Source of the DNA: Bugula neritina
Lineage: Eukaryota > Animalia > Bryozoa
Reading direction: 5' to 3'
Length of the DNA: 64,000 nucleotides
Assembly: GCA_964035545.1 (NCBI GenBank)
Contig: OZ037769.1
Coordinates: forward strand, 930,001 to 994,000
The notes under the pieces were generated by a model. That model did no database searches, was not told where the DNA came from, and was given only the letters and a program-made list of their open reading frames with translations. A program made the translations under genes and the position numbers. Shown here one piece after another: positions 1 to 64,000 of this stretch; positions within the stretch are counted from its first letter, which is position 1; the number at the start of each line of letters is the position of its first letter.

Positions 1-253
1 CCCTCCTATTATGAAACAGTCTACCAGTGAAACTTTTTCAATAAATTATATTCTTTTTATGATCATTTCAGTATAATTTGGGTTACCAGATGATAACAAG
101 CTATATATCTTTTCAAACTCTGCATTATTGTGTTATTTTTACTCTTTGCAAACAGCTGATTTGAAAAGAAAATAACAATGCAGAGTTTGAAAAAATATAC
201 ATTTATCAGATAATTCAAATATACATGCAGAAGATAAAATGTTCAACTTCTAC

Positions 254-801
254 CTGTTGTAAGGAAATTCAAAGAAAATCCAATCATGTTGCTGAGAGTA
301 GAAACTGACAATACAGACTGTTCTTGAGTGAACTTCTGTATTATACCAGGTTCTGTAGTGCCAACACAGTATATTGTACCATTTATCTCTATCTCTGGAC
401 AGGGAGAGCTTCCTGCAGCTGTATCAATATATGGTATACTGATATAACTACCAGCAGGTGCTCTCAGAGTTAGACTACATAAAACAGGTGCTTCCTTTAT
501 CTCTCTATGTTCTATTATCCATGCATATCCTCTATCAACTGTCACTGTATTATTATCACATATATTCACTGGTTTAATATCTTGTCCTTCTATCAATATT
601 ATGATGTAACCACTCAGTAGCAGCAGGAGTTGTCTTCTGACTGACTGAAACAAGAACGTTTAATATTAGTGTATATACACTTCTAAATTTTGTACAGAAA
701 AACTGAATCAAATACTATAATGCATGGTTCCCTTTTGCACTGTTGATCCTGCTAACTGCGAGTAATATCAATATAATGTACATACACTGTGTACTTACCA
801 T
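254..801 (-). CDS. Receptor paralog R5, 5' part only: ATG micro-exon 799-801 and exon 2 at 254-644 (signal peptide plus CUB-like domain 1); continues past the window start
   Basis: ATG|GTAAGT at 801-793, acceptor TTTCAG before 644, giving M-SVRRQLLLLLSGYIIILIEG/QDIKP...; phase-1 donor at 253; homologous to exon 2 of the four complete copies. Confidence 0.85.
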
Positions 802-1983
802 TGTATTGAAGATACTCTGTAAGTAGATAGTTTATGTACAAGCTGTGATGTGTACACCTAGTGTAGTATCTTATACACAGTATAGACTTATATATTCCCA
901 ATAATACTAGTCAGGGAGTAAAGTATAGTCTATTATCACAAGTCAAATACTTCAGTATATATAATTGTGAAATATAGATATACATCTTTGTAGAAAGATA
1001 AATAATGTTATCACAATGAATGCTTTATCTTAAGGAATGTATTCATTTATAATAAATAATATGATATAAACCACTTGACTCGATAATCATTCATTTTACT
1101 TATGCAAATAGTTATCATAAAGTGCATTATCAAAGCCTGATATACTTCACACACAGTGTAGATATACTAGTAATGAATAACTACAATAAATTCTAATTAA
1201 CCACTCTAACAACATATATTGTATATATTACTATTGTTTCATGATTACATCCAGTATTCAGCTAGTCATGTGGACAGGAAGTAAACAAAGTACCCAGAAT
1301 GCACTGCAACAGAGCTACTGAGTAAGAGAAATCTCTGGGAGTTTCTATGTCTTTAAACATAATATGTTGTGTTACTAGAAGTTACTTCAGCTTGTTAACA
1401 ATGGATAATAAACAGCTAGATGTTTATTTAAGTATAACTCATAGTAGAGATGAGAGATTGTGTTGTTCACAAAGTATACAATACATGAATAATTATAATA
1501 AATATATTTATATTGAACAGTTGAATGACCAATACTAAAAATAAAATATATATATCAATGCAGAAACAGCTAGTGTATAAATTTATTGATAGCATTAATC
1601 TAATAATAAATAGTAAATGATATATATATATATATATAGAGCAGTAAGAGTTTCTGTAAAGTATGCTATCTATAATCATGTAACTTAGATATCACCTTAA
1701 ATAAAAAGAAGAAGCAGAAGACCCTTTAATGATTTCCAGCAATTTATAGCTTTAAATTACTTGCAGCTAGAAATAGCTAAGTGAGTGTTTTACAAATTAA
1801 AACAGCAAGTTGTAAAAATTTATTACATGCTGTTGAAAATTATACTCATAGCAATGCTAAGAAAAAAGACATTGCTTGCTAAAAATCAAACAAAACTGTG
1901 TTCAATTATTATAAAAAATTCTTGTTTAAAATTGTTGTGAATAAAACTGTCAACCATTACAAAACCTGAATATATTTTATATG

Positions 1984-4900
1984 CTAAATATTTTCATAAG
2001 CTGATGATTCTACTTGCAGCTTTTCATATGTTGATGCAGGAGCTCCGTTGTCTTGTAACTTTTCATAAAGAGAGCTCTCATTGTTTACAGGGTTGCCATT
2101 GGTTACTGAGGTTGGCGTGTCCATTTCCTCATAGTTATGAGTAGCTGAGTTCACTCTGGGAGAGAGTTGAGTAGACATGGGTTCCTCATACACATCAGGT
2201 ACAGAAGATGGGTGGGTTGTACAGGGCAAACTATCTCTTTTCAAGTAGAGTATTATAATACTGATTGTAATCACAGCTACAGGTACTGCTATGATCAGAG
2301 CAATGAGACCTCCTGGAAACGAAATGTTCGCGTGGTAAATAGAATTGAAATTTTTGAATATATATATTCAATCACTAAACCCGAAACTTAAGTTAATGTT
2401 AAGTCTACATAAACATGTAATTCTGGATAAACACATCACTTGCTATATTCTGCAGACAACCACAGATCTCTAATGAGAGAGTATATATAAAATATTCTGT
2501 AAACAGCCACTGAACTCTAGTGAGAGAGTATGTAATATATTCTGTAAACAGCCACAGAACTCTAATGACAGAGTATGTAATATATTCTGTAGACAGCCAC
2601 TAAACTCTAATGAGAGAGTATATATAATATATTCTGTAGACAGCCACTAAACTCTAATGAGAGAGTATATATAATATATTCTGTAGACAACCACTGAACT
2701 CTAATGAGAGAGTATATAATATATTCTGTAGACAGCCACTAAACTCTAGTGACAGAGTATGTAATATATTCTGTAGACAACCACAGAACTCTAATGACAG
2801 AGTATATAATATATTCTGTAGACAGCCACTGATCTCTAATGACAGAGTATATAATATATATAATATATAGACAGCCACTGAACTCTAGTGAGAGAGTATA
2901 TAATATATAATAGAAGAAGCATAAACTCACCACTTAGTGGCACATTCTCTTCATCTCTGGTAGTAGAATGAGTCATATGCTCAGATACAACACAACCAGG
3001 GTCATGTGACCAGTTACCAGGCTCTGTACAGACAGGATTTGTAGTCTTAGTATAACCATCATCACATGAGTAGAGTAGATTATCTCCTCTGTAATATCTG
3101 TCTAGTGTGATGGTACCATTAGCTAGGGTTAGTGCTGCTGGGTCACACTCAGCTGTTAGGAAATGACAAAGCCTGTTGAGGTAATTTTACATATGAAAAC
3201 GTAACAACTCAGCTGTTATAAAATGATCTATATTATATATATAGAAAACACAACGTAAGCTGAATCAGAATGATGAAAAGACAAATGAGAAATTCAGTTG
3301 AGATAATTTTACATATGAAAACATAATAACAAGCTACATTATAGGAATATTCTATTATATGCTGATAATTGAAAGTCACAAATAATTACCTGTTTGTGTA
3401 CATTCTGGAACACTGGACCAAGTTTTATCACGTTGACACTGAATCGCATCCATGTTTGTTTTCTTGTAACCATAGTAACAGTCATATGATAGAACTTCTT
3501 GGTAGACATATGTGAGAGTTGCCTCTCCTTTAGATGTGATATTGGTAGTGGAAACATTGATGGAGAGATCAGTGATGTCACACTCAACTGAAGTTATTAT
3601 TAAAAAGCAAACTTGCAGATGGCAATGAAATAATGTGCAAAAGTAATTTAAGTTGTCATCATTAGAATTAAGTATATTAAATTTAAAGTATGTAGTTTTG
3701 GCTATAAAGATAGTATGCAATATAATTATATACAATGTCTACACTTTACAGTATATTGTAACTATATACATATACCTGGTGTACATGTTAGAGATATACT
3801 ACTCCATATCCATGATATATTATTATTATATACATATACCTGGTATACATGTTAGAGATATATTACTCCATATCCATGGTATATTATCTGTATCAGTAGA
3901 ACTACATCTAGATACAACTTCTTCTATTCCATTTCTACTCTCATATCCTTTTATACACTCATATACTGTTGTATGAGTATCAGTCTTAGTTTTATTAGTA
4001 AACTCAACATCTCTTGGCTCTTCTGTACAGTAGGGGACTGGAAAAAACATTTAGAGGTATTATATTAAGTTAATAAAGACATTTTATATATAATATTTTT
4101 ATTACACTGCTTTATAATATTGTGAATACATTATACCTGGAATACATCTTATCTCTGATTGGTTGACCCACTTAGCCTCTGTACCATCTACTTTACATTC
4201 AGAAGTTGAATTATACTTCAACTGATGGTCAGTATCTTCACAAGAGTAGTTTATTATTGTACCAGGAAACCAGGGAGATTCAGTAGATGGAGTACTTGTC
4301 ACATCATCTATTTCAGGTTTATCTCCACATGTCAGTACTGTAAAAGTAAAGAGAAAGGTAGCTGGCATATGGCAGACACAGGGAGAAAGTCTAATACATT
4401 TCTGAAAATACTTTTAATTGTAGTTCTCATAATCTAATTGTGACAGTGAATGCATTATAATGTAATTATGTATTGATGCTTATAAACTGATTTATGTGTT
4501 TATATGTTTTTTAAAAAGAAAATTTCCTATTGGTTTGATCAGTCTAATGGTTATATTTATTGCTCTAATTCTGTGCACTGCTCACTCACCTGTAAACTGA
4601 ATCATAAAGAATACAGACTCTACATCTCCATTGACAGAATCTCCCTCATTTTCATATCTCACAGAGAGTTGGTTGTTTGTAGAGGTTATGTTATGTAGAT
4701 ATCCATCTGGGAAGTTAGCAAACTCCTGATTATCAATAAACCAGGAAGTTCTGGATGATTCTGTAAGCTCAGTAATATCAAAGCTAACATAGTGAGTTTC
4801 ACTTGGTAGGTTTGATATTGTAAACTCACAGGATGATAATGACTGTTTATTAGTTGTATAAGAGCTGGTGAATATTCCAGTCAACTGTTCAACTTGAGGT

Positions 4901-5714
4901 CTGTCTGGTATCTGAAGATTTTCACCACAGAATGTCACTGTAAAAGACATAGCAAAACTTTACTTCAATGTGTAACATATTTTAAAGATATTTGCTCTAC
5001 AGTGTTGAGTGAACCTTATTAAATGGGTTGCTTCTCAATAAACACTGTATAACTGATTACTAACAACACAATAACATATCACAACTACTCATTCATACAG
5101 GCAAGTTAATCATTCAAACTATTTGTTAGCTGCAATATAGATATTAGTTTTCTGAACTTTGAAAAGATTTACAAGTTTTTTACATTAGAATTACTTATAT
5201 AGATTCAAAGTGCATCCCTTTACCTGTTGTAAAGAATTCCAAGTTGAATCCTGTCGTGTTGCTGAGAGTAGAAACTAATAATACAGACTGTTCTTGAGTG
5301 AACTTCTGTATTATACCAGGTCTTGTAGAGTCAATACAGTATGTTGTACCATCTACCTGTATCTCTGGACAGATAGCACCTTCTTCAGAAGCTGCCTTAA
5401 CTCCTGGTATACTGAGATAACTACCAGCAGGTGCTCTCAGAGTTAGACTACATCTAACAGGTGCTCCCTCTATCTCTCTATGTTCTATTATCCCTGCATA
5501 TCCTCTATCAACTGTCACTGTATTATTATCACATATATTCACTGGTTTAATATCTTGTCCTTCTATTAACATGACTGTGTAGATACTCAGCAGTATGAGT
5601 TGCAGAGGGAAGAACTAAAATATAATTAAATTAAATAATGAAAACTGTAGATTGTAAGATTATGTAATAGATATTATCTCATGCATGTGTTTGTATAAAT
5701 ATTCTACTCACCAT
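1984..5714 (-). CDS. Receptor paralog R4: SP-CUB-like x2-sushi x4-TM-Tyr-motif tail (type A tail), 629 aa
   Basis: Exons 5712-5714, 5224-5614, 4590-4937, 4137-4337, 3840-4037, 3390-3587, 2931-3152, 1984-2312, all GT-AG, total 1890 nt in frame; sushi C..C..GY..C..W..C patterns; TM GLIALIIAVPVAVITISIIILYL-KR; tail YEEP, YEEM, YEKL, YEKL, YENI. Confidence 0.88.
2440..2905. repeat. ~42-44 bp minisatellite in the last intron of R4
   Basis: About 10-11 copies of CTCTAATGAGAGAGTATATAATATATTCTGTAGACAGCCACTGAA; only ~2 copies in the paralogous R2 intron (13610-13690). Confidence 0.9.
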
Positions 5715-7202
5715 TTTTTGGACTGATTTAACCTCAGTTTCAATTCAAATATGGTTTCTAAGAAGTTACATTTACTATACATGTATCTGTATTGTACAAG
5801 ACATGCACTGTGTGCTGCAGTTAGTCTGTAACTACACTTATCAACTCAGCTAATGAATAAAAAGAGTTTATATTTTAACTTCCTCCTAGTACGTATTGTA
5901 TTATTCACTCAGCACTCTATGAGCACATTGAATATGATCATTAGATAAGCAAACATGTATATCTATAGATAGTAACCAACTTCCCTATTATGTACACTAT
6001 GTTGAGTATTCTATACTATATAATGCACTAGTTATATGAGGTTATTTATTTTTCTTAGTTATTTGAACAAAGAATTATTACCATGTATTGCTGTACAATC
6101 ACATTGAAAACTGATTACCACATCTAGTATTTAACTTTATACTCACAATCTTGCTCACTGTTAGCAGTTCAGTTTCCTGTAAGAAAACTCTTATCAATTT
6201 TGTTTTTCTTGTTGGGTGCAAATACAAATTCCAAAATCACAGAAGAAATATTTTGCTTTCAAAACCAAAATATGCTTCAATATTACATCAGCATACATCT
6301 AATGGTAATTCATAAGTATTTGGAGAATAAAATAGTTGAAAAAACTGAACGATACACACACTGTTGTCAGTTATTGTACAGCTAATCGTATATGATGCCA
6401 GTTCATTTACTGCAAAAAATTATGGCAATGCTTATAATACAGGGGTTGAGATGCGTAGCTATGGAGTTAATGTAAGAGATTAATATTCTGTGATAGATTG
6501 TAGTTATTGTAATATATAATCATGAGTTGTATTATAGCATTGTAGCTATACAAGCTTTTAGAGAAAAAGCTATGAAAAGCTTTCAGCTAAATAACTATAA
6601 TGCTTGATGTATATAATGTTTCCACTCTCTCTGACATACTATCCAACTAATTAACATACACACATTATACATACATATATTTATCATAGTTCCGCAGCTA
6701 CTATTGCAGGGTATCAATTGATATAGAAATTGTTTTTATAAATTTGGAAAGATTAAATATGATGGTTTAAACAGACTTTATAACTAGGTATATAATGCAC
6801 AATTACTGCAGTATAAAAGAAAAGAATAATTTTTAAAAACTGTCACAGTGCAAAATACAACATAATAATAAATTTGTTATTAAATTTCAGAGTATGTGTG
6901 CAAAAAAAATAAAACAGTGGTCAGTAAATGGTTTGTTCTGGCAAGTGATAAAATTCTAATATTCAGTAATGTGAGTTTTAGTAGTGCAAAAGATAAATAA
7001 TTCAAACTGAAATATAACTTTACAAAACTGAGTTGTGAAGACCAATTCACATGGTATCAGCAATAATTGGTAAAAGTATTAGACACTCAATACAAACATG
7101 TGAAAGTTTTCAGTTACAAAAGACGGTAGAATCAGAAATCAAGTTTGCGTGAGCAAGCAATTACCGTATAATACTGTGTTTACTGTAATATATATAGTAT
7201 AG

Positions 7203-10200
7203 TCAAATGACTGGTGATGTCATTTCCTGTCTGTTCTCATAAAGAGGAAGTGTTGTGTTCAGTTGAAGTTGTTCATATGCTGATGATGGAGAGGTGGTGA
7301 GCTGCTCGTAAGTGTTGGTGGGAGGATTTGCTGAGTTTGAGGGTTGAGTAGACATAGGTTCTTCATATACTTCATGTTTATCAGATAGGGTGTTTCTACA
7401 GGGCAGACTACTTCTTTTCAAATAGAGAATAATACTTCCCAGTGTGATCACTGCTAGTACCAGAACTACCACCACTCCAATCAAACCATCTAAATAAAAT
7501 CCATATAATTCATAAAATCAAAAACAAAACAAAGAAATTTTTTATCTAGGCTTCCCTAGGTAAGTAGAGTGGGAAACCCTGTTAAAGCTCTAACGCATGA
7601 GACAATAAAGAATATTCCGCAAAAAGTTTCAACCACCAAGTGACTAAAATCGATTAACTCTGATTATCTAAATTCTGATGAAACCCTCCACCATTATTGT
7701 AAATAGGTAAGGCTTTTTTGGCTGCAGTTTGATATTCTTGATTTGCTCCAATCATCTGTCAGTTTGATCTCCAGACTCAGTTTAACTGAGTTAGTAGGTG
7801 ACACTTCCTAACCAGTTGTTTAAATTATTGAGTACTTTTTTTGCATATATATAACTGAATAATGCAGGTCTAATGACAGTTTAATAGTATTACTTACCCC
7901 TTTGAGATTTAGGGTATAGTTGACTGTTTCCTGTGACATCAGTAGATTCACCATTTTTCACCAACAAGCAACAAGGGTCATGTGACCAGTTACCAGACTT
8001 TGTACAGACAGTATCTGTAGTCTTAGTATAACCATCATTACATGAGTAAAGTAGATTATCTCCTCTGTAATATCTGCCTGTCTGTATGTCTCCATTAGTT
8101 AGAGTTACTAATAAAGGGCTACACTCAGCTGTAAGAATAACCACATACATTGTATACTCCTCAAAGCTGTGTTACCATACAACTACAGTTTGATGAATTT
8201 ATATTATAGAAATTAGTCTAAATAATCTTACCAGTCTCAGTACATTCTGGAACACTGGACCAACTACCATCATGCTGACATTGGATAACACTCGGATTTG
8301 TTTTCTTGTAACCATAGTAACAATAATACTGTAGAACTTCTTGGTAGAAATATATGTGAATTGTTCCCCCTTTAGATGTTACATAAGTAGTAGTTGTGTC
8401 GAGAAACCAATCACCAATGTCACATTTCACTGAATAAAAAACACAAAAGATTTCTTGCATTAAGCATTGAAACATTATTCTATATTCATGCATGGTATAT
8501 TATTAATTACGCTATAATATATAATATTACTATATACATATATAAATATATACCTGGTGTACATGTTAGAGATATATTACTCCATATCCATGGTATATTA
8601 TCTGTATCAGTAGAACTACATCTAGATGCAACTTCTTCTATTCCATATCTACTCTCATATCCTTTTATACACTCATATACTGTTGTATGAGTATCAGTCT
8701 TAGTTTTATTAGTAAACTCAACATTTCTTGGTTCTGCTGTGCAGTAGGGGACTAGAAAATACAATTATAAGTATTATATTCATATATTATTAGAGAAAGT
8801 CTATATATAATCCTCATTATACAGGTTTATGATGTTATGAAGACGTACCTGGAATACATCTGATCTCTGATTGGTTGACCCACTTAGCCTCTGTACCATC
8901 TACTTTACATTCAGAAGTTGAGTTATACTTCAACTGATAGTCAGTATCTTCACAAGAATAGTTTATTATTGTACCAGGAAACCAGGGAGATTCAATAGAT
9001 GGAGTACTTGTCACATGATCTATTTCAGGTTTATCTCCGCATGCTAGAACTGCCAAAGAAAACAAAAGTAAGCTCATATGTGGTAGAAACAGGGAGAAAG
9101 TCTAAGATATTTCTGAAAATAGTTTTAATTGTAGTTTCACAATCTAATTTTAGCAGTGAATGCATTATAATATAATATAATAATTATGTTATAAACTCTT
9201 ATATGTATAAATTTCTCACTCACCTGTAAACGTAATCATAAAGAATACTGAGTCTACATCTCCAAATAGAGGATCTGGTTCTTGTTCATATCTCACAGAG
9301 AGTTGGTTGTTTGTAGAGGTTATGTCATGTAGATATCCACCAGAGAAGTTAGCAAACTCCTGATTATCAATAAACCAAGAGATTCTGGATGATTCTGTAA
9401 ACTCTGTAATCATATCAAATCTAACATAGTGAGCTTCACTTGATAGGTTTGATATTGTAAACTCACAGAATGATAATGACTGTTTATTAGTTGTATAAGA
9501 GCTGGTGAATATTCCAGTCAACTGTTCAACTTGAGGTCTGTCTGGTATCTGAATATCTTCACCACAGGATGTTACTGTAAAACCACAGCAAATGGCATAT
9601 AATATTTTACACAATACAAATAATTGTTATATTTTTGTAGATCTCTTTTCACAGCAATATTTTAGTAGAAAGTGAATTAAGAAAAATCCAGTCTCACAAC
9701 TCAGCTGATCATAGTAAACTTAAGATGACATGTCGTAAACACTTACTAAAGTTTAGTGGGGTAACCTTATTTATAAACTAATATACATGGAACCTGCTAA
9801 CAACATATATCTTAACTACTTGTTTGCACAGGCAAGCTGCAAAATGCTATCTCAAGATTATCACTAACCTCAATGCAATTGGAATACTATACTCTAGCTA
9901 TTGGTGTTTGAAATTTCTCTAAGATGAAGAGATACATTCACATATACAGGATATATTATGAATTCAGTAATTTTTACGTGGTAGTTTACCTGTTGTATAC
10001 AAGAGTATTATAGATATTTACCTGTTGTAAAGAACTCTAAATTAAATCCTGCCATGTTGCTGAGAGTAGAAGCTGAAAATACAGACTGTTCTTGAGTGAA
10101 CTTCTGTATTATACCAGGTTCTGTAAAATCAATACAGTATGTTGTACCATCTATCTGTATCTCTGGACAGATAGCACCTTCTTCAGCTGCCTTAACTCCT

Positions 10201-10561
10201 GGTACACTGATATAACTACCAGCAGGTGCTCTCAGAGTTAGACTACATGTAACAGGTGCTCCCTTTATCTCTCTATGTTCTATTATCCCTGCATATCCTC
10301 TATCAACTGTCACTGTATTATTATCACATATATTCACTGGTTTAATATCTTGTCCTTTTATCAATATGATAATATAACCACTCAGTAGCAGTAGGAGTTG
10401 TCTTCTGACTGACTGAAACAAAAACAGCTAATATTAGTATATATATACTCCTAAATTTTGTACAGTAAAGCTCAACCAAACTCTATGCATGGTCCCCTTT
10501 ATGCACTGCTGATCCTGCCAACTAATATTATTATAATATACATACACTGTGTACTTACCAT
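7203..10561 (-). CDS. Receptor paralog R3 (type B tail), 619 aa
   Basis: Exons 10559-10561, 10022-10412, 9224-9574, 8849-9049, 8554-8751, 8232-8429, 7898-8128, 7203-7489 (1860 nt); TM GLIGVVVVLVLAVITLGSIILYL-KR; tail YEEP, YEQL-x7-YEQL, YENR. Confidence 0.88.
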
Positions 10562-10999
10562 TGTATTGAAGGTACTCTGTAAGTAGATAGTTTATGTACA
10601 TCTATAAGTGTTGTATCTTATACACAGTATAGACTTATATATTCCCAATAATACTAGTCAGGGAGAAAAGTATAGTCTATTATCACAAGTCAAATACTTC
10701 AGTATATATACTTGTGATTTATATTTATACTTCCTTGTAGAAAGATAAATAATGTTATCACAATGAATGCTTTATCACAATGAATGTATTCATTTAAAAT
10801 ATTATAATATAAACCATTTGACTCTAATCATTCATTCTACTTATGCAAGTAGTTATCATAAAATGCATTATTAAAGCCTTATATACTTCACACATATAGG
10901 TATACTAGTAATGAATAACTACAATAAATTCTAATTAACTTTTTTAACAACACATATAATATATATTACTACTGTTTTATGATTACATACAGTATTCAG

Positions 11000-12500
11000 A
11001 GGAAGTAAAGAAGCAACTAGAGAAAATGAAGAATGGTAAGGCGGCTGGACCCGATGAACTCCCGATGGAGATAGTGAAGAAGCTTGGAGACCTTGGCCTT
11101 GACTGGATTACAGCGGTACTAAGGGAGGTGCAGGATGCAGGTGAACCAGAAGAATGGAGGAGAAGCAAAATAACACCAATTTACAAACAGAAAGGGGACC
11201 CCTTGGACTGCGGTAATTACAGAGGGATCAAACTGTTGAGCCACTGTCTCAAGCTATGGGAGAGGGTAGTGGAGAATAGGATTAGAGGCTTGGTAAAAAT
11301 ATCGGACAGGCAATATGGATTCCAACCCGGAAAGTCAACAGTACAACCAATGTTCTGCCTCGGGATGTTACAGGAGAAGATGAGAGAATATCAAACAGAC
11401 CTCCACATGGTATTCGTTGATCTTGAAAAAGCGTACGACACAGTGCCACGAGACCTCATATGGTACTGTTTAAAAAAAAAAGTGTACCAGAGCAGTATGT
11501 AAGGATTATCCGGGATATGTACAAGAACTGCACTACATCAGTTACAACCAGCGAAGGAGCAACAGAAGAGATAGACATCGAAGTGGGGTTGCACCAGGGA
11601 TCTGCGTTGATTCCTTTCCTGTTCATAGTCATATTGGATGTAATCTCAGAAAAAATAGACGAGAAAACACCGTGGGCAATGCTCTTTGCAGATGACCTAG
11701 TTATCTGCGATAAAGAGGAAGAAAGGGTAGAAAAGAGATTAGAGGCATGGCGTGGACATCTAGAGGACGCAGGTCTCAAGGTGAGCCGGAAGAAAACAGC
11801 GCATCTTCCACCAAGGGAAAGCACCACCAGGATCAGAATGAAAAGATACGACCAGGAGGACTACACTGAGCTACCAACAACAAATAAGTTCAAGTATCTG
11901 GGGACAGTGATAGATCAGGATGGAGGCTGTGAGGCTGAAGTCACAAGAAGAATAAGTGCAGCGTGGGATAGATGGAGGGACCTATCAGGAGTTATGTGTG
12001 ACAAAAAAGTGCCTAAACAACTAAAGGTAGTACTCTACAAAACAATCATAAAACCAACACTGATATATGGCAATGAAACATGGCCCATCACCCAGAGGCA
12101 AGAGCAAAGGATAGAGGCAACCGAAATGCGAATGCTCAGACACATATATAGAATAAACTGGGAGGATCATGTTAGGAATGAAGACATAAGAAGCGAAGCT
12201 AAGGTTAAACCTGTGTCTAGGTATATGAGGAAGAGAAGACTTCAGTGGTATGGTCATGTGCAGAGGAGAGATAGTGAAGAGGATATTAAATATGTGGCTG
12301 AGTTGAAAATAGTGGGGAAGAGAAAGAGAGGACGACCCAAACAAAGATGGATGGACACGGTAGGAGATGACATGAAGCGATGGGATCTTAAACCGGAGGA
12401 GGCAGAAGACCGGGAAAGATGGCAGACGCTGATAGAGATTGGAAACCTGCAGACCGGTCACCCGTACAGGACTACGACCGTATAGGTGTGAAAGGTGTGA
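11000..12500 (+). mobile_element. 5'-truncated RTE-clade LINE (reverse transcriptase, one frameshift)
   Basis: ORFs 11026-11502 and 11460-12485 with GNYRGIKLL, QYGF, FVDLEKAYD, GLHQG, LFADD, FKYLG, RRLQWYGHV and RGRP; frameshift in the A-run at ~11472-11481; ATTCAG target duplication at 10994-10999 and 12501-12506; GGTGTGA(AA) repeat tail; empty site visible at ~1255-1275. Confidence 0.95.
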
Positions 12501-13214
12501 ATTCAGTTAGTAATTTGGACAGGAAGTAAACAAGGTACCCAGAATGCACTGCAACAGAACAACTGAGTAAGAGAAATCTCCGAGAGTTTCTAATATATTT
12601 AAACATACTATGTTGTGTTACTAGAAGTTACTTCAGCTTGTTAACAATGGATAATAAACAGCTAGATGTTTGTTTAAGTATAACTCATAGTATAGATGAG
12701 AGAGTATTATATTGTTTACAAAGTATATATTACATGAATAAGGGTAATAAATATAATATGTCTATATTAAACAGTTAGATGACCAATAATATAAATAGAA
12801 TATATATCAATGCAGGAACACTTAGTGTATAAATTTACTAATAACATTATAATATAATGGTAAATGATATATAGAGCAGTAAGAGTTTCTGTAAAGTATG
12901 CTATCTATCATGTAACTTAGACATCACCCTAAATGAAGAAGCAGAAGACCCTTTAATGATTTCCAGTAATTTATAGCTTTAAGTTACTTGCAGCTGTGAC
13001 CTAGAAATAGCTCAGGGAATGCTTTACAAATCAAAACAGCAAGTTGTAAAAATTTATTGCAGTTATAGAATTATACTCATAGAAATGCTAAGAGAAAAAA
13101 TATTGTTTGCTAAAGAGTAAACAAAATTGTGTTCAATTATAATTAAATATTTTTGTTTAAAATTGCTGTGAATAAAGATGTCAGGCACTATCTTGTCTGC
13201 ATGTATTTTACATG

Positions 13215-16200
13215 CTAAATATTTTCATAAGCTGATGATTCTACTTGCAGCTTTTCATATGTTGGTGCAGGAGCTCCGTTGTTTTGTAACTTTTCATAAA
13301 GAGAGCTCTCATTGTTTACAGAGTTGCCATTGGTTACTGAGGTAGACGTGTCCATTTCCTCATAGTTATGAGTAGCTGAGTTCACTCTCGAAGAGAGTTG
13401 GGTAGACATGGGTTCCTCGTACACATCAGGTACAAAAGGTGGGTGGGTTGTACAGGGCAAGCTATCTCTTTTCAAGTAGAGTATTATAATACTGATTGTA
13501 ATTACAGCTACAGGTACTGCTATGATCAGAGCAATGAGACCTCCTGGAAAGAAGTTAATGTTAAGTCTACGTAAACATGTGTAAATTCAACAGATTTATA
13601 TTCACAGTGGACAGCCACTGAACTCTGGTGAGAGAGTATGTAATATATTCTGTAGACAGCCACTATAAACTCTAATGAGAGAGTATATATAGATAAATTA
13701 AAAAAACAAGAACTCACCATTGAGTGGCACATTCTCTTCATATCTGGTAGTAGAATGAGTTATATTCTCAGATACAACACAACCAGGGTCATGTGACCAG
13801 TTACCAGACTCTGTGCAGACAGGATCTGTAGTCTTAGTATAACCATCATCACATGAATAGAGTAGATTATCTCCTCCAAAATATCTGTCTAGTGTGATGG
13901 TACCATTAGCTAGGGTTAGTGCTGCTGGGTCACACTCAGCTGTTAGAAAATATGTTATATATTTAGAAAAGACGACACAAGTTGAATCGGAATGATGAAA
14001 AGACAAATGACAAAGTCTGTTGAGGTTATTTACATATGACAACATAATAATAAGCTAAATTATAGAAATATTCTATTACATGCTAATTATTGAAAGTCAC
14101 AAACAATAACCTGTTAGTGTACATTCTGGAATACTGGACCAAGTTTTATCATGTTGACACTGAATCACATCCATGTTTGTTTTCTTGTAACCATAGTAAC
14201 AGTCATATGATAGAGCTTCTTGGTAGACATATGTGTGAGTTGTCCTTCCTTTAGATGTGATGTTAGTAGTGGAAACATTGATGGAGAGATCAATGATGTC
14301 ACACTCAACTAAAGTTATTAATAAAGGGTTATACTAGCAGATATCAATGAGCAGTTTATTCAAATTAAGAGAGGTTATACTTGTTACTATTATAATTTAG
14401 TATATTAAAATAAGATTATAGCAGCTATAAAGATAGCATGAATATAACAAGTATACAGCATTTACAGTATATTATTACTATGTCCTACATATACCTGGTG
14501 TACATGTTAGAGATATATTACTCCATATCCATGGTATATTATCTGTATCAGTAGAACTACATCTAGATACAACTTCTTCTATTCCATCTCTACTCTCATA
14601 TCCTTTTATACACTCGTATACTGTTGTATGAGTACCAGTCTTAGTTTTATTAGTAAACTCAACATCTCTCGGCTCTTCTGTACAGTAGGGAACTAGAAAA
14701 TGCGATTAGAAGTATGATTTTTAATTATTAGAAAAAGTTCATATATAATCTTTCATATATAGCGTTATGTGTTGGAGACATACCTGGAATACATCTGATC
14801 TCTGATTGGTTGATCCACTTAGCCTCTGTACCATCTACTTTACATTCAGAAGTTGAGTTATATTTCAACTGATAGTCAGTATCTTCACAAGAATAGTTTA
14901 TTATTGTACCAGGAAACCAGGGAGATTCAGTAGATGGAGTACTTGTCAAATGATCTATTTCAGGTTTATCTCCACATGTCAGTACTGTAAAAGTAAAGAG
15001 AAAGGTAGCTGGCATATGGCAGACACAGGGAGAAAGTCTAAGACATTTCTGAAAAAACTTTTAATTGCAGTTTTCATAATCTAATTTTGGCAGTGAACGA
15101 ATTATAACGTAAGTATGTATTGATGCTTATAAACTCATTTACGTGTTCATATGTTTTTTAAAAAGAAAATTTCCTGTTGTTTTGATCAGTCTAATGATTA
15201 TATTTAATGATCTAATTTTGTGCATCTCTCACTCACCGGTAAACTGAATCATAAAGAATACTTCATCTACATCTCCAGATACAGGATCTCCCTCATTTTC
15301 ATATCTCACAGAGAGTTGGTTGTTTGTAGAGGTTATGTCATGTAGATATTCATTAGGGAAGTTAGCAAACTCCTGATTATCAATAAACCAGGAGGTTCTG
15401 GATGATTCTCTAATCTCAGTAATAATATCAAACGTAACATAGTGAGCTTCACTTGGTAGGTTTGATATTGTAAACTCACAGGATGATAATGAATATTTAA
15501 TAGTTGTATAAGAGCTGGTGAATATTCCAGTCAACTGTTCAACTTGAGGTCTGTCTGGTATCTGAATATCTTCATCACAAGATATTACTGTAATGATAAT
15601 CAACAGAGTAAAACAAATTATTTTGCAAATTTCAATTATTTAATTGTACCGAATTTTTATAGATTTTGTTGATTAATTTATCACCTATAGTTTTATAATG
15701 AATAGGCTGAAATTGAAACCAATAATAACGTTTCAAGTTAATTTCTTCACACCGTTGGGAACTTTTAAGCCATCCATTAGACTGTGCAGTGCAGCAGCTA
15801 ACAATAGCATGCAATGAATGTTAGCTACAATTAGTATAAGTTTTATAGTAGCGGTAAAGTCAAAGCCACCTGAAAATTTTATTTTCAGCCGATCAGAAAT
15901 CCCAAATCATTTCAGTACATACTTGCACAAAATTCTTTATAAAACAAAATTGTATAGGCATTCAACCTTAAAACATTATGTAGATGAAAACTAATATATA
16001 TAAGAAAATTTTAGTACTGCATAAGTGAAGTGTGCCAGGAATTCTTTAAAAAATAAATAATAAATAGGCCAATATATAGACCAATCTATTTTTATTTGTA
16101 AAGTGCTAAATCTTCACTCAAAATAAATAGTGTAGTAGTTTTGTGGGTAGAATGAAATTTAGTGGGGAGCCTAACTTCAGTATAGAAGAAACAAGGTGAA

Positions 16201-17128
16201 GTGGTAATCTTGAATGAAATAATCTTTATTGCAGTAAAAGTAGTGTATAAAATTAGGTCTGTACCCTGCGAGCTCCATGCAGTGATAGACAATGCTAAAA
16301 ATTGGGCTTTCCGGCAGAGGTTGGCCTACATAATTCAAACAATTACCACAAAGAAACTATTCCCTATGCTAAAAGCTTTATCAATAACTACAATATTTAT
16401 AAGGCATTAGAAAGCTACCCATAGCTTAGCTATAATTGGAGGCATTCCAAAGTTACGCCAAGAGCTTAGTTATAATTACAGCATTCAAAAAGATAAGCAA
16501 TAAGTAATTATAATGCTGAAGCACATAGTTACTAAAACTTTCCAAAACATAGTAGTGACAACTCTCAAAATCCATTACAATAGTTTACAGTTGAAACTTT
16601 TTAATAGACGAGAGTAATACATGGTTACCTGTTGTAAAGAACTCCAGGTTAAATCCAGACATGTTGCTGAGAGTAGAAACTGATAATACAGACTGTTCTT
16701 GAATGAACTTCTGTATTATACCAGGTCTTGTAGAGTCAATACAGTATATTAATGTACCATCTATCTGTATCTCTATCTGTATCTCTGGACAGATAGCACC
16801 TTCAGGAGCTGCATAAACTCCTTGTATACTAATATAACTACCAGCAGGTGCTCTCAGAGTTAGACTACATCTAACAGGTGCTCCCTCTATCTCTCTATGT
16901 TCTATTATCCCTGCATATCCTCCATCAACTGTCACTGTATTATTATCGCATATATTCACTGGTTTAATATCTTGTCCTTTTATCAATATGACTGTGTAGA
17001 TACTCAGTAGTAGGAGTTGCAGAGGGAAGAACTAAAATAATTATATTAAATAATAAAAACTGTAGATTGTAAGATTATATATTTATAGATACTATCTCAT
17101 GTGTTTGTATATAAGTTTTACTCACCAT
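13215..17128 (-). CDS. Receptor paralog R2 (type A tail), 634 aa
   Basis: Exons 17126-17128, 16629-17031, 15237-15587, 14784-14984, 14495-14692, 14111-14308, 13718-13939, 13215-13543 (1905 nt, open frame). Confidence 0.88.
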
Positions 17129-18622
17129 TCTTAGACTGATTTAATCCCAATTTCAATTCAAATATGGTTTCTAAGAAGTTACATTTACCCTACATGTATC
17201 TGTATATTGTACAAGACGTGCACTGTGTGCTGCAGCTAGTCTGTAACTAAACTATCAACTTAGCTAATGATTAGAAGGAGTTTATATTTTAACTTCCTCA
17301 TAGTACCTATAATGTGTTATTTACTCAGCACCCTATGAGCACATTGAATATGATCATTAGATAAGCAAACATGTATATCTATAGATAATAACCAACTTCC
17401 CTATTATATACACTATGTTGAGTATTCTATACTATATAATGCACTAGTTATATGAGGTTATCTATTTTCCTTAGTCATTTGAACAAAGAACTATTACCAT
17501 GTATTGCTGTACAATCACAGTGAAAACTGATTACCACATCTAGTATCTATCGTTATACTCACAATCTTGCTCACTGTTAGCAGTTCAGTTTCCTGCAAGA
17601 AACTTCTCTTATCAATTTTGTTTTTCTTGTTGGGTGCAAATACAGATTTCAAAATCACAGAAGAAATATTTTGCTTTCAGAACCAAATGCTTCAATAGTA
17701 TATCAACATACATTTAATGCTAATTCATACGTATTTTGAAAATACAATACTTGAGAAAACTGAACAATACACACACTGTTGTCAGTTATTGTACAGCTGA
17801 TCATATGATACCAGTTCATTTTCTGCGAAGAATAAAGGCAATGCTTATAATGCAGGTGTTGAAATGTGTAGCTATGCATGAAGTTAATGTAAGATATTAA
17901 TACTCTGTTATAGATTGTAGTTAAATTGTAATATAATCATGTGTTGTATCATAGCATTGTAGCTATACAAGCTTTTAGAGAAAAAGCTATGAAAAGCTTT
18001 CAGCTAAATAACTAATGCTTGATGTATATAATGTTTCCACTCTCTCTGACATACTACCTACTAGTTAACATACACATATTATGTATATATTTATTATAGT
18101 TCGGCAGCTACTATTGCAGAGTATCAATTGATATAGAAATTGTTTTTATAAATTTGTTATGATAAATGATGATGGTTTAAACAGACTTTATAATTAGGTA
18201 TATAATGCACAATTACTGAAGTATAAAAGAAAAGAATAATTTTTAAAAACTTATATCCACTATTACAGTTCGAAATACAATTACATACTAATAAATTTGT
18301 TATTAAATTTCAGAGTATGTGTGCAAAAAATAAAAAAGCAGTCAATAAAATTGTTTGTTGTGGCAAATGATAAAATTCTAATATTCAGTTATGTGAGTTT
18401 CAGTAATGTAAAAACATAAATAATTCACACTGAAAGATAACTTTACAAAACTGAGTTGTGAAGACCGATTCACATAGTATCAGAAAATTGGTAAAGGTAT
18501 TAGACACTGAATACAAACGTGTAAAAGTTTTCAGTTGAAAAAAGCAGTAAAATCAGAAATAAAGTGTGCATGAGCAAGCAATTATATTACTGCATGTGTT
18601 TACTGTAATGTGTGTAGTATAG

Positions 18623-21486
18623 TCAAATGACTGGTGATGTCATTTCCTGTCTGTTCTCATAAAGAGGAAGTGTTGTGTTCAGTTGAAGTTGTTCATATGC
18701 TGATGATGGAGAGGTGGTGAGCTGCTCGTAAGTGTTGGTGGGAGGATTTGCTGAGTTTGAGGGTCGAGTAGACATAGGTTCTTCATATACTTCATGTTTA
18801 TCAGATGGGGTGTCTCTACAGGGCAGACAACTTCTTTTCAAGTAGAGAATAATACTACCCAGTGTAACCACTGCTAGTACCAGAACTACCACCACTCCAA
18901 TCAAACCATCTAAAACATGTCATGTGATTTGTAAAGCAGAATGTAATATAAAAGAAAGAGCAAATGATTGACAATAAGTAGAGTGGATAAACCTATAAAA
19001 TCCGTGAAACATAAGACAATAGAAAATATTCTACAAAAATAGTTGAACAAAATATACTCAAATTGATTGGCTCTAACTATCTAAATTCTGGTAAATCCCT
19101 CCACTATTATTCTAAATATCAACATAAGGCTGATCAGCTGAAAGTTAAATGTCTTGATTTGACCCAAACAGCTGTCAGCTTCAACTCAGTTAGTAACTGA
19201 CAATGTCTATAAACTGTTTCCATCTATATACAACTTTAAACAGCATCACTTACCTCTTTGTGACTGGAGGGCTAGATAGCTGTTTCTGGTGGCTTCAGTA
19301 GATTTACCATCTTTGACCAACAGACAACCAGGGTCATGTGACCAGTTACCAGACTCTGTACAGACAGGATCTGTAGTCTTAGTATAACCAATATCACATG
19401 AGTAGAGTAGATTATCTCCTCCGTAATATCTGCCTGTCTGTATGTCTCCGTTAGTTAGATTTAGTGCTGTAGGGTCACACTCATCTGTAAGAATAACCAC
19501 ATATATGTATTGTATACTTTTCAAAGCTGTGTTACCATACAACTACAGTTTGATAAATGTATATTATAGACATGAGTCTAAATAATCTTACCAGTCTCAG
19601 TACATTCTGGAACACTGGACCAACTACCATCATACTGACATTGAATAACACTCGGATTTGTTTTCTTGTAACCATAGTAACAATAATACTGTAGAACTTC
19701 TTGGTAGAAATATGTGTGAGTTATTCCTCCTTTAGACGTCACATAAGTAGTTGTTGTGTCGAGAAACAAATCACTAATGTCACATTCCACTGAATAAAAA
19801 ACACAAGAGATTTCTTGTAACATTGAAACATTATCCTATATTCATGGTATATTATTACGCTATACTATATATTATTACTATAACATATATAAATATATAC
19901 CTATTGTACATGTTATAAGAGATAGTATATTATTACTATATACAAGTACCTGGTGTACATGTTAGAAATATATTACTCCATATCCATGGTATATTATCTG
20001 TATCAGTAGAATTACATCTAGATACAACTTCTTCTACTCCATCTCTACTCTCATATCCTTTTATACACTCATATACTGTTGTATGAGTATCAGTCTTGGT
20101 TTTATTAGTAAACTCAACATCTCTTGGCTCTTCTGTACAGTAGGGGACTAGAAAATACAACTAGAAAAATTCTATTCAGGTATTAGATGACGTCTATATA
20201 ATATGGCACTTATAATGCAAGCTTGTGCTATAAATATATACCTGGAATACATCTGATCTCTGATTGCTTGACCCACTTAGCCTCTGTATCATCTACTTTA
20301 CATTCAGAAGTTGAGTTATATTTCAACTGATAGTCAGTATCTTCACAAGAATAGTTTATTATTGTTCCAGGAAACCAGGGAGATTCAGTAGATGGAGTAC
20401 TTGTCACATGATCTATTTCAGGTTTATCTCCACATGTCAGAACTGTAACAAGAGTGACTACATTGTTCAAACCTATACTATTTAAAATATAATGTTAACC
20501 ATTGTGTCGAAATTGAATTATTTACTCACCTGTAAACTGAATCATAAAGAATACTGAATCTACATCATCAGATACAGGATCTGGCTCATTTTCATATTTC
20601 ACAGAGAGTTGGTTGTTTGTAGAGGTTATGTTATGTAGATATCCATCAGGGAAGTTAGCAAACTCCTGATTATCAATAAACCAGGAGGTTCTGGATGATT
20701 CTGTTATAAGCTCAGTAATATCAAACCTAACATAGTGAGCTTCACTTGGTAGGTTTGATATTGTAAACTCACATGATGGTAATGACTGTTTATTAGTTGT
20801 ATAAGAGCTGGTGAATATTCCAGTCAACTGTTCAACTTGAGGTCTGTCTGGTATCTGAATATCTTCACCACAGGATGTCACTGTAACATAAATGTATACA
20901 ATAATTACATGTCGTCTATAGCACAAAAGTTAGGCTTGTTACATAGGTTATCTTTAGCTTCACCTGTTTTATATAAGAATAACATTTATACCTGTTGTAA
21001 AGAATTCCAAGTTGAACCATGTCACATTGCTGAGAGTAGAAACTGATAATACAGACTGTTCTTGAGTGAGCTCCTGTATAATACCTTCAGGTCTTGTAGA
21101 GTCAATACAGTATGTTGTACTATCTATATGTACTTCCGCGCAAAAGTATCCTTCAAAATATTTATAATGAACTCCTGGTATACTGATATAACTACCAGCA
21201 GGTGCTCTCAGAGTTAGACTACATAAAACAGGTGCTCCCTTTATCTCTCTATGTTCTATTATCCCTGCATATCCTCTATCAACTGTCACTGTATTATTAT
21301 CACATATATTCACTGGTTTAATATCTTGTCCTTCTATGAATATGACTGTGTATATACTCAGCAGTATGAGTTGCAGAGGGAAGAACTGAAATATAATTAA
21401 ATTAAATTAAATAATGAAAACTGTAGATTGCAAATTTATATACTAGATACTATCTCATGTGTGTGTAAATAAGTTTTACTCACCAT
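18623..21486 (-). CDS. Receptor paralog R1 (type B tail), 620 aa; first gene of the array
   Basis: Exons 21484-21486, 20992-21385, 20530-20880, 20242-20442, 19950-20147, 19592-19789, 19254-19484, 18623-18909 (1863 nt, open frame). Confidence 0.88.
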
Positions 21487-22402
21487 TCCTAGACTGATTT
21501 AATCATGCAATTTCAATTCAAATATGGTTTCTAAGAAGTTACATTTACTCTACATGTATCTGGATTGTACAAGACATGCACTGTGTGCTGCAGTTAGTCT
21601 ATAACTAAACTTATCAACTTAATGATCAGAAGGTGTTTACATAATTTAACTTCCTTGTTACGTGCTCAATGTTGTAGTGTGCGTATTTACAAAGCACAAT
21701 TGTTTTCTTAGGGTACCAGTAGTGTTATTTTTCTTATTCATCAGAATTCAAGCCTAATTCTATGCAAGGCTTTACAATGCATATAAAGCTGAGAAAGATG
21801 TTTGGCTTTTAATGGTATACTTATAATCTCGCATTTCTTTTTGACGTAGGAAATCTCTTTCATCAGTGCTGTTTGTTATTGACAGATGCATATACCGTCT
21901 TTAAAGTCACATAACATATCAGTGGATTTATCAATCTCAGAACCAAATGTACCAATACTATATTAAAATATACATAGTGCTAATTGAAAAATATTTAAAG
22001 AATAAAAGACTTGATCCTATACTCATTTGAAGCTGATGATTTGTGTACTGTATCGTTTGAAGTTATGTCAAAATTTCTATACCAGCTTGTTTTAGTTGCT
22101 CAAATTATGCCAATTGATACTTTTCTTATTTTGTATCACCACTACACCAGTAGTTGCAGTATAGTACTTGGAACAGAGACAATGATAAAGTATGTAAAGT
22201 GTTGAGAATAAAGATTACAGTTGAAGGTCTTTAGGTGGGTTTATAAAGCACACAAACAGAAAAAGATAAATTCAGAAAATTACCTGTATTCTGAATTAGA
22301 TAAATATATAGTTATATGTTTTATTTATTTTTATAACATGTACAATCTATTGATAGCCTGTCATCATAAAGTCATAAACATAGTTCTTAAAACTGTCATT
22401 CA

Positions 22403-39715
<17,313 letters not shown>

Positions 39716-41044
39716 CCCTTCAGCTATAACACATTAGGACACATCTGTATTAGACATGCACCAAGTACTCTATGAGGAAGGATTGTGTTTGCAGTTGAAA
39801 TGTGATTTATCAAAAATCAATTCACATAAAACAATATAATCATGTGACTTGCTGAGATATTGTAAACTGGCCATTAAAATTCATCCTGTTTGTGTTGCAC
39901 TGCTGTATAGCTGTTTGGTTGTGTGGGCAAATGCTATTGAATTATTGATGCCAAAAATGGATCAGATTCATTACAAAATATAATGCACTCAATTTAAATT
40001 GAACAAACTTTGAAATATAAACTCAGCATAACACAATAAACCTTCCCTTGATAATTGCATACCAAATTAGGGCATACAATTATAATAATAAAAGTTATGA
40101 CAGCGCAATAGAAAACTCATAACATGAAGTCGGTAACGCATATAGAAAAAACTCTTTTAGTAAAAAACAAATATGTAAAAAGAAAGGAATAAAGGCTGTA
40201 CAAATGTTAAGTTTCATTGAAGCATCATTTTAAATTAGATGAATTATAAGATCAACAGTAGGCCTATGATTTCTTTGAGACTAAACATGGAAGTGCTGGA
40301 AATCCATTATTTGTTGCTATGATAACCAAACTTGCTCTACCTTTTGCAGTTGACACTTCTCCATTTTTGTTGACTTGTTTGTCAGCAATTGACAAACATT
40401 TTGTTAAAATATTGACTTTAGAAATAAGTTAATTAAAGCAAACATAAAGTAGTATAGGTGTGAGCAATAAACTAACAGTAGTGGAGTTTATCAATCATTA
40501 GTGTGTATTCGTGGCTTTCAATTCTAAATTTCTGAATATTTTATTCAGCCACTGCCACTAGTATAATTTAAACTAAAGCAATTGCACATAAAGTTTAATA
40601 CTACCTTGCAAGTTTTATTTATCCAACTTGAGGGCTTATTTAATAATTCAACAATAAGTTCAACAGTACATTTAATAACAAATTGATTAATACATTCAGT
40701 ATCACATATATAACTACATTTAATAATACATTTAAAAAGCAAACATTTACATTCTACAATATAGTAGTTCTCAGTTTTTCATACATGAGCAAATCAAAAT
40801 AAATTCTTTACAGTAAACAGACAATATAGATTATAGATAATACTCAATAGTTTTACTGATCAGTTTATTTTACATCTTTATTATAACTTACAATCAATTC
40901 CAGATATATTTCCAATACAAAAAAAGAACAATGAAATTACATAAAGTGTTGTTTTGTATTTTTGTTTATTTAGTTGTTAGCCAACGAATAGAAATCAGCC
41001 ATAAAGAGTCGTCATATGTTGGAAAGCTACCAACAGGAAGCAGC

Positions 41045-44000
41045 TTAACCAGTCCGTGACCTTCTATGCATCAGATGAGGGTCAAGGACAAAGTTGAGCT
41101 GCAAGTTTTGATTGGCTGAGAAGCTAATCAAGAGGTTTTTAAGCCCTGTTTCTATTTGAGGTTGAAATTTTCTAGGAACGTACCCATCTCGGTAAGACCT
41201 AGCAATGGTGACTAAAGCTATATCTGGTAAAGCTGATATAGAACCTTCTGTCAGAAGTAAGTCCTTGGTAATGCTGCCTTCACTTGGGACATAGAATACA
41301 GATCCTCCAGAATAGGGTGTGCTGGAGCCTGTACACACGGCCATAGAGTTTAGCTGAGTCTCTACAGATATCTTAGCTGTGTAGGGGGACAACTCCATAC
41401 AGAAACCAACAGCTAACAACGCTTTCAGTTGAGGAATTGACAGTTTTTCTCTCACATAAAATTTAAGTTGGTCCAACTTCTCTTTGATTCTGTTTACTTG
41501 AGAGCATTTTGTCTGACTCATAGCAGTGGTCTGCTCTTGGGTCAAGGTTAGGCAGTTGATGTCCAGTGGAGATGTACACTTAGACTGCAGGACACTTGTT
41601 ATCAAATCAAACAAATGTTTCTCCTCATCTGCTGTTCTGGGACAGAAAAGTGGTTCCAGCATCTCATTTACCTTCTCTGAAAACACATTAGTATATTATG
41701 AATCATACTCTGTGATATTTTACTGCAACAATTGTCTTCTTTTACAGACAAGCTATGCTACAAGGATACAAATTGTAAGCTCAACATGCAAAATGCTGGA
41801 AAGGCTCATCAAACACTACATTATAACTCATACACCTATGGACAAATATCAGTTCGCATATCGTACAAATCGCTCTACACAAGATGCGCTGTTATGTCTA
41901 ACTACAACTGTGACAAGTTTCATTGATAAGAAAGCATCCAATTACGCAAGGTGCCTTTTTCTAGACTTCTCTTCTGCATTCAATACTATATCTATTCCAG
42001 ACCTCATTACGCAACTAACTCATCTTGACTCCAATGTTACTGAGTGGATTTACAGATTTCTTACAAACAGAGTGGATGGCATAACATCAAATCCAATCAT
42101 AACTAACACAGGAACTCCCCAAGGGTGCTGTTTATCTCCACTATTGTTTTCTATCTACACTAATAGGATTACCTCAAGCCAGAGCAACATCACCGTAATT
42201 AAATATGCAGATGACACTTGCATTATTGGCTGCATTGGCAAACAGTCTGATCTAAATATTTACTTTGATGAGATTAAAAGAATTTCTAAGCAATGTGATG
42301 ATTTAAATTTATTATTAAACCCTAGCAAGACCCAAGAAATGATGTTCTCAACCCAACGTGCTAAACCTCATACCCCTACTCTCGTATTGAATGGAACAAA
42401 CATTGTATTGTCTGAAAAAGTAAGATATCTTGGTGTGTTAGTGGATCAGAATTTGAGATTTCATGAACATGTACAATCAGTAGTAACAACAGTATCAAGA
42501 AGAATGTATATTGTGAAGAATTTTGCGTATCTTAGCTCTAAACCTCTAGCAAATATGTTATTCAAAAGTTTCATCATGTCCCGCATCGCCTATTGTCTAC
42601 CTACTATTTTTACTTGTATCTATGCCAGTGATAAAAAGGCTATTCGAAGAATTCTCAAAGATTGCTCAAAACTCGGAATTAAGTATCTAAACATTGATTT
42701 GCACATTCAGAAACTCACTAAAGAACTTGCCATCAAATATATAATAGACAATGACCATTTCATCAATAACTTTCTGAGTCAATGCCCTTCTGGAAGATAT
42801 CGAACCATCAAATATAGAGGGGCATGAGGCAGAGATAGCTTCTTGCGACATTTTGTAAATACTTTGAATGATCTTTTATTTCAAATAATCCAACAGAGTT
42901 TTGATTTTTTCTCTTATTTTTGTTCATTCCTACTTATTATAGCCAGTATTTACACTGAATTTTGCAACGTGCTGTCATGTTTGTGATATGTAATAAATCA
43001 ATCAATCAACAGTTCTTGCTTAAAGTATATTTAGAGAAAGGCAAACTGTGTAGTGGTATGAAGATAGAGTGATGTAATATATTGTGACAATCAATAATTT
43101 CATTCTTATTGTATTTACGCTAACAGGAAACACGCATATCAGCATGCTATTTAAATGTTAACATAATATTGTAATGGATTCTCATCCTCTACTGTTCTGA
43201 AGTAACTGCGTGCGTCAGTATTATAATTACTGTTGCGTATGTTTGGAATGCTGTAATTGTAGCTAAGTTGGGCTAGCTTTCTAATGCCTTATTATTGTGA
43301 TTGTTGTTAAAGCTTTTAGTATAATGTAATTTTCATGAAATACGCATTCCAGAGTTATTTTCTCTTTTTGCTATTTGTGTGGCTTTTATGAATGCCTTCA
43401 ATAGGTTGTTATTATAGCTAAATTCTTGGCCTATTGAATTATTCGTTCTCCTTTGTCTACTTTTCTTTTGTTTCTGTCAAGCTTAACTTTTTTTTGTCTG
43501 TTGGAACATTCTAGATTGTGAATTCTTGTGTATAAAAGCAGGCGAGTTTCCAGTGTAGTTCAGACTACTACTGGAGCTCGCTGGTAGTAGGACCTAAAGC
43601 TGTATTGATACAATAAAAGTTATCTTTCATTTGTACTCAAATACTTGGCTTATTCTTTCTAATGAGCATGTAGGCACTAGTTGCATTCATAACCCACAGT
43701 TTACTACAATATTAAAGTTTTAAAGCCAGCTGAAGCCCTTGCTATGTGACCATACCGCAACAACAAACTTATTTTCTCACAAGTAGGCTGTGTGTTTTTC
43801 TCAACTGCTTCTTTTAAGGAGAAATATGTAACCGTATTCACGCTCAAAAGAAAATCTAATACAAAACTAAATCTGCATCTTGGAACTTAAATACACCAAT
43901 AATGCAGCTCTGTTCTAATAAATAATACGTAGATCTGAGAACTGGTGATTAGCTTCATTTGAACAAGACTTTTCAACTAATACAAGATAGCTACATGTTT

Positions 44001-46224
44001 AATAGTACAGAAGCAATGATGGAATTTGAGTTGTTTTTAAACATAGACAAAGTATTCTGCAGGATGTAAGAGAGACAACTTCGCTTTGAAATGATTCAAA
44101 CTACCCATTAATCTTGTTTTGTGTCTTGTATACATTTTGAATGTATGGCTCACTTTAATTTGTAAATGTCGACTAAAGAAACTAGCAATTAGTGTATATA
44201 TTTTATAAACATATATGTTTAGAAATCTTACCTGCTATATAGATAAGTTCTAAGACTAACCTATATAAGTCCAGTTAATACCAACTTCCAACAAACTATT
44301 TGAAACTTTTTCACATCCAAAATAATCTTCATCGATGTCCAAAATAATTGGTGAACGTTTTTTGTTATATCCAGATAGTTTTGGTTTATTCCCTTCTAAT
44401 ATATTCTTTGAATTTTGTTCCATGTACGTATCTTTTACATAATCAAATCTAATGTTCTAAAATACATTGCAAAACAATGCAAACATTATATAATAAATTT
44501 CATATTATAAACAATCTTATTGCGATTTGAATTTACTAACCTTCACTTTAACAAAGCACTTTGCATCTTTACCCTCGTATGGAACTAGTTCTGGTTTGGC
44601 GTACAGACAAGTTCTACCCAGTGGATCGGTGAATGGTTTACTTCTCACTCCATCAGTGTATGTCTATAACAAACCAGATTAATATTTACATAAACCAAGT
44701 GTTATACAAAATATACTACATATGCTACGTGTTCAGTATTAGTTGTATTTTATAAGACAACTATAAGGCTATCGCTACTGTGACCAATGAGCTAAATAAA
44801 TTGTTGCAAGTGTTACTGGTATATGACTATAGTAAACATGGTTATGCTAAAATATGTTTGTACAAACAAGAATGTCAATTTGTAATTAAAACTGACAGAA
44901 TTCAATTTCAAAAGTAATGACTGTTTTATGCTTTCAGCTGTGGGCTTACAACAAAATATGGTTTAGTTTTCTCAATACCTGTGGATAAATAAAATAAGTT
45001 CTGTTGTACACAAAACATGCTATAGCTAGTTGAGAGAGAGAGAGAGAAATTAGTATAGGCATAAAAATTATTAGTTTAACTGAAAGCTTTTATAGCTTTT
45101 CTCTGAAAGCTTTTATAGCTTTTCTCTGAAAGCTTTTATAGCTTTTCTCTAAAAGCTTTTATAGCTTTTCTCTGAAAGCTTTTATAGCTTTTCTCTGAAA
45201 GCTTTTATAGCTTTTCTCTGAAAGCTTTTATAGTAGCAATGTTATAATGCAGCAATCTACAGATGGTTCCTTCAGACACAATTCTTTTTATCTATTTCTC
45301 ACCTCCTTCATGCAGATACACATGCCAGCTGTCACGTTACTCTGCTCTGCGTAGTTGAACAACCCGAGATCTACCAACCCAGTAGTATGATTTCCAAACA
45401 CATAGCTTGTCTGATTGGTCCAACTAGGCCACACCCACACAAATCTATCTACCAGTCCAGTTCCTACGGCTGCCTGAAATATTACAAGTTTAAATAACTC
45501 ACATCGTGAAAATAGTAGGTGTACAGCAGAGATGCTACTTGGTATAAAATTCTCTAACCATTATGAAAGCATCATTTCTTTGCATCAGCTTAGCCACGTC
45601 AGTTGGTGATTTCGGCCAATGAAATAGCGGAAGACCTTCTTTGTATGCCAATGGAGCAAAGTCACTGTGTCCATCTAAATGTACCTAAATAATTTAGATA
45701 AATATTAGTAAAAATAAATATACGTTATTTTAATGATTTATACATTATAAATATTTAAATTGACTTATTCCCCATACAACCATATTTATTGTATAGTTGA
45801 GTATATTGTTTAATAATATTAATAAACTCAAGGTTTAAATCTGGTAAAAGTTTTCAATACCAATTATGCAATTAAACTATTATACAATTACATAACATAA
45901 AAATAATAAAGCTTTTAATACTTGTTGACTTCAGCACCTAGTTTAGTGCAAAAGCTATTAAAATATGCCAATATCTGTACAATATAAAAATGCTGTTGCT
46001 ATTCGGCCCCATTTCAAAACTGTGTAATCTTTTATAAATACAGTTTTATATTGCAACCTGCTTATGTATTTAAACTGTAAATGGACTCTATACATAAGAA
46101 ATAGTGTCAGTTTAAGCGTCTTTCTGTACTATTTCATAATACTTGAGTCTTATAGATGTCAGTAAGGCAGCGACAGCAGCAGCACCACCACCGCCGCCGC
46201 CGCCGCCGCCACCACCACCAATAT

Positions 46225-46261
<37 letters not shown>

Positions 46262-47110
46262 TCTACACGCATACTTAGCAGCTATAATTAGCACAGTTTG
46301 TGTAAGAACGTGAAAAGCAAAATGTCTTACCAATGTGTAGGAAGGGTGCTTTGATTTGCTTTCATTGCTTGTAGCCTCTTTGCTCCGATTGGCTAATGCG
46401 AACCAATATGGCAGAACTGCAGTAAATATCACAAAACAATACAAATTCAGCACCAGTGACTCTTATGAGTGCTTAATAATTGGAATAGTAGATTTTGCTG
46501 CTTTGCTCAAATTGATGCTTAGAAGAAAGCTACCACTGCACACGACTAACTGTCTCTATAGACATGACAGCTTACATTCATCCTGCAGCCGTTGAATCAA
46601 TGTCTAGCCCCTACCTCCATGATGTTCTTCTACTATCACCACATCCACCTGTCTCTTCTGAGCTTTTACTGCTTGATACACTTGTTTATCAGGAGCTTCT
46701 TGTTCTCTTAGAAGTTCTTGTTGCTGTAGAGGTTCTTGTTTCTTTAGAAGTCCTTTTTTCTTTAGAGGTTCTTGTTTTATTAGAGGTTTGTGTTTATTTC
46801 CGGAGTTACCTTGCTTGTTTTGTTCAACTTGGTAAGGATAATCCTTTTCCTTCTGATTCGTCCCTTTCAGATGCAGTGCTGCCTTCTCCTTAGTTTTTGC
46901 AAAGACGCCGTTGTCTTGCTGAAAATTGTCATGCTGTCGATTGCTGACAGCTAAGTCTGGAGTTTTCCTCTCTTTAATAAACTTTTGCCGTCTGACAACA
47001 TGACTCTTTGTAATGGAGTAAACGGCAAATATGAATATAAAAACAGTGGCTATTAAAAGAATACCTCGGCAGATGTACTTGGCTAGAGGTGTTTTGATAT
47101 ACCAGAACAT
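41045..47110 (-). CDS. UPF0489/C5orf22-like (arginase/deacetylase-fold) protein with an N-terminal TM anchor, ~7 exons
   Basis: Exons 46615-47110, 46331-46416, ~45559-45684, ~45303-45473, ~44541-44665, ~44232-44456, 41045-41676; motifs VVIVEEHHGVLPYW, TLVHLDGHSD, NDAFI, FVWVWPSW, LDIDEDYF, LVTIARSYRDGYVP; TM GILLIATVFIFIFAVYSI. Confidence 0.75.
41780..43010 (+). mobile_element. 5'-truncated Rex1/Babar-like (CR1/L2 group) LINE in an intron; 5' boundary approximate
   Basis: QFAYR..RST.DA, LFLDFSSAFNTI, TGTPQGCCLSPLLFSIYT, KYADDT and RYLGV; 3' end AATAAA-(TCAA)3. Confidence 0.88.
43170..43708 (+). mobile_element. Probable solo LTR (539 bp, Gypsy-like)
   Basis: TGTA...TACA termini, ATAT duplication at 43166-43169 and 43709-43712, TATAAAAG at ~43531, AATAAA at ~43612. 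Confidence 0.7.
45080..45233. repeat. ~24 bp tandem repeat within a dispersed repeat also found inverted at ~6530-6600 and ~17945-18015
   Basis: CTGAAAGCTTTTATAGCTTTTCT x~6; reverse complement of AGAGAAAAAGCTATGAAAAGCTTTCAG. Confidence 0.85.
46172..46260. repeat. Intronic (CCG/CCA)n and (CAG)n trinucleotide tracts
   Basis: Direct reading; lies downstream of the GTAAGA donor at 46330. Confidence 0.9.
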
Positions 47111-48410
47111 TCTACAACTATTGCTAAATACAAAGCATTGCTTATACCTATATGCTCCTATATAATATATACTCCTATATATCTACACTCTACAGTGTAT
47201 AGGCAAAACACTCTTGTCAATGATAAAAGGAAAACTACTGATTACAGATATGCAGACTCTCTAATGTAAGCCTTTGATGATTCATTTAAATCTAGAATGT
47301 GTTGATATTACCAGCTGTTGGCTCTCAAAACCAGATAAACACCAGCAAAGCTAGCTGCTTCATATGAACCCAATTACAAACATTAAACTTGAGAAAGTTT
47401 TTCTAGTAAGCCTTGCCGTACTTGTCATATGATTGAATATTTGGAAAATTTGATGAAAATAAAAGAATTCCACAAAATAATTTAATTGACTATACCATAA
47501 TAAAAGTACTAACTATAAACCGTTGCAACTTCAAACCGCTATGACGAGTTGTCTTCCTTGCTAATTTACAAAAGGCGAAATTTGCGCACAGTGATAAGTC
47601 ACATGAACATCACATGACAAAAACTCATAGACTTTGTATTTTTATGTTTCTATACTCCATGGACCTTTTGACAAGTGGATGTTAGTTACTAATAAAATAA
47701 GAATCATTTAACTCAAATTACTAGTAAATGCTTTTTGAAAACTTTCTAGTCTTTAATTTGCTCATCATTTAACTAGTTTCTACTTTTATTGTTAATATAA
47801 AATTAAATATTCAAATTCAATCTCACAATTATACTAATATTAGTACTAGTACTACTACTACTAGTAGTAGTAGTAATATTAAATTTAATAGTAATAGTAA
47901 TACAGTAATAGTAATACTAATACTAATACTAATACTAATAGTAATACTAATTGAGTAATAGGCCTACTAATAGTAATAAATAATAACATTTAAAGTATAA
48001 GTGTATAAGTATAATATTATTATACTTATAAACTATTAAAAATTTGAATTATTGCATTACAACCAAATATTATAAATAAAAAATAATAAAATTAAAATTA
48101 ATTATATGATAAGAGCATTGTCACTAAATTTTTTATTTATAATATTTGGTTGTAATGCAATAATTTGATTTTTTAATTAAAGCAAGTTAATAACTAATAA
48201 GTAATTAGTATGTTAATATTATGAAGATGAATATTGTTTTAGCCTTAGGGAAAGTCAAAGCCTTGATATTTGATCCTACCTTATAATTTATAAGCCTGGT
48301 TTTAAACTCTGCATTGGTACATAAAGACCCTAGACTATTATAACTGAATGGAAAAACTTGTGAATTGATTCATGTTGCTTTTTATCATTGCAGATCGTTG
48401 CTGAACCATA

Positions 48411-52564
<4,154 letters not shown>

Positions 52565-53712
52565 GGAGACATTCATGTTTAGCCTGAGTACCTAATTGAC
52601 GTATCCAGGGTGTCTCTAAACCACACCCCTATTCATTCAACTCTTCAAATTTGTATACTGGTTTTATATACAGTAATATCTAAATACGATTACAATGTTT
52701 AATTTCTGTTTATTATGTTTATAAAACTTGTTTTTCATTTTTCTGAGTTGTCTTTTCAAGTTGCTCATGGGAATACTAAAAATAAAATGTCTTAAAACTA
52801 CTAAGAATTTGCTCCTACAAATATATATAATACAAATAAGTTGTCCTAGTCGGCAATTTCAACTTGGAAAATAGCAACTTGTGTGGGGACAAGTTGAAAC
52901 TAGTGTATATTACAAGGCAGTTTCATCAAGTTTGTGTGTATTGCATTTGAGTTGTACAATTTATTATACCGTTACCATATTGAATAATACTGTAGGTATC
53001 ACTTTTATGGGCATTTCTTAGCTATTAAACTCGAAGTTGCAAAATTAATAAAATCTGCTGAGGTCAATAAACCAGACCTTGACTATATTTTCAAACAAAA
53101 GAAAAAAATGTACAAGAATAAAATTCCTCAAGAAAAAAAATTTAGCATCAAAAAGTAAACACTGCAAAAATATGTACTATAAATTTTGCAGCTACGTCAG
53201 AATGCTATATTCCCATATCCATATCCCTTCTATTTAACACAACATATGCTTCGGGTAAAATACCAGAAACCAATCGATACAGGTTCTGGACCTTCTATGC
53301 AGTGCAGAACCTTAGCCTAGCATTCTAAAGCTGATAGTATGAGAGAATCATTATGCCCAAAGGGTTAAACTGTAATTTAGACTCAAAGATTTCACCACCA
53401 TTGAAATACTAGTCTATTGGCAACATAATTGAGCGAATTCATTGCTAAAATGAGTGAGCATGCTTCATCCTGTCTCCCTGAGTAAAGGAGACGTGGAGAC
53501 GTACTCTACTGTTCAAAGTTATGTGAAGACAACTCTAATGTAATATTCAAATGCTACGGGTCAGCTATGATATTGAAAACTCAATTTATATGAACGGATG
53601 CATAATGCAAATTAGGAAATGTAAAAAGATCAAAGTGACATCAATTCCTTCAATAGTATACCAAGAGGTAGCACGTGTAGAGAGATAACCTATACAAATA
53701 TTTGGCACTGTA

Positions 53713-56700
53713 TTAAATCATTCTACGGCTTGAAGAAAGCCTACAAATAGTAGGAGGTCCATTGGGTGGTCTATAGTTTGTGGGAGGCCTAAAGTTTGTG
53801 GGTGGTCTGTTGTCCATGGGTGGTCTGTTGTCCGTGGGTGGTCGGTTGTCCGTGGGTGGTCGGTTGTCTGTGGGTGGTCTGTTTACATGAGGTCTGCATA
53901 TAGTAGCAGGTCGGGCAGTAGGTTGCGGATTTCTGTTGATGGGTGGCCCCATGTCAGCCTGTCCCTGATTGGTTGGTCGATTGCCAGAGTTCTGTCTGCT
54001 GCGAGTAGATGACCGAACTACGGCCTCTCGTGCCTCATCAGGGAACTTACTTGGATCAGTAAGAACTGAAGTCTCTGCACAAATATCTCTCAGGGATCCC
54101 AACAATGCTGCAAACACAGGAAGTATGTTTGCCCAGTTGCTGCTATGATGAGAATTACTATAATTTTATTAGTTGGTGTAAGCACTGACTAATTCACTCA
54201 CTGACCACACACTAACTCAGTCTCACTCACTGATCACACAGTAACTCAGTCTCACTCACTGATCACACACTAACTCAGTCTCACTCACTGACCACACACT
54301 AACTCAGTCTCACTCACTGATCACACAGTAACTGAGTCTCACTCACTGATCACACAGTAACTCAGTCTCACTCACTGATCACACAGTAACTCAGTCTCAC
54401 TCACTGACCACACACTAACTGAGTCGCACTCACCGATCACACAGTAACTGAGTCTCACTCACTGACCACACACTAACTCAGTCTCACTCACTGACCACAC
54501 AGTTACTCAGTCTCACTCACTATCACACACTAACTCAGTCTCACTCACTGACTACACACTAACTGAGTATTACTCACTAATCACACAGTAACTGATCATG
54601 ACACTACAGTACAAAACTAATGACTAACATACGTGGAGCTAAAACAGACTAGCCAGGCTTACCTGAACGTAACGACACAAGAGAGCAATGCTGATCTACC
54701 CAGGCTTGAGTTGAGCGATACATATCATCAAGATTAGCTGTAGACACCATAGTGTAGAAGGAGTCAAACAGCGGGCCGGTTAGTTTACTGAATATGTAAA
54801 ACTTCCAGTTCCTGCGAGTTTGCTCGACCACATACGAGTTTAGCATGCTGTCCATGTGGTCTCGGTGTTGGGACATCATAGGAATGCCCGTAGCCGGCAG
54901 CTTTCCCTGACACTGACTACAACAGTGAGCACGGCAGAGTTATACAGGCATTCCTACCTCTCAGCTCAGCATGAACTGGTGTGTGTAAATACAATAGAGA
55001 AACAAACTCAACTTTTTCAATTACTCTTTGAAAAAGGCCGTATTACTTCCAACAAGCCTGCCTGCTGTCTGTTTCTACTAGGGAATTTCCTGGCAGATTT
55101 GCTGCCAAACAGATATAAGAGCTGCCGTGACTAGACGCCAAATCTGCGGACTTATAGAGATGCTACAACTACTTACACTATGGACATATCGAGGGCTGCA
55201 ATCTCATTGGACAGTATAGCCATTTCCCTCTGCATAATCTCCTCCTCTTCCTGTAACTTGAGTATGAACTCGATAGTCTTACTCAGCATAGTAGCTTTAC
55301 TCGCCTGGAGAATGGAAAATTAGTTATGACTCGTCAGCAGCAATAATAGGCAGCAATAGATGTCAAACCCCTTTGTTTACACAATCCCTTAACAACTACC
55401 AGTTTGACTCATATATGTAGGCCTTCTGATATCAGGTAGAATACAGGCAGCCCTTACAGATAAAGTGTGCCCTGCACCTCAAAGACATATGGTATTAGCT
55501 GTCTCACGCCACACCCAGTGAAAATTTGCACATTAAATGAGAAAATTTCACATCAGTGTTGAGTTCTAACACATAAAAACACTTAGCAGACCACACCCAC
55601 TTCACTTGACAGACCACACCCACTTCACTTGACGGACCACACCCACTTCACTTGACAGACCACACCCACTTCACGTGACAGACCACACCCATCACCGTAC
55701 CTTAGAGGTAGTGTTAGAAGCTATGGTTGGCACCAGAGTACCCAGAACTTCAAATCCAGTTTTAATCTGGTATCTCCTTTTTTGCTCTGCCGTCTGCGCC
55801 TCCTTTCTATCCTACAAGCAGACGTTCAGTATGATATAGCAATAAAGACACAGTGACTATAGATGTATAGCAATGCAGACACAGTGACTGTAGATATACT
55901 TAAAGTTCACATTTACCTCTTCAGCGGGTGGCGAGTTGATCGAGTCGAGTTGTGTTGAGCTAGCAGATGACGGCGAGGTTAGACTACTCGCTGAACCACC
56001 ACTTTGTTCTACAGAATCACATATAAACACTGTGAGTAACACTATGAGTGAGTGAGAGAAAACTAGTAACACTGTGAATGAGAGAGAGAGAACTAGTAAC
56101 ACTGAGAGTGAGAACTAGTAACACTGTAAGCGAGAACTAGTAACACTGAGAGTGAGAGAGAGAACTAGTAACACTGAGAGAGAGAACTAGTAACACTGAG
56201 AGTGAGTGAGAACTAGTAACACTGTGAGAGAGAACTAGTAACACTGAGAGAGAGAACTAGTAACACTGAGAGTGAGAGAGAGAACTAGTAACACTGAGAG
56301 AGAGAGAACTAGTAACACTGAGAGAGAGAACTGGTAACACTGAGAGTGAGAACTAGTAACACTGAGAGAGAGAACTAGTAACACTGAGAGTGAGAACTAG
56401 TAACACTGTGAGAGAGAGTGAGAACTAGTAACACTGTGAGAGAGAACTAGTAACACTGAGAGAGAACTGGTAACACTGAGAGTGAGAACTAGTAACACTG
56501 AGAGAGAGAACTAGTAACACTGAGAGTGAGAACTAGTAACACTGAGAGAGAGAACTAGTAACACTGAGAGAGAGAACTAGTAACACTGAGAGTGAGAGAG
56601 AGAACTAGTAACACTGAGAGAGAGAACTAGTAACACTGAGAGTGAGTGAGAACTAGTAACACTGTGAGAGAGAACTAGTAACACTGAGAGAGAGAACTAG

Positions 56701-59700
56701 TAACACTGAGAGTGAGAGAGAGAACTAGTAACACTGAGAGAGAGAACTAGTAACACTGAGAGAGAGAACTGGTAACACTGAGAGTGAGAACTAGTAACAC
56801 TGAGAGAGAGAACTAGTAACACTGAGAGTGAGAACTAGTAACACTGTGAGAGAGAGTGAGAACTAGTAACACTGTGAGAGAGAACTAGTAACACTGAGAG
56901 AGAACTGGTAACACTGAGAGTGAGAACTAGTAACACTGAGTGTAAGAACTAGTAACACTGTAAGTGATAACTGGTAACAACATACCTAAGAAGAGTATAA
57001 ACTTACTAGAAGTTGGTTGGTTAGATGGTTGCAGATCAAACGAAGGGTTCGGAGTGTAGGACTGTAAAAAATATAGTGAAACATACAAGAGGAAACAATT
57101 CCATGCAATCAGCCAACAATTGTTTGCCTGTTGGCAATAATGTGAAAAACTGCAGATTTTACTCAAACATATAAAATAAAGATAACTACAACTAGAATTG
57201 CAGAAGCGACCAATGAAAACTCTCAGATTTCAATACCCAATGACTAAGAGAGGAAGAACTCACTATTGGAGTGAATTGTGGGAAGTAGACTGGGTGCACA
57301 GGTCCAGTAAACTCCGGGCTAGTCTGGGGGGAGGTGCTAGCCCCACTTCCTTCATTGTCAAGGGGTTTACGAAGTAACTTCGTGAGGAAATTGGACTTTT
57401 GTTCTGGAACCAATTTCAAGGCCTGAGATTTCGGCTGTAACATTTTATAATTCAACAATATCAAGTGAGAAAAGCAAAGAAATTTTCACATCAAATTTTA
57501 TCGCAAATAGAAAAAAGCATAACACTTACTTCTGGCTTTTTAAACACATTAGTCTCAGGGTGCAGGTGATTAGATAGGTGAGGTTGCAGACGTGCACGTT
57601 CCTTCTGCGTCTGCTGTGTAGGGTAGACAGTGCTGACTGGTAGACCATTCATGTAAGGAACGGAGCTGCTGGACAATGAGGTGTGTTCAGTCATGGGAAC
57701 GCTGCTGGAGGGTAGAGGTTTGGCAGAAGACATCATTGCTGACTGACTTGAAGATGCAGCAGAGAAATTCATATCCTGAGCGAAATCAAGGGCTGAGAAA
57801 TCATCTGATTGGCTGCAAAGGAAGTCATCTGATTGGCTGCCAAGGAAGTCATTTGATTGGCTGCATGTGACAGTAGAAAAGTCTCCAGACTGGATACAGG
57901 AGAGTTGGACAGGAAGCTGTTGAGCTGACTGCAATGGTGGACTATGGTATATAGGAGGGGACGACTCTGCAATGCTACTGTAGGGTACATTGTGTTGAGA
58001 ATGATATGACGGAGGAGATGATTGCTGTCTGCTATATTTTCTGTTCAGTATCTGATTATTATTGCACAGAGAATTATGCGTGGGCAAGATCTGACTGTGG
58101 TTATAAGAGAGACCCAATTGTGGACCACCCTGTTCCTGTATTAATGCTAACTGACTGTTCTTATAGCCAGATGATGTCATCTGCATGCTACTGGCACATG
58201 TCACAGGTGATTGTGTGTCACTGTATACTGAGCTATTGTATGGGTTATAGTGACTTCTGGTGACAGGTGATTGCACTGACATGTCAGGGAAAATAGGAGG
58301 TGAGTCGACAGGTGTCTGCAGGTCGCTAGAGCGAGATCTTTTCTTGGCTGGATACACAGACACCGGGCTGAGTGGGCTGTCAAAGAACGCTCCCAGGTCA
58401 GACAAAACTGGAAAATAACCAAACTTGTCAGAATAAGAAGCAAAAACACCATATGGACAAAGAAAACGGATTACCATATATGGACACAAGAAAGGATTAC
58501 CACATACGGACATATAAAAGGATTACCATATATGGACACAGGAAAAAGATTACCATATATGGACATATGAAGGGATTACCATATATGGACATATGAAAGG
58601 AAATGAATGATTCAAATGGATAAAATTGAGGAAATCACATACCGGGTCTCTTTTGACCTGAAGAGAATCTCAACTGATCAACATGGATATTCATGGCGTC
58701 TGCTAGGAATTCTGCAAATACAAACAAACACAATAACTTTAGTATTTCCCCAAAAAGTTTTCATCTCTGACACTCACTGGAAAAACCTGCTCATCCTAAT
58801 CAGCAAGTGTTTTGTATACTCCAAAAATAATCTAAAACAAATAGTTTAAGGAAGTCAATAATGCCTACACATCCAACACTAAATATCAATAATTGAATTA
58901 TAAACACTCTAATTATAAGCAATTGGATTATCAATAATCAATTATGAAAGACCAAGTTTGTAAAATAATAAATTCAGTCAGACACGAACAAATTGGACTC
59001 ACCTTGCAACGGCTCAGAACTCTCAAAGTCTTCCAGAACAAGCTCTGGTTGTAAGCCAATCAGCTCAGGCTGCATCAGATCAGACGACTCCAATGCCACT
59101 ATCAAGTAAATTCCACACATTTTATAACAGAAGACTACATGTAACCAATTTACATGAATAAACCGTTCAACATCATCAAGCTAATCAATATGTCAGCAAC
59201 TAATGGTGAACTAGAGTATGAGCTGGCTACTAACGCAAGTCTCGGCTGGTTTGCTGGGGAAAGCCCACAGACTGCAGAGTGCTGAATATGTCGTCAGTCA
59301 GGTCCATCTTGTACTCGTCTATGGCGATGTTTGGAGGAGAGCTCTGTGCCTTGATTTGCTGGGCTTGTACAAAGGAGCTGATAGACCTCTGGTCTTCTTC
59401 CCCAACTCTGGCTAGTAACTCCCCCAGCGACGTCTGCAGTAGACACATATGACACTTACAAGATACTCTACAGCAGGTAATATGCAGTAGACAGATGAGT
59501 CATGTATGACACTTACATGACACTCTACAGCATGTGCTCTGCAGTAGACAGATGAGTCACGTATGACACTTACAAGACACTCTACAGCAGGTGCTCTGAG
59601 TAAGAGAAAGTAGAAGTTATCAGTTTACAAACTAGAAGATAATAATGAAGAGAAGCAGACCTGAGAAGTTTCAGGCTTCCAGTGTTTCATTCTCTCCTTG

Positions 59701-62700
59701 TAGAACACTCTCCACTTCATGTACTCATTCTTCACCACCTCATTATTCCTCTTCCAGTATTTACCTTCCAGCAAGACCACCTGGTATCACACATATCACA
59801 TGACAGACCACCTGGTATCACACATATCACATGACAGACTACCTGGTATCACACATTCTGTTGTCATCATGACAATTAGCAATTAGCAAAAAAAACATGT
59901 AATATATTAAGTTATAATGCTTACAATTTAAATATAAAGATAAAATATTAGACACCTTATTTTTCTACTGTATAGACTTTACACAACAGACCAGTGGAGA
60001 TAATTACACCTAAATATATTGATAGAAAAACTGTTTCAGTAAAGTTCGACATTTTAAAAAAAAAAGATTCAAAGTTGAAATAAAGCAGGCGAGTCAGCAG
60101 AGTACACGAGTCAGCAGAGTACACGAGTCAGCAGAGTACACGAGTCAGCAGAGTACACGAGTCAGCAGAGTACACAAGTCAGCAGAGTACACAAGGCAGC
60201 AGAGTACACGAGTCAGCAGAGTACACGAGTACACACGCTATTATAACAGCTGAAACATGCAGGAGTAGAGTTGAGGCCACAGTAACACATCACCACAGTT
60301 GGTAGGGAATGCTGGCAACACGAATAAGTTACGAGGAATTGTCCTCTCAACTTGGATTATCTATTTCAATTAATAAAGCAAGTCTGACAAACATACAGCT
60401 GAACTGAAATACAACTTTAGCCAACTAAGGTGCATTAGATCTTCAGGAGAGATGAATAATACATACGGTGGGCTTCTTGTGCGCCCCCTCCATTTGAGGT
60501 AGGAAGTTGCATATCTTCTGTCTCCTTGCGTTCTTTCTTTTCTTCACATCTGTAAATACACAAGCAGTAGACATTATTTGTCTACTCATTAAATATAATG
60601 TGTTGTCTTCTCGTTGAATATACTAGATAAGGGGTTTATAAAGTGTACACAAGGGGGAGTGACTCCTAAAAAGCTTTGGGTGTTGGAACTCTGGAAATAA
60701 TTGACCTAAAAAGCTGACCTAGTTTATTATTGATATTGTACTTTGGAGTTATCACCACGTAACTATAATATTATCTGGTATGCAACAAATAACGTAGCAA
60801 TTACCAAGCTTGAGAATAGAAATGATTGATGGGATCAATTGAAATGCTGCACAGTGTTACGGGGGCACTTATAGGCTTGAGGTGAGCTTGTTATTCAGTA
60901 TAGGTAAGCTACTAGCTCAGTACAGCACACATGTTACATAATCGGCAAGTTTACCATCACCTTCTCAGCTAAATTATCATGCTTACAATAATGGGGGCAT
61001 CCGTGGTAACAATCAGTGGGCTGTGGTTCTATCACATAGAAACTGAAGGGCTGTTTAAGTGAAGACAAAGTGGACTCGCTGTGATGGACCACTGCACTAG
61101 TAGTACTAGTAACTAGTAGGCGTACTAGCACTGCGTTTCCATGACTGCGCATTATGCAAATGAATTCCCGTACGGATTGATTGTGGTTTGTGGATTACAG
61201 TAACTTATAGTAGCGGTTTCATTCAATGTAACTATTTACGTTAGCCGTGGCGGAGTAGCTACCACTGAAAATGGGAAAGTAACCAATCGGGCCTTCGCTA
61301 CGCACTAATGCGGATTGTTTATGCTATAAGATGTCACGTGCACCAACACACACACGAGTACTAGGGGTCAAAAACGGTGCCACATTCAGCTCGACACAAA
61401 AGGAGGGGGCAATAAATTAAAGTGGTTAGTGAAAGGTGGTCAACATCAGGAGTTTAATAGGAAAAATGGAATTATAAACATTGTACTAGTTACTAGTAGC
61501 AGTAGTAGCAAAAGCAGTGAGCGTTATAGCCAATTTTCAACCTCTACAACAAGTGATGACAGAAACTTAAAAATATATTAGAAATTCGTGAGCTATTGAC
61601 ACAAGTTATCTCTTGGCAGGTTTTCATGAAAAAACAGCAGTACTTCCACAGTTTCACGTCACAAGAAATATCTATGGAGATGAGAGTGAGTGAGTGAGTA
61701 ACTGAGTGAGAGAGTAAGTGAGTGACTGAGTGAGTGACTAAGTGAGTGAGTAAGTGAGTGACTGAGTGAGTGACCAAGTGAGTGACCAAGTGAGGGAGTG
61801 AGTGGCTGAGTGACTAAATAAACCAGCATGAGAAGTGACTGGCCAACTAAAGTTACCAAAACTCAGTATCAATTACTAACTGAAAACAGACAGTACAGAG
61901 AACTGCTCATTACATGTGACTGAAGAATAAAAAGAAGTTGACAATTTAGTAAAGGGTGAGTCCAAAAAATGATAAAGTGATACTGCTAATAAATATAATG
62001 ATGAGAAAGTATTATTGGCACAGTTAGTTATGTAATTATAAAGAACAACTCACATTGCAAGTACCATTCCCTCCACACAATATTGTTCAGTCTCATCTTC
62101 TCCTTCACTGATATTCGAAGTCCCTTGTAAGCTTTGAACTGGGGAGCTGCAAGCTTTGCACTATAAAACACAAGTCATCTGTATTACATAACAACTAGTC
62201 AGGTCTCCGTGTGGCCTACACTGTGTGGGAGGGTCCAGCACTGGAAGGGACTGCTAGCACAGCAGCAACTAATACTTAGTAGGGTCCAGTTGTGGAAGGA
62301 GTGGAATAACACAGGTTGTTATCCACAGTATTGTATCATACAATGAATAACTAGAAAGTAGCTGTTGTTTAGATACAATATACACAATGTGAATGTTATA
62401 ATACTATTATAGTGATGAATGACACTCGTATTGAGTTCTTTCATCAAGTTAAATTACAAAATTAATTCTGGCATAGAGCCAAATACTAACTCCTGAAGCA
62501 GCAATCTATCTTGAGAAGGTTGCAAGTCTTCATCAAGGTTACGGAAAGGTGAAAAGGGGTGTGTGTATATGCAGGTGATCTGCACACAAGGGGTACTTTA
62601 GTACGCAGAAAGGGGGGTTCAAACCCTTTACTATTCAATCATTTTAAATCATTACTTGAAAGTACTGATTTGAATAAATTTCAGCAAAGGGGCACTATAA

Positions 62701-63715
62701 TTACTGTACAATTACTAGTTATCTTTGATGAGACCACAATCTCGATGTACATAAAGTGTTTCTACTTATAACCTCAGCTTGTGTTCAAATTGACAAGTCA
62801 CACTTGGGAACACCAAGTCTGACTTAATATACACTGAGTACGACTTGACACACCAAGCATTACTTGAAGTCTGTTTTAGGCAAGTATGAGTCATTATGAA
62901 GTCCCAGGGTATGTATGACCTTGACACTAGACTGGATGGTTACTGTAGTATAGTATAGATAGCGTATCTCTCTGAACATAATACAACACTACAAGGTGAT
63001 AGGCTCTCTATCAGCTACCCTCAGCGTTGTGTATTATAGTCGTACATACTTGAAACTCATACAAGACATGTAAGCAATGATCTTACAAACATAAGTGGGA
63101 GTAGAGTGTGGCCAATAGAAAAAGAGGACGGAAAAACAGTTTGACCAATAGAAAGGCAGGATACAAAGATGGATATTATAACGACTTGAGTCAGTTTCAA
63201 CCAGAACCATCCAGAAGTTAGGAAATATCGTGACTGCAGACTAACTAGAGGAGTACCAGCAGATATTCTATAGATAGAGAGGTTGAAGTACAGGTTGAGG
63301 GCGGATATATGAACTGTGTTCTATTTATAGCTGCCAGGTAAAGTATATACCTGCCAGGTAAAGTATATACCTGCCAGGTAAAGTATATACCTGGCAGGTA
63401 AAGTATATACCTGCCAGGTGAAGAATATACCTGCCAGGTGAAACACATACCTGCCAGGTAAGGAACATACCTGCCATTGTAAGCTATACTCATGCAGGCA
63501 AAGAGTTTCTGCACTGTGTGGTCAATCTTAGTGTCCTCTTCATCCAGTGAGGGTGGGGAGTAGTTAGCCCTGGACCTGTGACTAGAGGGGAAGGGGACGG
63601 GGTGAAAGCTATTCATACCGATAGTGGTGTCGGTATCTTCGCACAGACTAATAGCAGGGAAGTGTCCGCTGTGACCAGCAGTCCTCTTGGACAGATCAAC
63701 CACGCCAGCTGCCAT
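53713..63715 (-). CDS. MLXIP: Mondo family (MLXIP/ChREBP-like) bHLH-Zip transcription factor
   Basis: MCR1 HSGHF; MCR2 IDHTVQKLFACMSIAY; MCR3 FKAYKGL..KMRLNNIVWREWYLQ (~62055-62160); MCR4 VLLEGKYWKR..EYMKWRVFY (~59662-59780); MCR5 DLMQPEL..LQP; bHLH AEQKRRYQIKTGFE (~55700-55811) and SKATML.KTIEFI; C-terminal QLPATG..NWKFYIFS..PLFDSF..WVDQHCSL..LR. Confidence 0.92.
54190..54600. repeat. 29 bp intronic minisatellite
   Basis: CTCACTCACTGATCACACAGTAACTCAGT x~13. Confidence 0.95.
55587..55691. repeat. ~22 bp intronic minisatellite
   Basis: CAGACCACACCCACTTCACTTGA x~4.5. Confidence 0.9.
56025..56965. repeat. 19-27 bp variable-unit minisatellite with higher-order repetition
   Basis: GAGAACTAGTAACACT followed by variable (GA)n/GT spacers, ~40 units. 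Confidence 0.95.
60091..60236. repeat. 17 bp minisatellite
   Basis: GAGTCAGCAGAGTACAC x~8. Confidence 0.93.
61680..61815. repeat. (GAGT)n-type degenerate repeat
   Basis: GAGTGAGTGACT-type units. Confidence 0.85.
63331..63476. repeat. 20 bp minisatellite built from a splice donor of the Mondo gene
   Basis: Minus strand CTGGCAG|GTATATACTTTAC x~7, continuing from the exon end AATGGCAG|GTATGT. Confidence 0.9.
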
Positions 63716-64000
63716 TTCACACACCAGTTACTAAACCTGCATAACATAAGGGGAACATGCGTATGCAGAGGCTTGAGAATTTAACTATTCCAGGAAACTA
63801 GAAAAGTAGTTTTTTGTTAATGTAAAGGTTTCTAGTGACTGGAATAAAGCTGAAATAAAAACAGAAGTTCATGGGAGAGGTTTAGTACTAGTGGAGTAAT
63901 CATTGGATAACACCTAGGGCCCTTTATTGATTTCTAATGAGTGATCAGCATTAGTATTGATGAAATAAATAAACAGTTATTATAAAGCCGGACAAAATCT

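Follow-up and report, generated by a model that had tools for sequence, protein, structure and literature searches.

A tandem family of putative CUB/sushi membrane receptors in the bryozoan Bugula with a hypervariable loop in the first CUB-like domain

Gene family and exon layout

The 64,000 nt stretch of Bugula neritina contig OZ037769.1 analysed here (the window) contains five members, R1-R5, of a set of 19 close paralogues found on one chromosome-scale contig of the Bugula genome. The family comprises at least 19 closely related genes, 22 in all when three distant members are counted, arranged as three tandem arrays, and to judge from the predicted products it represents a previously undescribed type-I membrane receptor family of about 20 tandem genes. 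Its genes allot one domain to each exon: an exon consisting of ATG only is followed by one for a signal peptide with CUB-like domain 1, one for CUB-like domain 2, four for sushi/CCP or sushi-like domains, and a last one for the membrane span together with a tail that bears tyrosine motifs. The five exon-2 copies that a preliminary description had placed in the window were all found there on the minus strand, and appear to be the first coding domains of five separate genes. The loop pattern described below also occurs in 17 further exon-2 ORFs in public Bugula neritina-lineage data, and its recurrence in these and in the 19 close paralogues indicates that it is not due to chance. A HMMER search of 1.84 billion proteins returned named relatives that are all bryozoan, except for one match to a fish phosphatase that we take to be spurious.

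Beginning from its start codon, R1 (g951) contains on the minus strand an ATG-only exon 1 (21484..21486, followed by GTGAGT); an exon 2 (20992..21385; acceptor ..tatttcag, donor ACAACAG/gt) encoding 19 signal-peptide codons of type A (FFPLQL..) and the 113 aa first CUB-like domain; and the core of exon 3 (TSCGEDIQ..FTGE, 20525..20878), encoding the second. These are followed on the same strand by open frames containing exon 4 (20231..20494, sushi-like 1), exon 5 (19939..20160, sushi-like 2), exon 6 (19581..19835, sushi 3), exon 7 (19249..19542, sushi 4) and exon 8 (18626..18919), the last encoding the membrane span and a tail of type X (YEEP, YEQL-x7-YEQL, YENR). Exon 2 lies, likewise on the minus strand, at 16629..17031 in R2 (g947), 10022..10412 in R3 (g940), where the signal peptide is of type B (SVRRQLLLLL..), 5224..5614 in R4 (g935) and 254..644 in R5 (g930). 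The equivalents of exon 1 (17126-17128, 10559-10561, 5712-5714 and 799-801, R2 to R5, minus strand) are each an ATG followed by GTGAGT or GTAAGT. R5 has exons 1 and 2 alone inside the window, the remainder of the gene lying before the window start.

Sushi 1 and 2 had been described as nearly invariant, and this holds family-wide (exon 4: dN 0.030, dS 0.11; exon 5: dN 0.047, dS 0.059); both exons show a C..C..C..W..C pattern and gave no Pfam match. Sushi 3 and 4 do vary, and score above the Pfam Sushi (PF00084) cut-off of 20.7 at 34.3 and 26.0 bits, respectively. The motifs of tail X read YEQL-TTSPSSA-YEQL and SAYEQL; a second tail, type Y (YEEM, YEKL, YEKL-x6-YENI; 13218-13586 in R2, 1987-2367 in R4), carries YEKL-QVESSA-YENI, SLYEKL and SAYENI. 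Taking YxxL/I-x6-8-YxxL/I and/or (S/I/V/L)xYxx(I/V/L) in the cytoplasmic tail as the definition, both tails would be classed as ITAM/ITIM-like by pattern match.

Predicted fold and position of the loop

Neither exon 2 nor exon 3 matches the Pfam CUB family (PF00431) at E ≤ 1, and a profile built from 22 copies found nothing among PDB sequences at E ≤ 10. The AlphaFold model of exon 2 (pLDDT 87) matches mostly CUB domains in Foldseek, and the top 42 entries in VIA-align are all CUB (rmsd 2.7-3.7, 84-102 of 113 residues aligned), with middling Z values of 6.5-9.6 that speak for similarity at the level of fold, homology not being proven. CUB-like domain 1 is thus predicted to be a ten-strand jelly roll superposable on solved CUB domains. 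The exon 3 model (pLDDT 74.5), whose matches are almost all CUB at Z 6-7.9, is likewise CUB-like. The Ca2+-binding subgroup of CUB domains is marked by acidic Ca2+ ligands in L5 and L9 and lacks strands beta1 and beta2. Short N-terminal strands in the exon 2 model (residues 5-7 and 12-15) resemble the spermadhesin type that does not bind Ca2+.

Cysteines 9, 36, 63 and 74 of domain 1 are invariant or nearly so, with a Cys1-Cys2 spacing of 27; g677 lacks Cys3 and Cys4. By analogy, Cys63 and Cys74 appear to correspond to the conserved CUB disulfide that links loops L5 and L7, the pairing (Cys1-Cys2 and Cys3-Cys4) being taken from the CUB literature (PMC8051872). Residues 56-64 come after strand 5 in the strand order of the model, and the hypervariable segment just before Cys3 is accordingly assigned in the model to loop L5 of CUB-like domain 1, where it would be pinned by the putative Cys3-Cys4 disulfide. 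Strand order and the CUB literature together would put L5 at the usual ligand-binding end of the CUB jelly roll; in other CUB domains the odd-numbered loops hold Ca2+ and the ligand site (PMC8051872).

In R1 this loop (PGVHYKYFEGYFCA) occupies 21137..21178 on the minus strand, alignment columns 52-66. Its counterparts lie at 16786-16824 in R2 (QGVYAAPEGAICP), 10164-10202 in R3 (PGVKAAEEGAICP), 5366-5407 in R4 (PGVKAASEEGAICP) and 396-434 in R5 (PYIDTAAGSSPCP). The scaffold strings QDIKPVNICDNNTVTVD and CSLTLRAPAGSY and the loop strings PGVHYKYFEGYFC, QGVYAAPEGAIC, PGVKAAEEGAIC, PGVKAASEEGAIC and PYIDTAAGSSPC are present letter for letter as first quoted, as are the residues at the additional variable spots PV[L/R/T]C, IDSTRP/IDFTEP/VGTTEP and SN[xx]. 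The in-frame indels reported in the loop are real, with gaps at columns 59, 63 and 67-70 of the loop alignment, and appear to be tolerated in L5. The loop of R2 is followed by the reported 12-nt tandem duplication, a perfect GAGATACAGATA x2.

Homogenisation and reshuffling of exons

In the first 150 nt of the mature exon, nucleotide diversity among the 19 copies is 0.02-0.05; at that point it jumps, to 0.30 for nt 150-180, and in the flanking introns it is 0.35-0.55. The DNA encoding the N-terminal 44-45 residues of the mature protein (N-block; 21197..21328 in R1, minus strand) is near-identical across all 19 paralogues. Synonymous divergence in the N-block (codons 1-45) is 0.03-0.05 (0.047 among close genes), as against 0.2 in close paralogues and more than 1 in distant ones; even in comparison with g683 and g677 it is 0.05-0.14, although their C-terminal half has dS > 1. 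The scaffold around the loop had been described as almost invariant, which is correct of the protein, but a conserved protein framework cannot be the sole cause because the first 45 codons are invariant at synonymous sites too. Fold constraint alone would not produce this, and the sameness of the N-block therefore points to DNA-level homogenisation by short-tract gene conversion. Near-identity at the DNA level extends to exons 4 and 5 and part of exon 7, and in paralogues that cannot otherwise be aligned, blocks of 170-290 bp at 92-97% identity correspond to exons. The genes have exchanged signal-peptide type, exon 2 and tail type by recombination.

Selection on loop L5

Site models favour a class of codons with omega > 1. 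The M1a/M2a likelihood-ratio test (LRT) gave 34.0 with 19 genes, 41.5 with 17 genes and 40.8 for the whole exon (p = 4e-8 to 1e-9), a signal that survives dropping of the distant genes, and M7/M8 gave 32.2 (p = 1e-7). Every site with a posterior above 0.9 for omega > 1 is inside the loop: columns 55, 56, 58 and 59 in the 19- and 17-gene runs, and 55, 56, 59, 62 and 64 in the whole-exon run. These posteriors are NEB, not BEB, and come from home-made codon-model code whose validation consisted of reproducing the IQ-TREE M0 likelihood only. Pairwise NG86 estimates for loop codons 51-60 are dN 0.53 and dS 0.21, and tree-free state counts of 55 nonsynonymous versus 6 synonymous (p 0.004) agree in direction, with the caution that such counts are inflated where codons are very variable.

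The most serious alternative, which we nonetheless consider unlikely, is relaxed constraint only, L5 being a floppy surface loop without a role that drifts neutrally and gathers indels, with constraint acting on the remainder of the domain. When the loop is treated as a single partition and given a separate synonymous rate, its beta/alpha is 1.5-1.8, which does not significantly exceed 1 (p 0.09-0.27), and most loop positions may be unconstrained. The odd-numbered loops of CUB domains also vary widely from one domain to another in general (PMC8051872), and beta = alpha fits the remaining spots of variation (column 35, L7, L9). Neutrality of the whole loop is disfavoured by rejection of M8a (omega = 1) against M8 (LRT 28.4, p about 5e-8) and by column 55, which has 11 different residues among 19 genes and a single-site alpha of 0 and beta of 9.3 (p about 1e-8). 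It is also disfavoured by three syntenic orthologue pairs from two Bugula assemblies, in which loop pN (0.291) exceeds both loop pS (0.091; pN/pS 3.2, Fisher p 0.02) and non-coding divergence (~0.13; Poisson p 2e-4). These loop differences between syntenic genes fit allelic polymorphism or species divergence alike. A further point against drift is that g697, a divergent family member, and its B. neritina counterpart have identical loops, so that in this gene the loop is conserved between two lineages.

Site models presume one tree, and heavy recombination in this family inflates likelihood-ratio tests. Gene conversion combined with misalignment of an indel-rich loop could mimic repeated substitutions and make the models falsely positive. 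This explanation gains some weight from the reshuffling described above, from the gaps in the loop alignment, which leave columns 59 and 63 poorly aligned, and from exon 3, where a site-model test gives an LRT of 34.6 at mostly two-state flip-flop sites that look like recombination homoplasy. We regard it as improbable for the loop, however: column 55 directly follows an ungapped conserved PGV and, whatever the tree, requires no fewer than 10 nonsynonymous changes, and neither the tree-free count nor the pairwise orthologue comparison depends on the paralogue tree. Imported paralogous tracts would, moreover, raise pS in the loop, whereas the loop value is about equal to that of its flanks (0.088). 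A mutational hotspot (slippage or targeted hypermutation of the loop DNA, selection being absent) would suit the 12-nt duplication and several 3-nt indels in or beside the loop, but is scarcely credible, because synonymous change in the loop runs at an ordinary rate, the same as around it (alpha 1.0-1.1; dS 0.21-0.28 versus 0.23 in the C-terminal part), so that hypermutation is not the cause, and because the duplication, common to R2 and the paralogues g706 and g915, must be old.

The preliminary description had set dN/dS ≤ 1 against its proposal of diversifying selection; site models, single-site test and orthologue pairs all place a handful of loop codons above 1, and the proposal stands for these. 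In a few L5 codons, amino-acid changes accrue at several times the rate of synonymous or non-coding ones. The proposal does not extend to the additional spots PV[x]C, IDSTRP and SN[xx], which seem compatible with neutrality. Similarly, the distal domain does contain a hypervariable loop as described, but variation is not confined to that domain, exon 3 being about equally variable overall and significant in its own site-model test.

Candidate function and comparable systems

We think it probable that these genes form a repertoire of recognition receptors encoded in the germline, with L5 as the specificity-determining loop under diversifying selection. L5 would contact a putative ligand (microbe, symbiont or conspecific), binding would be signalled inward via the ITAM/ITIM-like tyrosine motifs, and short-tract gene conversion would even out the framework while selection halts conversion at the loop. 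Diversifying multigene recognition receptors are characterised by paralogues in tandem and by omega > 1 at distal-domain sites, and the Bugula genes appear to combine the two, subject to the recombination caveat; by analogy, the family resembles immune-type recognition receptors.

In vertebrates, MHC, KIR/LILR and Ly49 are multigene families of immune receptors that owe their form to gene conversion together with diversifying selection. Like the Bugula family they form tandem arrays; they also have, as the Bugula genes would, a homogenised framework around variable contact residues under selection, and activating and inhibitory tails swapped between genes, but they belong to another phylum and have unrelated folds. 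CSMD1-3 and the SEZ6 family are, like the Bugula proteins, type-I membrane proteins of CUB and sushi domains. These conserved neuronal or complement-regulatory proteins are built as long arrays in which CUB alternates with sushi, whereas in Bugula two CUB-like domains precede four sushi domains and the genes form a fast-evolving tandem family. C1r, C1s and the MASPs (CUB2-CCP1-CCP2) place a CUB jelly roll directly before sushi/CCP domains, and MASP-1/2 CUB2, C1r and C1s are among the best structural matches of exon 2 (Z 7-8). In Ca2+-binding CUB domains the ligand site is formed by L5 and L9, loops that are variable in the Bugula family (PMC8051872). The Bugula proteins differ in having no detectable sequence similarity to these proteins, no protease domain and no EGF domain, in being membrane-anchored with a tyrosine-motif tail, and in their longer L5 (9-12 residues).

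Among colonial invertebrates, Hydractinia Alr1/Alr2 offer clustered paralogues with one exon per domain, variable membrane-distal domains, and overlapping ITAM/ITIM-like tail motifs that differ between neighbours (bioRxiv 10.1101/2022.03.25.485889). Their ectodomains are Ig-like rather than CUB/sushi, and their variation is allelic and linked to fusion/rejection, whereas that in Bugula is seen between paralogues and lineages only. Extreme polymorphism of alleles between individuals, tied to fusion or rejection, is the hallmark of allorecognition (histocompatibility) loci at large. Botryllus fester/uncle fester and Ciona vCRL1 are variable membrane receptors that contain sushi domains and have been implicated in recognition of self and non-self (PMC3549757, PMC5465252). 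Unlike the Bugula proteins, they are not known to have a CUB head, and they vary allelically or by splicing.

A bolder reading, to which we give little credence, is that the arrays are a bryozoan specificity locus for self/non-self or for symbionts and pathogens, with a CDR-like L5 and neighbours of differing tail type acting as opposed partners in signalling. The near-identical 135 nt just upstream of the loop would then be a homology anchor, short conversion tracts carrying loops between genes, and the reduced synonymous divergence of the N-block, even between two Bugula lineages, would be due to its being kept as that anchor.

Results and discussion

Receptor genes with CUB-like heads

The window is AT-rich (G+C about 32%) and contains five copies of a ~5-kb unit, each a receptor gene (R1 to R5, corresponding to g951, g947, g940, g935 and g930; other g-numbers denote paralogues), with the motif-bearing exons of all five on the minus strand. 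Exon 1 of each gene is the start codon alone, followed by GTGAGT or GTAAGT; exon 2 starts after a pyrimidine tract plus AG and ends at ACAACAG immediately before gt. Exon 2 occupies minus-strand positions 21385-20992 in R1, 17031-16629 in R2, 10412-10022 in R3, 5614-5224 in R4 and 644-254 in R5, in agreement with a preliminary description of this DNA, whose quoted strings are all found in the sequence, including a perfect 12-nt duplication in R2. Six more open frames lie 3' of exon 2 in each gene, the first encoding a second cysteine-containing domain of ~118 residues, followed by four sushi-like exons and a membrane-span exon with a tail rich in tyrosine motifs.

Database searches and structure predictions were run exon by exon. 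Pfam returned sushi matches in exons 6 and 7 (sushi 3 and sushi 4) only and no CUB match on any exon, and a profile search of PDB sequences returned no match. The AlphaFold2 model of exon 2, run on the 22-copy alignment of this exon, is all-beta (pLDDT 87), and its best Foldseek matches are mostly CUB domains. All of the best 42 entries from VIA-align are CUB domains (Z 6.5-9.6; 84-102 of 113 residues aligned), including those of TMPRSS6, spermadhesins, MASP, C1r/C1s, neuropilin, PCPE-1, Kremen and ADAMTS13. The exon 3 model (pLDDT 74.5) yields a similar list of CUB domains with Z values of 6-7.9. Because of these structural matches, the predicted receptor architecture is two CUB-like domains, four sushi domains, a membrane span and a tail, a claim made at the level of fold only, sequence-family membership being unsupported by the Pfam and PDB-profile searches.

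The modeled exon 2 has strands at residues 5-7, 12-15, 21-26, 35-41, 47-55, 65-68, 71-75, 82-86, 93-99 and 105-111. Placed by strand order rather than in three dimensions, the hypervariable segment before Cys3 (residues 56-64) would be the loop following strand 5 (L5), PV[x]C the end of the loop following strand 3, IDSTRP the loop following strand 7, and SN[xx] the loop following strand 9. The topology thus puts all four variable spots in odd-numbered loops at one end of the predicted jelly roll. Cys63 and Cys74 appear to be the counterparts of the conserved CUB disulfide that joins L5 and L7. Ca2+-binding CUB domains coordinate the metal through the odd-numbered loops L5 and L9, which also make up the ligand site and are the most divergent loops between CUB structures (PMC8051872). 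At the L9 spot, SN[x][x] (window 279-293, 5249-5263, 10047-10061, 16654-16668, 21017-21031), an N-x-T/S glycosylation sequon is switched on or off: 12 of 17 close genes have it, and it is missing in g940, g930, g925, g915 and g714. Judged from sequence, this switch would place or remove a predicted glycan beside the variable loop.

Arrays, modules and relatives

Searching the window's own genome (216 Mb) in six frames identifies 22 exon-2 copies, none with an internal stop. They all lie on a single contig (C5), where they are grouped into three arrays (591-615 kb, 677-714 kb and 898-952 kb). Nineteen of the 22 are close (55-100% identity) and have their exon layout in common. Two versions of the exon-2 leader are coupled to two versions of the tyrosine-motif tail, signal peptide type A pairing with tail type Y and B with X, and along the main array (window 1987-21486; C5 898-952 kb) the resulting subtypes are arranged mostly in alternation. 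R1 is a hybrid of signal peptide A and tail X, and its loop, HYKYFEGYF, also occurs in g900, 51 kb distant. The sushi-3 exon is missing from g920 and g905 (C5:917278-920868, 902018-905882). A third signal-peptide type is found in the third array, where no tail exon is recognizable within 7 kb; g702 (C5:702278-704422) and the three third-array genes (C5:588000-615339), for which no membrane/tail exon is recognizable within 7 kb, may encode secreted proteins or carry another kind of tail.

A HMMER search of 1.84 billion proteins finds named relatives that are all bryozoan (Bugula neritina KAF6039009.1 and EB796_018054; Watersipora subatra XP_067929890.1 and XP_067930168.1), save one fish phosphatase, a match we take as spurious. 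A tunicate origin (Ciona vCRL1, Botryllus fester) had been the initial guess and was dropped because the named relatives are bryozoan. The public B. neritina proteins of the family are annotated as hypothetical or 'Sushi domain-containing'. Our literature search found no description of the receptor family, and the B. neritina genome paper mentions weak similarities to Alr1 and nothing more (PMC7576161). Although collinear with the receptor arrays, the public B. neritina assembly shares only 76-88% DNA identity with them, from which it follows that the window represents a closely related Bugula lineage and not the haplotype of the public assembly. A 220-bp interspersed SINE-like repeat, found at L037:2470-2710 and also at thousands of positions in the window's own genome (more than 4800 first-look candidates), has copies that are 92-98% identical between the two assemblies, against 76-88% for unique DNA.

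Tests for selection in the loop

For 17 close genes, the pairwise Nei-Gojobori method gives dN 0.53 and dS 0.21 in loop codons 51-60, and omega 0.29 in the last 32 codons of exon 2. Site models were fitted with our own Goldman-Yang codon likelihood, which equals the IQ-TREE M0 likelihood exactly (-1866.97), and with NEB posteriors. Comparison of M1a with M2a indicates a positively selected class in codons 46-120, using either 19 genes (LRT 34.0, p 4e-8, omega 5.0 in 8.7% of sites) or 17 genes (LRT 41.5, p 1e-9, omega 5.5 in 8.9% of sites), and in the whole of exon 2 (LRT 40.8, p 1.4e-9, omega 5.2 in 5.6% of sites). For codons 46-120 of 17 genes with fixed branch proportions, M7/M8 gives LRT 32.2 (p 1e-7; omega 9.2, 2.8% of sites) and M8a/M8 gives LRT 28.4 (p about 5e-8) with the same selected class. 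Sites with posterior above 0.9 all fall within the loop (alignment columns 55, 56, 58, 59, 62 and 64, varying by run). Diversifying selection, as proposed in the preliminary description, is supported by the site models for these loop codons; the other spots named there (PV[x]C, IDSTRP, SN[xx]) are fitted by neutrality.

The main rival explanation, that a surface loop is simply under relaxed constraint, draws on the loop taken as a single partition, for which beta/alpha is 1.5-1.8 and not significantly above 1 (p 0.09-0.27), although this ratio is far higher than that of the half-exon outside the loop (0.38, significantly below 1, p 2.5e-10). Relaxation is weakened by three kinds of test. At single sites, each with its own synonymous rate, alpha is 0 and beta is 9.3 for column 55 (p about 1e-8), and p is 0.03 for column 56; column 55 directly follows an ungapped PGV and shows 11 residues among 19 genes. 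Minimum state counts, which need no paralogue tree and are biased upward at very variable codons, give 55 nonsynonymous to 6 synonymous changes in the loop (binomial p 0.004; Fisher p 0.005 versus the rest). Three syntenic orthologue pairs between the two Bugula assemblies (g702/BnA, g706/BnB, g615/Bn037), again requiring no paralogue tree, give pN 0.291 and pS 0.091 in the loop (Fisher p 0.02), with pN/pS 0.65 in the rest of the half-exon and non-coding divergence of about 0.12-0.13. State counts and orthologues both agree with the site models. The divergent family member g697 and its B. neritina counterpart have identical loops.

The same three tests also weaken a second rival, that the signal is an artefact of recombination among paralogues. 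In its favor, exon 3 is significant under M1a/M2a as well (LRT 34.6), and the sites flagged there are mostly two-state flip-flops of the kind typical of recombination, which shows the limit to which site models can be trusted in this receptor family. A mutational hotspot is rejected on the strength of the loop's normal synonymous rate, 1.0-1.1 times the regional mean, which argues against it.

Probable gene conversion of the framework

Upstream of the loop, the first 45 codons of mature exon 2 (the N-block) are invariant at synonymous sites also, with dS 0.047 among close genes and omega of about 0.8. Against g683 and g677, N-block dS is 0.05-0.14, compared with 0.5 to beyond saturation for their other exon-2 codons. 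Nucleotide diversity is 0.02-0.05 at nt 0-150 of the mature exon, 0.30 at the loop and 0.35-0.55 in introns. Exons 4 and 5 (dS 0.11 and 0.06, respectively) and the middle part of exon 7 likewise show low synonymous divergence, and alignment to the B. neritina contig yields 170-290-bp blocks of 92-97% identity that fall on the conserved exons of otherwise unalignable paralogues. This invariance at synonymous sites, in the N-block as in exons 4, 5 and the middle of 7, is the signature of short-tract gene conversion (concerted evolution). The near-identity that led to the initial label of an almost invariant scaffold is real, but because it extends to synonymous sites it does not reflect fold constraint alone.

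The N-block shows 4 differences over 95.8 synonymous sites between the two assemblies, where 12.5 would be expected from non-coding divergence (Poisson p 0.006) and 8.4 from the rate at synonymous sites elsewhere in the exon. Since 4 is not significantly below 8.4, an additional nucleotide-level constraint beyond gene conversion (window 21197-21328 and all paralogues) is weakly hinted at. RNA structure as the cause of this synonymous conservation is unsupported (fold z-score +0.6).

A candidate recognition repertoire

The account with most support sees the family as a repertoire of germline recognition receptors, in which a homogenized framework would bear a single selected loop of variable length at the end where CUB domains canonically bind, and modules would be traded between neighboring genes. 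The loop would then bind ligand, the tyrosine motifs may signal, and the receptors may act in immunity or colony recognition. Like the Bugula family, Hydractinia Alr genes are receptor genes in tandem that have a variable distal domain, undergo gene conversion and swap signaling tails, and MHC/KIR-type families follow the same logic. Unlike either, the Bugula family has a CUB-like head as its variable element, which is the unusual part. The animal scaffolds made into variable recognition heads form a short list (Ig, LRR, lectin, fibrinogen), which the CUB fold would join.

Bryozoans are colonial, with kin and colony recognition and a famous bacterial symbiosis, and we know of no recognition receptor for the phylum. 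The family is a concrete, testable candidate: the loop to mutate is named, and ~35 natural loop variants make up a panel. It also offers a clean, small case of gene conversion meeting diversifying selection at a sharp boundary within one exon.

Other features of the window

In several genes exon 5 is directly followed by a short partial copy of its own 3' end, ~60 nt (21 codons) long, as at window 3765-3824 and at C5:609411-609537 and 908775-908837; such copies may represent alternative donor segments or products of slippage. A minisatellite (window 2408-2933) lies in the last R4 intron, and its translation reads as repeated SLEFSGCLQNIL text. Upstream of R1, on the minus strand at window 22406-24624, there are more open frames (e.g. 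24337-24624 and 22406-22582), with zero Pfam matches, that may be part of another gene. At window 25007-25798, upstream of the receptor array, a 22-nt unit is repeated in a long tandem array with a spacing of 22 or 17 nt. The spacer between R3 and R2 measures 6.6 kb, versus 4.4-5 kb for the other spacers, because of an insert at about 10900-12500 that is richer in G+C, strongly skewed and contains long open frames of low complexity; it is probably a mobile-element insertion.

Follow-up and report, generated by a model that had tools for sequence, protein, structure and literature searches.

Among the described systems closest in design to the locus reported here, the Alr proteins of Hydractinia have ectodomains of V-set/I-set Ig-like and Fn3-like folds, and for Alr1 and Alr2 a role in allorecognition, with extreme allelic polymorphism, has been proven genetically (PMC9546547). 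They belong to a large family, clustered in the allorecognition complex (ARC), of type I, single-pass proteins with diversified ectodomains and divergent tails, many bearing ITAM or ITIM motifs, in a colonial marine invertebrate whose genome encodes Syk/Shark and SHP homologs. Type I proteins with sushi/CCP modules have likewise been proposed as variable invertebrate recognition molecules in tunicates, namely Ciona vCRL1 and Botryllus fester / uncle fester, which are not known to have CUB-like N-terminal domains. Among the highly polymorphic Ciona loci vCRL1 is cited (PMC6916515), and the fester locus is under selection (PMC3549757). Vertebrate paired or multigene receptors of the KIR, LILR, SIRP and Siglec type follow ITAM/ITIM logic and occur in tandem clusters that join near-identical ectodomains to different signalling tails and often undergo recombination or gene conversion. 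Their ectodomains are of the Ig or lectin kind, and activating members use a charged transmembrane (TM) residue and an adaptor. CUB-type and sushi domains are found together on single-pass type I proteins with short tails in SEZ6, CSMD, NETO and LEV-10. Members of this group act in neurons or in complement regulation, are conserved and mostly single-copy, and carry canonical CUB domains that Pfam detects, in alternating or different orders. CUB plus CCP plus TM architectures are typical of this kind (PMC9083331).

We compared these systems with a gene array from Bugula neritina, of which the right-hand end lies in the 64,000-nucleotide stretch analysed (the window, OZ037769.1:930001-994000). 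Window positions are counted from its first letter, and chromosome coordinates are those of assembly tzBugNeri2.1, in which the array is on chr5. The minus strand of positions 254-21486 encodes four complete genes (copies B-E) and the first two exons of a fifth (copy A). The copies are direct repeats standing head to tail at a spacing of about 4.4-6.6 kb (span 250-21430), and the minus strand carries every coding piece of the array. Of the limits given in the preliminary description, 21486 is the start codon of copy E and 254 the end of exon 1 of copy A.

Each complete gene has eight exons, with one domain per exon. In copy A (254-801; gene at chr5:927-930.8 kb), the ATG of exon 0 is at 799-801, and exon 1 (254-644), delimited by its splice sites, encodes the signal peptide and domain 1 (D1); the other exons map on chr5 to the left of the window (C5:927038-929380). 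Copy B (1984-5714; 629 codons) has its ATG at 5712-5714, D1 at 5224-5614, domain 2 (D2) at 4590-4937, sushi-type modules S1 to S4 at 4137-4337, 3840-4037, 3390-3587 and 2931-3152, and the TM segment and tail at 1984-2312; its type 1 tail holds two overlapping ITAMs and three ITIM-like motifs. In copy C (7203-10561; 619 codons) the same elements lie at 10559-10561, 10022-10412, 9224-9574, 8849-9049, 8554-8751, 8232-8429, 7898-8128 and 7203-7489, and the tail is of type 2, with one ITAM (YEQL-x7-YEQL). Copy D (13215-17128; 634 codons; tail type 1) has them at 17126-17128, 16629-17031, 15237-15587, 14784-14984, 14495-14692, 14111-14308, 13718-13939 and 13215-13543, and copy E, which closes the array (18623-21486; 620 codons; tail type 2), at 21484-21486, 20992-21385, 20530-20880, 20242-20442, 19950-20147, 19592-19789, 19254-19484 and 18623-18909. 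Between copies C and D, on the plus strand, lies a frameshifted LINE-type reverse-transcriptase fragment (11026-12485) in which RVT_1 matches two adjoining ORFs (E 4e-13 and 1e-12); its insertion accounts for the wider spacing of these two copies.

Homology-guided exon tables for copies A-E place canonical AG/GT at all homologous exon boundaries. The internal introns that follow the ATG-only first exon are all in phase 1, with a split codon beginning with G, and the coding lengths of copies B, C, D and E (1890, 1860, 1905 and 1863 nt) are all multiples of three. Because the exons of the copies diverge by 10-25%, the introns do not align and vary in length, and the LINE fragment separates C from D, the array is not an assembly duplication, and a collapse of the copies as an artefact is contradicted. 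These data confirm a real, intact tandem set of surface-receptor genes in B. neritina, as expected from the preliminary description of at least five head-to-tail paralogs, four of them complete with intact eight-exon frames.

That description could also be extended beyond position 1. The array runs on leftward past the window to a total of 11 tandem genes, and whole-genome profile searches found no further family exon to the right of copy E. The family as a whole has 23 members: 22 genes in three clusters at chr5 590-951 kb, a region in which the profiles match 22 D1 and 22 D2 exons, and one diverged singleton of the same architecture on chr2 (C2:28.887-28.892 Mb). Across genes, near-identical N-terminal halves are paired with different C-terminal halves. 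Type 1 tails have two ITAMs and type 2 tails one, a truncated type has none, and others occur in the other clusters. Tail type is scrambled on the trees of the D1, D2, S1 and S2 exons (7 changes each) and follows those of S3 and S4 (4 and 3 changes). Recombination or gene conversion keeps up this mosaic.

The predicted protein begins with a signal peptide and two CUB-like domains; four sushi-type modules follow, then a TM segment and a tail with tyrosine motifs but no enzymatic domain. Family-wide, the two CUB-like beta-sandwich domains are very divergent, and there are three or four sushi/CCP modules, a short stalk, one TM helix and a cytoplasmic tail of 55-85 residues. This is the architecture first proposed, although its domains deserve separate grading. 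Of the four sushi domains named at the outset, modules 3 and 4 match Pfam PF00084 (E 3e-8 and 1e-5; 34.2 and 26.0 bits, the gathering cut-off being 20.7). Module 1 stays below that cut-off: two divergent paralogs align along the whole model at 18.2-18.7 bits (E 2-4e-3), and the chr2 gene reaches 15.7 bits. For module 2 there is no HMM match, and the assignment comes from its C-C-C-W-C spacing alone; the Cys and Trp columns are conserved in the alignment of the sushi modules.

The two N-terminal domains had been called CUB-like, which agrees with language-model features and low-Z structural matches and not with Pfam. The Pfam CUB model (PF00431) matches neither D1 nor D2 of copy E at E up to 10, nor, at the same limit, the divergent paralogs, the Watersipora domains or metagenomic relatives; no Pfam model matches D1 or D2, and profile searches of PDB sequences were empty. 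In an ESM-Atlas feature search (0.94 for D1, 0.90 for D2), the nearest clusters were mostly PF00431. AlphaFold (AF2) models were of moderate quality (pLDDT 73 for D1, 65 for D2). With the D2 model, VIA-align placed at least 11 CUB entries in the top 50, covering the whole domain at Z 5.0-6.0 (TMPRSS6, Kremen, Gpr126, enteropeptidase, NRP2, C1s, MAP-1, TSG-6, cubilin, spermadhesin and MASP-1), and the D1 model matched TMPRSS6 CUB2 at rank 2 (Z 5.9), behind a bacterial carbohydrate-binding module; none of these Z-scores reaches 8, and at such values common beta-sandwich arrangements score too. Foldseek gave no match below E 1e-3, and the Atlas shape search returned generic jelly rolls. We judged CUB character by four cysteines (C1-C2, C3-C4) and the core motifs C-x-W/L-x-I ... 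G-x-x-I-x-L. In D1, four cysteines (C4, C31, C58 and C69) are nearly invariant and stand in a CUB-like arrangement, and the D1 core 'CSLTLRAPAGSYISI' aligns weakly but in register with the genome's own CUB exons (hhalign, E 0.004); D2 has the first cysteine pair only and also aligns weakly with those exons (E 1e-4, probability 54%). The resemblance of D1 and D2 to the CUB fold is thus weakly supported by the models and alignments, and formal CUB membership does not stand.

As first counted, the tails of the complete copies hold 4-5 tyrosine motifs each. Taking the definitions of PMC9546547 (ITAM, Yxx[I/L]-x(6-9)-Yxx[L/I]; ITIM, [I/L/V/S]xYxx[I/V/L]), we found an ITAM in 4 of 4 type 1 tails (YEKL-x9-YEKL and YEKL-x6-YENI) and in 7 of 8 full-length type 2 tails (YEQL-x7-YEQL). 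The observed number was matched by about 0.4% of composition-preserving shuffles for type 2 and at most 0.02% for type 1, so that the ITAMs exceed composition-based chance (p about 0.004 for type 2 and no more than 2e-4 for type 1). The ITAM is missing in the truncated type 2 variant and lost in one gene via a Y-to-C change. ITIM-like motifs (SLYEKL, STYEKL, SAYENI, SAYEQL) share tyrosines with the ITAMs, and those of type 2 are no rarer than expected by chance (shuffles about 0.12). Several members have short tails or tails without tyrosine, and no charged TM residue was found in the short-tailed members. The genome also contains a Syk-like SH2-SH2-Tyr-kinase locus (C7:14371513-14377601) and an SHP-like SH2-SH2-PTP locus (C3:23740128-23748502). 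The YxxL/I motifs of the tails also fit a generic YxxPhi endocytic sorting signal.

Set against the described systems, the family shares the layout of the Alr complex, including Syk- and SHP-type genes in the genome and the colonial marine setting, but differs in its CUB-like and sushi ectodomains: no Ig or Fn3 signal was found in any family exon, sequence homology to Alr is absent, and the animals belong to different phyla. The resemblance to vertebrate paired receptors extends to clustering and mosaic tails, whereas in Bugula the ITAM and ITIM-like motifs overlap within one tail. Because vCRL1 and fester come from tunicates, another phylum, orthology with them is very unlikely, and we compared them by description. 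Unlike the SEZ6/CSMD group, the Bugula proteins have two CUB-like domains that escape Pfam followed by three or four sushi modules, ITAM tails, and a 22-copy cluster. Membership of CSMD or SEZ6 was rejected: there are no alternating canonical CUB-sushi units, and a D2 profile run against 1.84 billion proteins matched no SEZ6, CSMD or NETO protein.

That search gave 18 matches, of which the sole named one is an uncharacterised protein of Watersipora, and our literature searches found nothing on such receptors in bryozoans. The initial impression that this is not a described family therefore holds, and the sequences point to a family of 23 genes that is undescribed and has to date been met in bryozoans only. 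By sequence similarity, the uncharacterised, unnamed and unstudied Watersipora subatra protein XP_067929890.1 / XP_067929889.1 is a true homolog (for XP_067929890.1, D1 BLASTP E 5e-8 and D2 hhalign probability 97%). Here too a signal peptide is followed by D1 and D2, then by three sushi-type modules, a TM segment and a tail, but this tail is long, at about 170 residues, and contains PPxY-like motifs but no ITAM; as judged from these proteins, tails are not conserved between the two genera.

Variation among the paralogs peaks in a D1 loop, seen in copy E at 21140-21178 on the minus strand (residues 46-58 of window:20993-21313:-), between a conserved 'SYISIPG' strand and the third cysteine. This hypervariable loop is the entropy peak of D1 and differs in every listed paralog, with dN of 0.35-0.54 against dS of 0.22-0.44. 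Per-exon dN/dS among paralogs is 0.3-0.8, and these exon comparisons gave no clear signal of positive selection; the ratios suggest relaxed or diversifying evolution. Orthologous exons on contigs of a diverged Bugula lineage give dN 0.056, dS 0.279 and dN/dS (omega) 0.20, a value that describes change between lineages (dS 0.28) and not variation within the species. Five divergent cluster-2 genes are kept 1:1 in that lineage, under purifying selection at this omega.

We lean, by a modest margin of confidence, toward a lineage-specific, multigene immune-type receptor family of bryozoan type I membrane proteins. The analysis shows gene structure, copy number, domain order, motifs, selective constraint and, in the genome, candidate signalling partners, and on them a mechanism can be proposed. 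The protein has a cleavable signal peptide, and its membrane-distal CUB-like domains may bind a ligand outside the cell, whether microbial or cellular. Tyrosines of the tail that stand in ITAM and ITIM-like motifs could then be phosphorylated and recognised by two tandem-SH2 proteins encoded in the genome, the Syk-like kinase and the SHP-like phosphatase, and the family would act like a multigene immune-type receptor set. The preliminary description had offered an immune or allorecognition locus; its immune half is plausible, while omega of 0.20 and colonies reported not to fuse speak against allorecognition.

Non-immune surface receptors, whether endocytic or scavenger, adhesive or synaptic-organising, with tyrosine motifs serving as YxxPhi sorting signals, are a rather unlikely alternative. 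In its favour, CUB plus CCP plus TM is the usual architecture of proteins such as SEZ6, CSMD, NETO and LEV-10 (PMC9083331), YEKL, YEQL and YENI also satisfy YxxPhi, and some members have no ITAM. Yet for synaptic organisers it would be unusual to have expanded in tandem to 22 genes, with mosaic tails and a hypervariable loop; the ITAMs keep their spacing and exceed composition-based chance; and the D2 profile shows no homology to SEZ6, CSMD or NETO. Decaying pseudogenes or an assembly artefact, to which the retroelement inside the array might point, are extremely improbable and are contradicted by intact frames and purifying selection: 4 of 4 complete copies keep open frames and every splice site, 22 of 22 D1 exons are free of stops, orthologs stand at the low omega given above, and copies vary in sequence and intron length.

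A within-species self/non-self determinant, the reading favoured in the preliminary description, seems to us doubtful. Whether for kin recognition by larvae, for turning away sperm that is self or related, or for allorecognition, polymorphic ectodomains with the D1 loop as specificity site would tell conspecific genotypes apart. This reading draws on the Alr-like design of a clustered, diversified ITAM/ITIM-tailed family (PMC9546547), on the discrete loop, on the colonial habit of B. neritina, on the want of any known molecular allorecognition system for Bryozoa in our literature searches, and on kin-biased larval settlement reported for one cryptic B. neritina lineage, along with inbreeding said to be very rare (PMC10078279). 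That bias was, however, not reproduced in other populations, and since colonies reportedly do not fuse, the classical fusion/rejection phenotype falls away (PMC10078279); the observed variation is among paralogs rather than allelic, and the 1:1 cluster-2 genes are under purifying selection. We regard it as similarly improbable that chr5 590-951 kb forms a bryozoan kin, mate or allogeneic recognition complex in which the CUB-like loop gives specificity and ITAM versus ITAM-less tails set the response. If true, a receptor cluster of the histocompatibility type would have been invented independently here, on a scaffold other than Ig, in a phylum from which no such molecule is known. A special case of the immune-type family, very unlikely in our estimate, is symbiont management, in which the targets of recognition or tolerance would be 'Candidatus Endobugula sertula', a bacterium passed on vertically, or other associates. 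The larvae of B. neritina carry a specific symbiont, and the bacterial associates of this species are variable (PMC5041132); the receptor design would suit microbial surface recognition, but the family is present in Watersipora too.

Among the D2 profile matches, one is broken by two TAA codons, which lie in its portion upstream of the actual exon, and the last intron of copy B contains a minisatellite (2399-2901) of eight copies in register of a 45-47 nt unit.

All coding pieces of the array lie on the minus strand. Direct repeats at a spacing of 4.4-6.6 kb span window 250-21430, with a second periodicity of ~11.4 kb that pairs copy B with copy D and copy C with copy E. Each of the four complete receptor genes (copies B-E) has eight exons, whose boundaries we placed with homology as a guide: a coding start that consists of the ATG only, with GT directly after it; an exon for the signal peptide and the first N-terminal CUB-like domain (D1); one exon for the second such domain (D2); four exons of 198-231 nt for the sushi-type modules S1-S4, the last of which also encodes a stalk; and a final exon for the transmembrane (TM) helix and the cytoplasmic tail. 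The splice acceptors are all AG and the donors all GT, and every intron past the first is in phase 1 with a split codon that begins with G, which rules out a stop at these codons. The coding sequences measure 1890, 1860, 1905 and 1863 nt. Frame continuity was judged from exon lengths and intron phases, and the searches, folds and selection analyses were run exon by exon. The preliminary description had called intact eight-exon frames in the four complete copies, and the splice sites, phase-1 introns and consistent exon lengths agree with that call. Its array limits, 254-21486, also hold: copy E has its start codon at 21486, and 254 is where exon 1 of the truncated copy A ends. When the four units are aligned the exons are conserved and the introns between them do not align. 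A minisatellite (window 2399-2901; unit 45-47 nt, at least 8 copies in register) occupies the last intron of copy B and is missing from the corresponding intron of copies C, D and E, and a frameshifted LINE reverse-transcriptase fragment lies between copies C and D.

To define the extent of the family we searched the whole B. neritina genome (tzBugNeri2.1, GCA_964035545.1; 216,009,554 bases in 321 contigs) exon by exon, with tblastn and with profiles. There are 22 D1 and 22 D2 exons, all on chr5, and no D1 exon has a stop inside the match. Cluster 1 (588-615 kb, minus strand) contains three genes and cluster 2 (677-717 kb, plus strand) eight, five of which are divergent, with D2 identities of 34-46% and a variable number of modules. 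The third cluster (897-951 kb, minus strand) contains eleven tandem genes, the window holding the last four and the start of a fifth. A very divergent member at C2:28.887-28.892 Mb follows the order of the chr5 family (signal peptide, D1, D2, three sushi-type modules, TM and a tyrosine-rich tail) and brings the family, of which at least five members had been recognized, to 23 genes; eleven are in the tandem cluster, which does extend past the window start. All three cluster-1 genes (loci L001-L003, C5:588000-615400 of the assembly) share a third TM type, 'IALIAGGGALVVV...ARCLRHRLVL', past which their three reading frames diverge; this points to a splice donor at that position and to one or more additional tail exons, which were not found in the genomic sequence.

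Outside this genome the family has a single named relative. A D2 profile searched against 1.84 billion proteins gave 18 matches, most of them short ORF fragments from metagenome and Logan assemblies and a few of them long proteins aligned over short stretches, two with unrelated Pfam families. One match is full-length: the uncharacterised protein XP_067929890.1 of Watersipora subatra, another cheilostome bryozoan, which has the same domain order and a long tail with PPxY-like motifs and no ITAM. A homolog search with region 28-255 of this protein recovered itself alone.

Contigs from other Bugula samples are colinear with the five divergent genes of cluster 2, at an identity of 80-86% that extends to the introns, and their exons give dN 0.056, dS 0.279 and omega 0.20, from which we conclude that these divergent genes are real and constrained. 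We considered whether the contigs with family exons from metagenome and Logan data (L034-L041) could be alleles, and ruled this out because they are 80-91% identical to the reference in introns and exons alike, with a dS of 0.28; their source is therefore a divergent lineage within the B. neritina complex, in which cryptic species have been documented (PMC10078279). A scan of the metagenome contigs for a polymorphism baseline, using a codon-degenerate pattern of a neighbouring ORF, gave no match. One of these contigs, L034 (JGI 3300002729, 946 nt), comes from a metagenome associated with Bugula and contains array-type D2 and S1 exons. It matches several reference copies about equally well (87-91.5% identity), so that the array genes appear to have lost one-to-one orthology. 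Clear 1:1 counterparts remain, by contrast, for the divergent genes of cluster 2. We also rejected an assembly artefact or an array of pseudogenes, given the intact frames and splice sites, the stop-free D1 exons, the omega of 0.20, and copies that differ in sequence and intron length.

The domain assignments vary in strength along the protein. The preliminary description had read two CUB-like and four sushi domains. The sushi assignment is confirmed by Pfam for S3 (34.2 bits) and S4 (26.0 bits; cut-off 20.7); S1 reaches 18.2-18.7 bits over the full Sushi model in two divergent paralogs, below the cut-off, and S2 shows the C-C-C-W-C spacing alone, with no HMM support for Sushi. Alignment of S1 and S2 against S3 and S4 with hhalign gave no information because the alignments have very low diversity. 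For D1 and D2, neither CUB nor any other Pfam family was recovered at E up to 10, whether from the array copies, the divergent paralogs or the Watersipora domains, and profile searches of PDB sequences with the paralog exon alignments A1 and A2 (A2 being D1) gave no match. AlphaFold models built from paralog alignments are all-beta and of moderate quality (pLDDT 73 for D1, 65 for D2). Foldseek found nothing below E 1e-3 for the D1 model in the PDB, and an ESM-Atlas shape search returned generic bacterial jelly-roll domains only. By VIA-align, the top match of D1 is a bacterial carbohydrate-binding module (Z 6.5), followed by TMPRSS6 CUB2 (Z 5.9), and D2 has at least 11 different CUB-containing entries in its top fifty rows, as whole-domain alignments at Z 5.0-6.0. 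In a language-model feature search the clusters closest to both domains consist mostly of PF00431 (0.94 for D1, 0.90 for D2), and hhalign against CUB half-domain alignments of the same genome's CUB exons gave weak matches in the canonical register, which the addition of more distant relatives did not improve. D1 also has four nearly invariant cysteines. We interpret D1 and D2 as CUB-like sandwiches that have diverged strongly; their formal membership in CUB is not established.

Variation among the paralogs is unevenly distributed. S1 and S2 are ~90% identical among close paralogs, and D1, S3 and S4 are more variable. Within D1, a hypervariable loop with sharp boundaries (residues 46-58, 'PGV-xxAxEGx-IC') is different in each paralog listed and adjoins an indel of an EIQI repeat; judged by motif register, it probably occupies the position of the 'LE...C.YD' ligand- and Ca-binding loop of the canonical CUB pattern. 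Paralog dN/dS per exon is 0.3-0.8. The loop itself has a dN of 0.35-0.54, similar in size to its dS of 0.22-0.44, which does not demonstrate positive selection. On the exon trees of D1, D2, S1 and S2 the tail types are intermixed, with 7 changes on each, whereas the trees of S3 and S4 follow tail type (4 and 3 changes) and both have deep splits; the genes are therefore mosaics. All three clusters share homogenised N-terminal halves, to which older and distinct C-terminal halves are attached.

The tails fall into two main classes, and the 4-5 tyrosine motifs of the preliminary description correspond to them. Five tyrosines are present in type 1 tails (copies B and D, and two upstream genes), where two ITAMs overlap (YEKL-x9-YEKL and YEKL-x6-YENI) and are accompanied by two or three ITIM-like motifs and a YEEM. 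Type 2 tails (copies C and E, among others) contain four tyrosines; their motifs are YEQL-x7-YEQL, a single ITIM-like motif and YENR. A truncated type 2 tail with no ITAM occurs in two upstream genes, which are also missing S3, and one gene has lost the ITAM by a Y-to-C change. Other kinds of tail are seen in cluster 1 and in the divergent genes, and some of these are short and lack tyrosine. Shuffled tails reach the observed ITAM count in ~0.4% of trials for type 2 and in at most 0.02% for type 1, and the ITIM-like motifs of type 2 tails are not rarer than chance. Candidate partners are encoded in the same genome: a locus of Syk/Shark architecture (SH2-SH2-tyrosine kinase) at C7:14.371-14.378 Mb and one of SHP architecture (SH2-SH2-phosphatase) at C3:23.740-23.749 Mb.

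Taken from sequence, the best-supported interpretation is that these genes encode a lineage-specific multigene family of surface receptors that would signal via tail tyrosines, most simply in immune-type recognition. The main alternative is a non-immune endocytic or adhesion role, in which the tyrosines would serve as YxxPhi sorting signals. We regard this alternative as unlikely. Less probable still is that the family serves in self/non-self recognition. Colonies of B. neritina are reported not to fuse, which counts against allorecognition; kin-biased settlement has been reported in one cryptic lineage only, although inbreeding is said to be very rare (PMC10078279).

As for immune-type receptors signalling through their tails, the literature that we searched describes no such family in bryozoans, and no immune or recognition receptor family for Bryozoa at all, consistent with the earlier impression that this architecture was not a described one; in the draft B. 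neritina genome paper, weak similarities to Alr1 are the sole mention (PMC7576161). The Hydractinia Alr complex and the vertebrate paired-receptor clusters are nearest in design, and SEZ6 and CSMD in domain content; homology to any of these was not detected. The family offers a concrete, testable entry point, with 23 genes, a defined architecture, a discrete hypervariable loop, tails with and without an ITAM, and identifiable Syk-like and SHP-like candidate partners. If the ITAM reading holds, it would be a further case, lophotrochozoan and non-Ig, of a design that recurs, that of clustered, recombining receptor families with ITAM/ITIM signalling, in which a highly divergent CUB-like domain pair would serve as the variable recognition module.

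Several other features were seen in the window and the assembly. Two plus-strand retroelement ORFs lie at window 38123-39193 and 41526-42827, one with a weak RVT_1 match and the other with a clear one (E 2e-30); by eye, the C-terminal region of the weakly matching ORF looks GIY-YIG endonuclease-like, as in Penelope-like elements. A Cys-rich ORF at 51078-51377 had no Pfam match at E up to 0.01. A 99-codon minus-strand ORF (35733-36032) matches PAN_1 at 22.6 bits (cut-off 21.4) and adjoins a long (CA/TG)n microsatellite (35377-35770). Full-length protein-kinase matches that appear to lack introns occur on dozens of small unplaced scaffolds (for example C176:33222-33977, C33:18549-19265 and C66:415702-416457); each is broken by 5-18 in-frame TAA/TAG and almost never by TGA, a pattern that fits a cobiont with a reassigned, ciliate-like genetic code left in the assembly and not bryozoan genes. 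A long, regular tandem repeat at window 32340-33767, with a unit of 16 amino acids (~48 nt), has an open frame on each strand (475 and 446 codons) and looks like a satellite, not a gene.

Follow-up and report, generated by a model that had tools for sequence, protein, structure and literature searches.

A tandemly expanded CUB-sushi receptor family with interchangeable tyrosine-motif tails in the bryozoan Bugula neritina

We suggest that four neighbouring genes in the analysed window, a 64,000-nucleotide stretch of the Bugula neritina genome, belong to an undescribed family of CUB-sushi receptors, so far seen only in bryozoans, in which near-identical outer domains are joined to discrete types of cytoplasmic tail. 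The tails A, B and B' are best explained as phosphotyrosine-docking modules that would differ in strength or in output branch, not in sign, an explanation that we hold at about even confidence. The preliminary description of this DNA had proposed paired signalling receptors, perhaps with activating and inhibitory tails. Receptors that are otherwise near-identical do fall into discrete tail types, within and beyond the window; the pairing itself lost its ground, as the same motif classes (ITAM-spaced pair, ITIM match and YxN site) occur in both tails, the membrane spans are uncharged, a third tail type exists, and the gene order reflects block duplication.

The four genes, R1 to R4, are intact and lie on the minus strand, each with seven stop-free coding exons according to the open reading frames and the exon map. 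Each product has a signal peptide, two CUB-like domains, four sushi (CCP) domains, a stalk, a membrane span and a tail, which in this family is 53-83 residues long. R1 (g948_B, type B, 18623..21313, minus strand) is the complete first gene of the array, defined by its reading frames, Pfam Sushi matches, exon map and the CUB fold of exon 2. Its exons, all on the minus strand, encode the CUB1-like domain (20972-21313), CUB2 (20525-20884), CCP1 (20231-20470), CCP2 (19939-20160), CCP3 (19581-19823), CCP4 with the stalk (19249-19542) and the membrane span with the tail (18623-18909); a short 5' exon bearing the start codon was not located for R1. R2 (g943_A, type A, 13215..16986), R3 (g937_B, type B, 7203..10414) and R4 (g932_A, type A, 1984..5572) are also complete on the minus strand, all three placed by the exon map, R3 and R4 also by reading frames, and the R2 introns are backed by spliced contigs. 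The next gene, g927_B (type B), contributes its CUB1-like exon (243..653, minus strand), the remainder preceding the window start.

Database and model searches were made exon by exon. Pfam PF00084 (Sushi) matched CCP3 (3.4e-8) and CCP4 (1.3e-5), while CCP1 and CCP2, with no Pfam match, were assigned from their four-cysteine/tryptophan pattern. Pfam, in which CUB is PF00431, gave no family for exon 1 or exon 2; the exon 2 model (pLDDT 87.7) matched solved CUB domains, those of spermadhesin (E 8e-6), MASP-2, C1r and PCPE-1, at TM scores of 0.5-0.6 and E values down to 8e-6. The exon 1 model is poor (pLDDT 61), and its designation as CUB-like comes from the sequence pattern only. The Bugula model P0020 contains three Sushi stretches, and a word search with it returned no matches.

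Exons 1 to 4 have nucleotide identities of 0.89-0.96 whatever the tail type, and CUB1, CUB2, CCP1 and CCP2 are near-uniform in all copies, save for a hypervariable loop in CUB1. The identity of exon 7 is 0.955 between A tails, 0.974 between B tails and 0.59 between A and B. On these alignments the outer four domains are homogenised across tail types, and CCP3, part of CCP4, the stalk, the membrane span and the tail form cassettes of three discrete kinds, A, B and B'. The proposal that the third sushi domain, part of the fourth, the stalk and the membrane span track the tail type is valid for the window, where the part of sushi 4 concerned is the N-terminal one; outside it, g912, g716 and g709 combine a B tail with an 'A' sushi 3.

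Re-reading of the coordinates reproduced both tail compositions given in the preliminary description: YEEP, YEQL-x7-YEQL and YENR for type B (R1, R3), and YEEP, YEEM and SLYEKL-x9-YEKL-x6-YENI-stop for type A (R2, R4). In R1 the tyrosine codons (minus strand) are at 18785-18787 (YEEP), 18728-18730 (NTYEQL), 18695-18697 (SAYEQL) and 18659-18661 (PLYENR). The R2 exon for membrane span and tail (13215-13543, minus strand) has them at 13419-13421 (YEEP), 13362-13364 (YEEM), 13296-13298 (SLYEKL), 13257-13259 (PTYEKL) and 13227-13229 (SAYENI). The corresponding minus-strand exons of R3 and R4 are at 7203-7489 and 1984-2312, and the fourth tyrosine of R4, and of R4 alone, is in STYEKL, as had been noticed.

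Both types have an ITAM-spaced pair (YEQL-x7-YEQL in B, YEKL-x6-YENI in A) and a YxN site (YENR in B, YENI in A). The ITAM pattern YxxL/I-x(6-8)-YxxL/I occurred in just 0.2-0.4% of shuffled tails, and the pattern in which every tyrosine is followed by glutamate in 0 of 20,000 shuffles. The matches of type A to the ITIM consensus (S/I/V/L)xYxx(I/V/L), namely SLYEKL and SAYENI, with STYEKL added in R4, are present as first noted but not specific to A, since B has SAYEQL, and the pattern appeared at chance level, in 12-18% of shuffled tails. The first two tyrosines are common to A and B at the same tail-exon positions (residues 41 and 60), the first in (V/D)YEEP, which is YxxP-type, and the second in YEx(L/M/V/I), which is Src-SH2-like; both recur in the divergent tail at C5:686 kb and the second only at C5:680 kb. 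The distal YE(Q/K)L unit repeats are type-specific and give canonical ITAM spacing in A and in B. As a separate observation, such spacing could be incidental, arising from duplication of a unit of 11-13 residues. In B' the homology to B stops just past the YE of the second tyrosine with nothing B-like after it, so a hidden B tail was rejected, and several family members have short tails without a tyrosine motif. Pfam gave no family for either tail type, and word searches with the tails matched only five short metagenome open reading frames. From their sequence, the A and B tails are plausible phosphotyrosine docking modules.

Conservation of every tyrosine motif within a type had also been claimed, and this is true of the window; elsewhere a tyrosine is replaced by cysteine at C5:709 kb, and YDQL is found at 927 kb. 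Within-type conservation of the tyrosines is mostly due to the 95-97% nucleotide identity of the tails (dS 0.02 between B tails), and we rejected it as evidence of selection because of this low dS; dN/dS between B tails is about 1.3 on very few changes. It largely reflects concerted evolution. The metagenome reading frames, from other individuals and slightly diverged (pS 0.02-0.13), keep all of the ITAM, ITIM, YxN, YxxM and YEEP motifs. Variable columns in this comparison numbered 3/36 for motifs and 39/169 for other positions (Fisher p = 0.066), a weak sign of selection, and tyrosine columns by themselves varied no differently from the rest. When A is aligned with B (38% overall identity), three of the four B tyrosines stand opposite a tyrosine, a coincidence that is not significant. 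The tail of the one full-length distant homologue, XP_067929890.1 of Watersipora subatra, is different: it has two PPPY motifs and lacks YE motifs.

The array has 11 genes, with its upstream end in the window, and on one chromosome (C5) of this bugulid bryozoan the family numbers at least 22 genes; 22 of the 23 exon-2 matches are on C5, and 14 A/B-like tail exons were counted. Along the array the tails are ordered B-A-B-A-B-A-B'-B-A-B'-B. The alternation reported for the window is real there, but it is broken after six genes, where the third, truncated type B' enters, and for four genes two of the six possible orders alternate. Intergenic spacers fall into the classes B>A (five, 85-92% identical), A>B, A>B' and B'>B, and these matching classes indicate that the gene order is due to duplication of two- and three-gene blocks. 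Alternation was inherited in this way and thus is not independent evidence for pairing, and we rejected it as such; B-A-B-A would be a by-product of two-gene block duplication, with a three-gene block farther along. The A>B spacer between R2 and R3 is 2.8 kb instead of 1.3 kb because a reverse-transcriptase (LINE-like) fragment (11026..12485, plus strand; Pfam RVT_1 1e-12) was inserted.

Both tail types are transcribed. RNA contigs, which at a placement threshold of at least 93% likeness resolve expression to the tail type and not to the individual gene, cover the tail exons of R1 (18571-18872) and R2 (13296-13544). Spliced contigs from four runs cover A and B tail exons and support GT..AG introns in R2, with joints at 13939/14111, 14308/14495, 14692/14784 and 15587/16629 that read CT..AC on the forward strand. 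Candidate partners of the tails are predicted in the genome at the exon level: a Syk-like gene whose two SH2 exons lie on one strand with kinase exons (C7:14.371-14.378 Mb), a SHP-like gene on C3:23.740-23.749 Mb with SH2 exons (23740128-23744618) followed on the same strand by PTP exons (23747667, 23748275), and Src-like SH2 proteins. The best solved matches of the Syk-like kinase exon were SYK (1e-27) and then ZAP-70, besides one chain deposited as EGF receptor.

According to the explanation that we prefer, the tails would be disordered phosphotyrosine docking modules; ligand-driven clustering may lead to their phosphorylation by a Src-type kinase, and the phosphorylated tails may recruit a Syk-like tandem-SH2 kinase together with PI3K- or Grb2-type adaptors. 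Outputs of A, B and B' would be of the same sign and unlike in strength or branch. The analysis shows the structure of the genes, their cassette mosaic, transcription with splicing, the history of duplication, the motif content and the existence of genes for candidate partners; phosphorylation, partners, ligand and cell type are all inferred.

A true paired system, in which A and B bind one ligand with the outer domains that they share and send opposite signals (Syk-type activating against SHP-type inhibitory) to be integrated by the cell, is the least probable of the readings. It would fit the near-identity from CUB1 to CCP2 above divergent, cassette-like membrane-proximal and tail parts, the physical interleaving of A and B genes, the presence of both tails in contigs of a single RNA run (X1), and the occurrence of Syk-like and SHP-like genes; A moreover has two or three ITIM-consensus matches and YEEM, and the cleanest ITAM is in B. 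However, A and B share the ITAM, ITIM and YxN classes, so that activating and inhibitory types cannot be told apart by motif, and the ITIM pattern is at chance. The usual distance between tandem ITIMs is about 25-30 residues; the ITIM-like sites of A are 10-13 residues apart, which is ITAM spacing. The interleaving is accounted for by block duplication, and the array also includes B' and B-B neighbours. No charged residue was found in the membrane spans of A, B, B' or the short-tailed members, so we rejected a classical activating partner of the short-tailed kind.

The tails may also serve sorting. Endocytic or scavenger receptors, in which the YxxPhi signals YEQL, YEKL, YENI and YEEM act mainly in AP-2 sorting of cargo bound by CUB and sushi domains and not in SH2 docking, are unlikely, although YxxPhi fits all the distal motifs, CUB and CCP ectodomains are common among cargo-binding, endocytic proteins, and the Watersipora homologue carries PPxY, which is typical of ubiquitin-ligase-driven endocytosis. 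YEEP and YENR, the only exceptions, are outside YxxPhi, four to five tyrosines that are all YE, with ITAM-type spacing in two non-homologous places, exceed the needs of sorting, and tandem expansion with a hypervariable CUB1 loop better suits recognition receptors. We regard as very unlikely that these are adhesion or matrix membrane proteins whose YE motifs were left over from internal duplication and whose tail types are neutral, fixed by duplication and gene conversion. Tail pN is close to pS within a type, also when the metagenome copies are compared, the YE(Q/K)L unit is internally repeated, the copy at C5:709 kb has lost a tyrosine, and several members do without tyrosine motifs, all of which such neutrality would explain. 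Against it, tail exons are islands of conservation, 95-97% identical compared with 63-85% in the adjoining intron and 3' flank, the first two tyrosines persist among tail classes with mutual identities of 37-46%, A-B dN/dS is 0.34, and the stop and C-terminus of B' are kept in the metagenome reading frames of other individuals.

Vertebrate KIR, LILR, Ly49, SIRP and CD200R receptors form tandem clusters with near-identical ligand-binding domains, differing membrane-span and tail modules and tyrosine-motif tails. The bryozoan family resembles them in all of these features, but it is built from CUB and CCP domains instead of Ig or C-type lectin domains and is not homologous; it lacks their short-tailed partner with a charged membrane span, and both long tails have ITAM-spaced pairs, with no clear inhibitory member. 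CUB followed by CCP modules is shared with C1r/C1s/MASP, CSMD and SEZ6, and exon 2 folds as the CUB domains of MASP and C1r. In CDCP1, a membrane protein with CUB domains, tyrosines of the tail are phosphorylated by Src. The bryozoan receptors differ from all of these by the absence of EGF or protease domains, by CUBs too divergent for Pfam and by unrelated tails. In Drosophila Draper (acting with Shark), FcgammaRIIA and CEACAM3 the ITAM is in the receptor's own tail. The same was found in a haemocyte protein of the ascidian Halocynthia (PMC5465252). Like these, the bryozoan family has YxxL/I pairs in the receptor's own tail and not in an adaptor, and a Syk-family kinase gene is present; the ectodomains are unrelated, and this family is known from sequence alone.

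Among colonial animals, Botryllus schlosseri has FcoR, a large clustered family of type I receptors with Ig-sushi-Ig-Ig architecture and tails with ITIM, hemITAM and other YxxI/L/V motifs, in which signalling modules are swapped among members and copy number varies by gene pairs (PMC12582321). Sushi domains, clustering, exchangeable tyrosine-motif tails and a colonial invertebrate host are common to both. Nevertheless FcoR has no CUB domains, its motifs are xAYAIV and DDVYAIL, and it belongs to a different phylum; homology to Botryllus FcoR/fester was rejected on architecture, and the profile search gave named matches in bryozoans only, with no sequence relation to FcoR found. Hydractinia Alr is a tandem family in an allorecognition complex of another colonial invertebrate, and papers on it take up tail motifs that resemble ITAMs and ITIMs (PMC9546547, bioRxiv 10.1101/2022.03.25.485889). 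Unlike the receptors found here, Alr has Ig-superfamily ectodomains and is cnidarian-specific. The CUB-CCP-tail architecture and its expansion are bryozoan-specific.

Large, transcribed and tandemly expanded, with a locally hypervariable shared head and interchangeable tyrosine-motif tails, the family provides candidate recognition receptors. Bryozoans are colonial animals, and we know of no immune or allorecognition receptor described in them. One study reported larval kin recognition in Bugula neritina (Keough 1984, cited in PMC10078279), which later studies of other populations did not reproduce. Binding tests can be designed now that both tail peptides and the genes for the Syk-like and SHP-like proteins have been located. 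If the tails signal, ITAM-type wiring would have arisen independently once more, here on a non-Ig (CUB-CCP) scaffold; should they not signal, they would still be instructive look-alikes of signalling motifs, produced by unit and block duplication. It is a quite unlikely further reading that the C5 clusters form a self/non-self, kin- or pathogen-recognition complex, in which the diversifying CUB1 loop reads a polymorphic ligand, cassette exchange from sushi 3 to the tail wires the head to three signalling outputs (A, B, B'), and their balance sets the response of the cell. If true, this complex would have converged on the logic of NK cells and Botryllus FcoR and could offer a molecular handle on larval kin recognition in Bugula neritina.

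The first 21.3 kb of the window hold four complete minus-strand receptor genes (R1-R4) and the first large exon of a fifth gene, each of R1-R4 having seven large coding exons. Exons 1 and 2 (about 110-125 codons each) fell into no known Pfam family, exons 3-6 each carry one sushi cysteine/tryptophan pattern, and exon 7 encodes the membrane span and tail together. Pfam recognised two of the four sushi exons, the third (3.4e-8) and the fourth (1.3e-5), in searches which, like all others here, were run on single exons. The exon 2 structure model, built on 28 family sequences, was confident (pLDDT 87.7) and matches a CUB domain, the closest solved structure being spermadhesin CUB (E 8e-6), followed by MASP-2, C1r, PCPE-1 and TSG-6. 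The exon 1 model was poor (pLDDT 61), so exon 1 is called CUB-like from its sequence pattern only. A splice acceptor lies immediately 5' of the signal-peptide-like stretch in exon 1 and RNA contigs have loose ends at 16983, which shows that the gene has a further, short 5' exon.

RNA contigs from four runs of four studies were detected on the exons, with GT..AG joints, and an 849-nt contig spans joined exons 1 to 4. Coverage includes the tail exons of type A (13296-13544) and type B (18571-18872), and one run has contigs of both types; the contigs were placed at >=93% likeness, which gives expression per tail type and not per gene.

The tail exons, all on the minus strand, are of type B in R1 (18623-18909) and R3 (7203-7489) and of type A in R2 (13215-13543) and R4 (1984-2312), and their translation is identical to the tails in the preliminary description, whose sequence observation was accurate. 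Type B has YEEP, YEQL-x7-YEQL and YENR; its YEQL pair is ITAM-spaced, and SAYEQL matches the ITIM consensus. In type A (YEEP, YEEM and SLYEKL-x9-YEKL-x6-YENI-stop), YEKL-x6-YENI is ITAM-spaced, another pair is wider (x9), YENI is also a YxN site, and ITIM matches and YEEM are present; STYEKL was found in R4 alone. Glutamate follows every tyrosine, which none of 20,000 shuffles reproduced. An ITAM-spaced pair occurs in only 0.2-0.4% of shuffled tails, yet stands at non-homologous places in A and B; by contrast, the ITIM regular expression matches 12-18% of shuffled tails. Both transmembrane segments lack charged residues. Since the motif content of A and B overlaps and neither span is charged, the proposed activating versus inhibitory split is unreadable from sequence; if anything, both types resemble receptors with an ITAM in the tail.

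The tails are joined to a common head. Exons 1-4 share 0.89-0.96 nucleotide identity regardless of tail type, and identity in the tail exon is 0.955 between A tails, 0.974 between B tails and 0.59 between A and B; the intron 5' of the tail exon and the 3' flank also track tail type. Sushi 3 has two variants, which match tail type inside the window as originally noted, but in family members g912, g716 and g709 a B tail goes with the 'A' variant, so that this linkage is broken by recombination outside the window. Pooled dN/dS is 0.7 for exon 1, 0.85 for exon 2 and 0.33 for exon 3, and residues 43-60 of exon 1 appear hypervariable (pN 0.26-0.33, pN/pS 1.2-1.7).

The window corresponds to C5:930001-994000 in an assembly of 216 Mb. 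A genome-wide search with the A and B tails detected 14 tail exons and no other match, which sets the family apart within this genome. Eleven of them form a single minus-strand array (C5:897-951 kb) with the order, upstream end first, B-A-B-A-B-A-B'-B-A-B'-B, where B' equals B as far as the second tyrosine and its glutamate (YE), beyond which an unrelated sequence runs to an early stop; B' genes have no sushi-3 exon. The intergenic spacers fall into classes corresponding to the types of the flanking genes: five B>A spacers are alignable from end to end (85-92% identity), two A>B spacers can be aligned to one another, and the pairs of A>B' and B'>B spacers are 91.5% and 92.9% identical. These classes show that the array grew by block copying, the block being B-A at first and B-A-B' farther down the array. 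The B-A-B-A order is true in the window, but the alternation is inherited from block duplication, and two A and two B genes would alternate in one third of random orders. The R2-R3 spacer is longer because of a reverse-transcriptase fragment (11026-12485).

Of 23 exon 2 matches, 22 lie on C5; besides the array genes, these comprise eight plus-strand genes at 677-717 kb (677000-717000) and three minus-strand genes at 588-613 kb (588000-613400). These clusters have tails other than those of the array: divergent tyrosine tails at 680 kb (NIYEDI, VYVTNV) and 686 kb (DYEEP, HIYEEV, VYVTNV), the divergent tails at 677-717 kb ending in a common VYVTNVTVG motif, and short tails without a tyrosine motif in several genes. 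The trio at 588-613 kb has a different TM/tail cassette, and exon 2 of one copy contains two TAA codons in frame.

Elsewhere in the window, reverse-transcriptase ORFs were detected on the plus strand at 38123-39193 (RVT_1 2.4e-4) and 41526-42827 (RVT_1 2.1e-30), as was a papain-family cysteine protease (cathepsin) gene at 50000-52600 (last exon Peptidase_C1 5.6e-18). A long minisatellite (32340-33767), in which a 57-nt unit recurs about 25 times, is open on both strands as a 19-residue peptide repeat and is probably non-coding; long (TA)n-like and (CA)n-like repeats (31600-31900, 35380-35770) produce spurious ORFs.

Every tyrosine motif had been described as conserved within a type. This holds in the window, but outside it the copy at C5:709 kb has C in place of one Y and the copy at 927 kb has YDQL, and the B tails are near-identical (dS 0.02, dN 0.027), differing so little that their conservation is nearly uninformative. 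With five metagenome ORFs from other individuals (pS 0.02-0.13) included, motif columns (Y, +1, +3) were variable in 3 of 36 cases and the remaining tail columns in 39 of 169 (Fisher p 0.066). Within-type evidence for selection on the tyrosines is weak. Other findings weigh more, among them the shuffle results on YE context and ITAM spacing. Identity within the tail exons is 95-97%, versus 63-85% in the adjoining intron and 3' flank, so that these exons stand out as conservation islands. A and B have reached saturation at synonymous sites, with dN/dS 0.34; even so, the two proximal tyrosines, Y1 and Y2, occupy identical exon positions (residues 41 and 60), and Y2 as YEx(L/M/V/I) was found in all five tail classes.

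Candidate partners were detected among 46 SH2 exon matches in the genome. A Syk-like locus has two SH2 exons and kinase exons, the best solved matches of its kinase exon being SYK (1e-27) and then ZAP-70, setting aside one chain deposited as EGF receptor; in a SHP-like locus, SH2 exons are followed by PTP exons. Tyrosine-phosphatase exons also lie in dense tandem series at C6:8.02-8.43 Mb and C1:3.96-4.23 Mb. Many unplaced contigs have uninterrupted kinase/phosphatase domains with 5-18 in-frame TAA/TAG and hardly any TGA (for instance, C10:262-966, C33:18549-19265, C66, C176:33222-33977 and C201:57526-58122), as expected of a ciliate-type code, and the assembly probably includes DNA of an associated ciliate.

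The exon 2 profile found 17 among 1.84 billion representative proteins, two of them named. Watersipora subatra XP_067929890.1 has the same architecture except for three sushi domains, and its tail has two PPPY motifs without a YE motif; the other, from Bugula neritina, is a truncated model with the annotation 'CR2', 82% identical to the C5:677 kb gene. Our literature search found no paper on this CUB-CCP (sushi) family. The closest analogues in the literature are Botryllus FcoR (PMC12582321) and Hydractinia Alr, both of which are unrelated to it in architecture as well as in sequence.

Taken together, the reading as paired signalling receptors is only partly supported: discrete tyrosine-motif tails on a common head were confirmed, but their motifs do not oppose A to B and their order reflects block duplication. 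The family most likely consists of recognition receptors in which a common head is combined with exchangeable tails for phosphotyrosine docking, the tails being similar in their ITAM-like chemistry and the gene order being set by block duplication.
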